DNA of 64,000 nt from an uncultured Bacillales bacterium (GTDB taxonomy: Bacteria > Bacillota_I > Bacilli_A > RFN20 > CAG-826), in contig CALELS010000015.1 in the NCBI GenBank assembly GCA_937902735.1, positions 154,744-218,743 on the forward strand, read 5' to 3'. Both the position numbers and the translations under genes were made by a program. Shown here in pieces: positions 1-64,000 of this stretch (the first letter of the stretch is position 1; each line of letters begins with the position of its first letter). The notes under the pieces were generated by a model. That model saw nothing but the letters and a program-made list of their open reading frames with translations. It made no database searches and was not told the origin of the DNA.

Positions 1-27
1 TTCCACACTTTTAATAAACAATATGAA

Positions 28-56
28 ACTATAGTTTAAGTGATTATAATATAACT
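28..56 (+). promoter_or_regulatory. Candidate sigma-A promoter (extended -10 TGaTTATAAT) upstream of first gene
   Basis: Sequence 'gtttaagtgattataatataactg' followed by RBS AAGGAG 7 nt before ATG at 71. Confidence 0.35.
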
Positions 57-70
57 GTTAAGGAGTTATT

Positions 71-1003
71 ATGAATAAAAGTATTAAAACTTTATCACTT
101 ATCAATTTAATTTTAAATATAGCAGGCTCTGTTTTTGGAGTAGTCTATATTCTTACATCCTTATTATTTTTAATAATAGGATTTTGTCAGCCAAGAGGCG
201 CGGTTGAATTTACATTCTTGGCTTATAGGTACCTATTTATTTTTGGTGAAACAGTTCCTCTTCAAGATTCAGGTTTTGTTGGAACGTGTTTCTTAATCGG
301 TTTCCTAGGTATTATTCTTGCTCCAGTAATCGTTGGAAGTCTAACACCTATGATTATGTTCAGCGTTCGCCACTATTTAGCTATTAAAAACGCTAACGAA
401 GAGGATGAACCAAACCAAATGGTGCATAACATTTTTGTACCAGGTGTAATTAATCTTGCTTCTTCTAATCAATTAAGAGGAATTATTGGATTAATTGCCT
501 CTATATTGTCTTTCCCTTCATTAAAGAAAGATGATCAATCCTATATAAGAAATAATCGAGTAAAAACTGCTTCTAATATTTGTAGAACAGTTGATGAATT
601 ATCTATTTGGACTACTGGTGGATCAATATTGTTATCTTTAATCACTTTAGTTTTCTCATTCATCGTATTTGGCAATAGAATGTCCTATATAATTCCAAAT
701 GGTTTTAGAGATGGAAGAATGGTTGCCTTATTTGTTATAAATATCTTACTAATTATTGCTAACATCATTGGAATTATTGCTCACTCTATATTAATTGCTT
801 TATATGTTGTTTCAATGAAACAATCCAAAAAACAATTAGCGTTATTTGACTCTGATGAAAAAGCTGCAATCAAATATTCAATGGTACATTCACTCGTTGT
901 ATCGTTAGTTTCATTATTCTTAAGTGGAATATCTTCTTATACATTTATCTTCCATTTAGTGAAAACATTTATTTCTTCCAAAGCCTTAAAAGAAGTTAAA
1001 TAA
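71..1003 (+). CDS. Hypothetical polytopic membrane protein
   Basis: 310-aa ORF with multiple long hydrophobic segments, good RBS (AAGGAG); no recognisable catalytic motif. Confidence 0.5.
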   Translation: MNKSIKTLSLINLILNIAGSVFGVVYILTSLLFLIIGFCQPRGAVEFTFLAYRYLFIFGETVPLQDSGFVGTCFLIGFLGIILAPVIVGSLTPMIMFSVRHYLAIKNANEEDEPNQMVHNIFVPGVINLASSNQLRGIIGLIASILSFPSLKKDDQSYIRNNRVKTASNICRTVDELSIWTTGGSILLSLITLVFSFIVFGNRMSYIIPNGFRDGRMVALFVINILLIIANIIGIIAHSILIALYVVSMKQSKKQLALFDSDEKAAIKYSMVHSLVVSLVSLFLSGISSYTFIFHLVKTFISSKALKEVK

Positions 1004-1006
1004 AAA

Positions 1007-1642
1007 ATGGAATGGTTTATCCTTCTTGAAATATTCTTACTTGGCATCGGCTTATCTGCCGATGCTTTTTCAGTTGCTCTTACAGATGGATTAACCTATA
1101 TAGATATTAATAAAAGAAAGTCTTTCTTTATTGCTTTTGTATTCGGATTTATGCAGGCTCTAATGCCTTTAATAGGTTATTGGCTTGTTGAATTAATCGA
1201 AGTTCTTGCAGGCACTAAAAGTGGGACTACTCTAGGAGATATTGCTTCTACAATTGTTGCTTGGTCAGCTTTTGCTCTCCTTTTGTTTATTGGTGGCAAA
1301 ATGCTTGTTGAATCAATTATTGAATTAAATAAAAAACAAGAAGATAAAAAAGCAAAACGTTTTTCTATTAAAGAAGTATTATTTTACGGCTTTGCTACTG
1401 CGATTGATGCTTTAGCAGCAGGTGTTGCTATGCATGCAGGACTTAGCAATAACATTACTGTTTGGATCCATGTCTCTATAATCTTTGTTTTAACTTTCTC
1501 TTTATCATTAGTAGGTCTTTTCTTAGGTAAACAAATAATGAAATTATTAAAAGGAAAATACGAAATATCTGGAATTATTGGTGGTGTTATATTGATATTG
1601 CTCGCTATATGGGTTGTAGTTTCCCATTACCTTCACATATAA
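1007..1642 (+). CDS. mntP: Putative manganese efflux pump MntP (DUF204 repeats)
   Basis: Two internal repeats each with the D-A-[FL]-[SA]-V/A-[AG] signature (GLSADAFSVAL and ATAIDALAAGVAM); 6-TM-like hydropathy; ~200 aa as for MntP. Confidence 0.6.
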   Translation: MEWFILLEIFLLGIGLSADAFSVALTDGLTYIDINKRKSFFIAFVFGFMQALMPLIGYWLVELIEVLAGTKSGTTLGDIASTIVAWSAFALLLFIGGKMLVESIIELNKKQEDKKAKRFSIKEVLFYGFATAIDALAAGVAMHAGLSNNITVWIHVSIIFVLTFSLSLVGLFLGKQIMKLLKGKYEISGIIGGVILILLAIWVVVSHYLHI

Positions 1643-1647
1643 AAAAA

Positions 1648-1690
1648 TACCAATCTCGAATTTTAGGGGGAACGTGAGATTGGTATTTGC
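1648..1690 (+). other. 10-bp stem hairpin (TACCAATCTC / GAGATTGGTA) with 18-nt loop, A-run before, no T-run after
   Basis: Inverted repeat read directly; weak as a + strand terminator (no U-tract) but the only structure between mntP and the next gene. Confidence 0.3.
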
Positions 1691-1796
1691 CTTATATCTT
1701 AGGCATAAGATTAATAAATGAAATCACATAATTATTTGAAAAATAATATTTTTCTAGAATTATGCATATAAGTTGTTAATATTGATATAGTTATTT

Positions 1797-2480
1797 ATGA
1801 AGAAAGTATTATTTAATTTTTTAAAAGGTATCTTAGCAGGTCTTGCTATTGGACTTGGGGGACTTTTATATATTTTAATGACAGCATTGTTCACAAACGA
1901 TATTGCTGAAATCGGAAAATTATTAGGTTCCATCTTATTTGCAATTGGTTTATTCCTTGTTTGCACTTTTTCTTTGTCGCTATACACAGGAAAAATAGGT
2001 CTAGTTTACGAGAAAAAGCAAGATAAGATATTTTATATATCTCTTCCAGTAATGCTTCTTGGAAACGCTATTGGAGCATTTGCTTTAGGTTATATCTGTT
2101 ATTTCATCTTTAGAAATGTTGAACCTATATATAACACTGCTAAAGCTGCAGCTAATGCTAGACTCATATTTAATGGACCAATTGATTACATTTTAACTTG
2201 TGTAAAATCATTCCTTTGTGGAGTGTGTGTCTATCTTGCAGTTAAAGCATTTAATTCAAATAGATTAAAACCTATTGGAATATTATTACTTGTATTCTTT
2301 GTATTTTTATTTGTTTATTGTGGATTCCAACACTGTATCGCTAATATGTTCTATTTTGGTATGGCAAATTCACTTTGCTGGCAAATGCCTGTCAATTTAG
2401 TATTAGTTATATTATTTAACTCCTTTGGTCCTATCATCGGAGTGTTACTAGTTAAAGTAATTAAAAACGCTAAAAACTAA
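1797..2480 (+). CDS. Formate/nitrite transporter (FNT) family channel protein
   Basis: Polytopic membrane protein with FNT signature motifs: SLSLYTGK (cf. ELFTGN) and GFQHCIANMFYFG (cf. GFEHSVANMF). Confidence 0.55.
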   Translation: MKKVLFNFLKGILAGLAIGLGGLLYILMTALFTNDIAEIGKLLGSILFAIGLFLVCTFSLSLYTGKIGLVYEKKQDKIFYISLPVMLLGNAIGAFALGYICYFIFRNVEPIYNTAKAAANARLIFNGPIDYILTCVKSFLCGVCVYLAVKAFNSNRLKPIGILLLVFFVFLFVYCGFQHCIANMFYFGMANSLCWQMPVNLVLVILFNSFGPIIGVLLVKVIKNAKN

Positions 2481-2989
2481 TCAAATAGTTTAGATAACTT
2501 AAGCAAATAAAGCTCATTATTCTTTTGCTTATGTTTTTTAGAAGTAAATACTTCTTTCCAGAAAATAGATTTATCTGCTAACGTGAGGATACGTGCTTCT
2601 TTTGTATCTGGGAATAAAGTGATGTTAAAAGGCCACATATGTCTTCTTATGATATCTTTTACATCATCTTCAATATTAAAGTCTCTAGAGGCGTTATTTA
2701 TAGATACTTCAGGATGTTTCTTACAATGAGACATCCTTTTATCTTTTTCAATCCTCCAATCATAAAGATAATAGTCATGAAGAATAGATCCTAATAATAA
2801 AGTCTTAAGATTAACATTCTTGTGTCTTAATCCTCTTTTGACTGCAAGTTTAGCAACTTTAAAAGAATGAATATAACAATTAGAACCTCGATGCATTGGA
2901 ATTGTTTGCATTTTTAAAATTCTTTCATCTTTGAATAATGATGAATAGATTTCTTCAAGTTCTAATTTTTCCTTATTATTTATATTCAT
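2477..2989 (-). CDS. HD-domain phosphohydrolase
   Basis: H...HD metal-binding motif (IHSFKVAKLA ... ILHDY) and downstream D; 170 aa. Confidence 0.5.
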   Translation of the reverse strand: MNINNKEKLELEEIYSSLFKDERILKMQTIPMHRGSNCYIHSFKVAKLAVKRGLRHKNVNLKTLLLGSILHDYYLYDWRIEKDKRMSHCKKHPEVSINNASRDFNIEDDVKDIIRRHMWPFNITLFPDTKEARILTLADKSIFWKEVFTSKKHKQKNNELYLLKLSKLFD

Positions 2990-4353
2990 TAATTTAATAT
3001 AGTTGGATCTTTAAACATATATATCTTCCATTGCATATATGTAACTTTGTTATATGTCACTTGATCTTGTTGATAAAGTGAATAGAAGATTGTAACAGTT
3101 TTATTATCGGTAAAATAACTATCATCAATATTTGGCCAATCATAATTATCATTATTAAATCTTGCATAATAACGTGACGCTGCAACTTGATTTGATGAAG
3201 GGGAAGTTGAGTAATATTGATCTCCGCATATTTCCTCATTAGATGAATTATTAATGTAATCAAAATATACAGTACTTTTATATACATATTGGAATGAAGA
3301 TAGATAATCTGGATATCTCCTATAATCCTTATCATCTAATTTAGGACGTTTAATATTAAATGTTTCTTTAATAGTGATATCTTTATAACTTTCATATGGA
3401 TCATCAACACTTACATCACTTTTAAGTTTATAATCAAGCACTCTAAGGGATGGTTTCCATTGATTGGTGGAAGTAAGTCCTGTGATATCATAGACACTTC
3501 CAACTGTAAATGTGGTGTTAGATATAAAGTCATACACTCCCATAATTTTCTTAGTTGAATCGGTAAATATCCAAGAATTGTTATCTGCTTTGCCAATGCA
3601 CTTAAGATCTTCCATTTTATGGATATAACCAATTCCTTGCCCTTTAGCGTTATAATCTGCTTCATTATTTACTACATTGTAGAATGAAGGAATAGAATCG
3701 ATATAACTAGTTGATAATTTATCTAAATCATAGGTGACTTCTAATTTTTCATCCCAAGTGAATGATTCACAAACAACTTCAGGTTGTCCACGATATAATC
3801 CAATTTTTCCTTTAATTATGTACTTTGAATTATGTTTTTGTTTATTATTTGAAAAAGATTGATACAAAGTATTTTGAGACTGGCTACCTGGTTGACTTGC
3901 AACAAAAATATAGCCTGTTTCATCAGCCACTAAAACTTTCATTTGTGGGGTATGATTCGCACTATTAGCTTTAGTATCTATTGAATCTATTGCTTGACCA
4001 ACAAATTCTACTTCAATTTCACTAGTAGTGATTTTAATATCATCAGTAGCAGGTGTTAATTTATTACATAACTCTTTAATCTCTTTAATAGTTTTAATAG
4101 TAGTTACTGGAGTTGGTGGAGTTGGAGGAGGATCTTCATGTGGTGGATCTTCTTCTTCATCTCCTCCTTCATCTGGAGGATTTACATCACCTTCGCCTTC
4201 ACTGCCTTCTCCTTCTCCTTCACTAGGAGTTTGTTCTCCCTCTGATTCACCTTCATCATCTTGATGAGGAATAGGAGTAACATCTTCCTGAGTTGGAAGA
4301 TTACAACCACTAAGGAGTAATGGAATTAGTAAAAACAATATATTTTTCTTCAT
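2989..4353 (-). CDS. Lipoprotein with acidic Gly/Glu-rich and Pro/Thr-rich linker, unknown function
   Basis: Start moved to internal ATG at 4353 (MKKNILFLLIPLLLSGC: lipobox LSGC). Mature protein begins with GESEGE...PPPTPPTP low-complexity linker, then a globular domain. Confidence 0.6.
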   Translation of the reverse strand: MKKNILFLLIPLLLSGCNLPTQEDVTPIPHQDDEGESEGEQTPSEGEGEGSEGEGDVNPPDEGGDEEEDPPHEDPPPTPPTPVTTIKTIKEIKELCNKLTPATDDIKITTSEIEVEFVGQAIDSIDTKANSANHTPQMKVLVADETGYIFVASQPGSQSQNTLYQSFSNNKQKHNSKYIIKGKIGLYRGQPEVVCESFTWDEKLEVTYDLDKLSTSYIDSIPSFYNVVNNEADYNAKGQGIGYIHKMEDLKCIGKADNNSWIFTDSTKKIMGVYDFISNTTFTVGSVYDITGLTSTNQWKPSLRVLDYKLKSDVSVDDPYESYKDITIKETFNIKRPKLDDKDYRRYPDYLSSFQYVYKSTVYFDYINNSSNEEICGDQYYSTSPSSNQVAASRYYARFNNDNYDWPNIDDSYFTDNKTVTIFYSLYQQDQVTYNKVTYMQWKIYMFKDPTILN

Positions 4354-4389
4354 AACATTAATTTTAATATCTTGAAGATATTTTTGAAA

Positions 4390-4436
4390 CAATATTGCAT
4401 AAAAAAGCGACACAATTCAAATTGGTCGCTTAATAT
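4390..4436 (-). terminator. Intrinsic terminator downstream of HIT gene
   Basis: Stem AAGCGAC/GTCGCTT followed by U-run on minus strand. Confidence 0.4.
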
Positions 4437-4455
4437 AAGAAATATAGATACCTAA

Positions 4456-4875
4456 CTACATTCCTTTTCTAACAATTTCGGCTATTAAAGGAAGATTTAA
4501 GTCTTTCTCGTTGTTTTCCTTCATTGTAATTTCAAAGCCTTCTTTTTTGGCGTATCTAGGGATTACATGAACATGGAAGTGATAAACGCTTTGACCTGCT
4601 TCTTTATTAACATTAGTTAAGACATTAACTCCTTTAGCACCTAAAACAGCAATATCAGCCTGACCAATGCGTTGAGCAACATCCATAACCTTATGCATTG
4701 TTTCTTTATCTACTGCTAAGAAGTTATCAAAATGTTCCTTTGGAATAACTAATGCATGACCTTTAGTAGTTTGTGATATATCTAAGAATGCAATCACATC
4801 ATCATCTTCATATATTGTGCTTGAAGGTATCTCATGATTAGCAATCTTACAAAATATGCAATCATCTTTTTTCAT
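4456..4875 (-). CDS. HIT-family (histidine triad) nucleotide hydrolase
   Basis: C-x-F-C N-terminal motif and HFHVHVIP histidine triad; RBS AAGGAG. Confidence 0.85.
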   Translation of the reverse strand: MKKDDCIFCKIANHEIPSSTIYEDDDVIAFLDISQTTKGHALVIPKEHFDNFLAVDKETMHKVMDVAQRIGQADIAVLGAKGVNVLTNVNKEAGQSVYHFHVHVIPRYAKKEGFEITMKENNEKDLNLPLIAEIVRKGM

Positions 4876-4892
4876 AATTAATTTCTCCTTAA

Positions 4893-4918
4893 AAGAAAGG
4901 AGGGCGTAAACCCTCCTA
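4893..4918 (-). terminator. Intrinsic terminator after upstream lipoprotein gene
   Basis: Minus strand AGGAGGG-TTTACG-CCCTCCT followed by TTTCTTTT. Confidence 0.55.
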
Positions 4919-4924
4919 AATCAA

Positions 4925-6763
4925 TTATTCGAATAAATCAGGGAATTGTTCCTTGAAGTAATCAAGAAGTCCTTGATCGTGGTATGTAAGAGTGTACATT
5001 TCAACATATTCAGCATATGCCTTATTGGAATATGAATCTTTATTTGAAAGTTGTCTTACAATTTCGAAAGCCATTCTTTCAGTGAATAATGGGTCGTCTT
5101 TATGTTCGTCCATCTTTGAATAACCATCTTCAATGCTTAGTCTAGCAGTTGATGGAGCTTCGTTAACAATAACCATATAGTAGTTGGTTCCATCAACGAT
5201 AATCATGTTATAAGCAAAGCTTGCTCTTTCATACTTATCAGGAATCAAATAGTAGTTATCGTTAATATTACGAACATATTTCTTTGTTTGATCAAAGTTT
5301 GCAGCATATTGTTCAGTTGGCTTTGTAGTTTCCTTTTCAACTTTATATGTTGATTGAGTGGCTTGTGTATCAAGGTTACGGGAAGTAATGATGTTAAAGA
5401 GACGTCCACGAATTGATTCACTTGGATAGTCACTTAAACCACCATTTTTAACAAACCAACCTTCTTTTCTGAATTCTTCTTCGCTAACCTTAGCGAGTTC
5501 TTTCTTAAATCCAACTTCTTTTGGATAAGAGTTAGAACCAGTAAAGAGGCTTAAAGCACTTGAATATTTACCAGAAGCACCTTCTTCACCGTCTGGGTAA
5601 CGATTACCATCGATTTCATCGTTGTTAACGAGTTGCCATTTATCGAGAAGAATACCTAATTTAGTTTCACTAAAGTATGGAATTGTATCTTCGACTTCAT
5701 CACCACTCTCTTCATCAGTATGAGTGCCAACAACGAAATTTTTCTTAACTAAACCAGCTTTTTCAAGGATTGCAATTTCGTTTTTATCTAACGGAACAAT
5801 ATTTCCATTTTTGCCTAAACCTTTAAATCCTCTCCAAGCATTTTCGAGGTTTTCGAGATTGAGATTAGTAATGTTTGCGACTTCTTTATAGACAGCAAGG
5901 TCAACGTATGCACGCATAACTGCATATGGAACAGTTTGATAAGCAACATCATCGCTTGGTGCACTTAATTTAATTGTTTCAATGTTACGAGCATAGGTTC
6001 TACCTAAAGTTGAATAATAGTTTGTGTAGATATATTCTTCGACAATCTTCTCTTTTAGGATTTCTGGAAGAAGTTTGCGATTAATATAATCTTTGTAATA
6101 TTTCATTGAGATAACGCCAGAAACATCTTCTTTAGTTAAAGGTGTAGCAAGTGCAGTTAGATAACCTTTGAAGAAAGGTGTCTCATTATCTGCACGTGTA
6201 ATAGCGACATCATAGAAGTCAGCATATTTAGCATATGCATATTTGAGTTCAGAGAACTCTGAATCGGTTGAATAAGATGAAGATGTAATTTCGTCATAGA
6301 ATTGTTTGTTAAGACGTTTCATCATGTCATCATACATTTCTTTGACACGAGCAGCTTTGATTTCATCTTCGGTTTTACCAGTGCTAGTAGCAAGAGTAGC
6401 ATCATCTTCGCGGACATAAATTTTCTTATGTTCATTAGCAAATGCAACTTTTTCTTCGGCAGATTTATTGTTTAAAGCGAGGAGTTCATCATAAGATGAG
6501 AAGCCGAATTCTAATTTAGCTGTATGTTCTAAGAATTTTTGTAAAACACGATCATTTTCGCCTTTGGCGATTGCATCGTAGAGTTCACTCATTAAGTTCT
6601 TGTAAACATCAACTTTTTCTTTTGCTTCACCTTCACCAGTGAAAAGGATAGCGTCATCGCTGAACTTTGGAGCAACTTCAATATCGCTACAACCTGCTAA
6701 CATGCCTACGCATGAAAGAGCAAATAAAGCAGTAATAACTTTTTTATTTTTGAGTTGGGACAT
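4925..6763 (-). CDS. Large lipoprotein, unknown function (paralogous C-terminal region with next gene)
   Basis: Start set to ATG 6763 (RBS GAAGGAG 9 nt upstream; track start 6772 is a GTG abutting the RBS). Signal MSQLKNKKVITALFALSCVGMLAGC has a lipobox; overlaps upstream gene by 20 nt. Confidence 0.6.
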   Translation of the reverse strand: MSQLKNKKVITALFALSCVGMLAGCSDIEVAPKFSDDAILFTGEGEAKEKVDVYKNLMSELYDAIAKGENDRVLQKFLEHTAKLEFGFSSYDELLALNNKSAEEKVAFANEHKKIYVREDDATLATSTGKTEDEIKAARVKEMYDDMMKRLNKQFYDEITSSSYSTDSEFSELKYAYAKYADFYDVAITRADNETPFFKGYLTALATPLTKEDVSGVISMKYYKDYINRKLLPEILKEKIVEEYIYTNYYSTLGRTYARNIETIKLSAPSDDVAYQTVPYAVMRAYVDLAVYKEVANITNLNLENLENAWRGFKGLGKNGNIVPLDKNEIAILEKAGLVKKNFVVGTHTDEESGDEVEDTIPYFSETKLGILLDKWQLVNNDEIDGNRYPDGEEGASGKYSSALSLFTGSNSYPKEVGFKKELAKVSEEEFRKEGWFVKNGGLSDYPSESIRGRLFNIITSRNLDTQATQSTYKVEKETTKPTEQYAANFDQTKKYVRNINDNYYLIPDKYERASFAYNMIIVDGTNYYMVIVNEAPSTARLSIEDGYSKMDEHKDDPLFTERMAFEIVRQLSNKDSYSNKAYAEYVEMYTLTYHDQGLLDYFKEQFPDLFE

Positions 6764-8714
6764 AGCAAGCACCTCCTTCTACAGTCCAGTTAGCACCTTT
6801 AGAACTGTTTTTAGTTGTAAAGCCAATAGCGCAAGCTTCAGAAACAAGTTTACGTCTTTCGACTTTTTGTTGATTTAATGTATTAATATAGCTTTCCCAG
6901 GTTTCTTCCCAAGTATTAGCTGTATTAAATAATGAGTTGTTACGGTCTCTTTCAATCCATTCATTGATTTGAGCACCTAAATCATATTCAACCTCTTTTC
7001 CTTCAACAGTCGTGACTTTAATTTTGCCAATGCTAAGTTTTTGTCTTTCAACGTATTTGGAATAGATTAATTTATTAAGATTTGAAGAATCAAAATTTTT
7101 AATCTTTCCTTCAACTGTTTGAGCACGGCTCATTAAGTCTTGTTCTTTTTGGTTAAGGAAGTTGACATAGGAGTTGGCAACGAATTTTGGATCGTCTTTC
7201 TTATAGACAACAGAGTAGTAATCGCTTAATGGATTAGCTTCAGTGTCAACAAGACCACTTCTTTCAACGACCATAAAGTGGACGCCTTTATAATCGCTTG
7301 TACCTGCACGGACAACTAAGATAGGTTTTCCATCTTTTGTGCAGAGAACTTTTTGCTTGATTGGGTCGCCAGATGTTTCATCATAATCAATGATGACATC
7401 TTGGAAACCTTTCATTCCAACAAATGTATCACTTAATTTTCCAACGGTATTTTCTTTAGCAAAATCAAAAGTGTCTTCAGTGACTTCATCATCATTTGCT
7501 GGAATATCGTATGGAGTAATGAATGCGACATTGTGTCTATTTAAATACTTATTATAAATAACGTTTCTTGGATAGAAAGCTGAGTTGTTTTCGTTAACAA
7601 CTTCACCAATAGATGTATTGGTTGTGGTTGCCCATTTGTTCATGGCAATGAATGCACCATAAGGAATAGTAGCAATCTTACCAGCAGCGTCTCCACCTAA
7701 GTCTTTTTTAGCGGCGTTACGTTCGTAGGTAACAGCTTGGGCGTACTTACCAGCAATATCTAAACCTTTTTGACCAACGATATCTTTGTATTTGAAGTTG
7801 GCAGCATGTGTAGCATTGTAATCAATTGAGATTTCACTTGCTTTTGCTTCCTCTTGATTTGCGCCGTATAAGTTTTCGTAAGCGTAGATACCTAACTTAA
7901 ATTCGTTAACGTAGCTTGTATCTTTATCTACGATTTCAAGTTCACCATAGTTAGCGGCTGAACCATCGGAGAATTCACTTGAGTTTTGAGCGATTTGACC
8001 AAAGTCAAGTTGTCCTTCAGCGAGTGATCTAGCAACTGTAAGTAAGTTCTTAGCATCTTTATCGTTAATTGTATCGTTCCAATATGCATCATTAGATGTG
8101 GAACCATCAAACTTAACCAAGATGTGACGAACGTGGTATGGAACTTTTCTTTCAAGATAACCACTGAAATCTTTTGTGCTTTCAGCTTTGTGATCACGAA
8201 GATATTCGATACCTGTCTTATCACCAAAGATGGTTTTGTTATCGTAGAATTGTTTTTCAAATTCTGTTTTTTCTCTGTCGTAAATGAAGTGTTCGAGTAA
8301 TTCTTCTTCATCTTCGCAAGAGTAACTTTCGAGTAATTTATCAAATTCCTCTGAATAGCTCGTCTTATTTGATTCAGCATTCTTCTTTGCAGTGGTACGA
8401 ACACCTTCGACATCGTTTTCAGCGTCCTTTTTGATGTCGGTGTATTTGCTCTTACCAGCATCTTCTACCTTGAAGTAATTGCGGATAATTAATGAGTAGA
8501 CCTTATCAAACATTGAAGCAATGCTTGAAGATTGGGTGAAATAACTACCGAATAATTCTTCAGAAGTATAGTGGAATGTTGTACCGGACGAGTTTGTATA
8601 GGTTAATACATATCCTTCGGAAGAAGCTTTTGGTTTGACTTGGCTACAGCTAGCTAAAGCGGCAACACTTGCAAGACCTGCAACTATTCCGAGGCTAATT
8701 TTAGATTTTTTCAT
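6744..8714 (-). CDS. Large lipoprotein, possible parvulin-like (PpiC) foldase domain
   Basis: Start at internal ATG 8714 with perfect RBS AGGAGG 7 nt upstream. Signal MKKSKISLGIVAGLASVAALASC has a lipobox; motif VPYHVRHILVKF resembles the parvulin PPIase signature; C-terminal region resembles the downstream lipoprotein. Confidence 0.55.
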   Translation of the reverse strand: MKKSKISLGIVAGLASVAALASCSQVKPKASSEGYVLTYTNSSGTTFHYTSEELFGSYFTQSSSIASMFDKVYSLIIRNYFKVEDAGKSKYTDIKKDAENDVEGVRTTAKKNAESNKTSYSEEFDKLLESYSCEDEEELLEHFIYDREKTEFEKQFYDNKTIFGDKTGIEYLRDHKAESTKDFSGYLERKVPYHVRHILVKFDGSTSNDAYWNDTINDKDAKNLLTVARSLAEGQLDFGQIAQNSSEFSDGSAANYGELEIVDKDTSYVNEFKLGIYAYENLYGANQEEAKASEISIDYNATHAANFKYKDIVGQKGLDIAGKYAQAVTYERNAAKKDLGGDAAGKIATIPYGAFIAMNKWATTTNTSIGEVVNENNSAFYPRNVIYNKYLNRHNVAFITPYDIPANDDEVTEDTFDFAKENTVGKLSDTFVGMKGFQDVIIDYDETSGDPIKQKVLCTKDGKPILVVRAGTSDYKGVHFMVVERSGLVDTEANPLSDYYSVVYKKDDPKFVANSYVNFLNQKEQDLMSRAQTVEGKIKNFDSSNLNKLIYSKYVERQKLSIGKIKVTTVEGKEVEYDLGAQINEWIERDRNNSLFNTANTWEETWESYINTLNQQKVERRKLVSEACAIGFTTKNSSKGANWTVEGGACYVPTQK

Positions 8715-8975
8715 ATGAAACCTATTTCCTCCTTTAAACATAACGTTAACAATTCTATTACTTTGCTTGTATAAATACAACAAGAAAATATCAAAGAAAA
8801 TTGAGGCAATGTTTTATTTATAAAAAAGATTATTTATGGAAAATACACCGAAATGATTGGCAAAATGATAGAGTAAAGTTTCTAATCATTTGAAAAATGA
8901 GTAATTTTATAGGTAATATCGTTTGTAAATATTTTTTGTGGTGATTAGAATATTTACGTTTCAAGGAGAAAAGGT

Positions 8976-9794
8976 ATGGCAAAACTCGTTATTAAAAATC
9001 TCCATGTTTCCGTTGGAAATAAAGAAATATTAAAAGGATTAGATTTTGAATTTGAATCAACAGAATCTATCGCTCTTTTAGGTCCAAATGGTAATGGTAA
9101 ATCAACCCTTCTTCAAACAATTATGGGTAATCCAAATTATGTTATTACAGAAGGCACAATTGAATTTGATGGAGTAGATATTACTTCTATAGAAGTAAAT
9201 GAACGTTCAAAACTAGGAATTTTCTTAGGAATGCAAAATCCATCGGAAGTTCCGGGAGTCAATAATAGTGATTTCTTAAAAGCAAGTTTGAACACCCATC
9301 GAGAAAAGCCAATTTCTTTATTTGAATTTTATAAACTTTTAGATAATGCCTACCAAAAAACTCATATTCCTTTTGAAATGTCTAATCGTAATTTGAATGA
9401 AGGTTTTTCTGGTGGAGAAAAAAAGAAAAACGAAATACTACAAATGCTAGTTTTAAATCCAAGACTTGTCATGCTTGATGAAATTGATTCTGGTCTTGAT
9501 GTAGACGCTATTCAAATTGTGGCAAACATAATTAAAGAAAAGCAAAGTGAAGGAAAAGGATTCTTGGTCGTTTCTCACTATGCAAGACTTTATGATCTTA
9601 TTAATATTGACCGTGCAGCAATTCTAATTAATGGAAAAATTGCAACTATTGGTGGTCGTGAATTAATTAAGAAAATCGATGAGCAAGGATATGAATGGAT
9701 CAAAACTGAACTCGGTATTGAAATTGAAAAAGAACAAACTATGTCAAATGTATCTTTAGGTACATGTGCTACAAAGGTCGCTCTTAAAAAATAA
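8976..9794 (+). CDS. sufC: Fe-S cluster assembly ATPase SufC
   Basis: Walker A GPNGNGKST, ABC signature FSGGEKKK, D-loop MLDEIDSGLD; first gene of the suf cluster. Confidence 0.85.
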   Translation: MAKLVIKNLHVSVGNKEILKGLDFEFESTESIALLGPNGNGKSTLLQTIMGNPNYVITEGTIEFDGVDITSIEVNERSKLGIFLGMQNPSEVPGVNNSDFLKASLNTHREKPISLFEFYKLLDNAYQKTHIPFEMSNRNLNEGFSGGEKKKNEILQMLVLNPRLVMLDEIDSGLDVDAIQIVANIIKEKQSEGKGFLVVSHYARLYDLINIDRAAILINGKIATIGGRELIKKIDEQGYEWIKTELGIEIEKEQTMSNVSLGTCATKVALKK

Positions 9795-9796
9795 AT

Positions 9797-10495
9797 ATGG
9801 AAAATAGAATAATTATTCATAACGAAAACAAAGAAATTGAACTAATAGATGTTAGTGAAATTTTTGTTGAAGTTACAAATGGAGAATTATTACTAAAATT
9901 AGCTTATTTTGAACCTATAAACGAATTAAAAATTAAAGGAAATATTAATAATAACGGGCACTTAAATGTCGTATTTGTTGATTATTCTAAAAAGTCTATT
10001 AACTGTGTCGCAAGAATTGATTTAAATGAAATCGAGGCGACTTGTGATTGGAAATTAGCATCTCTTTCATCTTTAAACAACACTAAAAAATTTGATATTT
10101 CATTCATTCATAACAAAGAAAAAACTATCGCAGTTATGAATAATTATGGAGTTAGCAAAGATAAAGCAAATATTATCTTCACTGGTGTTAACCATATAAA
10201 GGAAAAATGCTCTAAATCTATCACTAGACAAAACGCAAAAATTATCTTGTTTGATGAACAATCAAAAGGTAGTGCTTCCCCAATTTTAAAAATAGATGAA
10301 AATGATGTAGTTGCATCACATGGCGCAATTGTAGGTCAAATATCTGATGAACATATGTTTTATTTAATGTCTCGTGGATTGAATGAAAAAGAAGCGCGTG
10401 AATTAATTATAAAAGGATATTTATCACCTTTTACCTCGGTGTATTCTGAAAAAACACAAGAAAGAATTGCTTTAGCAATTAAGGAGGCAATCTAA
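9797..10495 (+). CDS. sufD: Fe-S cluster assembly protein SufD, unusually short (232 aa)
   Basis: C-terminal SufB/SufD signature HGAIVGQISDEHMFYLMSRGLNEKEARELIIKGYL; position between sufC and sufS. Confidence 0.6.
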   Translation: MENRIIIHNENKEIELIDVSEIFVEVTNGELLLKLAYFEPINELKIKGNINNNGHLNVVFVDYSKKSINCVARIDLNEIEATCDWKLASLSSLNNTKKFDISFIHNKEKTIAVMNNYGVSKDKANIIFTGVNHIKEKCSKSITRQNAKIILFDEQSKGSASPILKIDENDVVASHGAIVGQISDEHMFYLMSRGLNEKEARELIIKGYLSPFTSVYSEKTQERIALAIKEAI

Positions 10496-11727
10496 TGTTT
10501 GATGTGTATAAAATTAGAAAAGATTTCCCAATGCTAAATGATGATATAAAAATGCAAAATCACCCATTAGTATTTTTAGATAATGCCTCAACAACTTTTA
10601 AGCCAAGATGTGTTTTAGAAGCAATTCGAACATATTATGAAAAAGAAACATCAAATTCCCATCGTGGCGATTATGATCTTTGTTATAAAGTAGACACTGT
10701 TATTGAAGAAACAAGAAAATTAACTTCTAAATTTTTAAATTCAGAAAAAAACGAAATAGTGTTCACAAGTGGTGCATCAATGTCACTTAATTTTGTTGCT
10801 TATGGTTATGGTGTAACTCATCTAACAGAAGGAGATGAGATTCTTATCAGTGAAGCTGAACACGCATCTAATGTTTTACCTTGGTTTAAAGTTGCCGAAA
10901 TGACAAAAGCAAATATTAAATATATTGAACTTGATAAAGATGGAAGAATAACGCCAGAAAATGTGAAAAAAGCTATCACAAGTCGCACCAAATTAATTTC
11001 GATTGCTCATGTTGGCAACGTTTTAGGCTATGTAAATAATATAAAAGAGATAAATAGAATCGCACACGAAAAAGGAATAATTGTAGTGGTCGATGGCGCT
11101 CAATCAGTACCTCATATGAAGGTTGATGTAAAAGAATTAGATATTGATTTCCTTTGTTTTAGCGGACACAAAATGTGCGGTCCAACAGGTATTGGCGTTT
11201 TATATGGCAAATATAACTTACTTGAAGAATGTGAACCGCTTTTAACTGGTGGTGGTATGAACGTTAAATTTTCAATGTGTGGAGATGTCAAATATTTAAA
11301 TCCTCCACAAAGATTTGAAGCTGGCACTTTGAATATTGAAGGAATTTATGGCTTTAAAGCTGCATTAGAATATTTGATGAATATTGGCGTTGAAAACATT
11401 CAAAAATATGAAGAAGAATTAAGAAAATACGCAATCAATAAACTTAAAGAAGTTAAAGATCTCGTTATTTATAACGAACATGCTGAAGCGGGTATTATCA
11501 CATTTAATATAAAAGGTGTATTTGCTCAAGATGAAGCAACATATTTAAATTCAAAAGGTTTAGCTCTAAGAAGTGGCCAACATTGTGCCAAAATGTTAAA
11601 TGATTTCTTGAAAGAACTAGCTACTGTTCGTGCTTCAATATATTTTTATACAACAAAAGAAGATATTGACTATTTGGTTGAGACACTTAAAAGTGGAGGA
11701 GATTTTTTAGATGCCTATTTCGCTTAA
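10495..11727 (+). CDS. sufS: Cysteine desulfurase SufS (class V aminotransferase)
   Basis: PLP-lysine motif SGHKMCGPTGIGVLYGK; N-terminal FLDNASTT; 410 aa. Confidence 0.85.
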   Translation: MFDVYKIRKDFPMLNDDIKMQNHPLVFLDNASTTFKPRCVLEAIRTYYEKETSNSHRGDYDLCYKVDTVIEETRKLTSKFLNSEKNEIVFTSGASMSLNFVAYGYGVTHLTEGDEILISEAEHASNVLPWFKVAEMTKANIKYIELDKDGRITPENVKKAITSRTKLISIAHVGNVLGYVNNIKEINRIAHEKGIIVVVDGAQSVPHMKVDVKELDIDFLCFSGHKMCGPTGIGVLYGKYNLLEECEPLLTGGGMNVKFSMCGDVKYLNPPQRFEAGTLNIEGIYGFKAALEYLMNIGVENIQKYEEELRKYAINKLKEVKDLVIYNEHAEAGIITFNIKGVFAQDEATYLNSKGLALRSGQHCAKMLNDFLKELATVRASIYFYTTKEDIDYLVETLKSGGDFLDAYFA

Positions 11728-12163
11728 TCCTCAAATGATGAGACAAATTATTATGGATCACTATGACAATCCATCTTTTAAAAGAGAACCAAAAAATGAT
11801 AAATATCTTCAAATGCACATGGATAGTGCTAATTGTATCGATGATATTATTGTTTATGTTTTAGTCGAAAACGACAAAGTCGTTGATGTTTGTTTTACTG
11901 GTGTTGCTTGCACTATTTCAACCGCATCTACTGATATTATGTGTTCATTGATGATGGATAAAACACTAAGTGAAGCAAAATATATTTATGAACAATACAT
12001 TAAGATGATTCATGAAGAAGAATTTGATGAATCAGTCTTAGATGAAGCTATTGTATTTATTAATACATCCAAACAAGCTGCTAGGATTAAATGTGCAACT
12101 ATCGGTTGGGATGCGTTTGATCAAATAATGGATGAATGTGAGGGACATCATCACCATGAATAA
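11711..12163 (+). CDS. sufU: Zinc-dependent sulfurtransferase SufU (IscU/NifU-like)
   Basis: Conserved Cys residues (NCIDDI, GVACTIS), about 150 aa; natural C-terminal HHHH tail. Confidence 0.75.
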
Positions 12164-13556
12164 AAAAGACTTATCTTTTGATAAAGAATATAAATATGGT
12201 TTTAAAGATGAAGATACATCTATTTTAACTACTGGTATTGGTTTATCTGAAGCTGTTGTTCGTCAAATATCAAAACTAAAAAACGAACCTGAATGGATGT
12301 TAGAATTTAGGCTTAAAGCTTATAAAGCTTTTCTTGAACTCCCGATGCCTTCATTTGGTCCTGATTTATCTTTTTTAGATTTCGCATCTTATACATATTT
12401 CACTAGAAACGCTAAAAAGGTCGAAACCGATTGGGAACAAGTTCCAGAAACTATTAAAAACACATTTACTAAACTTGGTATTCCTGAAATTGAACAAAAA
12501 TATTTAGCAGGTGTTACAACACAATATGAATCTGAGGCTGTTTATCATAACATGCTTAAAGAAGTTGAGGATAAAGGTGTCATTTTCTTATCAACTGACC
12601 AAGCACTTCAAATGTGTCCAGAAATAGTAAAAAAATATTTCAACACAGTAGTTCCATATAAAGATAATAAGTTCGCTGCACTTAACGGAGCAGTTTGGTC
12701 TGGTGGCTCATTTATTTATGTTCCAAAAGGAGTCAAATTAGATAAGCCACTTCAATCATATTTTAGAATCAATAATGAGAAGTCTGGACAATTCGAAAGA
12801 ACCCTAATTATTGTCGATGAAGGCGCAGATCTCCACTATGTTGAAGGCTGCACAGCCCCAATATATTCAAAGGATTCTCTTCATGCAGCAGTTGTTGAAA
12901 TTGTTGTTTTGAAAGATGCTAAATGCCGCTATTCAACTGTACAAAACTGGTCAAATAATATCGTTAATCTTGTAACCAAAAGAGCACTTGTTATGGAAAA
13001 CGGGCAAATGGATTGGATTGATGGAAATATTGGTAGTCAAACTAATATGAAATATCCAGCATGCATTCTAGCAGGAGAAGGTGCTCGTGGAAATTGCATT
13101 TCCATTGCTGTTGCTTCAAAAGGTCAATATCAAGATGCCGGTGCAAGAATGATTCATCTTGCCTCAAATACAAAAAGTACAATCATTTCAAAATCAATTT
13201 GCCGTAATGGTGGTGTTGTTAATTACCGTGGTTCTGTCAAACATCTACCGAATGCCAAAAATTGTAAATCACATGTTGAATGCGATACTTTGATTTTGGA
13301 TGATATTTCTAAATCGGACACAATCCCATTAAATCTAGTTCAAAATAATACATCTTATATTGAACACGAGGCCACTGTATCAAAGATAAATGAAGATCAA
13401 TTATTTTATTTAATGTCTCGAGGAATATCTAAAAAAGATGCAACCCAAATGATAATTATGGGATTTATTGAACCATTTTCCAAAGAATTACCAATGGAAT
13501 ATGCTGTTGAGTTAAATCAACTCATTAAGATGGATATGGAAGGTAGTATCGGCTAA
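12156..13556 (+). CDS. sufB: Fe-S cluster assembly protein SufB
   Basis: Start at ATG 12156 (MNKKDLSF); SufB beta-helix core and C-terminal [25 protein letters not shown] signature. Confidence 0.85.
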
Positions 13557-15424
13557 TGCATTATGATGTAATTGTCATTGGTGGTGGACACGCTGGTGTT
13601 GAAGCATGCCTTGCTTCAGCTCATATGGGCCTTAATACTCTTCTTATTACATTAAATGAGAAGATGATTTCAAATATGCCTTGTAATCCGTCTATCGGTG
13701 GATCAGCAAAAGGTATTGTTGTTCGTGAAGTTGATGCTTTAGGAGGGATAATGGGCATTGCAGCTGATCATGAATATTTACAAATGAAAATGCTCAATAC
13801 TGGTAAAGGTCCGGGTGTTCAATGTTTGCGTGCTCAAGAGGATAAACATGGCTATCCAGCTTTTATTCAAAATTACTTAAAAACCACTAAGAACTTAACT
13901 ATTTTAGAAGGAATGGTTACTAAATTAACTTACACAAAAGACAGTGTCACAGGTGTTGTTTTAGAAGATGGAACAACTATTTCTTCTAAAGCAGTTATCA
14001 TTGCTACTGGCACATATATGGAAGCCAAAATCTTACGTGGTCATAAAGCAATTTCTGGTGGACCAGATGGAGAAAAACCTTCTATTGGATTATCTAAATG
14101 TTTAACAGAAATGGGAATAGAAATATTTAGACTTAAAACAGGAACTCCTCCAAGAATTAAGAAGTCCACTATTGATTTTTCAAATGCTGGAATTGAACTT
14201 GGAATGGAAGGTCAATATGCATTCTCATATACCACAAGAACATTTAAACCTTTAAGTGAACAATTACCATGTTATCTTGTTTATACTAACAAGACTACAC
14301 ATGATTTAATTACTTCTAATCTTGATAAAACTGCGACATATAATGGTTTACAAACAGGTGTTGGACCACGTTATTGTCCATCAATTGAATCTAAGGTAAT
14401 GACTTTCAAAGACAAAGAAAGACATCAATTGTTCTTGGAACCAGAATATCGTGATGGCGAATCAATTTATCTACAAGGTTTTTCGACCGCTATGGAAGAA
14501 TCTATTCAAGAGCAGATGGTTCATTCTTTAAAGGGTTTGGAACATGCTGAATTTTTAAAATATGCCTACGCAATTGAATATGATGCAGTTAAACCTACTC
14601 AATTTGATCTAACTTTAAATATTAAAAAATATAAAGGTTTATATGGTGCTGGTCAGATATGTGGAACAAGTGGATATGAAGAAGCTGCTGGTTTAGGTAT
14701 TGTTGCAGGAATTAACGCAGCGCTTTATGTAAAAGGATTACCTCCATTTATTTTAAAAAGAAACGAAGCTTATATAGGCGTAATGATTGATGATATTGTT
14801 ACAAAAGGCACCAATGAACCATATAGATTATTATCTTCCAGAGCAGAATATCGTTTGCTTTTAAGACACGATAATGCAGATCTTAGATTAACAAATTACG
14901 GCTATAAACTCGGTTTAATTGATGAAAAACGTTATCAAGAGTTTGTTAAGAAAAATGGAAATATTAAGAAAGCAATCGAAGTTTTATCCGCTAATTATTT
15001 AGGTAGTTCTAAAGAGGTTAGAGAATATCTAACAAGCAAAGGACTAGAACCATTAAAAAGTGGTGTTAGTGGAATTGAATTCTTACGTAGACCAACTATT
15101 CATTACGAGGATTGCTATGCTCTGATTGATGAATTAAAAGATATTGATTTAGATTTTATTGGCATTGCTCAATTAGAAGTATCCGTTAAATTTGAAGGTT
15201 ATATTAAAAGAGAAGAGGAGGAAGCTAATTCCTTCTCTAAATTTGAAAATTATCTAATACCAAATGATGTAGATTACCTACATATGGATGGTCTTGCTCT
15301 TGAAGCCCGTTCTAAATTAGATACAATTAGACCATTAACAATTGGTCAAGCATCACGTATTAGTGGAGTTAATCCAACTGATATTTCCGTGTTAATCCTT
15401 AATATTAAAAAGAAGTATGGATAA
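13556..15424 (+). CDS. mnmG: tRNA uridine-5-carboxymethylaminomethyl modification enzyme MnmG (GidA)
   Basis: FAD fold VIVIGGGHAGVEA at N-terminus, 622 aa, followed by rsmG as in most bacteria. Confidence 0.9.
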   Translation: MHYDVIVIGGGHAGVEACLASAHMGLNTLLITLNEKMISNMPCNPSIGGSAKGIVVREVDALGGIMGIAADHEYLQMKMLNTGKGPGVQCLRAQEDKHGYPAFIQNYLKTTKNLTILEGMVTKLTYTKDSVTGVVLEDGTTISSKAVIIATGTYMEAKILRGHKAISGGPDGEKPSIGLSKCLTEMGIEIFRLKTGTPPRIKKSTIDFSNAGIELGMEGQYAFSYTTRTFKPLSEQLPCYLVYTNKTTHDLITSNLDKTATYNGLQTGVGPRYCPSIESKVMTFKDKERHQLFLEPEYRDGESIYLQGFSTAMEESIQEQMVHSLKGLEHAEFLKYAYAIEYDAVKPTQFDLTLNIKKYKGLYGAGQICGTSGYEEAAGLGIVAGINAALYVKGLPPFILKRNEAYIGVMIDDIVTKGTNEPYRLLSSRAEYRLLLRHDNADLRLTNYGYKLGLIDEKRYQEFVKKNGNIKKAIEVLSANYLGSSKEVREYLTSKGLEPLKSGVSGIEFLRRPTIHYEDCYALIDELKDIDLDFIGIAQLEVSVKFEGYIKREEEEANSFSKFENYLIPNDVDYLHMDGLALEARSKLDTIRPLTIGQASRISGVNPTDISVLILNIKKKYG

Positions 15425-16124
15425 AAATAAATTAGCTGATTTCATTAAAAATGAACTTCATCTTGAAATAAATGAAGATATTTTAGATTCTTTTGATTTA
15501 TTTGAATCCCTTTTAATTGAATGGAATGAAAAATTTAATTTAACCGCAATAAAAGAAAAAGAAGAAATATTGGAAAAGCATTTTATTGATTCCATCTATC
15601 TAAATAAGTTTGTTTCATTTAAAAAACATGACACAGTACTTGATATAGGAAGTGGTGCAGGTTTTCCTGCTATTGCTTTAGCAATTATTAACACAGATGT
15701 TAATTTTACTTTAGTTGAATCTAATGGTAAGAAAGTTTCTTTTTTAAATGAAGTTAGAAATAAACTTCAACTTAAAAATGTAACTATATTAAATGGAAGA
15801 ATCGAAGATTTAAAAGTTTTAAGATCTTCTTTTGATTATGTGACTGCAAGAGCGGTGACCCAACTAAATATTCTTGTTGAGCTCTCTATTCCTTATTTAA
15901 AAGTTAATGGCACACTTATTGCATATAAAGGTTCAATGGTTGATATTGAGATTAAGCAGGCTAATAGAGCAATTCATTCTCTCGATTCAAAATTTGTTAA
16001 AAAAGAAGTGTTTAATCTTCCATATTCAAATGATGGTAGAAGCTTTGTTTTCATAAAAAAATGTAAGGAGACAAAGAACAAATATCCTCGTTCTTATAGT
16101 CTAATTGTCAATAAACCACTTTAA
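15417..16124 (+). CDS. rsmG: 16S rRNA (guanine527-N7)-methyltransferase RsmG (GidB)
   Basis: SAM-binding motif LDIGSGAGFPAIALAI; gidA-gidB synteny. Confidence 0.85.
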   Translation: MDKNKLADFIKNELHLEINEDILDSFDLFESLLIEWNEKFNLTAIKEKEEILEKHFIDSIYLNKFVSFKKHDTVLDIGSGAGFPAIALAIINTDVNFTLVESNGKKVSFLNEVRNKLQLKNVTILNGRIEDLKVLRSSFDYVTARAVTQLNILVELSIPYLKVNGTLIAYKGSMVDIEIKQANRAIHSLDSKFVKKEVFNLPYSNDGRSFVFIKKCKETKNKYPRSYSLIVNKPL

Positions 16125-16154
16125 GTTTACTTATTAGTTTAACTTTGTTAATAT

Positions 16155-16304
16155 ATTCTTGTTTCAGGGTAAGGTGCAATTCCTAACCGGTGGTATACCC
16201 CACGAGCCAATAGGCAGATCTAGTGTAATTCTAGAGGCGACAGTAAAGTCTGGATGGAAGAAACATTTATGTTATGTTTGTTACCCTGAAATAGGGTATT
16301 TTTT
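16155..16304 (+). promoter_or_regulatory. FMN riboswitch (RFN element) whose terminator hairpin also sequesters the RBS
   Basis: CAGGGTAAGGTGCAATTCCTAACCGGTGGTA ... GCGACAGTAAAGTCTGGATGGAAGAAAC matches the RFN core (B. subtilis ribD: CAGGGUGAAAUUCCCGACCGGCGGUAGUAAAG ... GCCGACAGUGAAAGUCUGGAUGGGAGAAGGA). Followed by hairpin TACCCT-GAAA-AGGGTA plus T6 immediately before the ATG. Confidence 0.75.
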
Positions 16305-17006
16305 ATGATAAATTGGAATCAACTTGTTGGAATTATTGCCTTTCTTATTTGGGCTGTTTTTACTGCATTAATTTACAGAAGAGAACACAAGGATGAAGAA
16401 AAGAATATTGTTACTGTTAAATCTATTGCAAGAATTGGTGTATTTGGCGCAATTTCTACACTGTTATATGTAATCCCAATATTCAATATTCCAATTCCTG
16501 CAATTTTTCCAACATTTTTAAAATTTCACTTTGATGAAATACCTGCTTTAATTGCTGGTTTTGCCTTTGGCCCTTATAGTGCGTTGGGAATTATTTTAAT
16601 AAAAACATTAATCAAAATCCCATTAGGCGGCGCTACAACTATGTATGTTGGAGAAATCTCAGATTTCATTTATTCATGTGCCTTAATCCTCCCGGCAACA
16701 TTTATTTATCGAAAACACCGCAAATTTAAATTTGCTTTATTAGGTTTATCTATTGGCTTTGTAAGTCAAATTGTGGTCGCTTTATTCTTCAATATTTACA
16801 TTATGGTTCCAACATATATGAGATTGTTCTCTATGGACGAAAATGCGATTTTATCAATGATGCCACCATTTATTAAAAACCCAAGATGGTCTTATGGATT
16901 AATATCTGTTCTTCCATTCAATGTAATAAAGAACTTTATAGTTATTGCAATTACTTTAGTGATTTATAAACCACTACGTCGTTTGATTGAGAAAATTAAA
17001 GCATAA
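16305..17006 (+). CDS. ribU: ECF transporter substrate-specific (S) component, predicted riboflavin transporter RibU
   Basis: Small polytopic membrane protein with an S-component-like profile, directly downstream of the FMN riboswitch. Confidence 0.6.
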   Translation: MINWNQLVGIIAFLIWAVFTALIYRREHKDEEKNIVTVKSIARIGVFGAISTLLYVIPIFNIPIPAIFPTFLKFHFDEIPALIAGFAFGPYSALGIILIKTLIKIPLGGATTMYVGEISDFIYSCALILPATFIYRKHRKFKFALLGLSIGFVSQIVVALFFNIYIMVPTYMRLFSMDENAILSMMPPFIKNPRWSYGLISVLPFNVIKNFIVIAITLVIYKPLRRLIEKIKA

Positions 17007-17011
17007 AAAAA

Positions 17012-17026
17012 TCACCATTAAGGTGA
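17012..17026. terminator. Bidirectional intrinsic terminator (TCACC-ATTAA-GGTGA) between ribU and the ferredoxin gene
   Basis: A-run upstream and T-rich downstream of a 5-bp GC-containing stem. Confidence 0.4.
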
Positions 17027-17051
17027 TTCTTATATAGAAAGCGCTGGTGTA

Positions 17052-17222
17052 TTATTCAACATCAATCGCACCAAATGGGCATTCGAATCCGAGTTCATCG
17101 TCGATTTCTTCAACGACGGCTTTGGCATGGCCATCTGCATCGAATTCAAATACTTCTGGGCGACATCCAACGCATAAACCGCAGGAACCGCAAGCATCTG
17201 CATTAACTTTTACTTTTGGCAT
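17052..17222 (-). CDS. fer: Small [4Fe-4S]/[3Fe-4S] ferredoxin (56 aa), absent from the supplied ORF track
   Basis: Minus-strand translation MPKVKVNADACGSCGLCVGCRPEVFEFDADGHAKAVVEEIDDELGFECPFGAIDVE. It has a Cys cluster plus distal CP motif typical of Bacillus-type single-cluster ferredoxins, and RBS GGAGGA 8 nt upstream of the ATG. Confidence 0.75.
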   Translation of the reverse strand: MPKVKVNADACGSCGLCVGCRPEVFEFDADGHAKAVVEEIDDELGFECPFGAIDVE

Positions 17223-17345
17223 ATTTTTTCCTCCGTTGCGTTAATTATAAATTACCTAATAGTTATATTCAATAGTGAAATAGCAATACTTTATCTATTA
17301 AAATTAACGAATTTATATTAGAATATAACGTCGAGGAGAAAAGAG

Positions 17346-17663
17346 ATGGAAACTAGGATTTCTAGATATGCAAAATTACGCAAAGAAATCGAACAAATGA
17401 GTTCTAATGATTTAGTCGAAAAAGAACAATCGAATGGACTTCCTAGTGAAAATTTAATTAATTCATCTCAAAAAAATGCTAAAGATGATTCTTTAGAAAC
17501 TGTACTTAAAAACGTTCGAAATAAAGAGAATGAAAGCAATAAAGAAAAAGAGCATAAATTAACTACCTCACAAAAGAGAATTATTATTTATAGTTCAATT
17601 GCTTCCTTTGTTGTATTAGTATTAGTCATCACAATAATTATTGTTGGTATCATAGTTTTCTAA
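17346..17663 (+). CDS. Hypothetical protein with polar N-terminal region and C-terminal transmembrane anchor
   Basis: RBS GAGGAGAAAAGAG before ATG; C-terminal 25 hydrophobic residues. Confidence 0.45.
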   Translation: METRISRYAKLRKEIEQMSSNDLVEKEQSNGLPSENLINSSQKNAKDDSLETVLKNVRNKENESNKEKEHKLTTSQKRIIIYSSIASFVVLVLVITIIIVGIIVF

Positions 17664-17680
17664 AATAAGGAGAAACAAAA

Positions 17681-18349
17681 ATGGAAAAACGTGTAGTTGT
17701 CGCAATTGATGGTCCAGCTGCTGCTGGTAAATCCACTATTTCAAAACTTGTTGCTAAAAAGTTAGGTTTTACCTATATCGATACAGGTGCAATGTATCGT
17801 GCTTTCACAAGTTATGTTTTAGATAAAGGTGTGGATCCTGAAAATGAAGCAGAATGTGTAAAGCTTATTCCTGAAGTTGATATTGAATTGTTCCCAGATG
17901 GAAGAGTAGTATGTTCTGGAAAAGATGTTACCCGTGTAATCAGAGAACCAAAGGTTAGTGGTAATGTCTCATATATTGCTTCATATAAAGATATCCGTTT
18001 AGCTTTAGTTGAACTCCAAAGAAAACTTGCTAACAAAGTTAGTGTTGTTATGGATGGAAGAGATATTGGTACATATGTCCTTCCAAATGCTGATGTAAAA
18101 ATCTTCATGGTTGCATCTGTTGAAGAAAGAGCCAGAAGAAGATTTAAAGAGAATCAAGAAAAAGGCATCGAATGCACATTTGAAGATATTGTTGCTGATG
18201 TTGAAAAACGTGATCGAATTGATTCAAGCAGAGCCTTTGCTCCATTAAAACCAGCTGAAGATAGTATTCGTTTAGATACTTCAAAATTAAACATAGAAGA
18301 AGTTACCGAAGAAGTTCTTCGTATTATTCACAAAAAAGTAGGTATTTAA
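17681..18349 (+). CDS. cmk: Cytidylate kinase
   Basis: P-loop IDGPAAAGKST and conserved DTGAMYRA motif. Confidence 0.9.
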   Translation: MEKRVVVAIDGPAAAGKSTISKLVAKKLGFTYIDTGAMYRAFTSYVLDKGVDPENEAECVKLIPEVDIELFPDGRVVCSGKDVTRVIREPKVSGNVSYIASYKDIRLALVELQRKLANKVSVVMDGRDIGTYVLPNADVKIFMVASVEERARRRFKENQEKGIECTFEDIVADVEKRDRIDSSRAFAPLKPAEDSIRLDTSKLNIEEVTEEVLRIIHKKVGI

Positions 18350-19659
18350 TGTCTAGACTTGGCGTTGTTGCAATAATTGGAAGTCCAAATGTTGGTAAAT
18401 CAACTATTTTTAATCGTATCGTTGGAAGAAGACGTTCAATTGTTGATGATGAACCTGGTATTACAAGAGATAGACTCTACGAAACCGCTAATTGGTTGAA
18501 TAGAGATTTTAGATTAATTGATACTGGTGGTATTGAAATAGCTGATAGACCATTCCAAGAACAAATAAGAATGCAAGCAGAAATTGCAATCGAAGAAGCT
18601 GATGTTATCTTATTTGTTTGTGATGCTAAAAGAGGTATCTCAAATGATGACCGATTAGTAGCAAAAATGCTGCAAAAGTCCCATAAAAAGGTAGTTTTAG
18701 CCGTTAATAAAGTAGATAACAATGAGATGCAATTTGGTATTTCTGAATTCTATTCTTTGGGACTTGGAAAACCAATTCCTACATCAGGCGAACATGGTAT
18801 TGGTATTGGCGATATTCTTGACGATATAATCAAGCTTCTACCCGATGAAAAAGCTGATGAATATGATGATTCGATTACATTTTCTATTATTGGCAGACCA
18901 AATGTTGGGAAATCGTCACTTGTTAATGCTCTATTAGATAAAAAACGTGTAATTGTTTCTGATATTGTTGGAACAACAAGAGATTCTGTAGATACTCCAT
19001 TTACTAAAGATGGACAAAATTATGTAGTTATTGATACGGCAGGTCTTCGTAAAAGAGGAAAGATTTACGAATCTATTGATAAATATAGTGCTCTCAGAGC
19101 AATATCTGCCATCGATAGAAGCGAAATAGTTTTATTTGTAATTGATGCTGATCATGGAATAGTCGAACAAGATAAACATGTTGTTGGCTATGCAATTGAG
19201 AAAAAGAAAGCAATTATTATTGTTGTAAATAAATGGGATTTAATTAAAAAAGAACAAAACACTCAAAGTGATTTTGAAAAGAAAATTAGGAAAGAATTCC
19301 AATTTTTAAGTTATGCTCCAATCATTTTTGTTTCAGCACTTAATGGCTCAAAAGTTGAAAAAATATTTGATCAAATTAAAAATGTTCATTTAGCTTATGA
19401 TACTCATATTCCAACAAGTGTTTTAAATGATGTTATTCAAGACGCTCAAACCATGAATGAGGCACCTGATTTTAATGGTGGTAGATTAAAAATCTATTTT
19501 GCAAATCAAGCCAATACTTGTCCACCAACTTTTGTGCTTTTTGTTAATAAACCTAAATATGCGCATTTTTCCTATCTTAGATATATTGAAAATAGGCTAA
19601 GAGATGCTTTTAATCTTGATGGAACACCTATTGATATTGTTTTAAGAGAGAGAATTTAA
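18349..19659 (+). CDS. der: Ribosome-associated GTPase Der (EngA), tandem GTPase domains
   Basis: Two G domains (GSPNVGKST and GRPNVGKSS) plus KH-like C-terminus; cmk-der synteny. Confidence 0.9.
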   Translation: MSRLGVVAIIGSPNVGKSTIFNRIVGRRRSIVDDEPGITRDRLYETANWLNRDFRLIDTGGIEIADRPFQEQIRMQAEIAIEEADVILFVCDAKRGISNDDRLVAKMLQKSHKKVVLAVNKVDNNEMQFGISEFYSLGLGKPIPTSGEHGIGIGDILDDIIKLLPDEKADEYDDSITFSIIGRPNVGKSSLVNALLDKKRVIVSDIVGTTRDSVDTPFTKDGQNYVVIDTAGLRKRGKIYESIDKYSALRAISAIDRSEIVLFVIDADHGIVEQDKHVVGYAIEKKKAIIIVVNKWDLIKKEQNTQSDFEKKIRKEFQFLSYAPIIFVSALNGSKVEKIFDQIKNVHLAYDTHIPTSVLNDVIQDAQTMNEAPDFNGGRLKIYFANQANTCPPTFVLFVNKPKYAHFSYLRYIENRLRDAFNLDGTPIDIVLRERI

Positions 19660-19711
19660 TTTACTAAGATTTCATTATCGATATAATAAAGGCAACATTT
19701 GAGGATGAAAA

Positions 19712-19984
19712 ATGAATAAGACAGATTTAGTTTTAGAAGTAGTAGAAAGAGCTGATGTTACAAAAAACGAAGCCGAGACTATTATTAATGAATTTCTTAC
19801 TTTGATTGAAGAAGAACTTATTAAAGGACACGAAGTTAAAATTTCGGGCTTCGGTGTCTTTAATAAAAAGCATAGAGATGCTCGTATTGGAACTTCTCCA
19901 AGTTCACATGAAACAATTACAATCCCAGCAAACGCTACTGTGACTTTTAAACCTTCTAAATTGCTTAAAGAAAAGCTGAACTAA
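19712..19984 (+). CDS. hup: Nucleoid protein HU (DNA-binding protein HU/IHF family)
   Basis: 90 aa; GFGVFNKKHRDARIGTSP ... TITIPA arm motif. Confidence 0.85.
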   Translation: MNKTDLVLEVVERADVTKNEAETIINEFLTLIEEELIKGHEVKISGFGVFNKKHRDARIGTSPSSHETITIPANATVTFKPSKLLKEKLN

Positions 19985-20013
19985 GTTAGAACTAATAAGT
20001 TTTATAAATAAAG

Positions 20014-20038
20014 ATTCTCGATTTTTCGAGAATTTTTT
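20014..20038 (+). terminator. Intrinsic terminator downstream of hup
   Basis: ATTCTCGA-TTTTT-TCGAGAAT stem followed by TTTTTT. Confidence 0.6.
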
Positions 20039-20049
20039 ATAATGTAAAT

Positions 20050-20658
20050 ATGCCTGTTAAAGCTTTTGATGAATTAAAAAGAGTATTCAACGAAAATAGA
20101 TTTCGTTTATTTATGATTGGTGGAACATCTCGTGACTATCTATTAAAAATAGATGTGCTAGATTTTGATTTTGTAACTGATGCGACTCCTAATGATATGA
20201 AAAAATTTCTACCAGAGGCAAATTATCGATTTGAAAAATATGGTAGCGTTCGTCTGAAAATGAATGGAGTTCATGTGGATATAACAACTCTTAGAAAAGA
20301 ATCGAAATACTTGGATAATAGACATCCTAGCGAAGTTATATTTACAAAAAAACTTGAAGAGGATTATATTAGACGCGATTTTACAATCAATGCTATATAT
20401 ATTGATGAAAATTACAAAATAGTGGACTTCTGCAGTGGAATTTCAGACTTAAATAACAAAATCATTCGCTTTATTGGTAATCCAGAAGAAAGGATTAAAG
20501 AAGATCCCCTTCGAATCTTAAGAGGTGAAAGATTTGCCAAACGACTTGCTTTTCTAATTGAAGAAAATACATTAAAAGCAATGGAAAAATATCGATATCT
20601 TCTTGATTATTTGAATCAAGAAAAAATTCGAGAAGAAAATGCTAAATCTTTTAAATAA
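20050..20658 (+). CDS. Minimal polymerase-beta-type nucleotidyltransferase of the CCA-adding/poly(A) polymerase family (head domain only, 202 aa)
   Basis: Class II tRNA-NT head motifs GGTSRDYLL ... DFDFVTDATP ... RRDFTINAIY; no body/tail domain, and the next gene (dnaD) starts 24 nt later. Confidence 0.55.
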   Translation: MPVKAFDELKRVFNENRFRLFMIGGTSRDYLLKIDVLDFDFVTDATPNDMKKFLPEANYRFEKYGSVRLKMNGVHVDITTLRKESKYLDNRHPSEVIFTKKLEEDYIRRDFTINAIYIDENYKIVDFCSGISDLNNKIIRFIGNPEERIKEDPLRILRGERFAKRLAFLIEENTLKAMEKYRYLLDYLNQEKIREENAKSFK

Positions 20659-20681
20659 TATTTGTTAATATATTAACCAAT

Positions 20682-21332
20682 ATGTCACCTGTACAAATGG
20701 AAGCTCTCGACTTCCGCTATCTATTACTTGAATATTATAAAAAGCTAAGGCTAAGTGAAAATGAATTAGCTGTAATTTTGATGATTGATCATCTTTTAGA
20801 GCAAAAAAATGTTTTAATTACACCTGATCTTTTATCTATTCGAATGAATCTTAAGATTAATGAAATTGACAAAATTATGGTTTCGTTGATTGATAAAGGT
20901 TTTCTTGACTATGATTTTTCAAAAAAAGTAAAAGTTTCTTTAAAACCTTTAAAAAAGGAATTGTATAAATATTTCCAAAACTCATTAGTTAAGGAACACG
21001 AAAATAGTTTCAATGAGAATAAAGCGGCGTTCTTAAAGAATATTTATGATGTCTTCGAAAAAGAACTTTCAAGATCTCTTTCTCCGCTTGAGATTTCGTT
21101 AATTGGAGAATGGGTTGATCAAGGATATACTGATGAAACTATTATAAATGCTTTAAAAGAAGCTCTTTCGAAAGGAAAGAAATCATTAAAATCTGTTGAT
21201 AAAATTTTGCTTCAATGGCAAGCAAGAGATGATTTAGAAAAGAATGGTTATACAACTATCTCTGAAAAATGGGATAAGAATATGGATGAAACCTTAAAAA
21301 TCATCAAAACTAAATGGGTTGATAATGACTAG
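20682..21332 (+). CDS. dnaD: DnaD-domain replication initiation/membrane attachment protein
   Basis: N-terminal winged-helix-like segment and C-terminal DDBH2-like region (LSPLEISLIGEWVDQGY ... KILLQWQARD); dnaD-nth adjacency as in B. subtilis. Confidence 0.55.
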   Translation: MSPVQMEALDFRYLLLEYYKKLRLSENELAVILMIDHLLEQKNVLITPDLLSIRMNLKINEIDKIMVSLIDKGFLDYDFSKKVKVSLKPLKKELYKYFQNSLVKEHENSFNENKAAFLKNIYDVFEKELSRSLSPLEISLIGEWVDQGYTDETIINALKEALSKGKKSLKSVDKILLQWQARDDLEKNGYTTISEKWDKNMDETLKIIKTKWVDND

Positions 21333-21942
21333 AAAATTAGAAGATATTTTTTCTTTTTTAGATAAAGAATATCCAAACGCTAAATGTGCTCTTAATTACA
21401 CGAAAGATTATGAGTTTTTAATTGCGGTTATGTTAAGCGCCCAAACAACAGATAACGCAGTGAACAAAGCAACTGCAGTTTTGTTTAAAAAATATCCAAC
21501 TATTGAATCACTTGCTAATGCAGATTTAAAGGATGTAACAAGAATCATTTCCTTCCTTGGAATGTACCAAAAGAAGGCAGAAAATGTTATCAGTATTTCA
21601 AAACTTTTAATTAGGGATTTTGATGGAAAAGTACCCAACAACCCCGCTTATTTGGTCACTTTACCTGGTGTTGGAAACAAAACTAAAAATTGTGTATTAG
21701 GTGAATTATATAATGTTCCTTTATTAGCTGTTGACACCCATGTTCAACGTATCTCAAAACGATTAAAACTTGTTGATGAAAATGATAGTGTGGAAACAAT
21801 CGAAAGAAAGCTGACAAAATTAATTCCGCAACAAAGATTAATTAAAACGAATCATCAAATTATTTGGTTTGGAAGATCCAGATGTAAAGCAATGCACCCA
21901 TTGTGTAAAGACTGCCCACTAGCAGAATACTGCAAATATTAA
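21319..21942 (+). CDS. nth: Endonuclease III (DNA glycosylase/AP lyase) with 4Fe-4S cluster
   Basis: HhH-GPD motif LPGVGNKTKNCVL and C-terminal CKAMHPLCKDCPLAEYC cluster. Confidence 0.85.
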   Translation: MIMTRKLEDIFSFLDKEYPNAKCALNYTKDYEFLIAVMLSAQTTDNAVNKATAVLFKKYPTIESLANADLKDVTRIISFLGMYQKKAENVISISKLLIRDFDGKVPNNPAYLVTLPGVGNKTKNCVLGELYNVPLLAVDTHVQRISKRLKLVDENDSVETIERKLTKLIPQQRLIKTNHQIIWFGRSRCKAMHPLCKDCPLAEYCKY

Positions 21943-22541
21943 AAATATTTTCTCTTAATTATAGGAAGATAATCTAAACGAGGTGAATAACCTCTTTTTA
22001 TTAATTCACCATTAAGTTTTATATCTTTATATGGAATTGATGCTCGTGGTTTACTCTCATAAAAATCAATTACATATTGAGCATCAATCAAATATGTTTC
22101 CTCATTGTTTTTGACAAATTCAATAATGAAAAATGCTATTCCTTTATGAGCAAGCACACCTTTTAAATGATTTATCTGTTGAAGAGGGATATTACTTAAT
22201 GAAAATGATGTTTTTGAATGAGTCGATTTGGCCTCAAAATCTATGTATTTTCCCATATATACTCCGTTATAATCTGTTGTAGATTGTTTTTCGAAATAAG
22301 CATTTGTGATAATTGCTCCTTTCGAATAATCAACCTTAACAACATTAATTGGAGTGGGTCTTTTTGTAACTAAGCATAAATTATTTTCTTTGTAATATTC
22401 GTTGGTTAAATTAATGTCATTTTCTAAATCCATTCCACGGTTACGTGTTGAAAGATGAAGTTTTGCACTAACTTCTTTTTTATTGTTTGTTTCATTTTTG
22501 ATAGCTTTTGTAGCTATTTTTCCGTTTGGGTAATTAATCAT
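21939..22541 (-). CDS. recU: Holliday junction resolvase RecU
   Basis: Close to B. subtilis RecU along the whole length (MINYPNGK ... NRGMDLENDIN ... KRPTP ... TTDYNGVYMGKYIDFEAK ... YSPRLDY). Confidence 0.85.
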   Translation of the reverse strand: MINYPNGKIATKAIKNETNNKKEVSAKLHLSTRNRGMDLENDINLTNEYYKENNLCLVTKRPTPINVVKVDYSKGAIITNAYFEKQSTTDYNGVYMGKYIDFEAKSTHSKTSFSLSNIPLQQINHLKGVLAHKGIAFFIIEFVKNNEETYLIDAQYVIDFYESKPRASIPYKDIKLNGELIKRGYSPRLDYLPIIKRKYF

Positions 22542-23269
22542 TATTCGACAGCCTTTTTAATAAGTTCATCAAATTCTTCAACTGTGATTGCTCGTTTCTC
22601 TTTGATGATTATCTCAAGCATGTCGTGTAGCGGAAGAGGGAGATGTCTTTGTTTTAGTAAAACATTGCGGTACTCTCTATCCAAAATATCTTTTCTCTCT
22701 ATAACTTTCTCGAATAAATAAACAAGATTATATGTATCTGCCAACGCATTATGTTGTTGGCCTTTAAAATCAAATTCAAAAACTTTTAATAAATTTGCTA
22801 GCGAATAATTATTTCCGTTTTCATCTAAAACATATCGAGAAATAAATTCTGCAAAATCAAAATTATGTTTAATCATTAAATGAACATCTTCTTTTGGAGC
22901 GTCCAAATTATACGCTAGAGATTGGGCTAAAATTCTTAAATCATGATTACCAAATGTAACAAATAAAACTTTAGAGAACTCTCTACCAAGATATTTTTTA
23001 AGTTCTTGGATAACTACTCTAAGTCTTTTACCTTTTTCTTTTAGATCAACTTCAGTAATTCCTGTTAAATCAGTAACAACTTTACCAATCTTGTTTTTTG
23101 CAATAACAAGTGAGTAATATCCTTTATGAATCTTTTTAATTGAACCATCTTTTTTTAAATCAACTTTAACTGCCCCAATAGCAATCATTTCATGAGAAAA
23201 TTGGGTTCCCTCTAAATCGAGGAAACATAATTTTTTGCGATTGTTGATTACTTTATTTAAGTCATTCAT
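22541..23269 (-). CDS. DEDDh 3'-5' exonuclease (DnaQ-like)
   Basis: Exo motifs FLDLEGT (I) and HNALADTYN (III); start placed at internal ATG 23269 (MNDLNK); stop overlaps recU start. Confidence 0.65.
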   Translation of the reverse strand: MNDLNKVINNRKKLCFLDLEGTQFSHEMIAIGAVKVDLKKDGSIKKIHKGYYSLVIAKNKIGKVVTDLTGITEVDLKEKGKRLRVVIQELKKYLGREFSKVLFVTFGNHDLRILAQSLAYNLDAPKEDVHLMIKHNFDFAEFISRYVLDENGNNYSLANLLKVFEFDFKGQQHNALADTYNLVYLFEKVIERKDILDREYRNVLLKQRHLPLPLHDMLEIIIKEKRAITVEEFDELIKKAVE

Positions 23270-23304
23270 AAATGCGAAAAATATAATATAGGAAAAAACA
23301 GACA

Positions 23305-23323
23305 AATACAAAATATTTGTATT
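23305..23323. promoter_or_regulatory. 19-bp palindrome AATACAAA-ata-TTTGTATT in the exo/recU versus gpsB divergent promoter region
   Basis: Perfect 8-bp arms read directly from sequence. Confidence 0.35.
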
Positions 23324-23351
23324 CTAAAATATATGCTTTATAATCATTTTC

Positions 23352-23714
23352 ATGGCGCACAAGTTGAACTTTACATCCAAGACTTTGCTCGAATATACAT
23401 TTGAAAAAAATGTAAGGGGCTATAATGCTTACCAAGTTGATAGCGTTCTTGATAAGGTAATCGAAGACCTACTATATTACGAAAATAGTGTCCAAGATTT
23501 AGAAAAAAAGAACGATAGACTTATTGCAAGATGTTCAACTCTTGAAGTCGAAGTTAAACAAAGAGATCTTAGGATTGCTGAGTTAACTAATAAACTTCCA
23601 TCTTTGAAGAACGATAAAAACATTTCGAGGGAAAATGTTAATCTTCTTAAAAGAATTGATGCCTTAGAAAAAGCCCTTTATCAAAAGGGTGTAGATCCCT
23701 CAAGAATTAAATAA
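23352..23714 (+). CDS. gpsB: DivIVA-domain cell-cycle protein GpsB
   Basis: DivIVA/GpsB N-terminal motif FEKNVRGYNAYQVDSVLDKVIED and coiled-coil; gpsB-rnpB adjacency as in B. subtilis. Confidence 0.65.
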   Translation: MAHKLNFTSKTLLEYTFEKNVRGYNAYQVDSVLDKVIEDLLYYENSVQDLEKKNDRLIARCSTLEVEVKQRDLRIAELTNKLPSLKNDKNISRENVNLLKRIDALEKALYQKGVDPSRIK

Positions 23715-24047
23715 TCTCCGACCTGGATAATTGCTTCGAAAGAAGAGGAAAGTCCATGCTCGCACTAACCTGTGATGGTAGTAGTGATTGTGCTAGCGGA
23801 AAAAATAACGCTAGGTATATGGGAGCATATAACGGCGAAACTAGTCTAAAACTTCGGTCATGATGATGTTTCTGAAAGTGCCACAGTGACGATATTGATA
23901 GAAATATCAATGTGGAACGGGTAAACCCCGCAAGCGAGAAACCCAAATTTGGTAGGGGAGGTTAGGAAAGAGAATCGAATCAATCCTAGCACACGTAAGT
24001 GTAGATAAATTATTATCCTAGACAAAACATGGCTTACAGGGTCGGAA
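23715..24047 (+). ncRNA. rnpB: RNase P RNA (type B, Bacillus-like, compact)
   Basis: GAGGAAAGTCCATGCTCGCAC, GAAAGTGCCACAGTGACGA, GGAACGGGTAAACCCCGCAAGCGAGAAACCCAAATTTGGTAGGGGA and ACATGGCTTACAGGG match B. subtilis rnpB almost base for base. P1 pairs TCCGACC with GGTCGGA. Confidence 0.9.
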
Positions 24048-24062
24048 CTCAAAAAGGAAACT

Positions 24063-24713
24063 ATGAACACACCAACTAAAATTACCGTTTCAAGAATTGC
24101 TCTAATTATCTTAATGTTATTAGGCTTATTTGTTTTGTCGTTCTTCCAAGGGTTTGAAATTTATGAAATCCCTTTAGGAAGTGTAAAGATTTCTGTTGTT
24201 TATTTAGTCTGTACAGTCATTTTTCTAGTAGCTGCTTTCACTGATTTTCTTGATGGTTACTTAGCTCGTAAAAATAATCAAGTTACTGATTTAGGAAAAT
24301 TCCTTGATCCTATTGCAGATAAACTTCTTGTTGATGGAATGATGATTTTCCTTTTAATCCCACAAGGATACGCTCCAAGTCATCAACGTGATTCTCTCTC
24401 AATTACTATATTAGCTTTCTGTGTAATCATTATGATTGCTAGAGATCTTATTGTTGATGCATTAAGATTAATTGCAGTTACTAAAAATCAAGTAATTGCA
24501 GCTAATATCTTTGGAAAAATGAAGACTGTTTTCCAAATGATTGCTATTCCTTTCTTATTATTAAATGATTTTCCATTTGCTTATTTTGATTCTTCTTGGC
24601 CTGATGCCTTAAGAATTAGTAATTTTATGTTCTATATTGCTACCATTATGAGTTTAGTCTCTGGCATAATTTATGTAGTACAAAACCATAAGGTTTTGAA
24701 AATGAAAAAATAA
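24063..24713 (+). CDS. pgsA: CDP-diacylglycerol--glycerol-3-phosphate 3-phosphatidyltransferase
   Basis: CDP-alcohol phosphatidyltransferase motif DFLDGYLARKNNQVTDLGKFLDPIADK; pgsA-cinA-recA synteny. Confidence 0.8.
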   Translation: MNTPTKITVSRIALIILMLLGLFVLSFFQGFEIYEIPLGSVKISVVYLVCTVIFLVAAFTDFLDGYLARKNNQVTDLGKFLDPIADKLLVDGMMIFLLIPQGYAPSHQRDSLSITILAFCVIIMIARDLIVDALRLIAVTKNQVIAANIFGKMKTVFQMIAIPFLLLNDFPFAYFDSSWPDALRISNFMFYIATIMSLVSGIIYVVQNHKVLKMKK

Positions 24714-24715
24714 AC

Positions 24716-25174
24716 ATGGATAAACTTCTTGAATTATTAAAAGAAAAGCACCTAACATTAGGTTCAATTGAATCAATGACTGGTGGTCTTTTTTCCGCCA
24801 CTTTTTGTGATGTTCCAGGCGCATCAAAAGTGTTCAAGGGTAGTATTGTTACTTATGCAACAAGCGAGAAAACAAGACTACTTGGAATGAATCCTCTAAC
24901 AATTGAAAAAGAAGGAGTTGTTTCAGAGGAAGTCGCTAAAGAAATGGCTCAAAAAGGAAAAGAAGTTTTAGATGTTGATGTTTGTGTATCAATCACTGGT
25001 AATGCCGGTCCAAGTGTTGAACCTGGAGGTAAACCAGTTGGTAGAGCATATGTTGGAATCTTTTATGCAGGTTTCACTAAAGTTTTTGAACTTAACTTAA
25101 AAGGCTCAAGAAATGAAATTAGAAAAGAAGCCATTTTTAAAATGGCTGATTTAGTAATTGAGACGATAAGATAA
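24716..25174 (+). CDS. cinA: CinA C-terminal domain protein (NMN deamidase PncC-like)
   Basis: LGSIESMTGGLF ... SITGNAGP motifs of the CinA C-terminal domain; 152 aa, so the N-terminal MocF domain is absent. Confidence 0.7.
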   Translation: MDKLLELLKEKHLTLGSIESMTGGLFSATFCDVPGASKVFKGSIVTYATSEKTRLLGMNPLTIEKEGVVSEEVAKEMAQKGKEVLDVDVCVSITGNAGPSVEPGGKPVGRAYVGIFYAGFTKVFELNLKGSRNEIRKEAIFKMADLVIETIR

Positions 25175-25237
25175 AGAATTTTTCACACTTTTTCTAAAAA
25201 ATCCGCTGATAGTATAAGTGTAGGAGAAAAAACGAAA
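25175..25237 (+). repeat. Copy A of a ~55-nt conserved 5' leader element (TTTTTCACAC-TTTTTCTAAAAA-TCC..CTGATAGTATAAGTGTAGG) ending in the recA RBS
   Basis: Near-identical to the element upstream of the ABC transporter at 34012-34068; palindromic core TTTTT(CT/AG)AAAAA. Confidence 0.5.
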
Positions 25238-26242
25238 ATGAATAAAAAAGTAACAAACTGCGAAAACATAGACGCTCTTGAGAGTGTTTTGAAAGACATT
25301 GAAAAAACATTCGGCAAGGGTTCTGTCATGAAATTAGGTCAAAGACCTACTGTTGATGTTAACGCTATTCCTTCTGGTTCACTTTTGGTTGATCAAGCTC
25401 TTGGTATTGGCGGATACCCACGTGGACGTATTGTTGAGATTTATGGTCCAGAGTCATCCGGAAAAACTACTCTTGCTTTGACTGCAATTGCAGAATGTCA
25501 GAAAAAGGGCGGAAAAGCCGCTTTTATTGATGCTGAACATTCTATTGATCCGGTGTATGCAAAGAATCTTGGCGTTAATATCAATGAATTAATTTTGTCA
25601 CAACCAGATTGTGGTGAGGAAGCTCTTGAAATAGTAAATATGTTAGCAAGTAGCACTGCTATTGATTTAATTATTGTTGATTCAGTTGCAGCATTAGTAC
25701 CACAAGCCGAAATTGAAGGTGAAATGACCGATAATACCGTCGGAGGACAAGCTAGACTTATGTCTAAAGCTTTACGAAAACTCGCCAGTGTATTAAACAC
25801 AAACCAATGCACGATTATCTTTATTAATCAATTACGTGAAAAAGTAGGCGTTGTCTATGGAAATCCAGAAACAACCACTGGTGGACGTGCATTAAAGTTT
25901 TATGCTTCAGTTAGAATTGATATTCGTAGAGCAGATGCCATCAAAGATGGTTCTGAGGTTGTCGGAAATACAGTCAATGTTAGAATTGTAAAAAATAAAG
26001 TTGCACCACCATTCAAAAATGCGCAAATCGAAATCATTTATGGCAAGGGTATTTGTAAGAATTCCGAAATACTTAGTCTAGGTGTTGATCTTGGCATTAT
26101 CAAAAGATTTGGAAGCTGGTACGAATATAACGGCAACAGATTTGCGAATGGCAAAGAAGCTGGAAAACGTTATCTAGATGAACATCCAGAATTAGCGGAA
26201 GAATTAATTAAACTAATAACTACTGGCGAAATCCAAAAGTAA
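25238..26242 (+). CDS. recA: Recombinase RecA
   Basis: Walker [11 protein letters not shown]1/L2 loops, 334 aa. Confidence 0.95.
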
Positions 26243-26489
26243 GATTTGTAAGAACTCTCGTAAGGGAGTTTTTATTTTATAATTTTGTTTTAAAACAACG
26301 TTCGTATTGTTATAATACTTTCGTATCTCTTGAAGATACTTATTCATAGATTATCTGATAAATTCCATTATTCGATAAATTCTATATTCATCTTAATATA
26401 TGTCGATTTTTTGATATTCTTTTGAATAATAAGATGATTTTTTTGAAACTTATCTATTTATAGATAATCTCATTAAAAGGAGGACAAAA
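26243..26489 (+). promoter_or_regulatory. rny promoter and long structured leader (extended -10 TGTTATAAT, hairpin GTATCT/AGATAC, direct repeats GATAAATTC x2, palindrome TATCTAT-TT-ATAGATA before the RBS)
   Basis: All elements read directly; 247-nt AT-rich intergenic region. Confidence 0.4.
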
Positions 26490-28103
26490 ATGAACTTTTT
26501 AGAAAACATTGTTTTTGCGTCCATTGTCGATCTTGATGCATTAGGTATCTTATTCATCATCATCCTTTCAGTTCTCACTTTAATTATCGGAGCAGGTGTT
26601 ACTGCTCTAATCTTCATTTTTCTTCCTATTATTAAAGGAAAGAAAGCAGAAAAGAAATCTGAAAAGATTATTCGTGATGCTGAAATTAAAGCCGAACAAA
26701 TACGTAAAAACGCTCAACTTGATGGTAAACAAACCGTTCAAGAACTCAAAGCCGAAGCTGAGAAAGATATTCGTGAAAGAAAACAAGAATATGCTCAACT
26801 CGAAAACAAACTCAATCAACGCGAACAAAACATTGATCGTCGTGATGCTAACTTAACAAACAAAGAACAAGCAATTGAATCCAAAAATGAACTTCTTAAT
26901 CACAGACTCAAAGAATGTGATAAGAAAGAAGCAATTCTTCAAGAGAAGATTGATTCAATCATTGTCGAACTTGAAAAAGTTGCCCAACTTTCAGTTAATG
27001 AAGCAAAAACTGAAATCTTTAATCGTGTTGAATCAAAAATGTCTCGTGAAATTGCTCTTTATATGAAAAACAAAGAAGAAGAGGCTGAAAGAACAGCCGA
27101 AGAAAAGGCTAAAAATATTTTAGGACAAGCTATTTCTAAATTCTCACAAGACGAAGTCAGTGAACGTACAGTAAGTGTAATCCCATTACCAAGCGACGAA
27201 ATGAAAGGTCGTATCATTGGTCGTGAAGGAAGAAACATTCGCTCATTTGAACAATTATTAGGAGTTGACTTAATTATTGATGATACTCCAGAAGTTATTA
27301 CTGTTAGCTGCTTTAATCCAATCCGTCGTGAAATGGCAAGACGAGTCCTCGATATTTTAATTAAGGATGGTCGTATTCAACCAGGACGCATTGAAGAAGT
27401 TGTTGCTAAAGTACAAGCTGATATGGATGCTCAAATCCAAAAAGCTGGTGAAGATGCAGCCTTTAAACTTGGCTTACCTAAGATTAATCGTGAACTTTTA
27501 ACATATGTTGGAAGACTAAAATACCGTACTTCCTATGGTCAAAATGCTTATGATCACTCGATGGAAGTCGCCTATCTTGCTGGCATTATGGCAGCAGAAC
27601 TTGGTCTTGATCAAAATCTCGCTAAACGTGCCGGTTTATTACACGATATTGGTAAATCCGTTGATTTCGAACAAGAAGGAAGTCACGTTGAACTTGGCGC
27701 TCACCTTGCAAAGAAATATGGTGAACCAGATGTTGTTATTAACTCCATTGAATCTCACCATGGTGATGTTCCAGCCAAATCAGTAATTGCTAACTTAGTC
27801 CAAGCTGCTGATACTTTAAGTGCTGCTCGTCCTGGCGCTAGAAGTGAAACGCTTGAAAACTATGTTAGAAGAATTGAACAACTTGAAGACATTTGTAAAT
27901 CTTATGAAGGTGTTTATCAATGCTTTGCTATGCAATCTGGTCGCGAAGTCCGTGTTATGGTTCTTCCAGATAAGATTGATGATGTTCAAGCATTTAAGAT
28001 GGCTCACGATATAAAAGAGCGCATTGAAAATGAAATGACATATCCAGGTCAAATTAAAGTCTCCGTTATTCGTGAATATCGTGCTATAGAAACTGCTAAA
28101 TAA
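26490..28103 (+). CDS. rny: Ribonuclease Y
   Basis: N-terminal TM anchor, coiled-coil, KH domain ([15 protein letters not shown]) and HD domain (LLHDIGK); recA-rny-ymdB synteny. Confidence 0.9.
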
Positions 28104-28105
28104 TT

Positions 28106-28888
28106 ATGAGAATCCTTTTCTTTGGTGATATTGTTGGTCGTGTTGGTCGACGTGCGATAAAAACATATATCGATAAACTTGTGGAAAAATACCACATTGA
28201 TTTTGTTATTGCTAATGGCGAAAACGCAACACATGGAAAAGGATTAATTGAAAAACATTACAACGAATTAATTGATGCCGGCGTTGATTGCATTACCCTA
28301 GGTAATCATTATTTATCTAAGTCAGATATTAATAATTACATTGATGATGCAACTTGTCTTGTTAGACCAGCCAATTTATTAAATAGCTTTGGTGGCGTCG
28401 GCTCAATTATATTCGATGTAGGAGGCACAAAGGTCAGGGTTAGTAACATTCTTGGTTCGGCTTTTATGAAAGAAGAAGTTAGTAATCCTTATCTTTCATT
28501 GAAAGAAATTATTTCTGAAAGTGACCCTTGTATTCATATTGTTGATTTTCATGCTGAAGCAACTGGTGAAAAAATGTGTTTTGCATATGCTTTTGATGGA
28601 CAAGTTTCAGCTGTTTTAGGTACACATACTCACGTTCAAACTAATGATGCAAGAATACTAGATAATGGAACTGCATTTATTAGCGATGTTGGAATGTGTG
28701 GTGCATACAATGGCGTTCTTGGTTTTGATAAAGAAAGTGTAATGAACAAAACATTATTTGGTAGTGAAACAAGATTTTCAATTAATGAAAATGACACACC
28801 ACTTATAAGTGCAGTTGTTTTAGATATTGATGAACTTACATTTAAAACTAAAGAATTTTTCTCGCTTTATATTAAAGGAGAGAATTAA
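28106..28888 (+). CDS. ymdB: 2',3'-cyclic-nucleotide phosphodiesterase YmdB (metallophosphoesterase)
   Basis: MRILFFGDIVGRVGRRA ... VIANGENATHGKG ... LGNH calcineurin-like motifs; YmdB family. Confidence 0.8.
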   Translation: MRILFFGDIVGRVGRRAIKTYIDKLVEKYHIDFVIANGENATHGKGLIEKHYNELIDAGVDCITLGNHYLSKSDINNYIDDATCLVRPANLLNSFGGVGSIIFDVGGTKVRVSNILGSAFMKEEVSNPYLSLKEIISESDPCIHIVDFHAEATGEKMCFAYAFDGQVSAVLGTHTHVQTNDARILDNGTAFISDVGMCGAYNGVLGFDKESVMNKTLFGSETRFSINENDTPLISAVVLDIDELTFKTKEFFSLYIKGEN

Positions 28889-30330
28889 TGGCAAATAAAT
28901 GCGAATATAAATCTCTTCCTGATGCAAAAATGGCTAGAAATCGCACTAGTCATTTTGATTTTGATTATTCATCAATCGAGATTGATCAAAGAGTTAAAGA
29001 ATTTGCCAAAGGAAAAACATATTTTATTCATACATATGGTTGTCAGGCTAACTATCGTGATGAAGAAACCCTCTCTGGTTTATTAGAAGAGATGGGTTAT
29101 AAGAAAGCCAAAAGCATTGAAGAAGCAGATTTCATCTTGCTTAATACATGTGCTGTTAGAGAAAATGCTGAACAAAAAGTTTATGGTCAAATTGGTAATC
29201 TAAAAGCGCTTAAACAATCCAATATAGATAAGATTATTGCTATATGTGGATGTATGGTTCAACAAGAACACATCATCAAATTTATTATGGATACATACAA
29301 GCATGTTGATCTTATTTTTGGCACTCATAATATTGAAGAATTACCTAACATGATTTTAGAGGTAATTACTAAAAAGGTGCGACTTGTTAATGTAAAATCG
29401 CTTCCTGAAAAGATAAAAGAAGAACTTCCAAGTGTAAGACTTTCTTCCTTTAAAGCATTTGTAAACATCTCTTATGGTTGTGATAAATTCTGTACATATT
29501 GCATTGTTCCATACACAAGAGGAAAAGAACGTTCTCGCAAGATGGATGATATTCTTAAAGAATGCCAAGAATTGAAAGACTTAGGATATAAGGAAGTCAC
29601 CTTGTTAGGTCAAAACGTTAACGCTTATGGAAAAGACTTCAATGATGGAACAACTTTTGCAAAACTTCTTGATGAAGTAGCAAAAATTGGAATGCCTCGC
29701 GTTAGATTCTTAACTTCTCATCCATGGGATTTTAAAGATGAGATGATTGATGTAATTGCAAAACATAAAAATATCATGAAATACATTCATCTTCCTGTTC
29801 AATCTGGTAATGATGAAATTTTAAAAAGGATGAATAGACGTTATACGTCAAAAGAATATTTAGAAATTGTCCGTAAAATAAGAGAAAGAATTCCTGATGT
29901 GTATTTGTCCACAGATATTATTGTTGGATTTCCAAATGAAACTTATGAACAATTCTTGGATACTGTAAAAATTGTTGAGCTTGCAAAATATGACTCTGCA
30001 TTTACTTTTATTTATTCGCCTAGAAAGAACACGCCTGCTGCTACTATGCCAGATAATGTCTCTAGCAAGGAAAAATCTGCCAGATTTAAAGAACTTGTAA
30101 CTGCCTTAGAAAAAACAATTAAAGTCTCTTCGGATAAGATGGTTGGAAACACCTATGATGTTTTAGTGGAAACTGTCTCTGAAAAAGATCCATCTATGAT
30201 GTCTGGATACACTGAAGGTAACAAATTAGTTCATTTTAAAGGTGATTCCTCCTACATTGGAAAGATTGTTAAAATCAAAATAAATGAATCTCATCTTTAT
30301 TCGTTAATAGGAGATCTTGTTAATGAATAA
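28888..30330 (+). CDS. miaB: tRNA-i6A37 methylthiotransferase MiaB (radical SAM)
   Basis: UPF0004 N-domain (TYGCQAN), radical-SAM CxxxCxxC (CDKFCTYC), TRAM C-terminus. Confidence 0.85.
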   Translation: MANKCEYKSLPDAKMARNRTSHFDFDYSSIEIDQRVKEFAKGKTYFIHTYGCQANYRDEETLSGLLEEMGYKKAKSIEEADFILLNTCAVRENAEQKVYGQIGNLKALKQSNIDKIIAICGCMVQQEHIIKFIMDTYKHVDLIFGTHNIEELPNMILEVITKKVRLVNVKSLPEKIKEELPSVRLSSFKAFVNISYGCDKFCTYCIVPYTRGKERSRKMDDILKECQELKDLGYKEVTLLGQNVNAYGKDFNDGTTFAKLLDEVAKIGMPRVRFLTSHPWDFKDEMIDVIAKHKNIMKYIHLPVQSGNDEILKRMNRRYTSKEYLEIVRKIRERIPDVYLSTDIIVGFPNETYEQFLDTVKIVELAKYDSAFTFIYSPRKNTPAATMPDNVSSKEKSARFKELVTALEKTIKVSSDKMVGNTYDVLVETVSEKDPSMMSGYTEGNKLVHFKGDSSYIGKIVKIKINESHLYSLIGDLVNE

Positions 30331-30634
30331 TTTAGAAAAAAACATACAAGAAGTCTCTTCAATTATTGATAATCACCCACTTGTGAAGGAATATTTATCT
30401 TTAAAAAAGCAAATATGTTCTAGTGAAGAAATAAGCCTATTAGAAAAAGAAATAGTAATTCATCAAAAAGAGATGACTAAGAATTTGAATAATGATGAAA
30501 TCTATTTTAAAGAAAAAGAGATATATGATTCTTTAAAAAAGAAATATGATTCTAACCCTTTGATAATAAATTTTAATGCTGTAAGTGAGGAACTTTATTC
30601 GTTTCTAAACGAAATTAAAGAAGCAATTGAATAA
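30317..30634 (+). CDS. ymcA: YmcA/YlbF-family protein (RicA-like)
   Basis: Helical 105-aa protein immediately after miaB (ymcB-ymcA synteny in B. subtilis). Confidence 0.4.
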   Translation: MLMNNLEKNIQEVSSIIDNHPLVKEYLSLKKQICSSEEISLLEKEIVIHQKEMTKNLNNDEIYFKEKEIYDSLKKKYDSNPLIINFNAVSEELYSFLNEIKEAIE

Positions 30635-31508
30635 TATGATAGTTGTAATTGTAGGTCCTACTGGTGTTGGGAAGTCAAAATTTGCTCTAGAGTTAGCTCC
30701 TTTAATCAACGCTGAAATTGTCAATGGTGATGCTTTTCAAATTTATAAAGAAATGAATATTGGAGTGGCAAAACCACCAAAAGAATATTTTGAGAAGGTT
30801 CCTCATCATTTATATAGTTTTGTTTCAATTGACACCCCATATTCTATTAAGGAATATCAAAGTGATGCTAGAAAAGTGATTGATGAAATTCTTTCTAAAA
30901 AGAAAAATGTCATTATTGTTGGAGGAAGTGGATTATATATCCGTTCAGCCTTATATGATTATGAATTTCAAAATTCAACTTTTGTTGATATGTCCAAATA
31001 TGAAAAAATGAATAATTTAGCTCTTCATCATGAGCTTGAAATGATAGATCCTATTGATGCCGCTAAAATTCATCCTAATAATAGGAGAAGAGTTTTAAGA
31101 AGCATACAAATTTATTTAGAAAATGGAGAAAGTAAATCGAGTCTTATTTCTAAGCAAAAACATGAGCCTATTTATGAAAATACCTTATTTGTGATGCCAA
31201 ATTTTGATAAAGAAGAGTTATATAATAACATTAACTCTCGAGTAGATATAATGATAAAAGAAGGCTTACTTGATGAGGTGGCTCAACTTTATAAAACATA
31301 CAAAGATAATCAAGCAATGGAAGCAATTGGATATAAAGAATTTGTTCCATATTTTAATAATGAAATTTCATTAGAAGATGTAATCGATAAAATAAAACAG
31401 GACACTAGAAATTACGCTAAACGTCAAATCACTTTTTTCAAATATCAGTTTGAACTAAAAAGATTTGATAACTTAAATGAATTATTGGAGATAGTTAAAA
31501 ATGTCTGA
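30627..31508 (+). CDS. miaA: tRNA dimethylallyltransferase MiaA
   Basis: P-loop VGPTGVGKS and conserved NGDAFQIYK; 293 aa. Confidence 0.85.
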   Translation: MNNMIVVIVGPTGVGKSKFALELAPLINAEIVNGDAFQIYKEMNIGVAKPPKEYFEKVPHHLYSFVSIDTPYSIKEYQSDARKVIDEILSKKKNVIIVGGSGLYIRSALYDYEFQNSTFVDMSKYEKMNNLALHHELEMIDPIDAAKIHPNNRRRVLRSIQIYLENGESKSSLISKQKHEPIYENTLFVMPNFDKEELYNNINSRVDIMIKEGLLDEVAQLYKTYKDNQAMEAIGYKEFVPYFNNEISLEDVIDKIKQDTRNYAKRQITFFKYQFELKRFDNLNELLEIVKNV

Positions 31509-32190
31509 TTATTTGAGTAGAACTAAAACGTTATTAGGTGATAGTGTCGTTGAATCTTTCAAAGATAAAGCAATTATGATTTTTGGCTTAGGTGGTGTCG
31601 GTGGTACTGCTTTTGAATGTCTTGTAAGAAGTGGTTTTAAATCATTTATCATTGTTGATTTCGACAAAGTCGATGTTACAAATTTGAATAGACAAATCCT
31701 ATATACATCAAAGGATATTGGTAAAAACAAAGTCGACATCGCTAAACAAAAAGCGTTATCCATTAATCCTGATTTAAAGATAGAAATTTATAATGAATTT
31801 GTTGATAACCAAACCATACAAAAATTCAAAAATTCAAAAATATATTATATTGTTGATGCAATTGATAAAATTCCTAGTAAAATAGCAATAGTAAAATTTG
31901 CACAAGAGAACAATATCAAAATGATAATGTCTCTTGGAATGGGCAATAGAGTTGATCCTGAAAAGGTTACTTTGACTCGACTTGATAAGACTTCAAATGA
32001 CGCTCTTGCAAAGAAAATAAGAAGCGAACTAAGAAAGGAAAACATCGACCTTAAAACTATTAATGTTGTTTTCTCAAAAGAAGAACCATTAGTTAAATCA
32101 AATGTTGTATCTTCGATGATGATGGTTCCTTCAGAAGCTGGTTTATTAATCGCTAAACAAATTATTAATGACTTATCAAAAGGAGAATAG
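31501..32190 (+). CDS. tcdA: ThiF/MoeB-family tRNA threonylcarbamoyladenosine dehydratase TcdA-like
   Basis: Rossmann GLGGVGG plus the E1-like DFDKVDVTNLNRQ motif; ~230 aa and no Cys-rich C-terminus, as in TcdA/CsdL. Confidence 0.55.
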   Translation: MSDYLSRTKTLLGDSVVESFKDKAIMIFGLGGVGGTAFECLVRSGFKSFIIVDFDKVDVTNLNRQILYTSKDIGKNKVDIAKQKALSINPDLKIEIYNEFVDNQTIQKFKNSKIYYIVDAIDKIPSKIAIVKFAQENNIKMIMSLGMGNRVDPEKVTLTRLDKTSNDALAKKIRSELRKENIDLKTINVVFSKEEPLVKSNVVSSMMMVPSEAGLLIAKQIINDLSKGE

Positions 32191-32194
32191 AAAT

Positions 32195-33802
32195 ATGATG
32201 ATGAACATTAAAGACATTGCAAAAAAAGCTCATATCAATGAGAAATACGTTGAATGTTATGGAAATGATAAAGCCAAAATTAACTTATCCATCATGGATG
32301 AATTTAAAAATAAAAAGGATGGTAAGCTAGTTTTAGTTACCGCTATTACACCAACCAAAGCTGGTGAAGGTAAAACCACAATGTCAATCGCTCTTACCGA
32401 AGGTATGGCCAAGATTAATCAAAATGTTATGCTTGCTCTTCGTGAACCAAGCCTTGGACCAGTATTTGGTTTAAAAGGCGGCGCAACTGGTGGGGGTCTT
32501 GCCTCAATCGAACCTGCTGAAGATATTAATCTTCACTTTACAGGTGATATGCATGCTTTAACATCATCTATCAATTTAATTGCCGCAATTATTGATAACC
32601 ATCTTTTCCAAGGCAATGAACTCAACATTAATCCTGAAAGAATTGTCTGGAAAAGAGCAATGGATATGAACGACCGTGCCTTAAGACAAATTCAAGTCGG
32701 TTTAGGTAAAAATAACGGTACTATTCATGAAAATGGTTTTATGATCACTGTTGCAAGTGAAATGATGGCTATCATGTGTCTAGCTAAAGATGAAGAAGAC
32801 TTTAGAAATCGTGTAAATAAAATCATCGTTGCTTATACATACGATGAAAAACCAGTCACAGTTAAAGATCTCAAGATTTCAAACGCTATCATGAAACTCA
32901 TGAGACAAGCTCTTAAACCAAATCTTGTTCAAACAACAGAGAATAATCCAACATTAGTCCATGGTGGACCATTCGCAAATATTGCTCATGGTTGTAACTC
33001 AATTATTGCCTTAAAACTTGCTTTAAAACTTGGCGATATCGTCGTTACAGAAGCTGGATTCGGTGCTGATCTTGGCGCTGAAAAATTCATGGATATTTGT
33101 ATGAGAGCAGCCGAACTTAAACCTGATGGTGTAGTTATGGTTGCTACTATTCGTGCTTTAAAACTTCATGGTGGTGTTCCATATGAAGAACTAGACAAAG
33201 AAAATGTTGATGCTGTTTTAAAAGGTATTCCTAATCTTGAAGTTCATCTTGAAAACATCAAGAAATATGGTTGTCCAGTTGTTGTAGCAATTAACCATTT
33301 TGAAAATGATTTTGAAAAAGAAGTTGAAGCATTATCCAATTGGTGCAAATCAAAAGGATATGTTGTTAGCTTTGTTGATAGTTTCTTAAAAGGTGGGGAA
33401 GGATCTATTGATCTTGCTCATAAAGTAGTTCATATGCTTGAAACTGAAGAATCATATTATCATCCTTTATATGATGTTAATGCTTCAATTAAAGAAAAAA
33501 TTGAAAAAATTTGTAAAGAAATATACCGCGCTAAAGAAGTTGAATATAGCGAACTTGCTAATGAACAAATCAAGATGTTTGAGGCAAATGGATATGGTCA
33601 CACACCAATCTGTATGGCTAAAACTCCATTATCTTTAACTGATAATGCAAAAGTTCAAGGTGCTCCAAAAGATCATACAGTTCATGTTAAATCACTTAAC
33701 TTATCTGCTGGTGCCGGTTTCTTAGTAGCTTTAACAGGAAGTATTATGACTATGCCAGGTCTTCCAAAAGTTCCAGCGGCAGTCAAAATGGAAAACGAAT
33801 AA
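32195..33802 (+). CDS. fhs: Formate--tetrahydrofolate ligase
   Basis: Start at ATG 32195 (RBS AAGGAG 7 nt upstream); FTHFS signature VTAITPTKAGEGKTT. Confidence 0.9.
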   Translation: MMMNIKDIAKKAHINEKYVECYGNDKAKINLSIMDEFKNKKDGKLVLVTAITPTKAGEGKTTMSIALTEGMAKINQNVMLALREPSLGPVFGLKGGATGGGLASIEPAEDINLHFTGDMHALTSSINLIAAIIDNHLFQGNELNINPERIVWKRAMDMNDRALRQIQVGLGKNNGTIHENGFMITVASEMMAIMCLAKDEEDFRNRVNKIIVAYTYDEKPVTVKDLKISNAIMKLMRQALKPNLVQTTENNPTLVHGGPFANIAHGCNSIIALKLALKLGDIVVTEAGFGADLGAEKFMDICMRAAELKPDGVVMVATIRALKLHGGVPYEELDKENVDAVLKGIPNLEVHLENIKKYGCPVVVAINHFENDFEKEVEALSNWCKSKGYVVSFVDSFLKGGEGSIDLAHKVVHMLETEESYYHPLYDVNASIKEKIEKICKEIYRAKEVEYSELANEQIKMFEANGYGHTPICMAKTPLSLTDNAKVQGAPKDHTVHVKSLNLSAGAGFLVALTGSIMTMPGLPKVPAAVKMENE

Positions 33803-34005
33803 TGAAAGATTTAAATTACCAGCTCTTTGACATTGTTGAAATGAAAAAACCTCACCCATGTGAGAAAAGATCAAAACAATTTCAGATAGTTCGCGTAGGT
33901 GCGGATATAAAAATCAAATGCCTTGGATGTGGTAATGTTATTATGATGAGTCGAGACACATTTAATATGCGTTTCAAAAAAGTTATTGAAAATAAAAAAG
34001 CATAA
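33802..34005 (+). CDS. DUF951-family small zinc-ribbon protein (YyzM-like)
   Basis: 67 aa; DIVEMKKPHPC ... VRVGADIKIKCLGCGNVIMM matches the DUF951 pattern. Confidence 0.55.
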   Translation: MKDLNYQLFDIVEMKKPHPCEKRSKQFQIVRVGADIKIKCLGCGNVIMMSRDTFNMRFKKVIENKKA

Positions 34006-34011
34006 ATATAA

Positions 34012-34068
34012 AAATTTTTCACACATTTTTAGAAAAAGTCCCTATAGAAGTAATGTAGGGATTTTTTC
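34012..34068 (+). repeat. Copy B of the ~55-nt conserved 5' leader element; contains hairpin CCCTA/TAGGG plus T6 and ends in the RBS of the ABC transporter gene
   Basis: AATTTTTCACACATTTTTAGAAAAAGTCCCTATAGAAGTAATGTAGGG aligns with 25175-25237. Confidence 0.5.
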
Positions 34069-36177
34069 ATGATAACTTACCGTCTTGATAACGTATCCAA
34101 ATCGTTTGGAAGTGATAAATCCAAATTTTATGCGTTAAGAAACATAAATATTCTTTTTCCTTCAAAAGGACTAGTTGTAATAGCAGGTAAATCGGGCAGT
34201 GGGAAATCAACTCTTCTAAACATTCTCATGGGAATTGAAAAAATTAGTGAAGGAAATATCTATTTTGAGAATAAAAAGATTAATAAACAAAATGATAAAG
34301 AGCTTTCTCACTTCCACTTGAATAAAGTATCGATGATATATCAACATTACAATTTGTTGGATGAACTAACGTCAATTGAAAATGTTTGTCTTCCATTGAT
34401 GATGAAAGGCTATTCACTAAATGAAGCAAAAAAAGAGGCAAAGACATTTTTTCAAGATTTAGATATTGAACCTTTAGAAAATAGAAGGGTTTCAACTTTA
34501 AGTGGAGGAGAGAAACAAAGAATAGCTATCATTAGAGCAATTATTTCAAAACCACAAGTTCTATTATGCGATGAACCTACTGGTGCACTTGATACTAAAA
34601 ACGGTAACGAAATTATGAAAATATTAAAAAAGTTATCAAAAAGTATTCTTGTTATCATGGTTTCACACAATGAGAACCAGATTAAAAAATATGCTGATAG
34701 AAAAATCTATTTAAAAGATGGAATGATTGAAAAAGATGATGGTAAGAATAACGTTAATCTAGATTATAGTGTTACAAAGCACAAATACAAATATTCATCA
34801 CTTTGGAAAAGGTTTGTTTTAAAGATTCATCTAAAAGAGAATCTAAAAAAGAACATATTTTCCTTTATTGTTTTGACTTTTGGATTAGTTGTTTCGTTTT
34901 TATCAATTGGTTTTGTAACTTCTTCATCGAAGTCTTTTGATAATTTGTTATATCAATCAGTTAGCTCGTGCTCTGGGAAAATTAGCGATGAAACAGTAGT
35001 TAAAATAAACAACTCTCCACTCAATTTTATCAAGGTTGTGCGGCCAAATTTGAATGAAATAGAAGATAATCTTGATGATATTAACTCTCTAAAAATAATG
35101 AATAATTATGAGTTTCTATTTTTAAATTATCCAGAAACAACATTTAATAAGAAACTAGTAGATCCACCAACCTTGATACCTGTGTATTCGTTCAATAATA
35201 ATCAAATAATAGAATCTCTTTTGGTCGAGGGTACCATTCCATTAGTAGACACAATAGAAGAGGTGATTATAAATGAAGAATTTGTTAAGTCTTTAAAACT
35301 TACGAATAAAGAAGCAATAAATAAAGAGATTGTTATTTCATCAATTAGAGAAATTAGTATATCTACTGGAGATAGTTCGAATCCTTTTATTAAAGATAAT
35401 TTTTCATACAACATAACGTTAATAATAAGAGGAGTAGTTAAAGAGTTTGGCTTTTTAAATAGCCCGAAAGTCTATTATTCTAACATCGGTCTTGAACGTT
35501 ATTTATCCAATCAGATAATGTTAAATTATTCTAAATATTGTCAACAAAGAATTTCCTATAAAACCTACTTTGAAACACTAGATAACAATAACCAAATTAC
35601 ATCCTATTCATATTTATTATTTGTAGATAACAATCAAGATATTAATAAACTATATTCAAATTTTAAAAATCTAAAAAATGCAGAAATTTCATTAACGATC
35701 GATTCTTCGTTTTTCGAGTCGTATTCTTCGTATAGAAGTTTAATAGATACCTTCTCGTATGCTCTTTTGGCTTTTTCAGTTATTTGTTTTTTAGGAATTA
35801 ACCTAATTTTGGGTATGCTTTCTTTATCTTCTTTTATTAAAAAGAAAAAAGAATCTGCAATTCTGACCTGTATAGGAGCCACAAATAGTTCAATTAAAAC
35901 GTTATTTCTTAATGAAATACATTTAGTCTTAATCTTTGCTTTTATTAGTTCTATTGGACTTTCGTTGTTGTTTGAAAGACTTTTAAATCCATTATTTGAA
36001 AAGTCATATGGATTAGAAAATCTCTTTTATATTCCGTTTTTAAATTTTAACGGAGTCCCTTTTCTACTACCTATTGGTTTATTAATTCTTTTTCTAGTAA
36101 TTTCATCATTATTTATTTTGATACCAATTTCAATTTATAAATCTAAATCAATTAGTGAAGAGTTGAGGGATGAATAA
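34069..36177 (+). CDS. Fused ABC transporter ATPase + FtsX-like permease (MacB family)
   Basis: N-terminal Walker A GKSGSGKST, signature LSGGEKQR, Walker B LLCDEPTGALD; C-terminal 4-TM FtsX-like domain. Confidence 0.8.
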   Translation: MITYRLDNVSKSFGSDKSKFYALRNINILFPSKGLVVIAGKSGSGKSTLLNILMGIEKISEGNIYFENKKINKQNDKELSHFHLNKVSMIYQHYNLLDELTSIENVCLPLMMKGYSLNEAKKEAKTFFQDLDIEPLENRRVSTLSGGEKQRIAIIRAIISKPQVLLCDEPTGALDTKNGNEIMKILKKLSKSILVIMVSHNENQIKKYADRKIYLKDGMIEKDDGKNNVNLDYSVTKHKYKYSSLWKRFVLKIHLKENLKKNIFSFIVLTFGLVVSFLSIGFVTSSSKSFDNLLYQSVSSCSGKISDETVVKINNSPLNFIKVVRPNLNEIEDNLDDINSLKIMNNYEFLFLNYPETTFNKKLVDPPTLIPVYSFNNNQIIESLLVEGTIPLVDTIEEVIINEEFVKSLKLTNKEAINKEIVISSIREISISTGDSSNPFIKDNFSYNITLIIRGVVKEFGFLNSPKVYYSNIGLERYLSNQIMLNYSKYCQQRISYKTYFETLDNNNQITSYSYLLFVDNNQDINKLYSNFKNLKNAEISLTIDSSFFESYSSYRSLIDTFSYALLAFSVICFLGINLILGMLSLSSFIKKKKESAILTCIGATNSSIKTLFLNEIHLVLIFAFISSIGLSLLFERLLNPLFEKSYGLENLFYIPFLNFNGVPFLLPIGLLILFLVISSLFILIPISIYKSKSISEELRDE

Positions 36178-38984
36178 TGATTGAAATCAAGAATATAAGA
36201 AAATCATATAATGAAAATTATGTTTTAAAAAACATTGATTTAACGCTACCTAATAAAGGACTTTTAATTATTGAAGGCGAATCAGGAAGCGGAAAAACAA
36301 CATTATTAAACATTATTGGCGGAATAATAAAACCAAGTGATGGAATAGTATCAATTGATGGAATAAATATAAACGAGCTATCCGATAAGGATTTAGATAC
36401 TTTTAGAATTAAAAATATCGGTTATGTATTTCAATCGTTTAATCTTTTGGAACTCGAAACTGTATTTGATAATGTACGAATGCCATTAGAATCAATTTCT
36501 AATTCACCTAGTTATATTATTAATAAAAGAGTAGAAGATTTACTCCAAGAATTATCAATAAAAAAATTAAGAAAAAAGCAAATTAACAGGCTTTCTGGTG
36601 GAGAAAAACAAAGAGTTGCAATCGCAAAAGCACTAATAAATAATCCAAAAATAATTCTTTGTGATGAGCCTACAGGTGCTCTTGATATAAACAACACAAA
36701 GAATATATGTGAGATCCTTAAACAAGTATCCATTCATTCTTTAGTAATAGTTGTCACACATGATGTTCAATCTTTTAAAGATTATGCTGATCGAATTATT
36801 TCAATTAAAGATGGACATGTTACGAAGGACATAGAATTAAACAATAAATATAATAAGCACAGATCACTCTTAGTGGTAGGAACGTCTAAACTACAAAAAA
36901 AGTCATATCTTCCTTTAAGTTTTAAGATTAAACATGCTTTTCATAAAATCTCATCAAAAAAGTGGAGATTTATGATTTCGAATTTTATGTTATCTCTTTC
37001 AATAACTGGCATAGGATTATCTTTTCTAGTTTCCTTTAGTCTTGCTGATAAGATACAAACAGCATTTTCTTCATTATTGAATGGCAACCAAATATTGGTT
37101 ACATCCCGAAATCAAGCTATGAACGATTTTGGCGCTGTTTATTCAATAAATGAAAATGATATTAAAGATATATACGAAAGATATATTTCATATCTTAATG
37201 GAGCAGGAGTTTCTTATTTAATAAACTTCGAAGATTTCTTTAAGGATGGAAATAATGTTTATATAAATGATGATAAATATTCAAATCTTATTCCTTCTTT
37301 ATCTGCCAGATCATTTAATGATTACACTTGGATTGATGAAAACATTAGAAGACAAATATCTCCTTCAATTAATGATGAATTAGATAAAGATGAAGTTGTT
37401 TTGGCCCTAACCTATGTTGACATGATTAACATAACTTACAATTTAAAAATTCAAAGGAATTTTGAGTCTTTAGCAAACTATATTTATCATAATGATCTAA
37501 CATTAACTTTAAGTGTTTCAAATTCATCGTGGCAGTATTCAGATGAACAGATATTCAATATTGTAGGTGTATATGAAGATGAAAATACACATCTTAGTCA
37601 AACAAGAAAATTGTGGAATCAAGAAATCTTTGAAGAAGAGATGCGGTTTCCTTCAAATGATGGGAGTCAATCATATTTTCCTTGGGAAATGTACAAAATA
37701 CATTATTTAAATACTAAGGGTAATTCATCTTCTTTTTTAGATGCCATAATGAATGATGATTTACTTTATGACTATGTATTTGAAAGAACAAGTTATGATA
37801 TTCATCCTTCAATATGTCCTATCAACGAACCATGTAAAGCGAATCGTGTAATTGTATATTCAGTTGATAAAAATACAATTCGAACTGGAGTATTACTAGA
37901 TATATTAAGAAGAAATGATAATTTTAAAAACTATTTTTTCATGTCTAATGGCGGGTATGTAAGTTATGGTTCAATGATACTCGATGGATTTGCTAATCAA
38001 ACTTTTTTCTCTATTTCTCTAGAAAAAAATGAAACTGCAATAGATGCTGATTTATCAAGAGGTGACGATGAAACCTTATCTTTAGATTTACCAAAAGGTG
38101 TTCTTAAAGGATATTTTATGGAGGCTATGAACGATGGGGTTAAATTCTCAACAAAATATGATAATTTAGTTTCTGGAAGAGAAGCTTTAAACAACAAAGA
38201 AATAGTAATTTCAAAAGCAATGGCAGATAAACTTGATAATGGATTTGATGTATTAAATTCTTATTTATTCATCTCCTCATTAGTGCCTTCTGTGAATGGC
38301 GATTTAACGAAAAACTACCGCACAAGTCGTGTAAAAATTGTTGGAATAGCAGATTCAAATAAAAATGTCATATATCACAATTCAAACTGGACAATTTCAT
38401 TTTTTAGAGATGAATTGGGAATGTCATCGTTTCTTCTTTGCCCAAACGCTTTAGTAATTGAACTTGACAAAAGTATTGATCCCTTGCCTTATATTAATCG
38501 GTTAAATAAAACGTATTACGATTTTAAATTTTCAAGCCCATTAGAGGATATAAAGAATAGTATTAACTCAACATTAGATTTTATAAAACTAATAGTTATC
38601 TTATTTTCTATTTTGGCAGGTTCAATTTCTTTACTTCTTTTATCAACATTGTTGTTACTAAATTTTTTAGAGAATGAGCATGAGGTAAAAATTTTTAAAT
38701 ATAGTGGGATCTCATATAGTGATATTAATTCTCAATTTATAGTTGATTCATTGCTACAAACATTTATAGCTTTTGTAATTTCAATGATTGAATTAATTGT
38801 TGTTGATGTCGTTAGTGGCCAAGCAATAAACGAAATGTTGGGAATAAGTGGGAGTTTCTCGCTCGATTTCCTCCCATTGTTACTAACGTTTGTAATAACA
38901 ATATCTACTTCTTATCTATTATCTAAAGCAATTGTTTTAGTGAAGATATTAACCGAGAAAAAGCAAAAGATGAAAAAGACATGA
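36177..38984 (+). CDS. Fused ABC transporter ATPase + FtsX-like permease with ~500-aa extracytoplasmic domain (MacB family)
   Basis: Walker A GESGSGKTT, LSGGEKQR, ILCDEPTGALD; TM1, then a long extracytoplasmic region, then C-terminal FtsX-like TM bundle. Confidence 0.8.
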   Translation: MIEIKNIRKSYNENYVLKNIDLTLPNKGLLIIEGESGSGKTTLLNIIGGIIKPSDGIVSIDGININELSDKDLDTFRIKNIGYVFQSFNLLELETVFDNVRMPLESISNSPSYIINKRVEDLLQELSIKKLRKKQINRLSGGEKQRVAIAKALINNPKIILCDEPTGALDINNTKNICEILKQVSIHSLVIVVTHDVQSFKDYADRIISIKDGHVTKDIELNNKYNKHRSLLVVGTSKLQKKSYLPLSFKIKHAFHKISSKKWRFMISNFMLSLSITGIGLSFLVSFSLADKIQTAFSSLLNGNQILVTSRNQAMNDFGAVYSINENDIKDIYERYISYLNGAGVSYLINFEDFFKDGNNVYINDDKYSNLIPSLSARSFNDYTWIDENIRRQISPSINDELDKDEVVLALTYVDMINITYNLKIQRNFESLANYIYHNDLTLTLSVSNSSWQYSDEQIFNIVGVYEDENTHLSQTRKLWNQEIFEEEMRFPSNDGSQSYFPWEMYKIHYLNTKGNSSSFLDAIMNDDLLYDYVFERTSYDIHPSICPINEPCKANRVIVYSVDKNTIRTGVLLDILRRNDNFKNYFFMSNGGYVSYGSMILDGFANQTFFSISLEKNETAIDADLSRGDDETLSLDLPKGVLKGYFMEAMNDGVKFSTKYDNLVSGREALNNKEIVISKAMADKLDNGFDVLNSYLFISSLVPSVNGDLTKNYRTSRVKIVGIADSNKNVIYHNSNWTISFFRDELGMSSFLLCPNALVIELDKSIDPLPYINRLNKTYYDFKFSSPLEDIKNSINSTLDFIKLIVILFSILAGSISLLLLSTLLLLNFLENEHEVKIFKYSGISYSDINSQFIVDSLLQTFIAFVISMIELIVVDVVSGQAINEMLGISGSFSLDFLPLLLTFVITISTSYLLSKAIVLVKILTEKKQKMKKT

Positions 38985-39073
38985 TTATTTATATAAATAA
39001 AGTATTTAAAAATATTGTTGCTTTTATTTTATAAACATATAAACTTTCTTGTGTTTAGATTAGAGGATTACTT

Positions 39074-39286
39074 ATGACAGGGAAAGTTGTTATGTTCAAC
39101 ACAAATAAAGGATATGGTTTTATATCCGACGAAAATGGACATGATATTTTCTTTCATTGTTCCCAATTAATTGTTCCTGGACAAGATTACAAGACAATTG
39201 AAGTTGGCGCTAGAGTAACTTTTGACGTCGAAGAATCTGATCGTGGATTTCATGCCACAAATATCAAAGAAGTGGAGGAAAAATAG
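39074..39286 (+). CDS. csp: Cold-shock protein (CspA family)
   Basis: RNP1 motif KGYGFI and CSD fold GKVVMFNTNKGYGFISDENGHDIFFH. Confidence 0.85.
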   Translation: MTGKVVMFNTNKGYGFISDENGHDIFFHCSQLIVPGQDYKTIEVGARVTFDVEESDRGFHATNIKEVEEK

Positions 39287-40393
39287 ATGCCACTTAAGGC
39301 AGGTATTGTTGGACTTCCTAACGTTGGCAAATCGACACTTTTTAATGCTATTACAAATTCTAAAGTTGAAGCAGCCAATTATCCTTTTGCAACAATTAAT
39401 CCAAATACAGGTGTTGTTAATGTGCCTGATGAAAGACTAAATTTTCTCTCCTCTTTATTTAATCCAAAGAAAACTATTGCAGCTACTTTTGAATTCTACG
39501 ATATTGCAGGTCTAGTTAGAGGAGCTTCCAAAGGCGAAGGACTTGGTAACCAATTCCTTGGTCATATTAGAGAATGTGACGCTATTGTTGAAGTTGTTCG
39601 CTGCTTTGATTCAAACGATATCATTCACGTTGAAGAAAGCGTTGATCCAAAAAGAGATATTGAAACCATTAATCTTGAACTTGCTATGGCAGATTTAACT
39701 ACTGTCACCAAGAGACTACTTGCTGTTGAAAACAAAGCAAGAGTCAACAAAGACAAAGAATCAATGCTTGAAGTTTCAATTTTGAATTTAATTAAGCCTT
39801 TGTTAGAGCAAGGAGAGCCAGCTAGAAAAGCAGAACTTTCTAAAGAACAATTTGATTTTGCATTTAAGAATTACCATCTTTTAACTTTAAAACCTATTAT
39901 CTACGTTGCTAACGTTTCTGACTCGGATTATATGGACTTAGATGGTTGTAAATATTTAAATATTGTTAAAGAAATTGCAAGTAAGGAAAATGCTCAAGTT
40001 ATTCCTATCTCTTGTGAAATAGAATATGAATTATCATCTCTTCCAAACGAAGAAAGAAAAGAATTCTTAGCATCTTTAGGTGCTTCCGAATCTGGTTTAG
40101 ATAAGATTATTAAAGCTACTTATGCCCTATTAGATTTATCTACATTCTTTACTGTAGGTCCAGATGAATGTCGTGCTTGGACATTTAAAAACGGCATGCT
40201 TGCCCCTCAATGTGCAGGCATTATCCATTCAGATTTTGAAAAAGGATTTATTAAAGCCGAAGTATACTCTTACGAAGATATGTTAAATTATCGTTCTGAA
40301 GTTGCTCTTAAAGAGGCGGGTAAAATCAGAATGGAAGGTAAATCATATGTCATGAAAGATGGAGACATTGTCTTCTTTAGATTTAATGTTTAG
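39287..40393 (+). CDS. ychF: Ribosome-binding ATPase YchF
   Basis: G1 GLPNVGKST, TGS C-terminal domain; 368 aa. Confidence 0.9.
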   Translation: MPLKAGIVGLPNVGKSTLFNAITNSKVEAANYPFATINPNTGVVNVPDERLNFLSSLFNPKKTIAATFEFYDIAGLVRGASKGEGLGNQFLGHIRECDAIVEVVRCFDSNDIIHVEESVDPKRDIETINLELAMADLTTVTKRLLAVENKARVNKDKESMLEVSILNLIKPLLEQGEPARKAELSKEQFDFAFKNYHLLTLKPIIYVANVSDSDYMDLDGCKYLNIVKEIASKENAQVIPISCEIEYELSSLPNEERKEFLASLGASESGLDKIIKATYALLDLSTFFTVGPDECRAWTFKNGMLAPQCAGIIHSDFEKGFIKAEVYSYEDMLNYRSEVALKEAGKIRMEGKSYVMKDGDIVFFRFNV

Positions 40394-40402
40394 GAGAAAA
40401 AT

Positions 40403-40882
40403 ATGTATCGTATAGGTTATAGCGAAGATATCCATCAAGTTGTAAAAGGTCGTAAACTCGTATTAGCAGGCCTACCTTTTGATGTCGATTTTGGACTTGA
40501 TGGCCATAGTGATGCTGATGTTGTTCTTCATGCAGTAACTGAAGCAATCTTTGGAGCATTAGCTTTAGGTGATCTAGGAGATCATTTTCCTGATAATGAT
40601 CCAAAATATAAAGATGCAAATTCTTCAATATTTGTTAAGGAAGCAGTTCATTTTATGAAGCAAGAAGGCTATCATCTTTCAAATGTTGATGTTCAACTTG
40701 CTTTAGCAAAACCTCGTTTAAATGATTATAAATGTGAAATGATTAGATCGCTTGCAAATCTTCTTGAAGTTGAGGTAAACCAAGTCTCGATTAAAGCGAT
40801 GTCATTTAATAAAGTAGGACCAATTGGTGAAGGAAAAGCTATTAAAGCATCTGCAATCGTCCTATTAGAAAAGAACAAATAA
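40403..40882 (+). CDS. ispF: 2-C-methyl-D-erythritol 2,4-cyclodiphosphate synthase
   Basis: IspF motifs SEDIHQ, GHSDADVVLHA, GDLGDHFPDND. Confidence 0.9.
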   Translation: MYRIGYSEDIHQVVKGRKLVLAGLPFDVDFGLDGHSDADVVLHAVTEAIFGALALGDLGDHFPDNDPKYKDANSSIFVKEAVHFMKQEGYHLSNVDVQLALAKPRLNDYKCEMIRSLANLLEVEVNQVSIKAMSFNKVGPIGEGKAIKASAIVLLEKNK

Positions 40883-40937
40883 TTAAAATTATTATTGTGA
40901 TAATTTCTCTAAAAATATAATATATTGCATACGAATT

Positions 40938-42569
40938 ATGAATATCGAAGAAAATCTAAAACAAAAAATAGTCGATGCCTTAGCAAAACTAGGACAAAAT
41001 TTTTCAATTAATGACATAGTCATTGAAAAGACAAAAAATGAAGCACATGGAGATTATGCCTCTAATGTGGCTTTAAAATTTGCATCAAGATTTTCTAAAG
41101 CCCCTCGTGTTTTCGCTGAAGAATTAATAAACGCTATCGACAAAGAAAATATCGAAAAGATTGAAATTGCTGGTCCTGGTTTCATTAATTTCTTTATGAA
41201 AAAAGGAACACTTAATCAATTAGTGAATAAAATCATTAGCGAAGGCGAAAATTTTGGTAAAGGTTTAGATAAAAATAAATCAATAAATGTTGAATTCGTA
41301 AGCGCAAATCCAACTGGTGATCTTCATTTAGGTCATGCAAGATGTGCTGCTGTTGGTGATACAATCTGTCGTTTATATGAATTTGCTGGATATAAAGTTA
41401 CACGCGAATTCTATGTTAATAATGCTGGAAACCAAATTAAAACTTTGGGTTTATCATTACAAACAAGATATAAACAAGCTTTTGGTGAGAAAATTGAATT
41501 ACCAGAAGATTCGTATCATGGACACGATATCATTGATATCGCAAACGAGCTTAAAGCAGAGTTTGGAGATAAATATCTAAAAGATACAGAAGAAAACCTC
41601 GCTTTCATTACCAAATATGGAATGGACAAGGAACTCGCTAAAATTGAAAAAGACTTAGACTTATTTAGAGTTAAGTTTGATATTTATTCTTTTGAAACTG
41701 ATGTAAGAAAGAACAATCATGTTCAAGATGTTCTCGTAAATAAGTTTGCTAAATATTCTTATGTTGATAATGGAGCAACATTCTTAAGAACAACTGATTT
41801 CTTAGATGATAAAGATAGAGCAGTTGTTAAATCAGATGGCTCATTTACATATTTAATGCCTGATATTGCATACCACTTAATGAAATTAAGTCGTGGTTAT
41901 GATTTATTAGTTGATGTTTTAGGTGCAGATCATCATGGTTATATCAACAGAATGAAATCTGCTCTTATGATGCAAGGATATTCAAAAGAAACACTCGAAG
42001 TGGAACTTGTTCAAGTTGTGCGTTTAATCAAAGATGGCGAAGAAGTCAAAATGTCAAAACGAACAGGCGCAGGTGTATCATTACGTGAACTCTGTGAAGA
42101 AGTTGGTGTTGATGCAGTAAGATATTTCTTTGTTTCTCGAGCCGCTTCATCTCATTTAGATTTCAATTTGAACCTTGCTCTTGAACAATCTAGTTCTAAC
42201 CCAGTTTATTACGCCCAATATGCTCACGCTAGATTATCAAAAGTTCTCGATCTTGCTAAAGAAAAAGGGATTGAAGTTCCATCAAATGCTTCAACCTTAA
42301 ATGAAAAAAGCGAGATTGAATTACTTAAATGTTTGAACGAATTCCCTCAAATGGTAGAATCCGCAGCTTTAAAACGTGAACCATATATGATGGCTAATTA
42401 TATTCAATCATTAGCGGCGAACATACATGCATTTTATAGTGAATGCAAGATGATTGATGAAAATAATTTAGAAATTACAAAATCTCGTTTAGCATTAGCT
42501 AAAGCGAGCAAGATAGTTATGAAAAACGCTCTTGGAATAATTGGAGTAGACGCTCCTAGTAAGATGTAG
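40938..42569 (+). CDS. argS: Arginyl-tRNA synthetase
   Basis: Class I HIGH variant PTGDLHLGHAR and KMSKR; 543 aa. Confidence 0.9.
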   Translation: MNIEENLKQKIVDALAKLGQNFSINDIVIEKTKNEAHGDYASNVALKFASRFSKAPRVFAEELINAIDKENIEKIEIAGPGFINFFMKKGTLNQLVNKIISEGENFGKGLDKNKSINVEFVSANPTGDLHLGHARCAAVGDTICRLYEFAGYKVTREFYVNNAGNQIKTLGLSLQTRYKQAFGEKIELPEDSYHGHDIIDIANELKAEFGDKYLKDTEENLAFITKYGMDKELAKIEKDLDLFRVKFDIYSFETDVRKNNHVQDVLVNKFAKYSYVDNGATFLRTTDFLDDKDRAVVKSDGSFTYLMPDIAYHLMKLSRGYDLLVDVLGADHHGYINRMKSALMMQGYSKETLEVELVQVVRLIKDGEEVKMSKRTGAGVSLRELCEEVGVDAVRYFFVSRAASSHLDFNLNLALEQSSSNPVYYAQYAHARLSKVLDLAKEKGIEVPSNASTLNEKSEIELLKCLNEFPQMVESAALKREPYMMANYIQSLAANIHAFYSECKMIDENNLEITKSRLALAKASKIVMKNALGIIGVDAPSKM

Positions 42570-42585
42570 AAAGAAGGATATAGTT

Positions 42586-42993
42586 ATGGTGGAAAAGTCA
42601 TTTCTAGAAATTGCAGTTGGAATTATTAAAGAAAGCAAAGAACCAATTGCTTTTAAAGAATTATTTGAAAAGACTCTTGAAAAGAGTGGTGAAGTTTTAT
42701 CTGAAAATGATAAACGTAAACATATGTCCAATCTTTATACTCAGTTAACATTTGATGGACGTTTATTCACTGTTGATAACAAATGGGATCTTAAAGAGAG
42801 AAATAAATTTGAACAATACTATCGTGATGTTTCTGAACTTGATGATACCGATGATGAGAGTGATGATGAAGAAGAAAAAGAACTCTTAAAACAAGAATCG
42901 GGTGAATTAGGATCATATGATGAAGCTACTGAAGAAAGTGATTCATTAAGTGATTTTGAAAATAAAAAATCCCCAGAAGATGAGGACTTTTAA
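42586..42993 (+). CDS. rpoE: RNA polymerase delta subunit
   Basis: N-terminal HARE-HTH domain (FLEIAVGIIKE ... YTQLTFDGRLFTVDNKWDLKER) followed by poly-acidic C-terminal tail. Confidence 0.75.
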   Translation: MVEKSFLEIAVGIIKESKEPIAFKELFEKTLEKSGEVLSENDKRKHMSNLYTQLTFDGRLFTVDNKWDLKERNKFEQYYRDVSELDDTDDESDDEEEKELLKQESGELGSYDEATEESDSLSDFENKKSPEDEDF

Positions 42994-43946
42994 TGGATAA
43001 AAAATTATTAAAGAAATTTCTAAAAAAGATTAAACAATTTGATATCATCACAATTTATGGACATGTTAATCCTGATTGTGACTGCTATGGGGCAAGTATT
43101 GGTCTTAGAGAAATCCTGAGGGATAATTTTAAAAATAAAAAAATATATGCTTTAGGCTTTGGACCTACTGTTATGTTTGATCGTCTTGCTCGATATGATG
43201 AAGTTGATGATGAAACAATTAAGAATTCTTTAGGTATTGTTGTTGATGTTTCTGAAACTTCACGTATTTCTGAACCTCGTGTCACAATGTGTAAGGAACT
43301 CATTAAGATTGATCACCATATTGAATCAGTTCCGTTTGATGGCTTGAAATGGGTTGATACAGGAAGTATTGCTGCTGCTCAAATGGTTGCAGAATTTGCA
43401 CTTACATTCCATCTAAAAATCTCAAAATTAGCCGCAGAAGCCCTATATCTTGGCATCTGCACTGACTCTGGAAGATTTAGATATACCCCAACAAACGCAA
43501 AGACACATTTAATTGTTTCAAAATTGTATGATTTAGGTATTGAACCAAAATCAATGTTTGATATCTTGTATCAATCAGAAGCAAGATTTGTTAAATACCA
43601 AGCTCTTATTGTTTCTAAATTTAAAACAACAAAACATAATGTTATTTATTGCTTTATTGATCCAAAAGATTATGAACAATTTGATCTTAAATATGATCAA
43701 GTTTCCAAAAACGTTAATGTAATGGGAAATATCATAGGCTCTAAGGCTTGGACTTTGTTTACAAGATCTCCTGAAGGAGTAATTCGTGTTGAATTTAGAA
43801 GTAATGGAATGAACATTCAACCAATTGCAGTTAAATATGGCGGTGGTGGACACAAATGCGCTGCTGGAGCTAGACTAGAAAACTGGTCTTGGGATGAATG
43901 CATGAAAATCATTAATGATTTAGATGAACTAGCATCAAAAGAATAA
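42993..43946 (+). CDS. nrnA: DHH/DHHA1 nanoRNase / pAp phosphatase NrnA
   Basis: DHH motifs (GHVNPDCDCYGAS, DHH) and DHHA1 GGGGH. Confidence 0.8.
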   Translation: MDKKLLKKFLKKIKQFDIITIYGHVNPDCDCYGASIGLREILRDNFKNKKIYALGFGPTVMFDRLARYDEVDDETIKNSLGIVVDVSETSRISEPRVTMCKELIKIDHHIESVPFDGLKWVDTGSIAAAQMVAEFALTFHLKISKLAAEALYLGICTDSGRFRYTPTNAKTHLIVSKLYDLGIEPKSMFDILYQSEARFVKYQALIVSKFKTTKHNVIYCFIDPKDYEQFDLKYDQVSKNVNVMGNIIGSKAWTLFTRSPEGVIRVEFRSNGMNIQPIAVKYGGGGHKCAAGARLENWSWDECMKIINDLDELASKE

Positions 43947-43947
43947 A

Positions 43948-44736
43948 ATGGCTTACGAATTAGAATTATCAACAGTCATTAGACTATGTAAAGAAATCTC
44001 TCCAAAAATTCTAGAGATTTATAATTCAAATAATCTTGGTGTTGAAATTAAAGATGATAATTCGCCTGTCACAATTGCTGATAAATTAGTCGATAAATAT
44101 CTTCGTGATAATTTAGCGGCTATTTTTCCTAATATTGGTTTTTTAACAGAAGAATCAGTTGATGATTTATCAAGATTAAATAAAGAATATATCTGGATAA
44201 TAGATCCAATTGATGGGACAAAAGATTTTATCGCTCATGATGATCAGTTTTCAATCAATGTTGCCCTTTGTCATCGTCATGAAATAGTTCTTGGAGTAAT
44301 ACATGCTCCAGTATCAGGAAATTTATATTACGCTATAAAAGACGAGGGTTCCTATAGTGAAATTGACAATATTAAGAGAAAACTATCGGTTTCTAAAAGA
44401 AGAAAAAACCTTCGTGTAATCACATCAAAATTTCACTTAAATGATTTTGAAAAATCAATGATAGAAAAATATAAGAATCAATTTGAAACAGTTTATGCTT
44501 ATGGTTCATCTTTAAAAGGATGTTTAATTGCTAGAGGAGATGCTGAGCTTTCTTATCGCTTTTCAAGCGGAACTAAAGAATGGGATACAGCCGCAATGAA
44601 TATCATTTTGAATGAAGCCGGTGGATTAATCTTAAAACCTGATGGTAGTAAGATAATCTACAATAAAAGCGATGTATATAATCATGGTGGATACATAATT
44701 TGTAATAATTATGAAAATTTCTTAGAATATAAATAA
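43948..44736 (+). CDS. Inositol monophosphatase-family phosphatase (CysQ/SuhB-like)
   Basis: IMPase signature WIIDPIDGTKDFI and the C-terminal metal-binding region. Confidence 0.7.
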   Translation: MAYELELSTVIRLCKEISPKILEIYNSNNLGVEIKDDNSPVTIADKLVDKYLRDNLAAIFPNIGFLTEESVDDLSRLNKEYIWIIDPIDGTKDFIAHDDQFSINVALCHRHEIVLGVIHAPVSGNLYYAIKDEGSYSEIDNIKRKLSVSKRRKNLRVITSKFHLNDFEKSMIEKYKNQFETVYAYGSSLKGCLIARGDAELSYRFSSGTKEWDTAAMNIILNEAGGLILKPDGSKIIYNKSDVYNHGGYIICNNYENFLEYK

Positions 44737-44750
44737 TTAAGGAGAAAATT

Positions 44751-46313
44751 ATGAAGAATAGGTTTTTAACAACATTATTATTAATTCCTTTGCTTGCTGG
44801 TTGTCCTGGTACTCCTGCTAGTGATGAACCACAATCAATGCCTGATGATTATGTTCCTGCTAACTTACCCGATTACTACGAAGATAAGAATACAGGTGCA
44901 ATTAAAAGTGATGAAGACTATGTCTATTTCGACATTTATGGCATAAGCGACTTCCATGGAGCAGTTAATTATAACAAAGATAATAAAGAACTTGGTCTTG
45001 CAAGACTCTCCTCATATTATGACAAGAAAAGAGAAGATAACCCTGGTGGAACTCTTCTTCTTTCTAGTGGTGATATGTGGCAAGGTAGTGCAGACTCAAA
45101 TTTAACAAGAGGAACCATGGTTACATATTCTATGAATTTAATGGACTTTGATTCTATGGCTCTTGGTAATCACGAATTTGACTGGACTATTGATTGGATT
45201 AAGAACAACAAAGAACGTGCAAACTTCCCATTAGTATGTGCAAACTTAATTAATAAAGATACTCATGAAATTGCTGATTTTGTAACCCCGTCCACCATTA
45301 TTGAACGTGGCCAAGGTGAAGAAAAATACAAAATTGGTGTTGTTGGCACAATTGGAGACAACATCAAAAATACAATCATTGCTTCGGCAGTTGCTGAATA
45401 TGAATTTGCTGATGAAATCCAAACGGTTAAGTCCGAAACTCAAAAATTACGTGAACAAGGCTGTGATATCGTTGTCTGGACATCTCATAATGACGCCAAA
45501 ACTTTAAAAGAAAGAGTTGGTAGAGATAATCCAGGTGTTGACCTCGTTATCGGTGGTCATAGCCATGTTACTTATGTTGATCAATTAGGTGAAGTTGCTT
45601 TTATGCAATCAAAAGCTTATGGTCATTCTTTAACACATGCAACTCTTAGACTTAATAAGGATACTCGTTCTGTAAGTCTTGAAGCAATTAATGCTGATGA
45701 CAACCCAACTGAAAATGAAATTGAAGAAGATGCACAAGTTGCTGCTTTAGTTAATGAATATCAAGAAAAATTCATTAATCCAGTTAAGAATAGGGTTGTA
45801 GGTAGTGTTGATGCCGATTTAACAATTAAAGAAACACTTTCCAATCTTTGCGTTTATTCAATGGCAGAAGAATTAAAAAGAAATGAACAATTCTCTTCAT
45901 ACGAAGTTAGAGCAGCATTCCATAACGTTAATGGTGGTGTTCGTAAAGATATCCTTGCTGGTGAAATTAGCTATGGTAATGTATATGAATCGTTCCCATT
46001 TGATAATGAAATCGTTATTTTGAAACTTAATGGTTATTATCTCTATTACGATTTCTATTCAAAAAAGAATAACACTGCTATTTGGCATAGTTTTGAAACA
46101 GCTGATGATATCAAAGATGACGAAGAATATTACATCATCACGACTGATTTCTTACTCACAAACAATGATTACTATGCTCCAACTCAAAAGAATATCAAGG
46201 AAGTAATCTATACAAACATCATGGTTCGTGATGCTGTTGCAAATCAAATCAAATTATCCTCGCCTCTTGTTAGTGAAGATTATTCAATGTATAGATCTTG
46301 CTTCAAACGTTAA
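44751..46313 (+). CDS. Lipoprotein 5'-nucleotidase / 2',3'-cyclic phosphodiesterase (UshA/YfkN family)
   Basis: Lipobox LLAGC; metallophosphatase motifs DFHG, GDMWQG, GNHEFDW, plus a 5'-nucleotidase C-terminal domain. Confidence 0.75.
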   Translation: MKNRFLTTLLLIPLLAGCPGTPASDEPQSMPDDYVPANLPDYYEDKNTGAIKSDEDYVYFDIYGISDFHGAVNYNKDNKELGLARLSSYYDKKREDNPGGTLLLSSGDMWQGSADSNLTRGTMVTYSMNLMDFDSMALGNHEFDWTIDWIKNNKERANFPLVCANLINKDTHEIADFVTPSTIIERGQGEEKYKIGVVGTIGDNIKNTIIASAVAEYEFADEIQTVKSETQKLREQGCDIVVWTSHNDAKTLKERVGRDNPGVDLVIGGHSHVTYVDQLGEVAFMQSKAYGHSLTHATLRLNKDTRSVSLEAINADDNPTENEIEEDAQVAALVNEYQEKFINPVKNRVVGSVDADLTIKETLSNLCVYSMAEELKRNEQFSSYEVRAAFHNVNGGVRKDILAGEISYGNVYESFPFDNEIVILKLNGYYLYYDFYSKKNNTAIWHSFETADDIKDDEEYYIITTDFLLTNNDYYAPTQKNIKEVIYTNIMVRDAVANQIKLSSPLVSEDYSMYRSCFKR

Positions 46314-46328
46314 TCTCTAGATTAAACA

Positions 46329-46356
46329 AAAACAACTCGGTTCAATCGAGTTGTTT
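46329..46356. terminator. Bidirectional intrinsic terminator between convergent genes
   Basis: AAACAACTCG-gttcaa-TCGAGTTGTTT flanked by A/T runs. Confidence 0.65.
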
Positions 46357-46362
46357 TTATGT

Positions 46363-46620
46363 CTATTGTTTCTTTGGCATTTCGGAAGCTAGTTTAACTC
46401 CGATAACACCAGGAACTTCTTCTTGAAGAATGATTTCAATTCCTTCACCTAATGTATCGTTTACAAGAGCGCAGCCTTCGCATGCACCGAGTAAATCAAC
46501 ATAAACAATGCCATCAATAAAATCGACAAATTTAACATCGCCACCATCACGATTGATAAATGGTCTTATCTTGTCTAATGTCCTTTCAATTAATTGAATT
46601 GTAGAATCTTTCTCATTCAT
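46363..46620 (-). CDS. nfu: NifU-like domain Fe-S scaffold/carrier protein (Nfu)
   Basis: Start placed at ATG 46620 (MNEKDST); C-terminal NifU domain motif LLGACEGCAL; no SD detected, so the start is uncertain. Confidence 0.6.
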   Translation of the reverse strand: MNEKDSTIQLIERTLDKIRPFINRDGGDVKFVDFIDGIVYVDLLGACEGCALVNDTLGEGIEIILQEEVPGVIGVKLASEMPKKQ

Positions 46621-46680
46621 AACGGAGATAATTATATATCTTTGATATGTTTTAGCAAGAAATGTGCTAATATTTTTGAG

Positions 46681-47079
46681 ATGAAAACAAGAAGTAGAAA
46701 AACAACTTTTAAGCTCACTGTCTCTCATTATAAGATTCTAGAAACAATTAAATCTTTAAATGATAGAAATCTTTACCCAACTGCAAAAGGTGTAAATAAT
46801 ATATTAAAAGGTGAAATTGATGATGAAACAATCCTTTATAAAGACATTTCTACTTACGCTACATTAATATCTTTTCCTGGTAGAAAGTTATGTTCTTATA
46901 TTCTCAATATGGTAAGAAGAGAATACATTACATATATTTATGATGAAAATAGTGATGGAATGTATCTTAAGATAACTGAAAAAGGTGATATGGCGCTATT
47001 CTCATATCTTAGGAAACATCAATATTCTCACAAAAAGAAACAAGCTGTTACTCACAAAGAAATTGTTGAAATAAAATAA
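46681..47079 (+). CDS. Hypothetical protein, possible winged-helix (HTH) fold
   Basis: Start at internal ATG 46681 to avoid overlap with the nfu start; 132 aa, basic, no enzyme motif. Confidence 0.4.
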   Translation: MKTRSRKTTFKLTVSHYKILETIKSLNDRNLYPTAKGVNNILKGEIDDETILYKDISTYATLISFPGRKLCSYILNMVRREYITYIYDENSDGMYLKITEKGDMALFSYLRKHQYSHKKKQAVTHKEIVEIK

Positions 47080-47080
47080 A

Positions 47081-47100
47081 AGACTTCCATAAGGAAGTCA
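47081..47100. terminator. Bidirectional terminator hairpin GACTTCC-ATAA-GGAAGTC
   Basis: Perfect 7-bp stem between convergent genes. Confidence 0.5.
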
Positions 47101-47117
47101 TTATTTTTAATTTAGAA

Positions 47118-47627
47118 TTATTTCTTTAAATAAGAATAAGATTTGTTACCAGTAACTGGTGTATTCTTTTCTTCAATGAGCCATTCAATAGCCGCCCAGA
47201 TTGTAAGTCCACCAGCAACAAGAGTGAATGCTCCAGTAACATATGGAGCCCATAAAACAATTGGGTTATGACCACCATATTGAATCCACATCCAAAGTTG
47301 CATAGAAAGAAGCATTAAACCAACTGAAGCAGTTAAGATTCCACCAAGAAGTTTTAATACGCTTTGTTTATTGGCAAACACATTGGCAGCAATAGCAAGA
47401 ATCATTAACGAAACAGTGACAATACCAGCTGGCATTACACTTGTTTGAATTTCTTGTAATTTTAAGTATTCGTGTAAGTAGAAGAAAATTTCGAATCCAC
47501 TTGCTCCAAATAAGGCGAAATTTGATTCGAAAGTAACGAATGATTTAGGAATAAATAAAAAACCAAAAGCAAGTACAACGACTGCAATTGAAACGAATGG
47601 AATAATCTTGAATAATTTTTTCTTCAT
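47118..47627 (-). CDS. Hypothetical membrane protein
   Basis: Start at ATG 47627 (MKKKLFKI, RBS AAAGGAAAT); the track's longer ORF runs into tRNA-Gln; 4-5 TM helices. Confidence 0.5.
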   Translation of the reverse strand: MKKKLFKIIPFVSIAVVVLAFGFLFIPKSFVTFESNFALFGASGFEIFFYLHEYLKLQEIQTSVMPAGIVTVSLMILAIAANVFANKQSVLKLLGGILTASVGLMLLSMQLWMWIQYGGHNPIVLWAPYVTGAFTLVAGGLTIWAAIEWLIEEKNTPVTGNKSYSYLKK

Positions 47628-47650
47628 CTTCGTTATTTCCTTTCTACAAG

Positions 47651-47725
47651 TGGCTGGGGCGACTGGGATCGAACCAGTGAATGGTGAGTTCAGAGCCCAC
47701 TGCCTTACCGCTTGGCTACACCCCA
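47651..47725 (-). tRNA. tRNA-Gln (anticodon CUG)
   Basis: Cloverleaf folded by hand: acceptor UGGGGUG/CGCCCCA, U1-A72, discriminator G73, loop CUCUGAA, TUCGAUC T-loop, CCA encoded. Confidence 0.8.
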
Positions 47726-47743
47726 AATATAAAAGGTGGCGTA

Positions 47744-47831
47744 TGGTGCCCGGGACCGGACTTGAACCGGTATGAGTTATTCACTCGAGGGATTTTAAGT
47801 CCCTTGCGTCTACCAATTTCGCCACCTGGGC
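47744..47831 (-). tRNA. tRNA-Leu (anticodon UAA), class II long variable arm
   Basis: Acceptor GCCCAGG with one A5-C68 mismatch, D-stem GCG/CGC, anticodon loop CUUAAAA, variable arm GAGUgaauaaACUC, CCA encoded. Confidence 0.75.
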
Positions 47832-47839
47832 ATTTTAAG

Positions 47840-47916
47840 TGGTCTCCCGTAGACGATTTGAACGTCCGACCCCTTGATTAAAAGTCGAGTGCTCTAGCCA
47901 ACTGAGCTAACGGGAG
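47840..47916 (-). tRNA. tRNA-Lys (anticodon UUU)
   Basis: TAGCTCAGTTGGCTAGAGC D-arm, anticodon loop CUUUUAA, T-loop TTCAAAT, acceptor CTCCCGT/ACGGGAG (C1-G72), discriminator A, CCA encoded. Confidence 0.8.
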
Positions 47917-48059
47917 ACATGCGACTTAAGAAAAATCGCTTTGATATTATTACACATTAAAAAAATATATTCCATAATTTTTTATAAAATAATAGCGAGT
48001 CTATGTAAAAAGACCATTTATTATTAAATAATATTCGATTTATTTGCTTATTATAAATA

Positions 48060-48088
48060 AAAAAATGATACAAAGTATCATCTGAATC
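48060..48088 (-). terminator. Intrinsic terminator after the Val-Tyr-Gln tRNA cluster
   Basis: Minus-strand hairpin ATGATAC-TTT-GTATCAT followed by T7. Confidence 0.5.
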
Positions 48089-48163
48089 TGGTTGGGGTGG
48101 CTGGATTCGGACCAGCGCATGATGGAGTCAAAGTCCATTGCCTTACCACTTGGCTACACCCCA
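48089..48163 (-). tRNA. tRNA-Gln (anticodon UUG)
   Basis: Same scaffold as the CUG isoacceptor; anticodon stem AUGGA/UCCAU, loop CUUUGAC. Confidence 0.8.
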
Positions 48164-48170
48164 ATAAGAG

Positions 48171-48254
48171 TGGTGGAGGAAGGTGGATTTGAACCACCGA
48201 ACCCGAAGGAATTGATTTACAGTCAACCGCGTTTGGCCGCTTCGCTATTCCTCC
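48171..48254 (-). tRNA. tRNA-Tyr (anticodon GUA), long variable arm
   Basis: Acceptor GGAGGAA/TTCCTCC, anticodon loop CUGUAAA, variable arm TTCCTTCGGGTTCGG, CCA encoded. Confidence 0.8.
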
Positions 48255-48268
48255 ACGATACGCTAAGA

Positions 48269-48344
48269 TGGTGGATGTTGAGGGGCTCGAACCCCCGACC
48301 CCCGCCGTGTAAAGGCGATGCTCTCCCAGCTGAGCTAAACATCC
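48269..48344 (-). tRNA. tRNA-Val (anticodon UAC)
   Basis: GGATGTTTAGCTCAGCTGGGAGAGCATCGCCTTTACACGGCGG... closely matches the bacterial tRNA-Val(UAC) consensus. Confidence 0.85.
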
Positions 48345-48432
48345 GCTTCTACACCTTTCTTAAAGCGTGCCTAAATAATATATCATTACTAATAAATAGT
48401 AGTCAAAACAATTTTATAAAAAATTAATATAA

Positions 48433-49713
48433 TTAATAGCCTTTTTTACCAAGAAGGTGAAACATATTCTTCTTATATACTTCAACACCAGGTTGATTAA
48501 ATGGGTTTACCTCAAGAAGATATGCTGACATAGAACAAGTCTTCATGAAGAAATAGAAGAGATAGCCGAGGTTATAGGCATCTAATTTATCAAGTTCTAA
48601 AACAACATTTGGAACCTTACCAGTAACTTCATGAGCCTCAAGCGTTCCCATAAATGCTTTTTCATTTACAAAGTCTAAAGTTTTACCTTCTAGATAATTT
48701 AATCCGTCAAGATCAAGTTCATCATGTGGGATAATAACCTTGTTCATCGGTTCTTTTATAAAAAGAACAGTTTCAAACATAAGTGGTGATCCATCTTGTA
48801 TATATTGTCCTAATGAGTGAAGATCTGTGGAGAATGTTGCACTATCAGGAAGAAGAGCTTTGTGTTCTTTTCCTTCGCTTTCACCAAATAATTGTTTAAA
48901 CCATTCACCAAGTTGAACTAATCTTGGTTCATATGTAACAAACATTTCAACACCACGGTTGTGACGATAGAAATAGTCTCTGATTACTGCATATTGATAT
49001 GCTTTATTTTCTTCAAGATTTGGATTATCAAATTCAACCATTGCATCATATGCACCTTTGAGGAGAGCATCAACATCAACTCCAGCAACTGCAAGTGGAA
49101 GTAAACCAACTGCGGTAAAGACCGAGAATCTACCACCTACATCTCCTGGAAGAACAAATGTTTCATATCCTTCTTTGGTTGATAAAGTACGAAGAGCGCC
49201 TTTTTCTTTATCTGTTGTAGCAAAAATTGCTTTTTGAGCATTTGCTTTACCAATTTTCTTTTCTAATAATTCCTTAACAAGTCTAAAAGAAATAGCGGTT
49301 TCTGTTGTAGTGCCACTCTTCGAAATGACGTTGATAGCAAACTTCTTATCTTTTAAATACTCTAGAGTTTCGTAAACATAATCACTTGAGAATGTTTGAC
49401 CAAAGAAAATAATTTCTGGTTTCTTTTGATTATGGAGTCCACACATTGCTTCAATACCAGCACGTGCACCAAGATAGGAACCACCAATTCCGCAAACTAC
49501 TAATACATCAAAATTTTCACGGATATATTTTGCAGCTTTTTTGATTCTACCAAGTTCTTCTTTATCATAAGTTTCTGGGTACTTATACCATCCTAAATAA
49601 TCGTTACCTGGACCATTTCTTTTAACAATCATATCAGAGATAGATGCTACTTTTTCCCTATAGGGAGTCCAGTCAATTTGTTCAACTAAGTGTTCTTTGT
49701 TTAGTTTAAGCAT
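48433..49713 (-). CDS. pgi: Glucose-6-phosphate isomerase
   Basis: Start at ATG 49713 (MLKLNKEHL, RBS AAGGAG); N-terminus aligns with Firmicute Pgi (DYLGWYKYPE), 426 aa. Confidence 0.85.
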   Translation of the reverse strand: MLKLNKEHLVEQIDWTPYREKVASISDMIVKRNGPGNDYLGWYKYPETYDKEELGRIKKAAKYIRENFDVLVVCGIGGSYLGARAGIEAMCGLHNQKKPEIIFFGQTFSSDYVYETLEYLKDKKFAINVISKSGTTTETAISFRLVKELLEKKIGKANAQKAIFATTDKEKGALRTLSTKEGYETFVLPGDVGGRFSVFTAVGLLPLAVAGVDVDALLKGAYDAMVEFDNPNLEENKAYQYAVIRDYFYRHNRGVEMFVTYEPRLVQLGEWFKQLFGESEGKEHKALLPDSATFSTDLHSLGQYIQDGSPLMFETVLFIKEPMNKVIIPHDELDLDGLNYLEGKTLDFVNEKAFMGTLEAHEVTGKVPNVVLELDKLDAYNLGYLFYFFMKTCSMSAYLLEVNPFNQPGVEVYKKNMFHLLGKKGY

Positions 49714-49726
49714 ATTTATATACTCC

Positions 49727-50071
49727 TTATTTCGTCCATTCTTTAAGATGCTCTTCAAGAGCAGTAAAATCGATAAATTCTTTATCTATCGGTGTACGTC
49801 TTGAAGCATTGCTATGATACATTTCTTTATCTTCTTGAGAAATTTTTGACATAGAAACTTTTAAGAAACCATCATCAGCTTTTTCTAAAACTTTTACTTG
49901 ATAGGTTTTACCAATTTTTAGATATCTTTTGATGTTTCGAATATATGTATCTGCAATTTCTGATATATGAAGAAGACCTTTGACATTATTATCAAAAATC
50001 ATAATCGCTCCGAATTGACGGATGTTGATTACTGTTCCTTCGATAATATCTCCAACTTTAATCTCATTCAT
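49727..50071 (-). CDS. S1 RNA-binding domain protein (YugI / general stress protein 13-like)
   Basis: S1 fold GDIIEGTVINIRQFGAIMIF ... GLLHISEIA; pgi-yugI neighbourhood as in B. subtilis; start at ATG 50071 with AGGTGA RBS. Confidence 0.7.
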   Translation of the reverse strand: MNEIKVGDIIEGTVINIRQFGAIMIFDNNVKGLLHISEIADTYIRNIKRYLKIGKTYQVKVLEKADDGFLKVSMSKISQEDKEMYHSNASRRTPIDKEFIDFTALEEHLKEWTK

Positions 50072-50756
50072 CTTCTTCACCTAAAATCAATTTCAAATAT
50101 TTTATATCACTGAGTCTAGTAATTTTTATAAGATTTTCATCACCATCAATTATTTTAATTGGATAAACTCCTTGGAGTAATTGAGTGTCATCAGTGACAT
50201 TTTTACCTTTATATAATTTATGAGCTTCGAAAATTGTTTTAAATCTAAAAGCTTGAGGAGTTTGAATGCGATATACTTCTTCGCGATTAAGGACTCCAAC
50301 CATTTCTTTATGTTTGTTATCAACAAGAGCAATTGTATCTGTTGATTTCAATGCAACGGTTGCCCCTTCATGATCTCTTAAAGCAAGAATTAAATCTCCA
50401 ATAATCTTTTTAGAAACAATTGGTCTTGCTCCATCATGAATTAAAACTATATCATCATCTTTTGCGTCATCACTCAAAAGTGCTAGTCCATTAAATGCAC
50501 TTTCTTGACGTGATGAACCTCCAGCAGCAATTCCAATAATTTTTCTAAATTGGTATTCAAAACAATATGAAGCAACCTTTTCGATATATTCTTTTTTAGT
50601 CACTAAAATAATCCCATCAACAAGAGGAGAATCCATAAATGATTTAATTGTGTAATAAATTAATGGTTTGTCGTTTATTTCATAAAATTGTTTTGGAGTT
50701 TCACAACCAAAACGTGATGAATCACCACTAAAAAGAATTACAGCGTATTTTTTCAT
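50064..50756 (-). CDS. ispD: 2-C-methyl-D-erythritol 4-phosphate cytidylyltransferase (IspD; TarI-like alternative not excluded)
   Basis: N-terminal AVILFSGDSSRFG ... PKQF motif of IspD/TarI cytidylyltransferases; ispF is present elsewhere in the window. Confidence 0.65.
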   Translation of the reverse strand: MKKYAVILFSGDSSRFGCETPKQFYEINDKPLIYYTIKSFMDSPLVDGIILVTKKEYIEKVASYCFEYQFRKIIGIAAGGSSRQESAFNGLALLSDDAKDDDIVLIHDGARPIVSKKIIGDLILALRDHEGATVALKSTDTIALVDNKHKEMVGVLNREEVYRIQTPQAFRFKTIFEAHKLYKGKNVTDDTQLLQGVYPIKIIDGDENLIKITRLSDIKYLKLILGEEDE

Positions 50757-51619
50757 TTGATTTCTTTAGCTTCTTTACTAACTTTCTTAATAAGAGCTTC
50801 TTCTTTGGACTTTAGTTCAGCATGAATAGCAATACGGTCAATGATTAATTTCATTGTTCTTTCAATATCGCTACCTTCGCTATAATCGGCAAGGCAAGCA
50901 AAATTTACACGACCTTCACGAGTTAAATTGGCCATGTTTTTGGTGTCTTTTCTTTGATGAATAGCAATCGATTTGCCACCATTTTGTTTAACCAAAACCA
51001 TGCAAGGAACATCAGTCATTCCATCCCCAAGATAAACAATGTTTTCATAAGGAATACGACGTTTTTTGGTTTTACTATTAACAGTGTTATCATCTTTCAA
51101 ATTGTAAACACCTTTAGAAATTCTAAAGAAGTATTGTGTTTTTTGAGTATAGTTAATTGCAAGTTTTGGCCAAATTGGATGACCTTCTTCATCATATAAG
51201 AATTCACAACCGTAAATTTGTTTGAATTCTTTTGCAATTGATGTGCCTTCAACAATTTCTTTTGTGCCACTTGAACAAAGATAATGTTCAACCTTAACAC
51301 CCTTCTCTTCGCCATATTTATTTATACGCGAGAACCAGGTTTTAACACCTGGGAAATAAATAACATCTTTTCCTAAGCTATTAAGCCATTTTCTAGTTAT
51401 TTCAACATTCTTTTCCTTTGCGAGTTTAATCATCATAAACATATAGGAAAGAATCCTTTCACAACCAGTTTTTTCACTAAATTGTCCTGTAGCACCCCAA
51501 AACTGATCTGGTGTCATTCCTAAAGCAGGAATAAAACCATAGTTTTGCATATCGGTAGTACAAAGCGTTTTATCGAAGTCATACATGATTGCCATGATTG
51601 CTTTTTTTGTTTTTGCCAT
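50753..51619 (-). CDS. HAD-superfamily (subfamily IB-like) phosphatase
   Basis: HAD motif I MYDFDKTL and motif IV YLGDGMTD; 288 aa; co-operonic with ispD. Confidence 0.55.
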   Translation of the reverse strand: MAKTKKAIMAIMYDFDKTLCTTDMQNYGFIPALGMTPDQFWGATGQFSEKTGCERILSYMFMMIKLAKEKNVEITRKWLNSLGKDVIYFPGVKTWFSRINKYGEEKGVKVEHYLCSSGTKEIVEGTSIAKEFKQIYGCEFLYDEEGHPIWPKLAINYTQKTQYFFRISKGVYNLKDDNTVNSKTKKRRIPYENIVYLGDGMTDVPCMVLVKQNGGKSIAIHQRKDTKNMANLTREGRVNFACLADYSEGSDIERTMKLIIDRIAIHAELKSKEEALIKKVSKEAKEIK

Positions 51620-51747
51620 AGAAGAATCCTCCTCAAAAGATTAGCATAATAATAATTATTATGTCAATTTTGCAGACTTTAGATGGAAACTTAGTTAGTT
51701 TCTTGATAAGTCAATTTCAGTGAATTAATATACTTAAAGAGAAAACT

Positions 51748-52317
51748 ATGATGTTATTTATAAGTGTTCAAGAATGGTTTGGCTCATATTGGTTTGTAAT
51801 TCCTATTGGAATTCTTATTTTAGTCTTAGTCTTATTCATTGGATGGAACATCTTTGCTTTAATCTTTGCTTTAACTTTTAAAAAGAAACTTCGTAAGCAA
51901 TCAAATTCAATTAATTTGTTGCTCGCTCAAAGAAGGGAAACAGTTCTTGAAATTGTTAAATTAGCACTTTCTCATGATCTTGAACTTTCTCGTGATGACA
52001 TTAAAGGAATTAATCGTTTAGAAAGAATTGAAGATTTCCAATCATTAAAAAAAGAAGAACGTGATGAAAGAATCTTTGCATTCATCCGTTCCTCATATAA
52101 TGTCATTCATCTTTGTGATTCATCAAGGAAAGTATCTAATGACAAAAAATATGAACCATTATTAGATCTTTACAATGGTGTAGAGACTGCATATCGTCAA
52201 AAAGTTGCTAGATATAATAGTGATATTCTTGGCTACAATTACTGGATTAGAGTTACTGGCACAAAACTATTTTTTAAATATATTCTTCGTTTCAAGAATA
52301 AAGACTTATTGGTCTAA
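51748..52317 (+). CDS. lemA: LemA-family membrane protein
   Basis: N-terminal TM helix; [13 protein letters not shown] and the C-terminal [10 protein letters not shown] pattern resemble the LemA family. Confidence 0.4.
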
Positions 52318-52336
52318 TATTTATTAAAAATAAAAA

Positions 52337-52358
52337 ATCCCATTTTTGGGATATTTTT
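52337..52358. terminator. Bidirectional terminator ATCCCA-TTTT-TGGGAT flanked by A6 and T6
   Basis: Perfect hairpin between lemA (+) and tRNA-Leu (-). Confidence 0.6.
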
Positions 52359-52364
52359 TCTATC

Positions 52365-52449
<85 letters not shown>

Positions 52450-52500
52450 AGATAACGCTAAATAATATACACAATTACATATGCGTTAACAAGTAGATTT

Positions 52501-53961
52501 TTATGGAATTACTTGGAAAGCAATTGTTGCAATTCCTAAATATGCAAGTAACGCTAAAACATCAACAAATGTAGTAAGAAGTGGTTGAGCAACAATAGCA
52601 GGATCTTTCTTAATTGCAGCAACACCAATTGGGAGGCAGACTGCAATAATTTTGGCAATAAATGAACCTGCGAATAAGGCAATTGATACAGTTCCTGCTA
52701 CCTTTAATGCTTGAAAGAAGAAGTCAAGATTCCATACATTCCCATGCCAAATAGTTTGAGCAACCATCTTTCCATCAACTAAAGTTTCATGCAAAACAAT
52801 ACCAGTATATTGTTCCATCATGAACCATAAGAATGAGAATGCTAAAATTGCGCTTGAAACCATAAGAGCACTAAGTGCTTCTTTACCAATAACTTTAAAG
52901 AAATCTTTTGGAGTAAACTCTTTAGTAGCAAGTCCTCTAATCATTAAAGCAATAGTTTGACCACCAGCATTTCCGCCTGTATCCATAAGTGTTGGAACAA
53001 AGGCAATTAAAATTGGCATTCCAACAAACACTTTTGATCCTGAAATTTTATCAAGAGCCATTGTTGTAAATGTACCTAGAATTAATAAGACAATAATCCA
53101 TGGAATACATTTAAGTGCCATTCTCCAAGCTGGAGTGTCAAGATAACTATCTTCTAAAGGGGTAACGTGAGATAAAGCAGCAACGTCTTCTGTTGCCTCT
53201 TCTTCGATAACGTCAACGATATCATCAATAGTAATAAGACCAATTAGTCTATTTTCATTATTTAAAACCGCAACAGCGTTTAAGTCATATCTTTGAACAA
53301 TATTGGCAACTTCTTCTTGGTCAGTATTAACATTAACAGTGACAAAGTCTTTGTTCATAATTTCTTTTAAGACTTCGTCTCCTTTGGCGAAGATTAAATC
53401 ATCAAGACCAAGAGTACCAACTAAGTTTCTTCTCTTATCAATAATAAATAAGGTATAAACAGTTTCCTTATCTTTACCAAATTTACGAATATTTTGAATA
53501 GCTTCGTCGACAGTTAATTCATCTAATAAAGTAAAGAACTCAGTGGTCATAATTGAACCAGCTGTATTTTCTTTATAATTAAGAAGACGATTAATCGTAG
53601 CTCTTCTTTCTTTAGGCACGTTTCTTAAAATACGAGTAACTAAATTAGCGGGCATATCTTCAAGATCATCGACTAAGTCATCGGTGAATTGTTCTTCAAG
53701 AATTTCTGCTAATTGGGCATCAGAAATCGTATTAATTAATTTTTCTTTAACATCACCATCAAGTTCAGTGAATAAATCAGCAGTGTATTCACTCTTAACA
53801 GTTTTAAAAATAAAAACTAACTTTTTGATGTCTTCAATTTCATTACAAACATCAGCAATATCGATGGTAGGAACGACTTCAAAAATACGTCGAATTTCTT
53901 TGACGTTCTTTTTGGTGATTAGTTCTTCTAATCTCTCAACAGTTAAGACTTCGTTCTCCAT
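52501..53961 (-). CDS. mgtE: Magnesium transporter MgtE
   Basis: MgtE N-domain, tandem CBS pair, C-terminal 5-TM MgtE domain; 486 aa. Confidence 0.85.
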   Translation of the reverse strand: MENEVLTVERLEELITKKNVKEIRRIFEVVPTIDIADVCNEIEDIKKLVFIFKTVKSEYTADLFTELDGDVKEKLINTISDAQLAEILEEQFTDDLVDDLEDMPANLVTRILRNVPKERRATINRLLNYKENTAGSIMTTEFFTLLDELTVDEAIQNIRKFGKDKETVYTLFIIDKRRNLVGTLGLDDLIFAKGDEVLKEIMNKDFVTVNVNTDQEEVANIVQRYDLNAVAVLNNENRLIGLITIDDIVDVIEEEATEDVAALSHVTPLEDSYLDTPAWRMALKCIPWIIVLLILGTFTTMALDKISGSKVFVGMPILIAFVPTLMDTGGNAGGQTIALMIRGLATKEFTPKDFFKVIGKEALSALMVSSAILAFSFLWFMMEQYTGIVLHETLVDGKMVAQTIWHGNVWNLDFFFQALKVAGTVSIALFAGSFIAKIIAVCLPIGVAAIKKDPAIVAQPLLTTFVDVLALLAYLGIATIAFQVIP

Positions 53962-54070
53962 AGTGCCTAGATTTTACAACTTTATTTAATATAAAGAAAC
54001 CCAAAAAAGCAAAAAATATAAGAAAAATCCTTTATTGTGATAAAATCTAAATGCATTAAAGGAGAAAATT

Positions 54071-54667
54071 ATGCGTAAAATTCTTGTTGAAACAAGTGCA
54101 AGACATGTACATGTCACTAAAGAAGCACTAGAGGTATTATTTGGTAAAGGATACGAACTTCAGGTCCGTAAAATGTTATCTCAACCAGGTCAATATGTTT
54201 CTACCGATAGAGTAGAAGTTGTTGGATATAATTTAAAGGATCCAGAAGGTCCACGCCCAAGCGCAAAACTTTCAATTCTTGGTCCAGTTAGAAAAGAAAA
54301 CCAAGTGGAAGTTTCATTTACTGATGCTAGAACTCTTGGTTTAACTGCTCCAGTTAGAGAAAGTGGCTTCATCGAAGGTAGTGGAAAATGCACTCTTCGT
54401 GGTCCAGCTGGCGAAGTTGAACTTAATGAAGGTGTTATCGTTGCAAAAAGACATATTCATATGACACCAGAAGATGCCAAACAATTTGGTGTTGAAAATG
54501 GTCAAATTGTTAAAGTCTTAGTTGATACTGGAAAGGGCCGTAAAACAATCTTTGATGATACAGTTATCAGAGTAAGTGAAAAGTATGCTTTAGCAATGCA
54601 CATTGATACAGATGAAAGTAATGCATCTTGTGCTGCTGGTGAAATATTTGGAGAAATCGTTAAATAA
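54071..54667 (+). CDS. pduL: Phosphate propanoyltransferase/phosphotransacetylase PduL
   Basis: Two PduL repeats with S/A-x-RH-x-H motifs (SARHVHVT, AKRHIHMT); ~200 aa. Confidence 0.7.
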   Translation: MRKILVETSARHVHVTKEALEVLFGKGYELQVRKMLSQPGQYVSTDRVEVVGYNLKDPEGPRPSAKLSILGPVRKENQVEVSFTDARTLGLTAPVRESGFIEGSGKCTLRGPAGEVELNEGVIVAKRHIHMTPEDAKQFGVENGQIVKVLVDTGKGRKTIFDDTVIRVSEKYALAMHIDTDESNASCAAGEIFGEIVK

Positions 54668-54921
54668 TGAAAGTAATTGAATATTTTCCTAAAAACGTTT
54701 GTTCTAGAAAAATGATCATCGAAGTTGATGGAGACACTGTTGTATCCCTAAAAGTTGAAGGTGGTTGTAATGGAAATCTTCAAGGTATTTCTTCACTAGT
54801 TAAAGGAATGAAAGTTGAAGAAGTAATTAAAAGACTCGAAGGTATTAAATGTCGAGGTAGCCGTACTGGATTAACTTCATGTCCTGATCAATTAGTAGAA
54901 GCTTTAAAAGAGAATATATAA
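54667..54921 (+). CDS. TSCPD-domain small Cys protein
   Basis: Literal TSCPD motif (GLTSCPDQL) plus upstream GGCNGN; 84 aa; translationally coupled to pduL. Confidence 0.6.
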   Translation: MKVIEYFPKNVCSRKMIIEVDGDTVVSLKVEGGCNGNLQGISSLVKGMKVEEVIKRLEGIKCRGSRTGLTSCPDQLVEALKENI

Positions 54922-54961
54922 TATTCTTTACATTATTTAATATTGATATATAATAAATTTG

Positions 54962-55115
54962 CATTTATCAAGAATCGCGTTACAAAGGATGAAAAAGCGC
55001 GATGGCAACTCTAAATGTAGTAAGTGCCTTCCTTAGCGGAGCCCACACTCCGAACGATAAAAGCGGATTTGCTAATCATTTGGCTTTCCATAGTGTGGGA
55101 AGCCATTTTATTTTG
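54962..55115 (+). promoter_or_regulatory. SAM riboswitch (S-box/SAM-I clan, apparently lacking the P2 kink-turn) with intrinsic terminator, upstream of metK
   Basis: P1 TTTATCAAG/CGATAAAAG; internal GATGAAAAAGCGCGATGGCAAC and GTGCCTTCCTTAGCGGAG match the SAM-I core. Terminator GGCTTTCC-atagtgt-GGGAAGCC plus T-run; antiterminator CCCACACT pairs with AGTGTGGG. Confidence 0.65.
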
Positions 55116-55126
55116 GGAGGCTAGTT

Positions 55127-56290
55127 ATGGAAGAAAAGATTTTATTCACAAGTGAGTCGGTTTCAGAAGGGCATCCAGATAAAGTCTGTGATCAAATCGC
55201 TGATGCTATTTTAGATGCTTGTTTGAAACAAGATAAAAATGCGAAAGTTGCGTGTGAAGTTTTTGTTACTTCAAACTATGTTTTAGTGGGTGGAGAAATC
55301 ACTCCTCGTCCAAATTTCGATGTTGAATCATTAGTTAGAAAGGTTATTAGAGAAATTGGATATGATAAACCTGAATATAATTTCTCAGATAAGACTGTAA
55401 AAGTTGAATTAAAAATTAAAAACCAATCCCAAAATATTGCTCAAGCTGTTATTAAACCTTCTGATGAAGAAATTGGCGCTGGTGATCAAGGCATTATGTT
55501 TGGTTTTGCCTCAAACGAAACCAAAGGATATATGCCATTAGCAATTTCTATTGCTCATAAATTAATGAGAGTAGCTTCAGAAAAGAGAAAATCAGGTGAA
55601 TTTAAATATGCTCGACCAGATATGAAGGCTCAAGTTACCATAGATTACACTGATAGAAAACATCCAAGAATTGACACTATTTTGATGTCTATTTCTCATG
55701 ATGATAACTATGACAAAGAAGCGTTTGTTTCGTACATTAGAAACGTGATTATGGCGCAAGTAGTCCATTCTTTTGGTCTAAATGATGATTTTAAAGCAGT
55801 CATAAATCCTAGTGGAATTTTCGTGATTTGCGGTCCTGATAGTGACACTGGTGTAACAGGAAGAAAAATCATTTGTGACACTTATGGTGGAAGTGGAAGA
55901 CATGGTGGTGGAGCTTTCTCGGGCAAAGACCCAACTAAAGTCGATAGAAGTGGCGCTTACATGGCAAGATATATTGCTAAGAATTTAGTTGCAGCAAACG
56001 TTGCAGATAGACTAGAAGTCCAAATTGGTTATGCAATAGGAAAGTCAGAACCAGTTTCAATTGGAATATTTACATTTGGAACTGCTCATTATGATGATAA
56101 AAAGATACTTGATGTAATAAGACAAGTCTTTGACTTAAGACCAGGAATGATAATAAAAAATTTCTCACTCACTGAACCATCATTTAAATATCAAACAATT
56201 TCAAATTATGGTCATTTTGGCAGAACTGATTTAAATCTTCCTTGGGAAAAACTTGATAAAGTTGAACAAATCAAATCTCTTCTTAAATAA
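55127..56290 (+). CDS. metK: S-adenosylmethionine synthetase
   Basis: MAT signatures GHPDKVCDQ, GAGDQG, GGGAFSGKD. Confidence 0.95.
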   Translation: MEEKILFTSESVSEGHPDKVCDQIADAILDACLKQDKNAKVACEVFVTSNYVLVGGEITPRPNFDVESLVRKVIREIGYDKPEYNFSDKTVKVELKIKNQSQNIAQAVIKPSDEEIGAGDQGIMFGFASNETKGYMPLAISIAHKLMRVASEKRKSGEFKYARPDMKAQVTIDYTDRKHPRIDTILMSISHDDNYDKEAFVSYIRNVIMAQVVHSFGLNDDFKAVINPSGIFVICGPDSDTGVTGRKIICDTYGGSGRHGGGAFSGKDPTKVDRSGAYMARYIAKNLVAANVADRLEVQIGYAIGKSEPVSIGIFTFGTAHYDDKKILDVIRQVFDLRPGMIIKNFSLTEPSFKYQTISNYGHFGRTDLNLPWEKLDKVEQIKSLLK

Positions 56291-56388
56291 ATAAAATTTT
56301 CTCATGTTTTTTCTATAAATTTAGAAGGATTCATGCGATAATAAAATTGTAAAAATCCTCATAGGATAATTTGGAAAGGAGACAAAAG

Positions 56389-56946
56389 ATGAAATACCAA
56401 ATTATTGGTAAGAACATCGAAGTCACCGAAGGTATTCGTGCAGCTGTCGAAAAGAAGCTTTCACGCATGGATAAATACTTCGTTATTAATGACGATGTTT
56501 CTTGCCGCGTTGTTGTCAGATCTTACAAGGTCGGAGCGAAAGTTGAGATTACTATTTTTACCTCTCAAATGGACTTCCGTGCAGAAGTCAGTGATTCTGA
56601 TTTATATGCTGCAGTGGATATGGCCATTGATAAACTCGAAGGACAAATGCGCAAACTCAAAACCAAAATGGATCGTTCAAAAGGCGATAAACTTGGTTTA
56701 GGCAAAGCCTTAGCGTTTGAAAATATTGAACCAATTGTTGATGAAGAAGAAGATGTCGAAACAGTAGTTCGTGTCAAAAATATTGATCTCGAACCTATGA
56801 GTATCGATGAGGCTATTACCAGAATGGAAGGTCTTGGCCACCCATTCTTCCTCTATCTTGATGAAGAAGATAACAAGATTTCTGTTGTCTACACCCGTGA
56901 AGATGGTGGTTATGGTATTATTCAAGCTGAAAACGATCTTAAATAA
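56389..56946 (+). CDS. hpf: Ribosome hibernation promoting factor (long HPF)
   Basis: Start at ATG 56389 (RBS AAAGGAG); N-terminal RaiA/YfiA fold IEVTEGIRAAVEKKLSRMDKY and a C-terminal dimerisation domain. Confidence 0.85.
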   Translation: MKYQIIGKNIEVTEGIRAAVEKKLSRMDKYFVINDDVSCRVVVRSYKVGAKVEITIFTSQMDFRAEVSDSDLYAAVDMAIDKLEGQMRKLKTKMDRSKGDKLGLGKALAFENIEPIVDEEEDVETVVRVKNIDLEPMSIDEAITRMEGLGHPFFLYLDEEDNKISVVYTREDGGYGIIQAENDLK

Positions 56947-56966
56947 TTATCATCAAATCGATTAGA

Positions 56967-56992
56967 GCCTTCTTGGCTCTTTTCTTTTTAGA
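56967..56992 (+). terminator. Intrinsic terminator after hpf
   Basis: AGAGCC-TTCTT-GGCTCT followed by TTTCTTTTT. Confidence 0.6.
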
Positions 56993-57015
56993 AAAGTTGT
57001 TATAAAATACACTCT

Positions 57016-57855
57016 ATGGCTAAGCTTATCGCTACTGATTTAGACGGAACTCTCTTTTATCCAAAGAAGAGAATTAGAATGATTTCACCAAAATCTTTAA
57101 AATTCATTCATAAGTTTATTGATGAAGGAAATCAACTCTGTTTAGTTAGTGGTCGTAATTTAAGATATTGTCTTAAAGTTGAAAAAAGAATTAAACGTCG
57201 TGTTGATTTTGTTGGTTGTAATTCTTCTTTTATCTATGTTGATGGAAAAGTTGTTAAAGAATCTTATTTTAATAATGAAGAAATCACTAGAATATTAGAA
57301 GAAATCAAAGAAACATACGATCCAAAATCAATAATGATTATGACTAGAGATGGAAACTTCGCTCCACGTAGTGGCGCAGGATTTTTCTACTACATTGGTT
57401 ATAAACTATGGTATTTCTTTCAAGGAACATATCGCGAAATATTCACACTTGATGATAAGAAATTCGCTAAATCATTTATTGATGGCAAAATCTACAAAAT
57501 CATGTTGATGTTTGGTGTATCAAATAAGCAAATCTTAAGGGCTAAAGAAGTCAATAAAGAAATTCGTGAGAAGTATAAAGAATATCTTGAAGCAAGTTGG
57601 TCTGACCAAGTTATTGAACTTTCACCAGCTGGCTGCTCTAAAGCAGAAGGGTTGAAATATTACTCTGATTATCTTAAGATTAATCACGACGATGTATACG
57701 TTGTAGGCGATTCAGGCAATGATATATCGATGTTTATTGAATTCCACAAGAACAGTTTCTGTATGTCGAGAAGTTCGCTATCGGTCTCGAAGCACGCAAG
57801 ACATGTTGTGAAACATTTCTGGGAAATCGAGAAATATATTGATGAAAGGAAGTAA
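57016..57855 (+). CDS. Cof-type HAD-IIB sugar-phosphatase
   Basis: LIATDLDGTL motif I, GDSGNDISM motif IV. Confidence 0.75.
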   Translation: MAKLIATDLDGTLFYPKKRIRMISPKSLKFIHKFIDEGNQLCLVSGRNLRYCLKVEKRIKRRVDFVGCNSSFIYVDGKVVKESYFNNEEITRILEEIKETYDPKSIMIMTRDGNFAPRSGAGFFYYIGYKLWYFFQGTYREIFTLDDKKFAKSFIDGKIYKIMLMFGVSNKQILRAKEVNKEIREKYKEYLEASWSDQVIELSPAGCSKAEGLKYYSDYLKINHDDVYVVGDSGNDISMFIEFHKNSFCMSRSSLSVSKHARHVVKHFWEIEKYIDERK

Positions 57856-57860
57856 TTAAA

Positions 57861-58727
57861 ATGAATAATTACACAGTCGCTATTTCTTCTTTCTTACGTT
57901 TTAACGTAGTGGTTTTAAATACCTTAGAATACGTTATGAAAAAAGATGCCTATGATGTCAAGGCATATAACGCTAGAAAAGAAATCTTAAATAACGAAAT
58001 TACCAACAACACACCACTTAAAAATTGTTGTGAAAACAGTGGTGAAGCTGGTCAAAAACTCGTTAAAGCTATCAAAGATTTGATTGAACTTGCCTACTCA
58101 CCAGCATCCACAATTGTTAAAGTTGCAGGAGATGGTAATGAATTACGTATCGATCATGCTCAACACCTCGCTTTATTTGAAGCTGTCTTACCAGTTTATG
58201 ATGAAATCAGAAACGTCATAAACGCTCATATTCAAGCAGCTCGCAAAGAAAACAAATATGATGATCAATTATTAGACAAGGCACTTCATGAGACAGAATA
58301 TTTCTATCGTGGACTTGTTAATATGCTTTTACTTGATGAGCTTGATCATTTATTTGCTGAATATAATAAAGCACGTCAAGAAGCAAAAGGTGGAATTACT
58401 CCACAATCTAACTTCATCCAAAACGATATCCAAAAAGTTGTTACCTTAATTAATCGTTCACGTCAAACATGTCCAATTATTACTACAGATTATTATGAAA
58501 TGATTGACCCATTATTTGCTTTGATGGAAATGACAAGTGGACGCCGTGAACTCCCAAGTGGCTCCAATTTTGGTGAACAATTCACTAAAGTGAAAAAGAT
58601 TGTTAGAGAAAAGACACAAAAATGGGAAACTGCATGGAAGCCGACTTACGATGCATTTATCAAAGGATTTGATGAACAAATTCGTGAAATGCAAAAGAAT
58701 GCTCCAAAAGCAGAACCAGAAGCTTAA
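57861..58727 (+). CDS. Hypothetical cytoplasmic protein (possibly starting at the internal ATG near 57936)
   Basis: 288-aa ORF with good coding bias and no recognisable domain. Confidence 0.45.
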   Translation: MNNYTVAISSFLRFNVVVLNTLEYVMKKDAYDVKAYNARKEILNNEITNNTPLKNCCENSGEAGQKLVKAIKDLIELAYSPASTIVKVAGDGNELRIDHAQHLALFEAVLPVYDEIRNVINAHIQAARKENKYDDQLLDKALHETEYFYRGLVNMLLLDELDHLFAEYNKARQEAKGGITPQSNFIQNDIQKVVTLINRSRQTCPIITTDYYEMIDPLFALMEMTSGRRELPSGSNFGEQFTKVKKIVREKTQKWETAWKPTYDAFIKGFDEQIREMQKNAPKAEPEA

Positions 58728-58746
58728 TAGAAATCAGGATTAGATT

Positions 58747-59136
58747 ATGAGAAAAAGTAAAGGAAATACGAAACGCATCCATGTTGCTGAATTAATTTTA
58801 TATATTGTTTCAGCCGTTGCTTTAGTTGTTGGTTTAACATCCCTTACCTTTGGTATTGTTGGGCATCATATCAATGTTCCACTTGAAGATAATTGGATTA
58901 TTAAAGCCGAAACTAGCATTGTTTTAGATTTTAGAATTTGGGGAATTATCATTATTTCTAGTGCAGCACTTGTAAGCGTTGTTACTTTAGTAGCATTTGC
59001 TAGTGGCGCTGATAGACAATACGAAAAATCACTTCGTCGTCAACAAAGACTTTCAAGTTCTGCTATTAACGAAATGGAAATTAAACCTGCTGTTGAAACC
59101 ATCGAAGTCGAATCTAATCCAGTTAAAAACGAATAA
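58747..59136 (+). CDS. Hypothetical small membrane protein (2 TM)
   Basis: Two hydrophobic helices, charged termini; follows the previous ORF by 19 nt. Confidence 0.45.
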   Translation: MRKSKGNTKRIHVAELILYIVSAVALVVGLTSLTFGIVGHHINVPLEDNWIIKAETSIVLDFRIWGIIIISSAALVSVVTLVAFASGADRQYEKSLRRQQRLSSSAINEMEIKPAVETIEVESNPVKNE

Positions 59137-59165
59137 AGATTTATTAAACGATATTTACGATCTAG

Positions 59166-59200
59166 TTATCTAGGTCGTTTTTATTTACTTTTTTAATTTT
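59166..59200 (+). terminator. Intrinsic terminator ACGATCTAG-TTAT-CTAGGTCGT plus T-run
   Basis: 9-bp stem (one G-U) followed by TTTTTATTT. Confidence 0.6.
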
Positions 59201-59249
59201 ATTATTAAAATATAGTTAAACTAATGCGATAGAGAAAAACTATTGATTT

Positions 59250-59432
59250 CTATATAGAGAATCTAGGATGGTGGAAGCTAGATTAGAATAAATAGATAAT
59301 ATGGACTATCAAAGGCGAGGCGAATTAAGTAGCTGAGACGTTACTCGCGTTAAGAGTTAAAGTGCGTATCGATTGATACGAAATAAGGTGGCACCACGGT
59401 AATTCGTCCTTATACGGACGTTTTTTATTTAA
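59250..59432 (+). promoter_or_regulatory. T-box riboswitch leader (tRNA-Trp responsive) with terminator, upstream of trpS
   Basis: T-box sequence AATAAGGTGGCACCACGG at 59382-59399; terminator CGTCC-TTATA-CGGACG plus T6; candidate UGG specifier triplets in the stem I region. Confidence 0.7.
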
Positions 59433-59447
59433 ATGGAGGAAACGAAA

Positions 59448-60443
59448 ATGGAACAAAAACAAAAAGTAATGCTTAGTGGCATTAAACCAACAGGGAAACT
59501 TACTCTTGGTAATTATATTGGTGCGATAAAACAATTTGTCACATATCAAGATGATTATAAGATGTATGTTTTTATTGCTGATTTACATTCTTTAACTTTG
59601 CCAATTGATCCAAATGAATTAAGAGAAAATACGAGAGACTTAATTGCTATTTATTTAGCAGCAGGCATTGATCCTAACAAAGTTGTTTTGTTTAAACAAA
59701 GTGATGTTCCTCCACACGCTGAACTAGGTTATGTCATGGCTTGTAATTCAAACATGGGAGAACTAAAAAGAATGACCCAGTTCAAAGATAAAACTGCCAA
59801 ATTAAAAGAAAATGACCATATTCCAACAGGAATCTATATTTATCCAACATTAATGGCAGCAGATATTCTTCTTTATGATGCTGATTATGTTCCAGTTGGA
59901 ATTGACCAAAAACAACATGTTGAATTAACTCGCGATTTAGCTATTAGATTTAACCATGCCTATGGTGATACATTTAAAATTCCTGAGCCAGTCGTTGCAA
60001 GAAGCGGAGCAAAGATAAATTCTTTAAGTGATCCAACTAAAAAGATGTCTAAATCCGAGTCTGATAAAGGAACAATTTATTTATTAGAAGATTTAGCAAT
60101 TACAAGAAAGAAAATTATGTCTGCTGTAACAGATATGGAAAATAGAGTCATCTTTAATCTTGAAAAACAACCTGGCATTGCAAATCTTTTAACAATTATG
60201 TCTTCTATTACTGGAAGAGATATAAACGAAATTGCAAAAGAATATGAGAATGGTGGATATGGTAATTTCAAGCGTGCTGTTGCGGATGTTGTTTGTGAAG
60301 AATTAGAAAAACTTCAAGCAAGAGTTAATGAGATTAAATCCAGTGGCAAAATTGAAAAGATTTTAGAAAAAGGAGCGATTTCTGCTATGGAAATTGCTTC
60401 CAAGAAGCTTGATGAAGTATATAAGAAAGTTGGTATTAGATAA
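59448..60443 (+). CDS. trpS: Tryptophanyl-tRNA synthetase
   Basis: Start at second ATG 59448 (the first ATG overlaps the GGAGG SD); class I motifs, KMSKS variant KKMSKS; 331 aa. Confidence 0.9.
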   Translation: MEQKQKVMLSGIKPTGKLTLGNYIGAIKQFVTYQDDYKMYVFIADLHSLTLPIDPNELRENTRDLIAIYLAAGIDPNKVVLFKQSDVPPHAELGYVMACNSNMGELKRMTQFKDKTAKLKENDHIPTGIYIYPTLMAADILLYDADYVPVGIDQKQHVELTRDLAIRFNHAYGDTFKIPEPVVARSGAKINSLSDPTKKMSKSESDKGTIYLLEDLAITRKKIMSAVTDMENRVIFNLEKQPGIANLLTIMSSITGRDINEIAKEYENGGYGNFKRAVADVVCEELEKLQARVNEIKSSGKIEKILEKGAISAMEIASKKLDEVYKKVGIR

Positions 60444-61015
60444 TGAAAAAGATTCTATACATTGATGCTTGTATTAGAGATGAATCTCGTACAAGAGAAT
60501 TAGCTGACTATTTAGTTTCAAAACTCCATGGAGAAGTAACTAGATTAGAATTATCAAAGCTCAATTTGAAACCTTTAACTAAAGAAGAACTGGATTTAAG
60601 AACCAAGTTACTTGAAAAAGGTGATTATTCTCATCCAATGTTTGACGAAGCAAAAAGATTTAAGGATGCTGACTTAATTGTTCTTGCCACTCCTTATTAT
60701 GATTTTTCATTTTCTTCTTTAGTAAAAGTCTATATCGAACATATTAACTGCAACGGAATTACTTTCGGTTTTACTGAAAAGGGTGAATATATTAAGCATT
60801 GTAAAGCAAACACTTTATTTTATATAACAACAAGCGGTGGCGAACTTCTTGCTGACTATGGTTTTAATTATATTAAAGCTCTAAATGAAGTGTTCTATGG
60901 AATTAAGAATACTCACTTAATTGCAGCTGAAAATTTAGATATTGTTGGAGTTGATGTTAGTTATCAAGTTAACGAAGCAAAATTAGACATTGATTTCATG
61001 TTAGAAAATATTTAA
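60443..61015 (+). CDS. Flavodoxin-like fold NAD(P)H-dependent FMN oxidoreductase (azoreductase/ACP phosphodiesterase family)
   Basis: MKKILYIDAC ... ADLIVLATPYYDFSFSSLVKVYIEH pattern of the Flavodoxin_2/AzoR family. Confidence 0.5.
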   Translation: MKKILYIDACIRDESRTRELADYLVSKLHGEVTRLELSKLNLKPLTKEELDLRTKLLEKGDYSHPMFDEAKRFKDADLIVLATPYYDFSFSSLVKVYIEHINCNGITFGFTEKGEYIKHCKANTLFYITTSGGELLADYGFNYIKALNEVFYGIKNTHLIAAENLDIVGVDVSYQVNEAKLDIDFMLENI

Positions 61016-61016
61016 A

Positions 61017-61040
61017 AAGACACACGAAGTGTCTTATTAA
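61017..61040. terminator. Bidirectional terminator AAGACAC-acgaa-GTGTCTT
   Basis: Perfect 7-bp hairpin between convergent features. Confidence 0.55.
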
Positions 61041-61046
61041 TCATAG

Positions 61047-61135
61047 TGGCGGAAGATAAGAGATTTGAACTCTTGCGCCCCTTTCGGAACCTATGAGCTT
61101 TCCAAGCCCACCCCTTCAGCCTCTTGGGTAATCTT
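61047..61135 (-). tRNA. tRNA-Ser (anticodon GGA), long variable arm
   Basis: GGAAGATTACCCAAGAGGCTGAAGGG ... anticodon loop UUGGAAA, variable arm TAGGTTCCGAAAGGGGCGC, discriminator G73, CCA encoded. Confidence 0.8.
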
Positions 61136-61199
61136 CCGGCTGCGAATTATTATATGTTTTCTTTTACTTAAAAACAACAAACATTTAAACTTAAATATT

Positions 61200-62165
61200 A
61201 TGAAAGAAATTATTATTTCTAGACTCGACGAAAATCAAAGAATTGATAAATACGTTAGAAAGTATCTTAGTGATGCTCCTTTAAGTTTTATTTATAAATT
61301 ATTTAGAAAAAAGGATGTCAAGATTAACGGACATTGGGTTAAAGAAAACTATATTGTTAAAGCTGGTGAAACATTAACTATTTATGTTACAGATGAACAA
61401 TTAAAAGAATTTGTAAAGGAAAAAGAAGTTAATAAGAAGCCATTATCTTTTCCAATTGTTTATGAAGATGAGAATATTCTTATTGTAAATAAACCACGTG
61501 GAATTTTAGTTCACGGAGATAATAAAGAAAAAAGATTAACTCTCTCAAATGAAGTGTTGAATTATCTTTACTATAAAGGTGAATTTGATCCAAAGATTAA
61601 TAATGGGTTCACACCTGCTCCTGCTCATAGACTAGATAGAAATACATCTGGTTTAGTTTTATTTGGAAAAAATCTTAAATCCCTCCAACAACTTGAGGAA
61701 ATGTTTAAAGAAAAAAAAGATATTGAAAAGCATTATTATGCTTTGGTCAAAGGAAAAGTTGATGGAATATTAGAAATTGATGCCCCTCTTAAAAAGGATC
61801 CTAATAGTGGTCTTGTAAAAGTTGCCTCTTTAAAAGAAGGTGGTTTAGAAGCTAAATCGATTGTTAAACCTGTTAAGTTATATAAAGCCTTCTCATTAGT
61901 TGATGTTAATCTTGTTACTGGTAGAACTCATCAAATAAGAGTTCATCTTTCTTATGAGGGTTTTCCTATCATTGGCGATTCAAAATATGGTGATTTTTCT
62001 CTTAATAAAGAATTTAAAAATAAATACGGTTTTGAGAACCAATTCTTACATGCGTATTCGATAAAATTTAAAAAAATAGAAGGAATTCTTTCCTATCTAT
62101 CTAATAAGAATTTCACGTCAGAACTCCCTTTAAATATGAAAAAAGTTCTCGAAGAACTTAATTAA
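61200..62165 (+). CDS. rluD: RluA/RluD-family 23S rRNA pseudouridine synthase with S4 domain
   Basis: Start at ATG 61200 (the track ORF began inside tRNA-Ser); S4 domain RLDKYVRKYL; catalytic HRLDRNTSGLVLF motif. Confidence 0.8.
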   Translation: MKEIIISRLDENQRIDKYVRKYLSDAPLSFIYKLFRKKDVKINGHWVKENYIVKAGETLTIYVTDEQLKEFVKEKEVNKKPLSFPIVYEDENILIVNKPRGILVHGDNKEKRLTLSNEVLNYLYYKGEFDPKINNGFTPAPAHRLDRNTSGLVLFGKNLKSLQQLEEMFKEKKDIEKHYYALVKGKVDGILEIDAPLKKDPNSGLVKVASLKEGGLEAKSIVKPVKLYKAFSLVDVNLVTGRTHQIRVHLSYEGFPIIGDSKYGDFSLNKEFKNKYGFENQFLHAYSIKFKKIEGILSYLSNKNFTSELPLNMKKVLEELN

Positions 62166-62986
62166 TTATTTAAATACTTACCTTCTAAAATATCTTTTAA
62201 AGTGTAATATATACCGTCTTCTTCATTGGTATATTTTGTTACAATATCTGCTTTTAATCTAAATGATTCTTTACCATTTAACATGGCAACTCCATAACCA
62301 GCTTGTTTAAGCATCTCTAAATCATTTTCAGCATCTCCAAAAACAATAATGTGTTCTTTTGGGATGTTGTAGTATTTAGCAATACGCTTTACACACGCTC
62401 CTTTAGTTGCACTCTTATAAAATAGTTCAAAATATGGAGAGCCAGTCCAATATCTTAAAGATAAATCATCATCTTCTTTAAAATTATTAAGAATATTTTT
62501 CTTGTCATCTTTTGTAATGTTTTCTTTTAATTTAGCAATGCATGTCATTGGATCATCATTCAAAATATCTTTTAATTCTCCAACATTCATCTTCATACCT
62601 TTATAAAAGAAGAAAGTATTTAAGTATGCATCTTCCTTATCAATGTATACATCATTTTCAGTTTCACACATTACATTATCAATATAAGGTTTTAGTGTAT
62701 TTAATATTTCAATTACTTTTTCTTTAGGGAAAGAATAGAGATGTGATGGGAAATTTGCATCATTTGGATCATAAACATATGCTCCGTTATAGCAAATTAG
62801 AGGACTACTTAAATTTAATTCATTGTAATAAGGAAGAAGAGTTCTTGATGGTCTTCCACTTGCAAGGACAATAATGTGGCCTTCTTTTGTGAGTTCTTTA
62901 AGATAATCTCGCGTTTTCAAAGTAATCTTCTTTTCTTTATTAAGAAGAGTGCCATCCATGTCTAACGCTATAAGGTATCGTTCCAT
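62162..62986 (-). CDS. Cof-type HAD-IIB phosphatase
   Basis: LIALDMDGTLL motif I and GDAENDLEM motif IV. Confidence 0.75.
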   Translation of the reverse strand: MERYLIALDMDGTLLNKEKKITLKTRDYLKELTKEGHIIVLASGRPSRTLLPYYNELNLSSPLICYNGAYVYDPNDANFPSHLYSFPKEKVIEILNTLKPYIDNVMCETENDVYIDKEDAYLNTFFFYKGMKMNVGELKDILNDDPMTCIAKLKENITKDDKKNILNNFKEDDDLSLRYWTGSPYFELFYKSATKGACVKRIAKYYNIPKEHIIVFGDAENDLEMLKQAGYGVAMLNGKESFRLKADIVTKYTNEEDGIYYTLKDILEGKYLNN

Positions 62987-63051
62987 CTTTTAAATTATAT
63001 ATTAATTTATTGATTGTTGAGTTAAAAAATACAATTTATAATAATTATCGT

Positions 63052-63474
63052 ATGATTACGATTTATACATCACCATCTTGTTCTAGTTGTAGAAAAGTAA
63101 AAAAGTGGTTCGAAGAACAAAATATCCCATTCCGTGAAAAGAATATTTTTGCATCTAAATTAACCGAAGAAGAACTCAAAGATATGTTAATTAAGGCCGA
63201 AAACGGCACTGATGACATTGTTTCAAATCGTTCTAAAATCATTAAAGAACAACACGTAGATATTGAATCAATGAAAATATCTGAACTTGTTCAGTTCATT
63301 CGTGAAAATCCTTCAGTTTTAAAACGACCAATCATGCTAGATGATCGACGCATGCAAGTTGGATACAATTCAGAAGAAATTAGGACATTTATACCTCGCG
63401 CGAGAAGAATTGCTGAACTTGCATGTCCAAACCTAGATTGTTGTGATGATAATTGTGATGCAGAGACTAAATAA
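63052..63474 (+). CDS. spx: Spx/ArsC-family redox-sensing transcriptional regulator with Cys-rich C-terminal extension
   Basis: MITIYTSPSCSSCRKVKKWFEEQNIPF CxxC motif typical of Spx; start at ATG 63052; tail CPNLDCCDDNCD. Confidence 0.75.
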   Translation: MITIYTSPSCSSCRKVKKWFEEQNIPFREKNIFASKLTEEELKDMLIKAENGTDDIVSNRSKIIKEQHVDIESMKISELVQFIRENPSVLKRPIMLDDRRMQVGYNSEEIRTFIPRARRIAELACPNLDCCDDNCDAETK

Positions 63475-64000
63475 GTTTCTCTTTCACTCTTTTTAATTTA
63501 GATTTTGTGTTCCTTAGGTAAGGAACACTTTCTTTTTCTAAGAACTCTTTTAAATATTTTGTTGCCGTTTCCATTGATGAAGATTCACATTCAATTTCAT
63601 AATCGGTAGTGCCCAAATAATCGCTTTTATCGATACTTAAAAGGTAATCATCTCCTTTAATATCGAATCTAATAGTTTTTAAGATGGCAAAAACTTTTAA
63701 ATGATTTATGTTGGCGAGTTTATTTTTATTTATCTCACTAATTACCTCGCCATCAGGTAATTTTCCTTCTTTTAAAAAATGAGATAAATCTTGTTCACTT
63801 AATTGTTGATTGATTTCGAGTTTACCCTCATCTAAATCAATCTTTAAAGTAAATTCACCTTTCCCCTTTTTAATTCTAATTCTAAGAGCTAATCTTGAGT
63901 CTTTTAAAGAAACTGATTCATCATAAAATAAGTAATTTGTTTGACTATATGGGGGATATTTGGTCGAATACTTAGAATATAAACGATTATAATCAGACTC
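63468..64000 (-). CDS. CYTH-domain (triphosphate tunnel metalloenzyme, YjbK-like) protein, 5'-truncated by window edge
   Basis: Minus-strand translation by hand: ...RLALRIRIKKGKGEFTLKIDLDEGKLEINQQ... (CYTH beta-barrel pattern). Stop codon TAG at 63468-63470 overlaps the spx 3' end by 7 nt; not in the supplied ORF track. Confidence 0.45.

Follow-up and report, generated by a model that had tools for sequence, protein, structure and literature searches.

Why do the gap in front of recA and the gap in front of an ABC exporter operon, 9 kb apart on the same strand, look alike? In the stretch of DNA analyzed here (64,000 nt from an uncultured Bacillales bacterium, hereafter the window), the 63 nt from the cinA stop codon to the recA ATG and the 63 nt from the DUF951 stop codon to the ABC ATG are each filled entirely by one copy of a shared element that closes with a Shine-Dalgarno (SD) sequence (Table 1). 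The two gaps rank among the shortest of the 26 intergenic regions compared, yet formed the top-scoring pair (score of 45, against 36 for the runner-up) in an all-against-all Smith-Waterman comparison covering both strands. Alignment confirmed two claims of an earlier note on this DNA, that the copies share a core and that each ends in the ribosome-binding site (RBS) of the downstream gene.

Table 1. Features of the two elements, their surroundings and a possible third copy (window coordinates).
Feature	Position	Strand	Remarks
recA-proximal copy	25175..25237	+	Whole cinA/recA intergenic region; orthologues in L001, L121, L203, L122, L120, L209, L210, L207
recA copy block 1, -35-like TTTCACAC	25181..25188	+	Hexamer TTCACA 25182-25187; A/T-rich AGAATTT before block; identical to ABC-copy block 1
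recA copy spacer, 17 nt	25189..25205	+	T5 tract 25189-25193 adjoining block 1; A6 tract 25196-25201
recA copy block 2, -10-like CTGATAG	25206..25212	+	Alignment partner of CCTATAG in ABC copy
recA predicted transcription start region	25216..25220	+	Putative, ~G25218; 7 nt past block 2
recA SD AGGAG	25222..25226	+	Serves recA, 25238-26242
ABC-proximal copy	34006..34068	+	Whole DUF951/ABC intergenic region; orthologues in L001, L121, L203, L122, L120, L209, L210
ABC copy block 1, -35-like TTTCACAC	34017..34024	+	Hexamer TTCACA 34018-34023; AAAAATT before block
ABC copy spacer	34025..34040	+	A, T5 tract 34026-34030, AG, A5 tract 34033-34037, GTC
ABC copy block 2, -10-like CCTATAG	34041..34047	+	From alignment of copies
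ABC operon predicted transcription start region	34051..34055	+	Putative, ~A34053; 7 nt past block 2; loop/3' arm boundary
ABC-copy hairpin	34032..34068	+	5' arm GAAAAAGTCCCTATA 34032-34046; loop 34047-34053; 3' arm TGTAGGGATTTTTTC 34054-34068
ABC SD AGGGA	34057..34061	+	Within hairpin
ABC downstream operon	34069..38984	+	702-aa fused ABC ATPase + FtsX permease (MacB-type), then 935-aa ABC protein; Pfam PF00005, PF02687
Possible degenerate third copy TTCCACAC-TTTT...CTATAGTTTAAGTG	1..45	+	Cut off by window edge

Two matches to AATTTTTCAC-N2-3-TTTTT-N2-3-AAAAA lie in the window, where 100 dinucleotide shuffles gave an expectation of 0.00. When the window and 147 kb of DNA from relatives were searched with a profile built from 12 copies, these sites were the only matches; the many scattered copies that the earlier note had named as grounds for doubt were not seen there. 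Neither copy has a terminator upstream, and the genes on its two sides point the same way, so both are probably transcribed by read-through.

Conservation and Co-variation in Relatives

Part of the similarity is generic: taken alone, AATTTTTCAC..TTTTT..AAAAA matches in all phyla, often directly 5' of consensus TTGACA-17-TATAAT promoters, and the SD accounts for part of the 3' similarity. These points would suit an explanation with no shared regulation, in which A/T-rich regions are kept alike by occasional gene conversion, or by ancestry plus generic constraints (a UP-like A/T tract, a TATA-rich region and the SD). Comparison with genomes of related uncultured Bacilli from gut or rumen makes this highly unlikely. 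Seven of these genomes (eight with the window) carry the element pair at the two corresponding syntenic positions, despite RecA divergence to 73–79% identity, and the element is present upstream of the recA orthologues, where the earlier note had suggested looking for it. The ABC gene pair after DUF951 is kept in all relatives; in the L205/L206 lineage the resemblance between the recA and ABC sites is lost. The window and L001 share copy-specific differences (block 1 followed by an additional A in the ABC copies, TTTTTC vs. TTTTT[A]G, and TC vs. G past the A-tract), which rules out wholesale gene conversion, while block 1 changed from AC to CG at both sites between these two genomes. Identical stretches are, moreover, too short for efficient RecA-dependent conversion. 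The resemblance of the recA and ABC copies is real and conserved.

What is conserved is a pair of short blocks at a fixed distance, and L209 and L210 retain the blocks although their spacers have diverged. In the window the spacers comprise 0+5+2+6+4 nt (recA) and 1+5+2+5+4 nt (ABC), both totaling 17 despite internal indels; for the ABC copy this is the distance from CACAC to CTATAG, that to CCTATAG being 16 nt. Compensating internal indels likewise hold the L001 spacer at 17 nt, and the two L209 spacers, CTTTTTTGAAAATTTTG and AAAATCGACAAATTCTC, are unrelated in sequence, both at 17 nt. Block 1 reads CACAC in the window, CACCG in L001, CAGCAG in L121, CGAAC in L122 and CGAAT in L209, with a mean identity of 5.75/8 within genomes vs. 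3.38/8 between them (permutation p ∼ 0.0009). Block 2 (CCTATA in L001, L121, and L203; CGTATA in L122 and L210a; AGTATA in L120, L209, and L210r) also matches within and differs between genomes (permutation p ∼ 0.009). Because the blocks match within but differ between genomes, their sequences point to one co-evolving trans factor, which strengthens the earlier note's idea of a shared trans-acting controller of recA and the exporter.

Candidate Promoters of an Alternative Sigma Factor

Asymmetric blocks around a fixed-length spacer are the signature of a sigma-factor promoter, and the element, previously called a leader, is therefore better read as a promoter. We judge it somewhat more probable than the opposite that both elements serve as promoters within one small regulon (a label with a thin basis of two sites per genome) read by RNA polymerase with a putative alternative sigma factor. 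Each promoter would consist of an A/T-rich stretch, the -35-like TTTCACAC, a 17-nt spacer opening with T5, and the -10-like CTGATAG or CCTATAG, with transcription predicted to start ∼7–9 nt past block 2, directly 5' of the SD. The geometry is compatible with this: across copies, block 2 lies 13–26 nt from the ATG, which puts a start site just 5' of the SD, and (A)AGTG at the predicted recA start region is kept in the recA copies of all relatives. The clade-2 ABC copies have block 2 just 13–16 nt from the ATG, for a predicted 7–10-nt leader without a good SD. Basal recA expression would come from pgsA-cinA read-through, with a boost once a presumed inducing signal made the sigma factor active. 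As part of this whole reading, and with the same slight preference, the putative factor may by analogy be called ECF-like by motif and Mycoplasma sigma-20-like by function. The window blocks (CACAC; CTGATA/CCTATA) fit neither the ECF consensus (AAC; CGT) nor that of sigma-20, and a search of the window and the relatives' 21-kb loci found no sigma or anti-sigma gene.

Housekeeping sigma-A promoters sharing an operator for a putative DNA-binding regulator would be another way to couple the two genes. TTCACA matches TTGACA at 5/6 positions, with a TATA-rich hexamer 19 nt on, and a T5-N2-A5 near-dyad lies within the window spacers. Efflux pumps are often under MerR-type regulators, and in one version a MerR-type activator would act on the over-long 19-nt spacer of TTCACA-N19-TATAGA, which encloses the dyad; a comparable 19-bp spacer analogy, for CueR, is discussed in PMC5758882. 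In the other version, a repressor would act on the A/T tracts, in line with the earlier note's suggestion that the central palindrome is a dimeric regulator site. In the window, as that note stated, TTTTTCTAAAAA and TTTTTAGAAAAA at the center of the two copies are reverse complements of each other, but this relation does not hold in relatives (L001: TTTTTCATAAAAA and TTTTTGAAAAAA), and the dyad, off-center in the spacer, is missing from the ABC copies of L203, L120, L209, and L210, which argues against such a site. The conserved blocks are themselves asymmetric. In addition, the T that other window promoters have at position 6 (TGTTATAAT, TGTGATAAT, TGCGATAAT) is missing from the candidate -10s (TATAGA, TGATAG, TATAGG, TATATA), a sigma-70 scan returned no promoter in either element, and genome-to-genome change in step at both sites is unexpected for a sigma-A -35. 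We regard sigma-A promoters with a shared operator as fairly unlikely.

A Hairpin Specific to the Exporter Copies

The ABC copy is predicted to fold into a hairpin that ends 1 nt short of the ATG and buries the SD (RNAfold: -19.5 kcal/mol, z -5.06; equally stable shuffles, 0/200). An RBS-occluding hairpin is predicted in 8/8 ABC copies (RNAfold, z -2.6 to -5.3), its 5' arm always supplied by the promoter region and its 3' arm by the SD or start codon. The arm sequences vary by genome (UCCCUA/UAGGGA, GCGUA/UACGC, AAAAUCGACA/UGUCGAUUUU, AAAUACCGA/UCGGUAUUU), and in clade 1 an A-tract and a U-tract make the hairpin resemble a terminator as well. No recA copy has a significant hairpin (z -1.4 to +1.6), and the recA RBS stays largely single-stranded in read-through RNA too (unpaired probability 0.68).

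Strong, significant structure around the ABC RBS, probable read-through transcription, and the location of rny, ymdB, and ylbF between the two sites would all suit a shared sequence that acts as RNA, an intercistronic element setting translation or stability of recA and the exporter with no internal promoter (recognized, for instance, by an sRNA or an RNA-binding protein, or processed by RNase Y). This is nonetheless unlikely: the recA copies are unstructured, so the structure is not common to both sites, and short blocks with a sequence-free, length-fixed spacer are atypical of an RNA motif. RNAalifold found no common structure across the eight ABC copies, an Rfam search gave no match, and no complementary partner was seen within the window.

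If the elements are promoters, the hairpin would add a second layer of control to the ABC operon. RNA from the upstream miaB...fhs-DUF951 operon would carry both arms and, since the 3' arm is the RBS, would be translationally silent and possibly terminated (a U-tract follows the hairpin in the window's clade), whereas RNA from the internal promoter would lack the 5' arm and be translatable. The predicted unpaired probability of the RBS is 0.09 in read-through RNA vs. 0.45 in RNA from the predicted start, an opening that is only partial. An RBS-occluding hairpin of ∼-19 kcal/mol before an exporter gene makes sense if the functional mRNA begins within the hairpin. Such fold-back inhibition has been described for the IS10/Tn10 transposase, of which, in the work of Davis, Simons & Kleckner (1985) as cited in PMC13181058, only native-promoter transcripts are translated. 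There, a segment of incoming RNA 5' of the element's own start site pairs with the RBS; the ABC copies share this topology and, judging from sequence, may work likewise. They differ in serving a chromosomal exporter operon rather than a transposase and, in clade 1, in the terminator-like character of the hairpin.

Comparison With Known Systems

By analogy, the closest known system is that of sigma-20 (MG428) of Mycoplasma genitalium. Under its control are recA, ruvAB, and the ABC exporter MG_390, whose dedicated two-part promoter, TTGTCA-N18/19-ATTWAT, lies 15–17 nt from the ATG (PMC4446450, PMC6105099). Control of recA and an exporter together, which the earlier note thought would be new, is interesting, yet has a precedent in this recombination regulon. 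There a dedicated sigma-70-family factor drives recA along with the MG_390/MG_389 exporter operon; here a putative one would do the same for recA and the ABC operon, again in a low-GC Bacillota host (genome-reduced in Mycoplasma). The long spacer is also alike (the window reads TTCACA-N18-CTGATA/CTATAG in the same hexamer frame), as is the closeness to the ATG (21–26 nt in the window). Across the whole regulon, M. pneumoniae has shifted the -35 to TTGGCR (PMC4446450), a change between species comparable to the co-ordinated block shift seen here. Differences lie in the hexamers (TTCACA/C[C/G]TATA here), in the exporter (MG_390 is a SunT-type peptide exporter; ours is a MacB-type ATPase-FtsX fusion), in the host, which reads the standard genetic code and lies outside Mycoplasma, and in the fold-back hairpin of the exporter copy, undescribed for sigma-20.

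In Bacillus subtilis, ECF promoters (sigma-W, -V, -M, -X) read tGAAACnTTTt ... CGTA/CGTC, and a T5 tract next to the -35 is known to stimulate ECF-sigma promoters (PMC5758882). Our elements place a T5 tract directly 3' of the -35 block, the predicted regulon is similarly small, and both L122 copies and the L210 ABC copy show the canonical ECF form, reading GAAC/TAAC-N17-18-CGTATA, including the T-tract. Targets of sigma-W include a MacB-type exporter, yknWXYZ, and those of sigma-M some DNA-repair genes; recA is not among the known ECF targets in B. subtilis. The window's clade further differs in having CACAC/CACCG/CAGCAG for AAC and CCT for CGT, in a spacer of 17–18 nt vs. 16–17, and in the failure to find a sigma/anti-sigma pair at the loci searched.

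In streptococci, cin-box promoters of ComX (sigma-X) drive cinA-recA, recA being induced by an alternative sigma factor instead of through SOS. The -10-centered cin-box TACGAATA matches the L210 ABC copy (TACGTATA) at 7/8 positions, also resembles L122 (TGCGTATA), and has similar T-rich sequence upstream. Window block 2 matches it poorly, the site here lies between cinA and recA rather than upstream of cinA, and a -35-like block stands at fixed spacing, which cin-box promoters lack. The window contains no competence genes. LexA/Cheo-box SOS control in Bacillota shares recA as a target. In agreement with the earlier note, no GAAC-N4-GTTC was found close to recA or the exporter when up to 2 mismatches were allowed; matches window-wide are at chance level (11 vs. 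9.0 expected), and LexA and CodY boxes are absent.

A possible degenerate third copy at the window edge was not picked up by the 12-copy profile search. Its block spacing is 3 nt longer; it has CACAC plus TTTT and agrees with the recA copy at 12/13 positions over ATAGT[A/T]TAAGTG. The gene downstream (71-1003) encodes an orphan membrane protein.

Paired Elements Upstream of recA and an Exporter Operon

The earlier note had described a conserved leader element upstream of both recA and a MacB-type ABC exporter operon. Both stretches lie where it placed them, and alignment, shuffled sequences and relatives show the observation to be real and conserved. When all pairs of the 26 intergenic regions of the window (G+C ~32%, standard genetic code) were aligned locally on both strands, this pair scored best (45 vs. 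36 for the runner-up) despite the short length of both regions, and their common pattern occurred twice against 0.00 occurrences expected from shuffles. The gene order is pgsA-cinA-[element]-recA-rny-ymdB-miaB-ylbF-miaA-thiF-fhs-DUF951-[element]-ABC-ABC, the second copy preceding the gene for a 702-aa fused ABC-ATPase/FtsX protein and then that for a 935-aa ABC protein. We lean, by a narrow measure, toward reading the two copies as an alternative-sigma-type promoter pair of one small regulon, accompanied by a fold-back hairpin that would insulate the exporter.

Coordinates of the paired elements and of further features in the window and in loci of relatives (L numbers)
Feature	Position	Context
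recA copy	25175-25237	63-nt gap from cinA stop (25172-25174) to recA ATG (25238); co-directional genes
ABC copy	34006-34068	63-nt gap from DUF951 stop (34003-34005) to ATG (34069); co-directional genes
T5 tract, recA copy	25189-25193	Adjoins block 1
T5 tract, ABC copy	34026-34030	Adjoins block 1
Predicted recA start site	~25218	Past block 2, before the SD
Predicted ABC start site	~34053	Boundary of hairpin loop and 3′ arm
Possible third copy	1-45	Cut by window edge
Orphan membrane protein gene	71-1003	310 aa
Three large ORFs (474, 615, 679 aa)	2989-4413 (−), 4925-8783 (−)	Without any Pfam match
FMN riboswitch	16156-16269	Upstream of ECF-transporter S component gene (16305-17006)
Class-B RNase P RNA	23719-24041	Between divIVA-like gene and pgsA
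tRNA-Leu(gag)	52365-52449 (−)	
SAM-I (S-box) riboswitch	54962-55063	Upstream of metK (55127-56290)
T-box leader	59215-59414	Upstream of class-Ib aminoacyl-tRNA synthetase gene (Trp/Tyr type, 59433-60443)
tRNA-Ser(gga)	61047-61137 (−)	Overlaps start of pseudouridine synthase ORF 61065-62165 (+)
L205 ABC intergenic region	19511-19557	Opens with ATTTGTCATTTTTAG
L121 insertion	1-943	Lineage-specific
L203 insertions	4372-4635, 11061-11279	Lineage-specific
L205 insertion	11009-12418	Lineage-specific
L207 insertion	11152-14877	Lineage-specific

Syntenic loci of other genomes were reached through RecA homologues of 73-79% identity, which come from Bacilli MAGs, several of them recovered from bovine or other gut metagenomes. 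A related element occupies both intergenic regions in seven of these genomes (L001, L121, L203, L122, L120, L209, and L210); for L207 the recA copy alone is shown, because the locus ends too early for the ABC copy to be in view. The element thus accompanies the recA orthologues of these relatives, a comparison that the earlier note had proposed. Searched with a profile HMM of 12 copies, the window and the loci of seven relatives gave matches at these sites only, and the element is therefore locally a two-site feature and not the scattered repeat that had been raised as an alternative. When the relatives' loci were scanned with relaxed two-block patterns specific to each genome, no additional intergenic sites came up. 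Two weak points of the regulon reading arise here: each genome has only two sites in the DNA scanned, and in the lineage of L205 and L206 the two regions are no longer alike, the pairing having been lost.

Broader searches were less specific. A genome-collection scan with AATTTTTCAC-N2-3-TTTTT-N2-3-AAAAA returned unrelated phyla among the matches listed, and is uninformative on this genome because the A/T tracts of the pattern are generic and frequently precede consensus sigma-70 promoters. Among those matches, L048, L051, L068, L090, L094, L116, and others carry AATTTTTCAC-N-T5-7-N-A5-7 directly upstream of a near-consensus TTGACA-17-TATAAT, that is, in UP element position in many unrelated phyla. 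In a metagenome scan with the ABC protein alignment, Walker-type peptides were picked and generic ABC ATPases were returned.

The first nucleotides of the window may hold a third copy, judging from the sequence TTCCACAC-TTTT...CTATAGTTTAAGTG, which resembles the recA copy (12/13 over ATAGT[A/T]TAAGTG) and has CACAC plus TTTT. Its spacer is 3 nt too long, and a good extended −10 follows (GTGATTATAAT). The orphan protein encoded downstream had no homologue but itself among 5.8 billion proteins.

Two-Block Architecture and Within-Genome Co-Variation

Aligning the copies on their TATA-rich block made a two-block architecture visible: an A/T-rich stretch, a −35-like block 1, a spacer, a −10-like block 2, and a downstream part of 13-26 nt that contains the Shine-Dalgarno (SD) sequence and runs to the ATG.

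Blocks, spacers, and predicted hairpin arms by genome (recA / ABC order where two sequences are given)
Genome	Block 1	Spacer (nt, equal in both copies)	Block 2	Hairpin arms, ABC copy (5′/3′)
Window	TTTCACAC	17	CTGATAG / CCTATAG	UCCCUA/UAGGGA
L001	TTTCACCG	17	CCTATA	CCCCUA/UAGGGG
L121	TTCAGCAG	17	CCTATA	CCCCUA/UAGGGG
L203	TTGGACCC / TCGGCACC	17	CCTATA	U5ACCCC/GGGGAGA5
L122	TTCGAAC	17	CGTATA	GCGUA/UACGC
L120	TTCGCAC / TTCGACAC	17	AGTATA	
L209	TTTCGAAT	17	AGTATA	AAAAUCGACA/UGUCGAUUUU
L210	TTCGAAC / TTTAAC	18	AGTATA / CGTATA	AAAUACCGA/UCGGUAUUU

Spacer length is held while sequence is free. The L209 spacers, CTTTTTTGAAAATTTTG and AAAATCGACAAATTCTC, differ in sequence and keep their length, and in the window and L001 several internal indels offset one another so that 17 nt remain. 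Most of the relatives' recA copies likewise have the T5 tract adjoining block 1. Both blocks are asymmetric, and the predicted start site falls 7-9 nt past block 2, immediately before the SD sequence. Because the spacer is fixed in length with free sequence, the blocks are asymmetric, and the geometry places the start before the SD, we read the element as a promoter. A weak point is that in the ABC copies of clade 2, block 2 lies only 13-16 nt from the ATG, giving a very short leader.

Each block varies among genomes, yet within a genome the two sites match. Mean block 1 identity is 5.75/8 within genomes vs. 3.38/8 for recA/ABC pairs across genomes (permutation p~0.0009), and block 2 likewise matches within genomes (permutation p~0.009). 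Homogenization of the two sites without shared control might yield such agreement, and we regard it as very unlikely: in the window and L001 alike, the recA and ABC copies differ in the same ways (one more A behind block 1 of the ABC copy, TTTTTC vs. TTTTT(A)G, and TC vs. G after the A-tract) while block 1 shifted from CACAC in the window to CACCG in L001 at both sites, which is not what wholesale gene conversion would leave. The simplest reading of these sequences is one trans-acting reader of drifting specificity, with both targets following.

The idea of shared control of recA and the exporter, put forward in the earlier note, is thus supported by the within-genome co-variation. The dimeric regulator proposed to bind a palindrome in the leader is not; the T5-N2-A5 near-palindrome falls in the spacer, and the ABC copies of L203, L120, L209, and L210 lack it.

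Candidate Readers of the Promoter

A consensus scan for sigma-A sites (TTGACA-16-18-TATAAT, −10 with A2 and T6) found none inside either element, the candidate −10 hexamers lack T at position 6, unlike other promoters of the window, and a sigma-A −35 should not change from one genome to another. For these reasons the housekeeping sigma is, on motif grounds, an unlikely reader, and a composite of a sigma-A promoter and an operator for a further regulator is improbable. A sigma-A promoter with TATAAG / AGTAAT, just before the SD, as its −10 was rejected because the start would then lie downstream of the SD.

Known regulator sites fared no better. No LexA/Cheo box (CGAAC-N4-GTTCG) was found at ≤2 mismatches in 25000-25300 or 33900-34100 (window-wide, 11 matches vs. 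9.0 expected), and no CodY box (AATTTTCWGAAAATT) at ≤3 mismatches in either element (window-wide, 7 vs. 28.5 expected). By reading, TTTTTCACA fits a relaxed DnaA box (TTWTNCACA) but is lost in L001, L121, and L122; compared by eye, ComK AT-boxes and the sigma-54, sigma-B, sigma-H, and sigma-I motifs did not fit.

ECF sigma factors (regions 2 and 4) and their anti-sigma factors are as a rule encoded by genes that the same motif autoregulates. No sigma or anti-sigma gene came up in Pfam scans of the 64-kb window, which took in essentially all of its ORFs, or in the 21-kb loci of relatives; three unannotated ORFs of the window read as membrane or coiled proteins. The element resembles ECF promoters in its fixed spacer (~16-17 nt expected; here 17, and 18 in L210) and in the T-tract adjoining the −35, a feature of a subset of ECF promoters. 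For the ECF hallmarks themselves, AAC in the −35 and CGT(A/C) in the −10, the genomes are divided: both copies of L122 read GAAC-N17-CGTATA and the ABC copy of L210 reads TTAAC-N18-CGTATA, and the hallmarks are absent from the window (CACAC; CTGATA / CCTATA), L001, L121, and L203. In Bacillus subtilis the ECF form (sigma-W, -V, -M, and -X type) is tGAAACnTTTt ... CGTA, and a T-tract after the −35 is stimulatory (PMC5758882).

A closer functional analog than ECF promoters, compared by targets and promoter spacing, is sigma-20 (MG428) of Mycoplasma genitalium, a distant group-IV-like sigma factor. Its targets are recA, ruvAB, small regulators, and the ABC exporter operon MG_390/MG_389, all activated from promoters of the form TTGTCA-N18/19-ATTWAT located 15-17 nt from the ATG (PMC4446450; PMC6105099). 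In M. pneumoniae, TTGGCR replaces TTGTCA throughout the regulon (PMC4446450). The likeness extends to the targets, recA and an ABC operon, to the short distance of ~30 nt or less from promoter to ATG (26 / 22 nt from the end of block 2 here; 15 and 17 nt for M. genitalium), and to spacing, the window reading TTCACA-N18-CTGATA / CTATAG in that hexamer frame. The hexamers are unlike, the window matching 4/6 in the −35 and ~2/6 in the −10, and the exporter families differ. By sequence and analogy, then, the element would work like a sigma-20 or ECF promoter, yet is assignable to neither family, and the non-canonical blocks of the window itself count as a weak point.

A Hairpin in the ABC Copies

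All eight ABC copies are predicted to form a significant hairpin (z −2.6 to −5.3; −19.5 kcal/mol and z −5.06 in the window), and none of the nine recA copies is (z −1.4 to +1.6). The 5′ arm always comes from promoter DNA: in the window's clade it is formed by the A-tract of the spacer together with block 2, in the other clade by block 1 and the spacer. The 3′ arm covers the SD, the start codon and first codons, or both. Arms vary in sequence among genomes with complementarity kept. A common RNA structure for all copies was rejected, the recA copies being unstructured and the ABC copies yielding no RNAalifold consensus; Rfam gave nothing for the elements at gathering score and only chance-level matches at E up to 10. 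That the element acts chiefly at the RNA level seems to us quite unlikely.

The hairpin would instead add a second layer to the promoter reading. In predicted read-through RNA, the ribosome-binding site (RBS) has an unpaired probability of 0.09 in the window ABC copy (0.09-0.48 across ABC copies; 0.41-0.90 in recA copies), rising to 0.45 in window ABC RNA modeled from the predicted start, which excludes the 5′ arm. RNA reading through from the fhs-DUF951 operon would thus carry an occluded ABC ribosome-binding site, and RNA from the internal promoter would lack the 5′ arm. The folding predictions independently argue for a start site inside the element, because the exporter would otherwise sit permanently behind an RBS-blocking hairpin. 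Fold-back inhibition in IS10 (Davis et al., 1985, as cited in PMC13181058) has the same topology, the ABC operon's own start being here a predicted one. In the window's clade, the modeled A-tract, stem, and U-tract also looks like a terminator.

Implications for recA Control

LexA-independent control of recA is poorly understood beyond a few model organisms, and comparative sequence alone here points to a dedicated promoter type coupling recA to an exporter. The parallel is with sigma-20 of Mycoplasma, to our knowledge the only case of such recA control that has been dissected experimentally; recombination, antigenic variation, and horizontal gene transfer are governed by that sigma factor. 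More tentatively, and with considerable doubt, we suggest a sigma-20-like recombination regulon in this uncultured low-GC gut/rumen Bacilli lineage, in which a rapidly co-evolving dedicated sigma factor would drive recA and the MacB-type exporter, the latter insulated from upstream transcription by the hairpin of its own promoter. If confirmed, sigma-20-type control logic would extend beyond mycoplasmas, and were the sigma factor related to MG428, the Mycoplasma recombination and gene-transfer switch would prove ancient in Mollicutes-related Bacilli and not peculiar to mycoplasmas. The promoter/sigma pairs of these genomes would form a natural series of −35 and −10 specificity changes, their genome-specific variants being a ready data set on sigma-promoter co-evolution, and the ABC copies would provide a clean chromosomal case in which a hairpin embedded in the promoter silences read-through transcripts. 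If the sites are ordinary internal promoters, the result is a modest annotation point.

Other Features of the Window and Related Loci

Two structured leaders of the window scored just below or under their Rfam gathering scores. The T-box leader (88.5 bits vs. 93; E 4e-20) was missed by the gathering-threshold scan, and the SAM-I riboswitch (40.4 bits vs. 44.4; E 3e-8), which is followed by a terminator-like hairpin, was missed both at the gathering threshold and in an E-value scan of a slightly larger stretch. The two tRNAs are ARAGORN calls not in the Rfam gathering scan, and the overlapping tRNA-Ser(gga) may be spurious.

In L205, ATTTGTCATTTTTAG consists of TTGTCA, identical to the sigma-20 −35 hexamer of M. 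genitalium, and a T5 tract behind it, with no matching −10 at N18/19 from TTGTCA in this ABC region. The same locus has pgsA and cinA called as a single fused 398-aa product. Synteny among the relatives is otherwise rigid, apart from the lineage-specific insertions. The inserted genes are an IS605 OrfB/TnpB (Cas12f-like) gene, antitoxin-like genes of the RelB and DUF6290 kinds on the flanks of recA, an opposite-strand MFS transporter, and, between recA and rny, one for a Flg_new repeat protein of 1241 aa. In one MAG (CASFDQ01), four contigs (L010, L025, L047, and L119) share a ~70-nt sequence, TACCATATTTATCCCAATTTTTCACCTGTTTTTACAAAAAAATGACCGCTGACTTACCTTTGTCAGCGGTC, at most about 140 nt from their ends, which suggests that a multi-copy element interrupts the assembly there.
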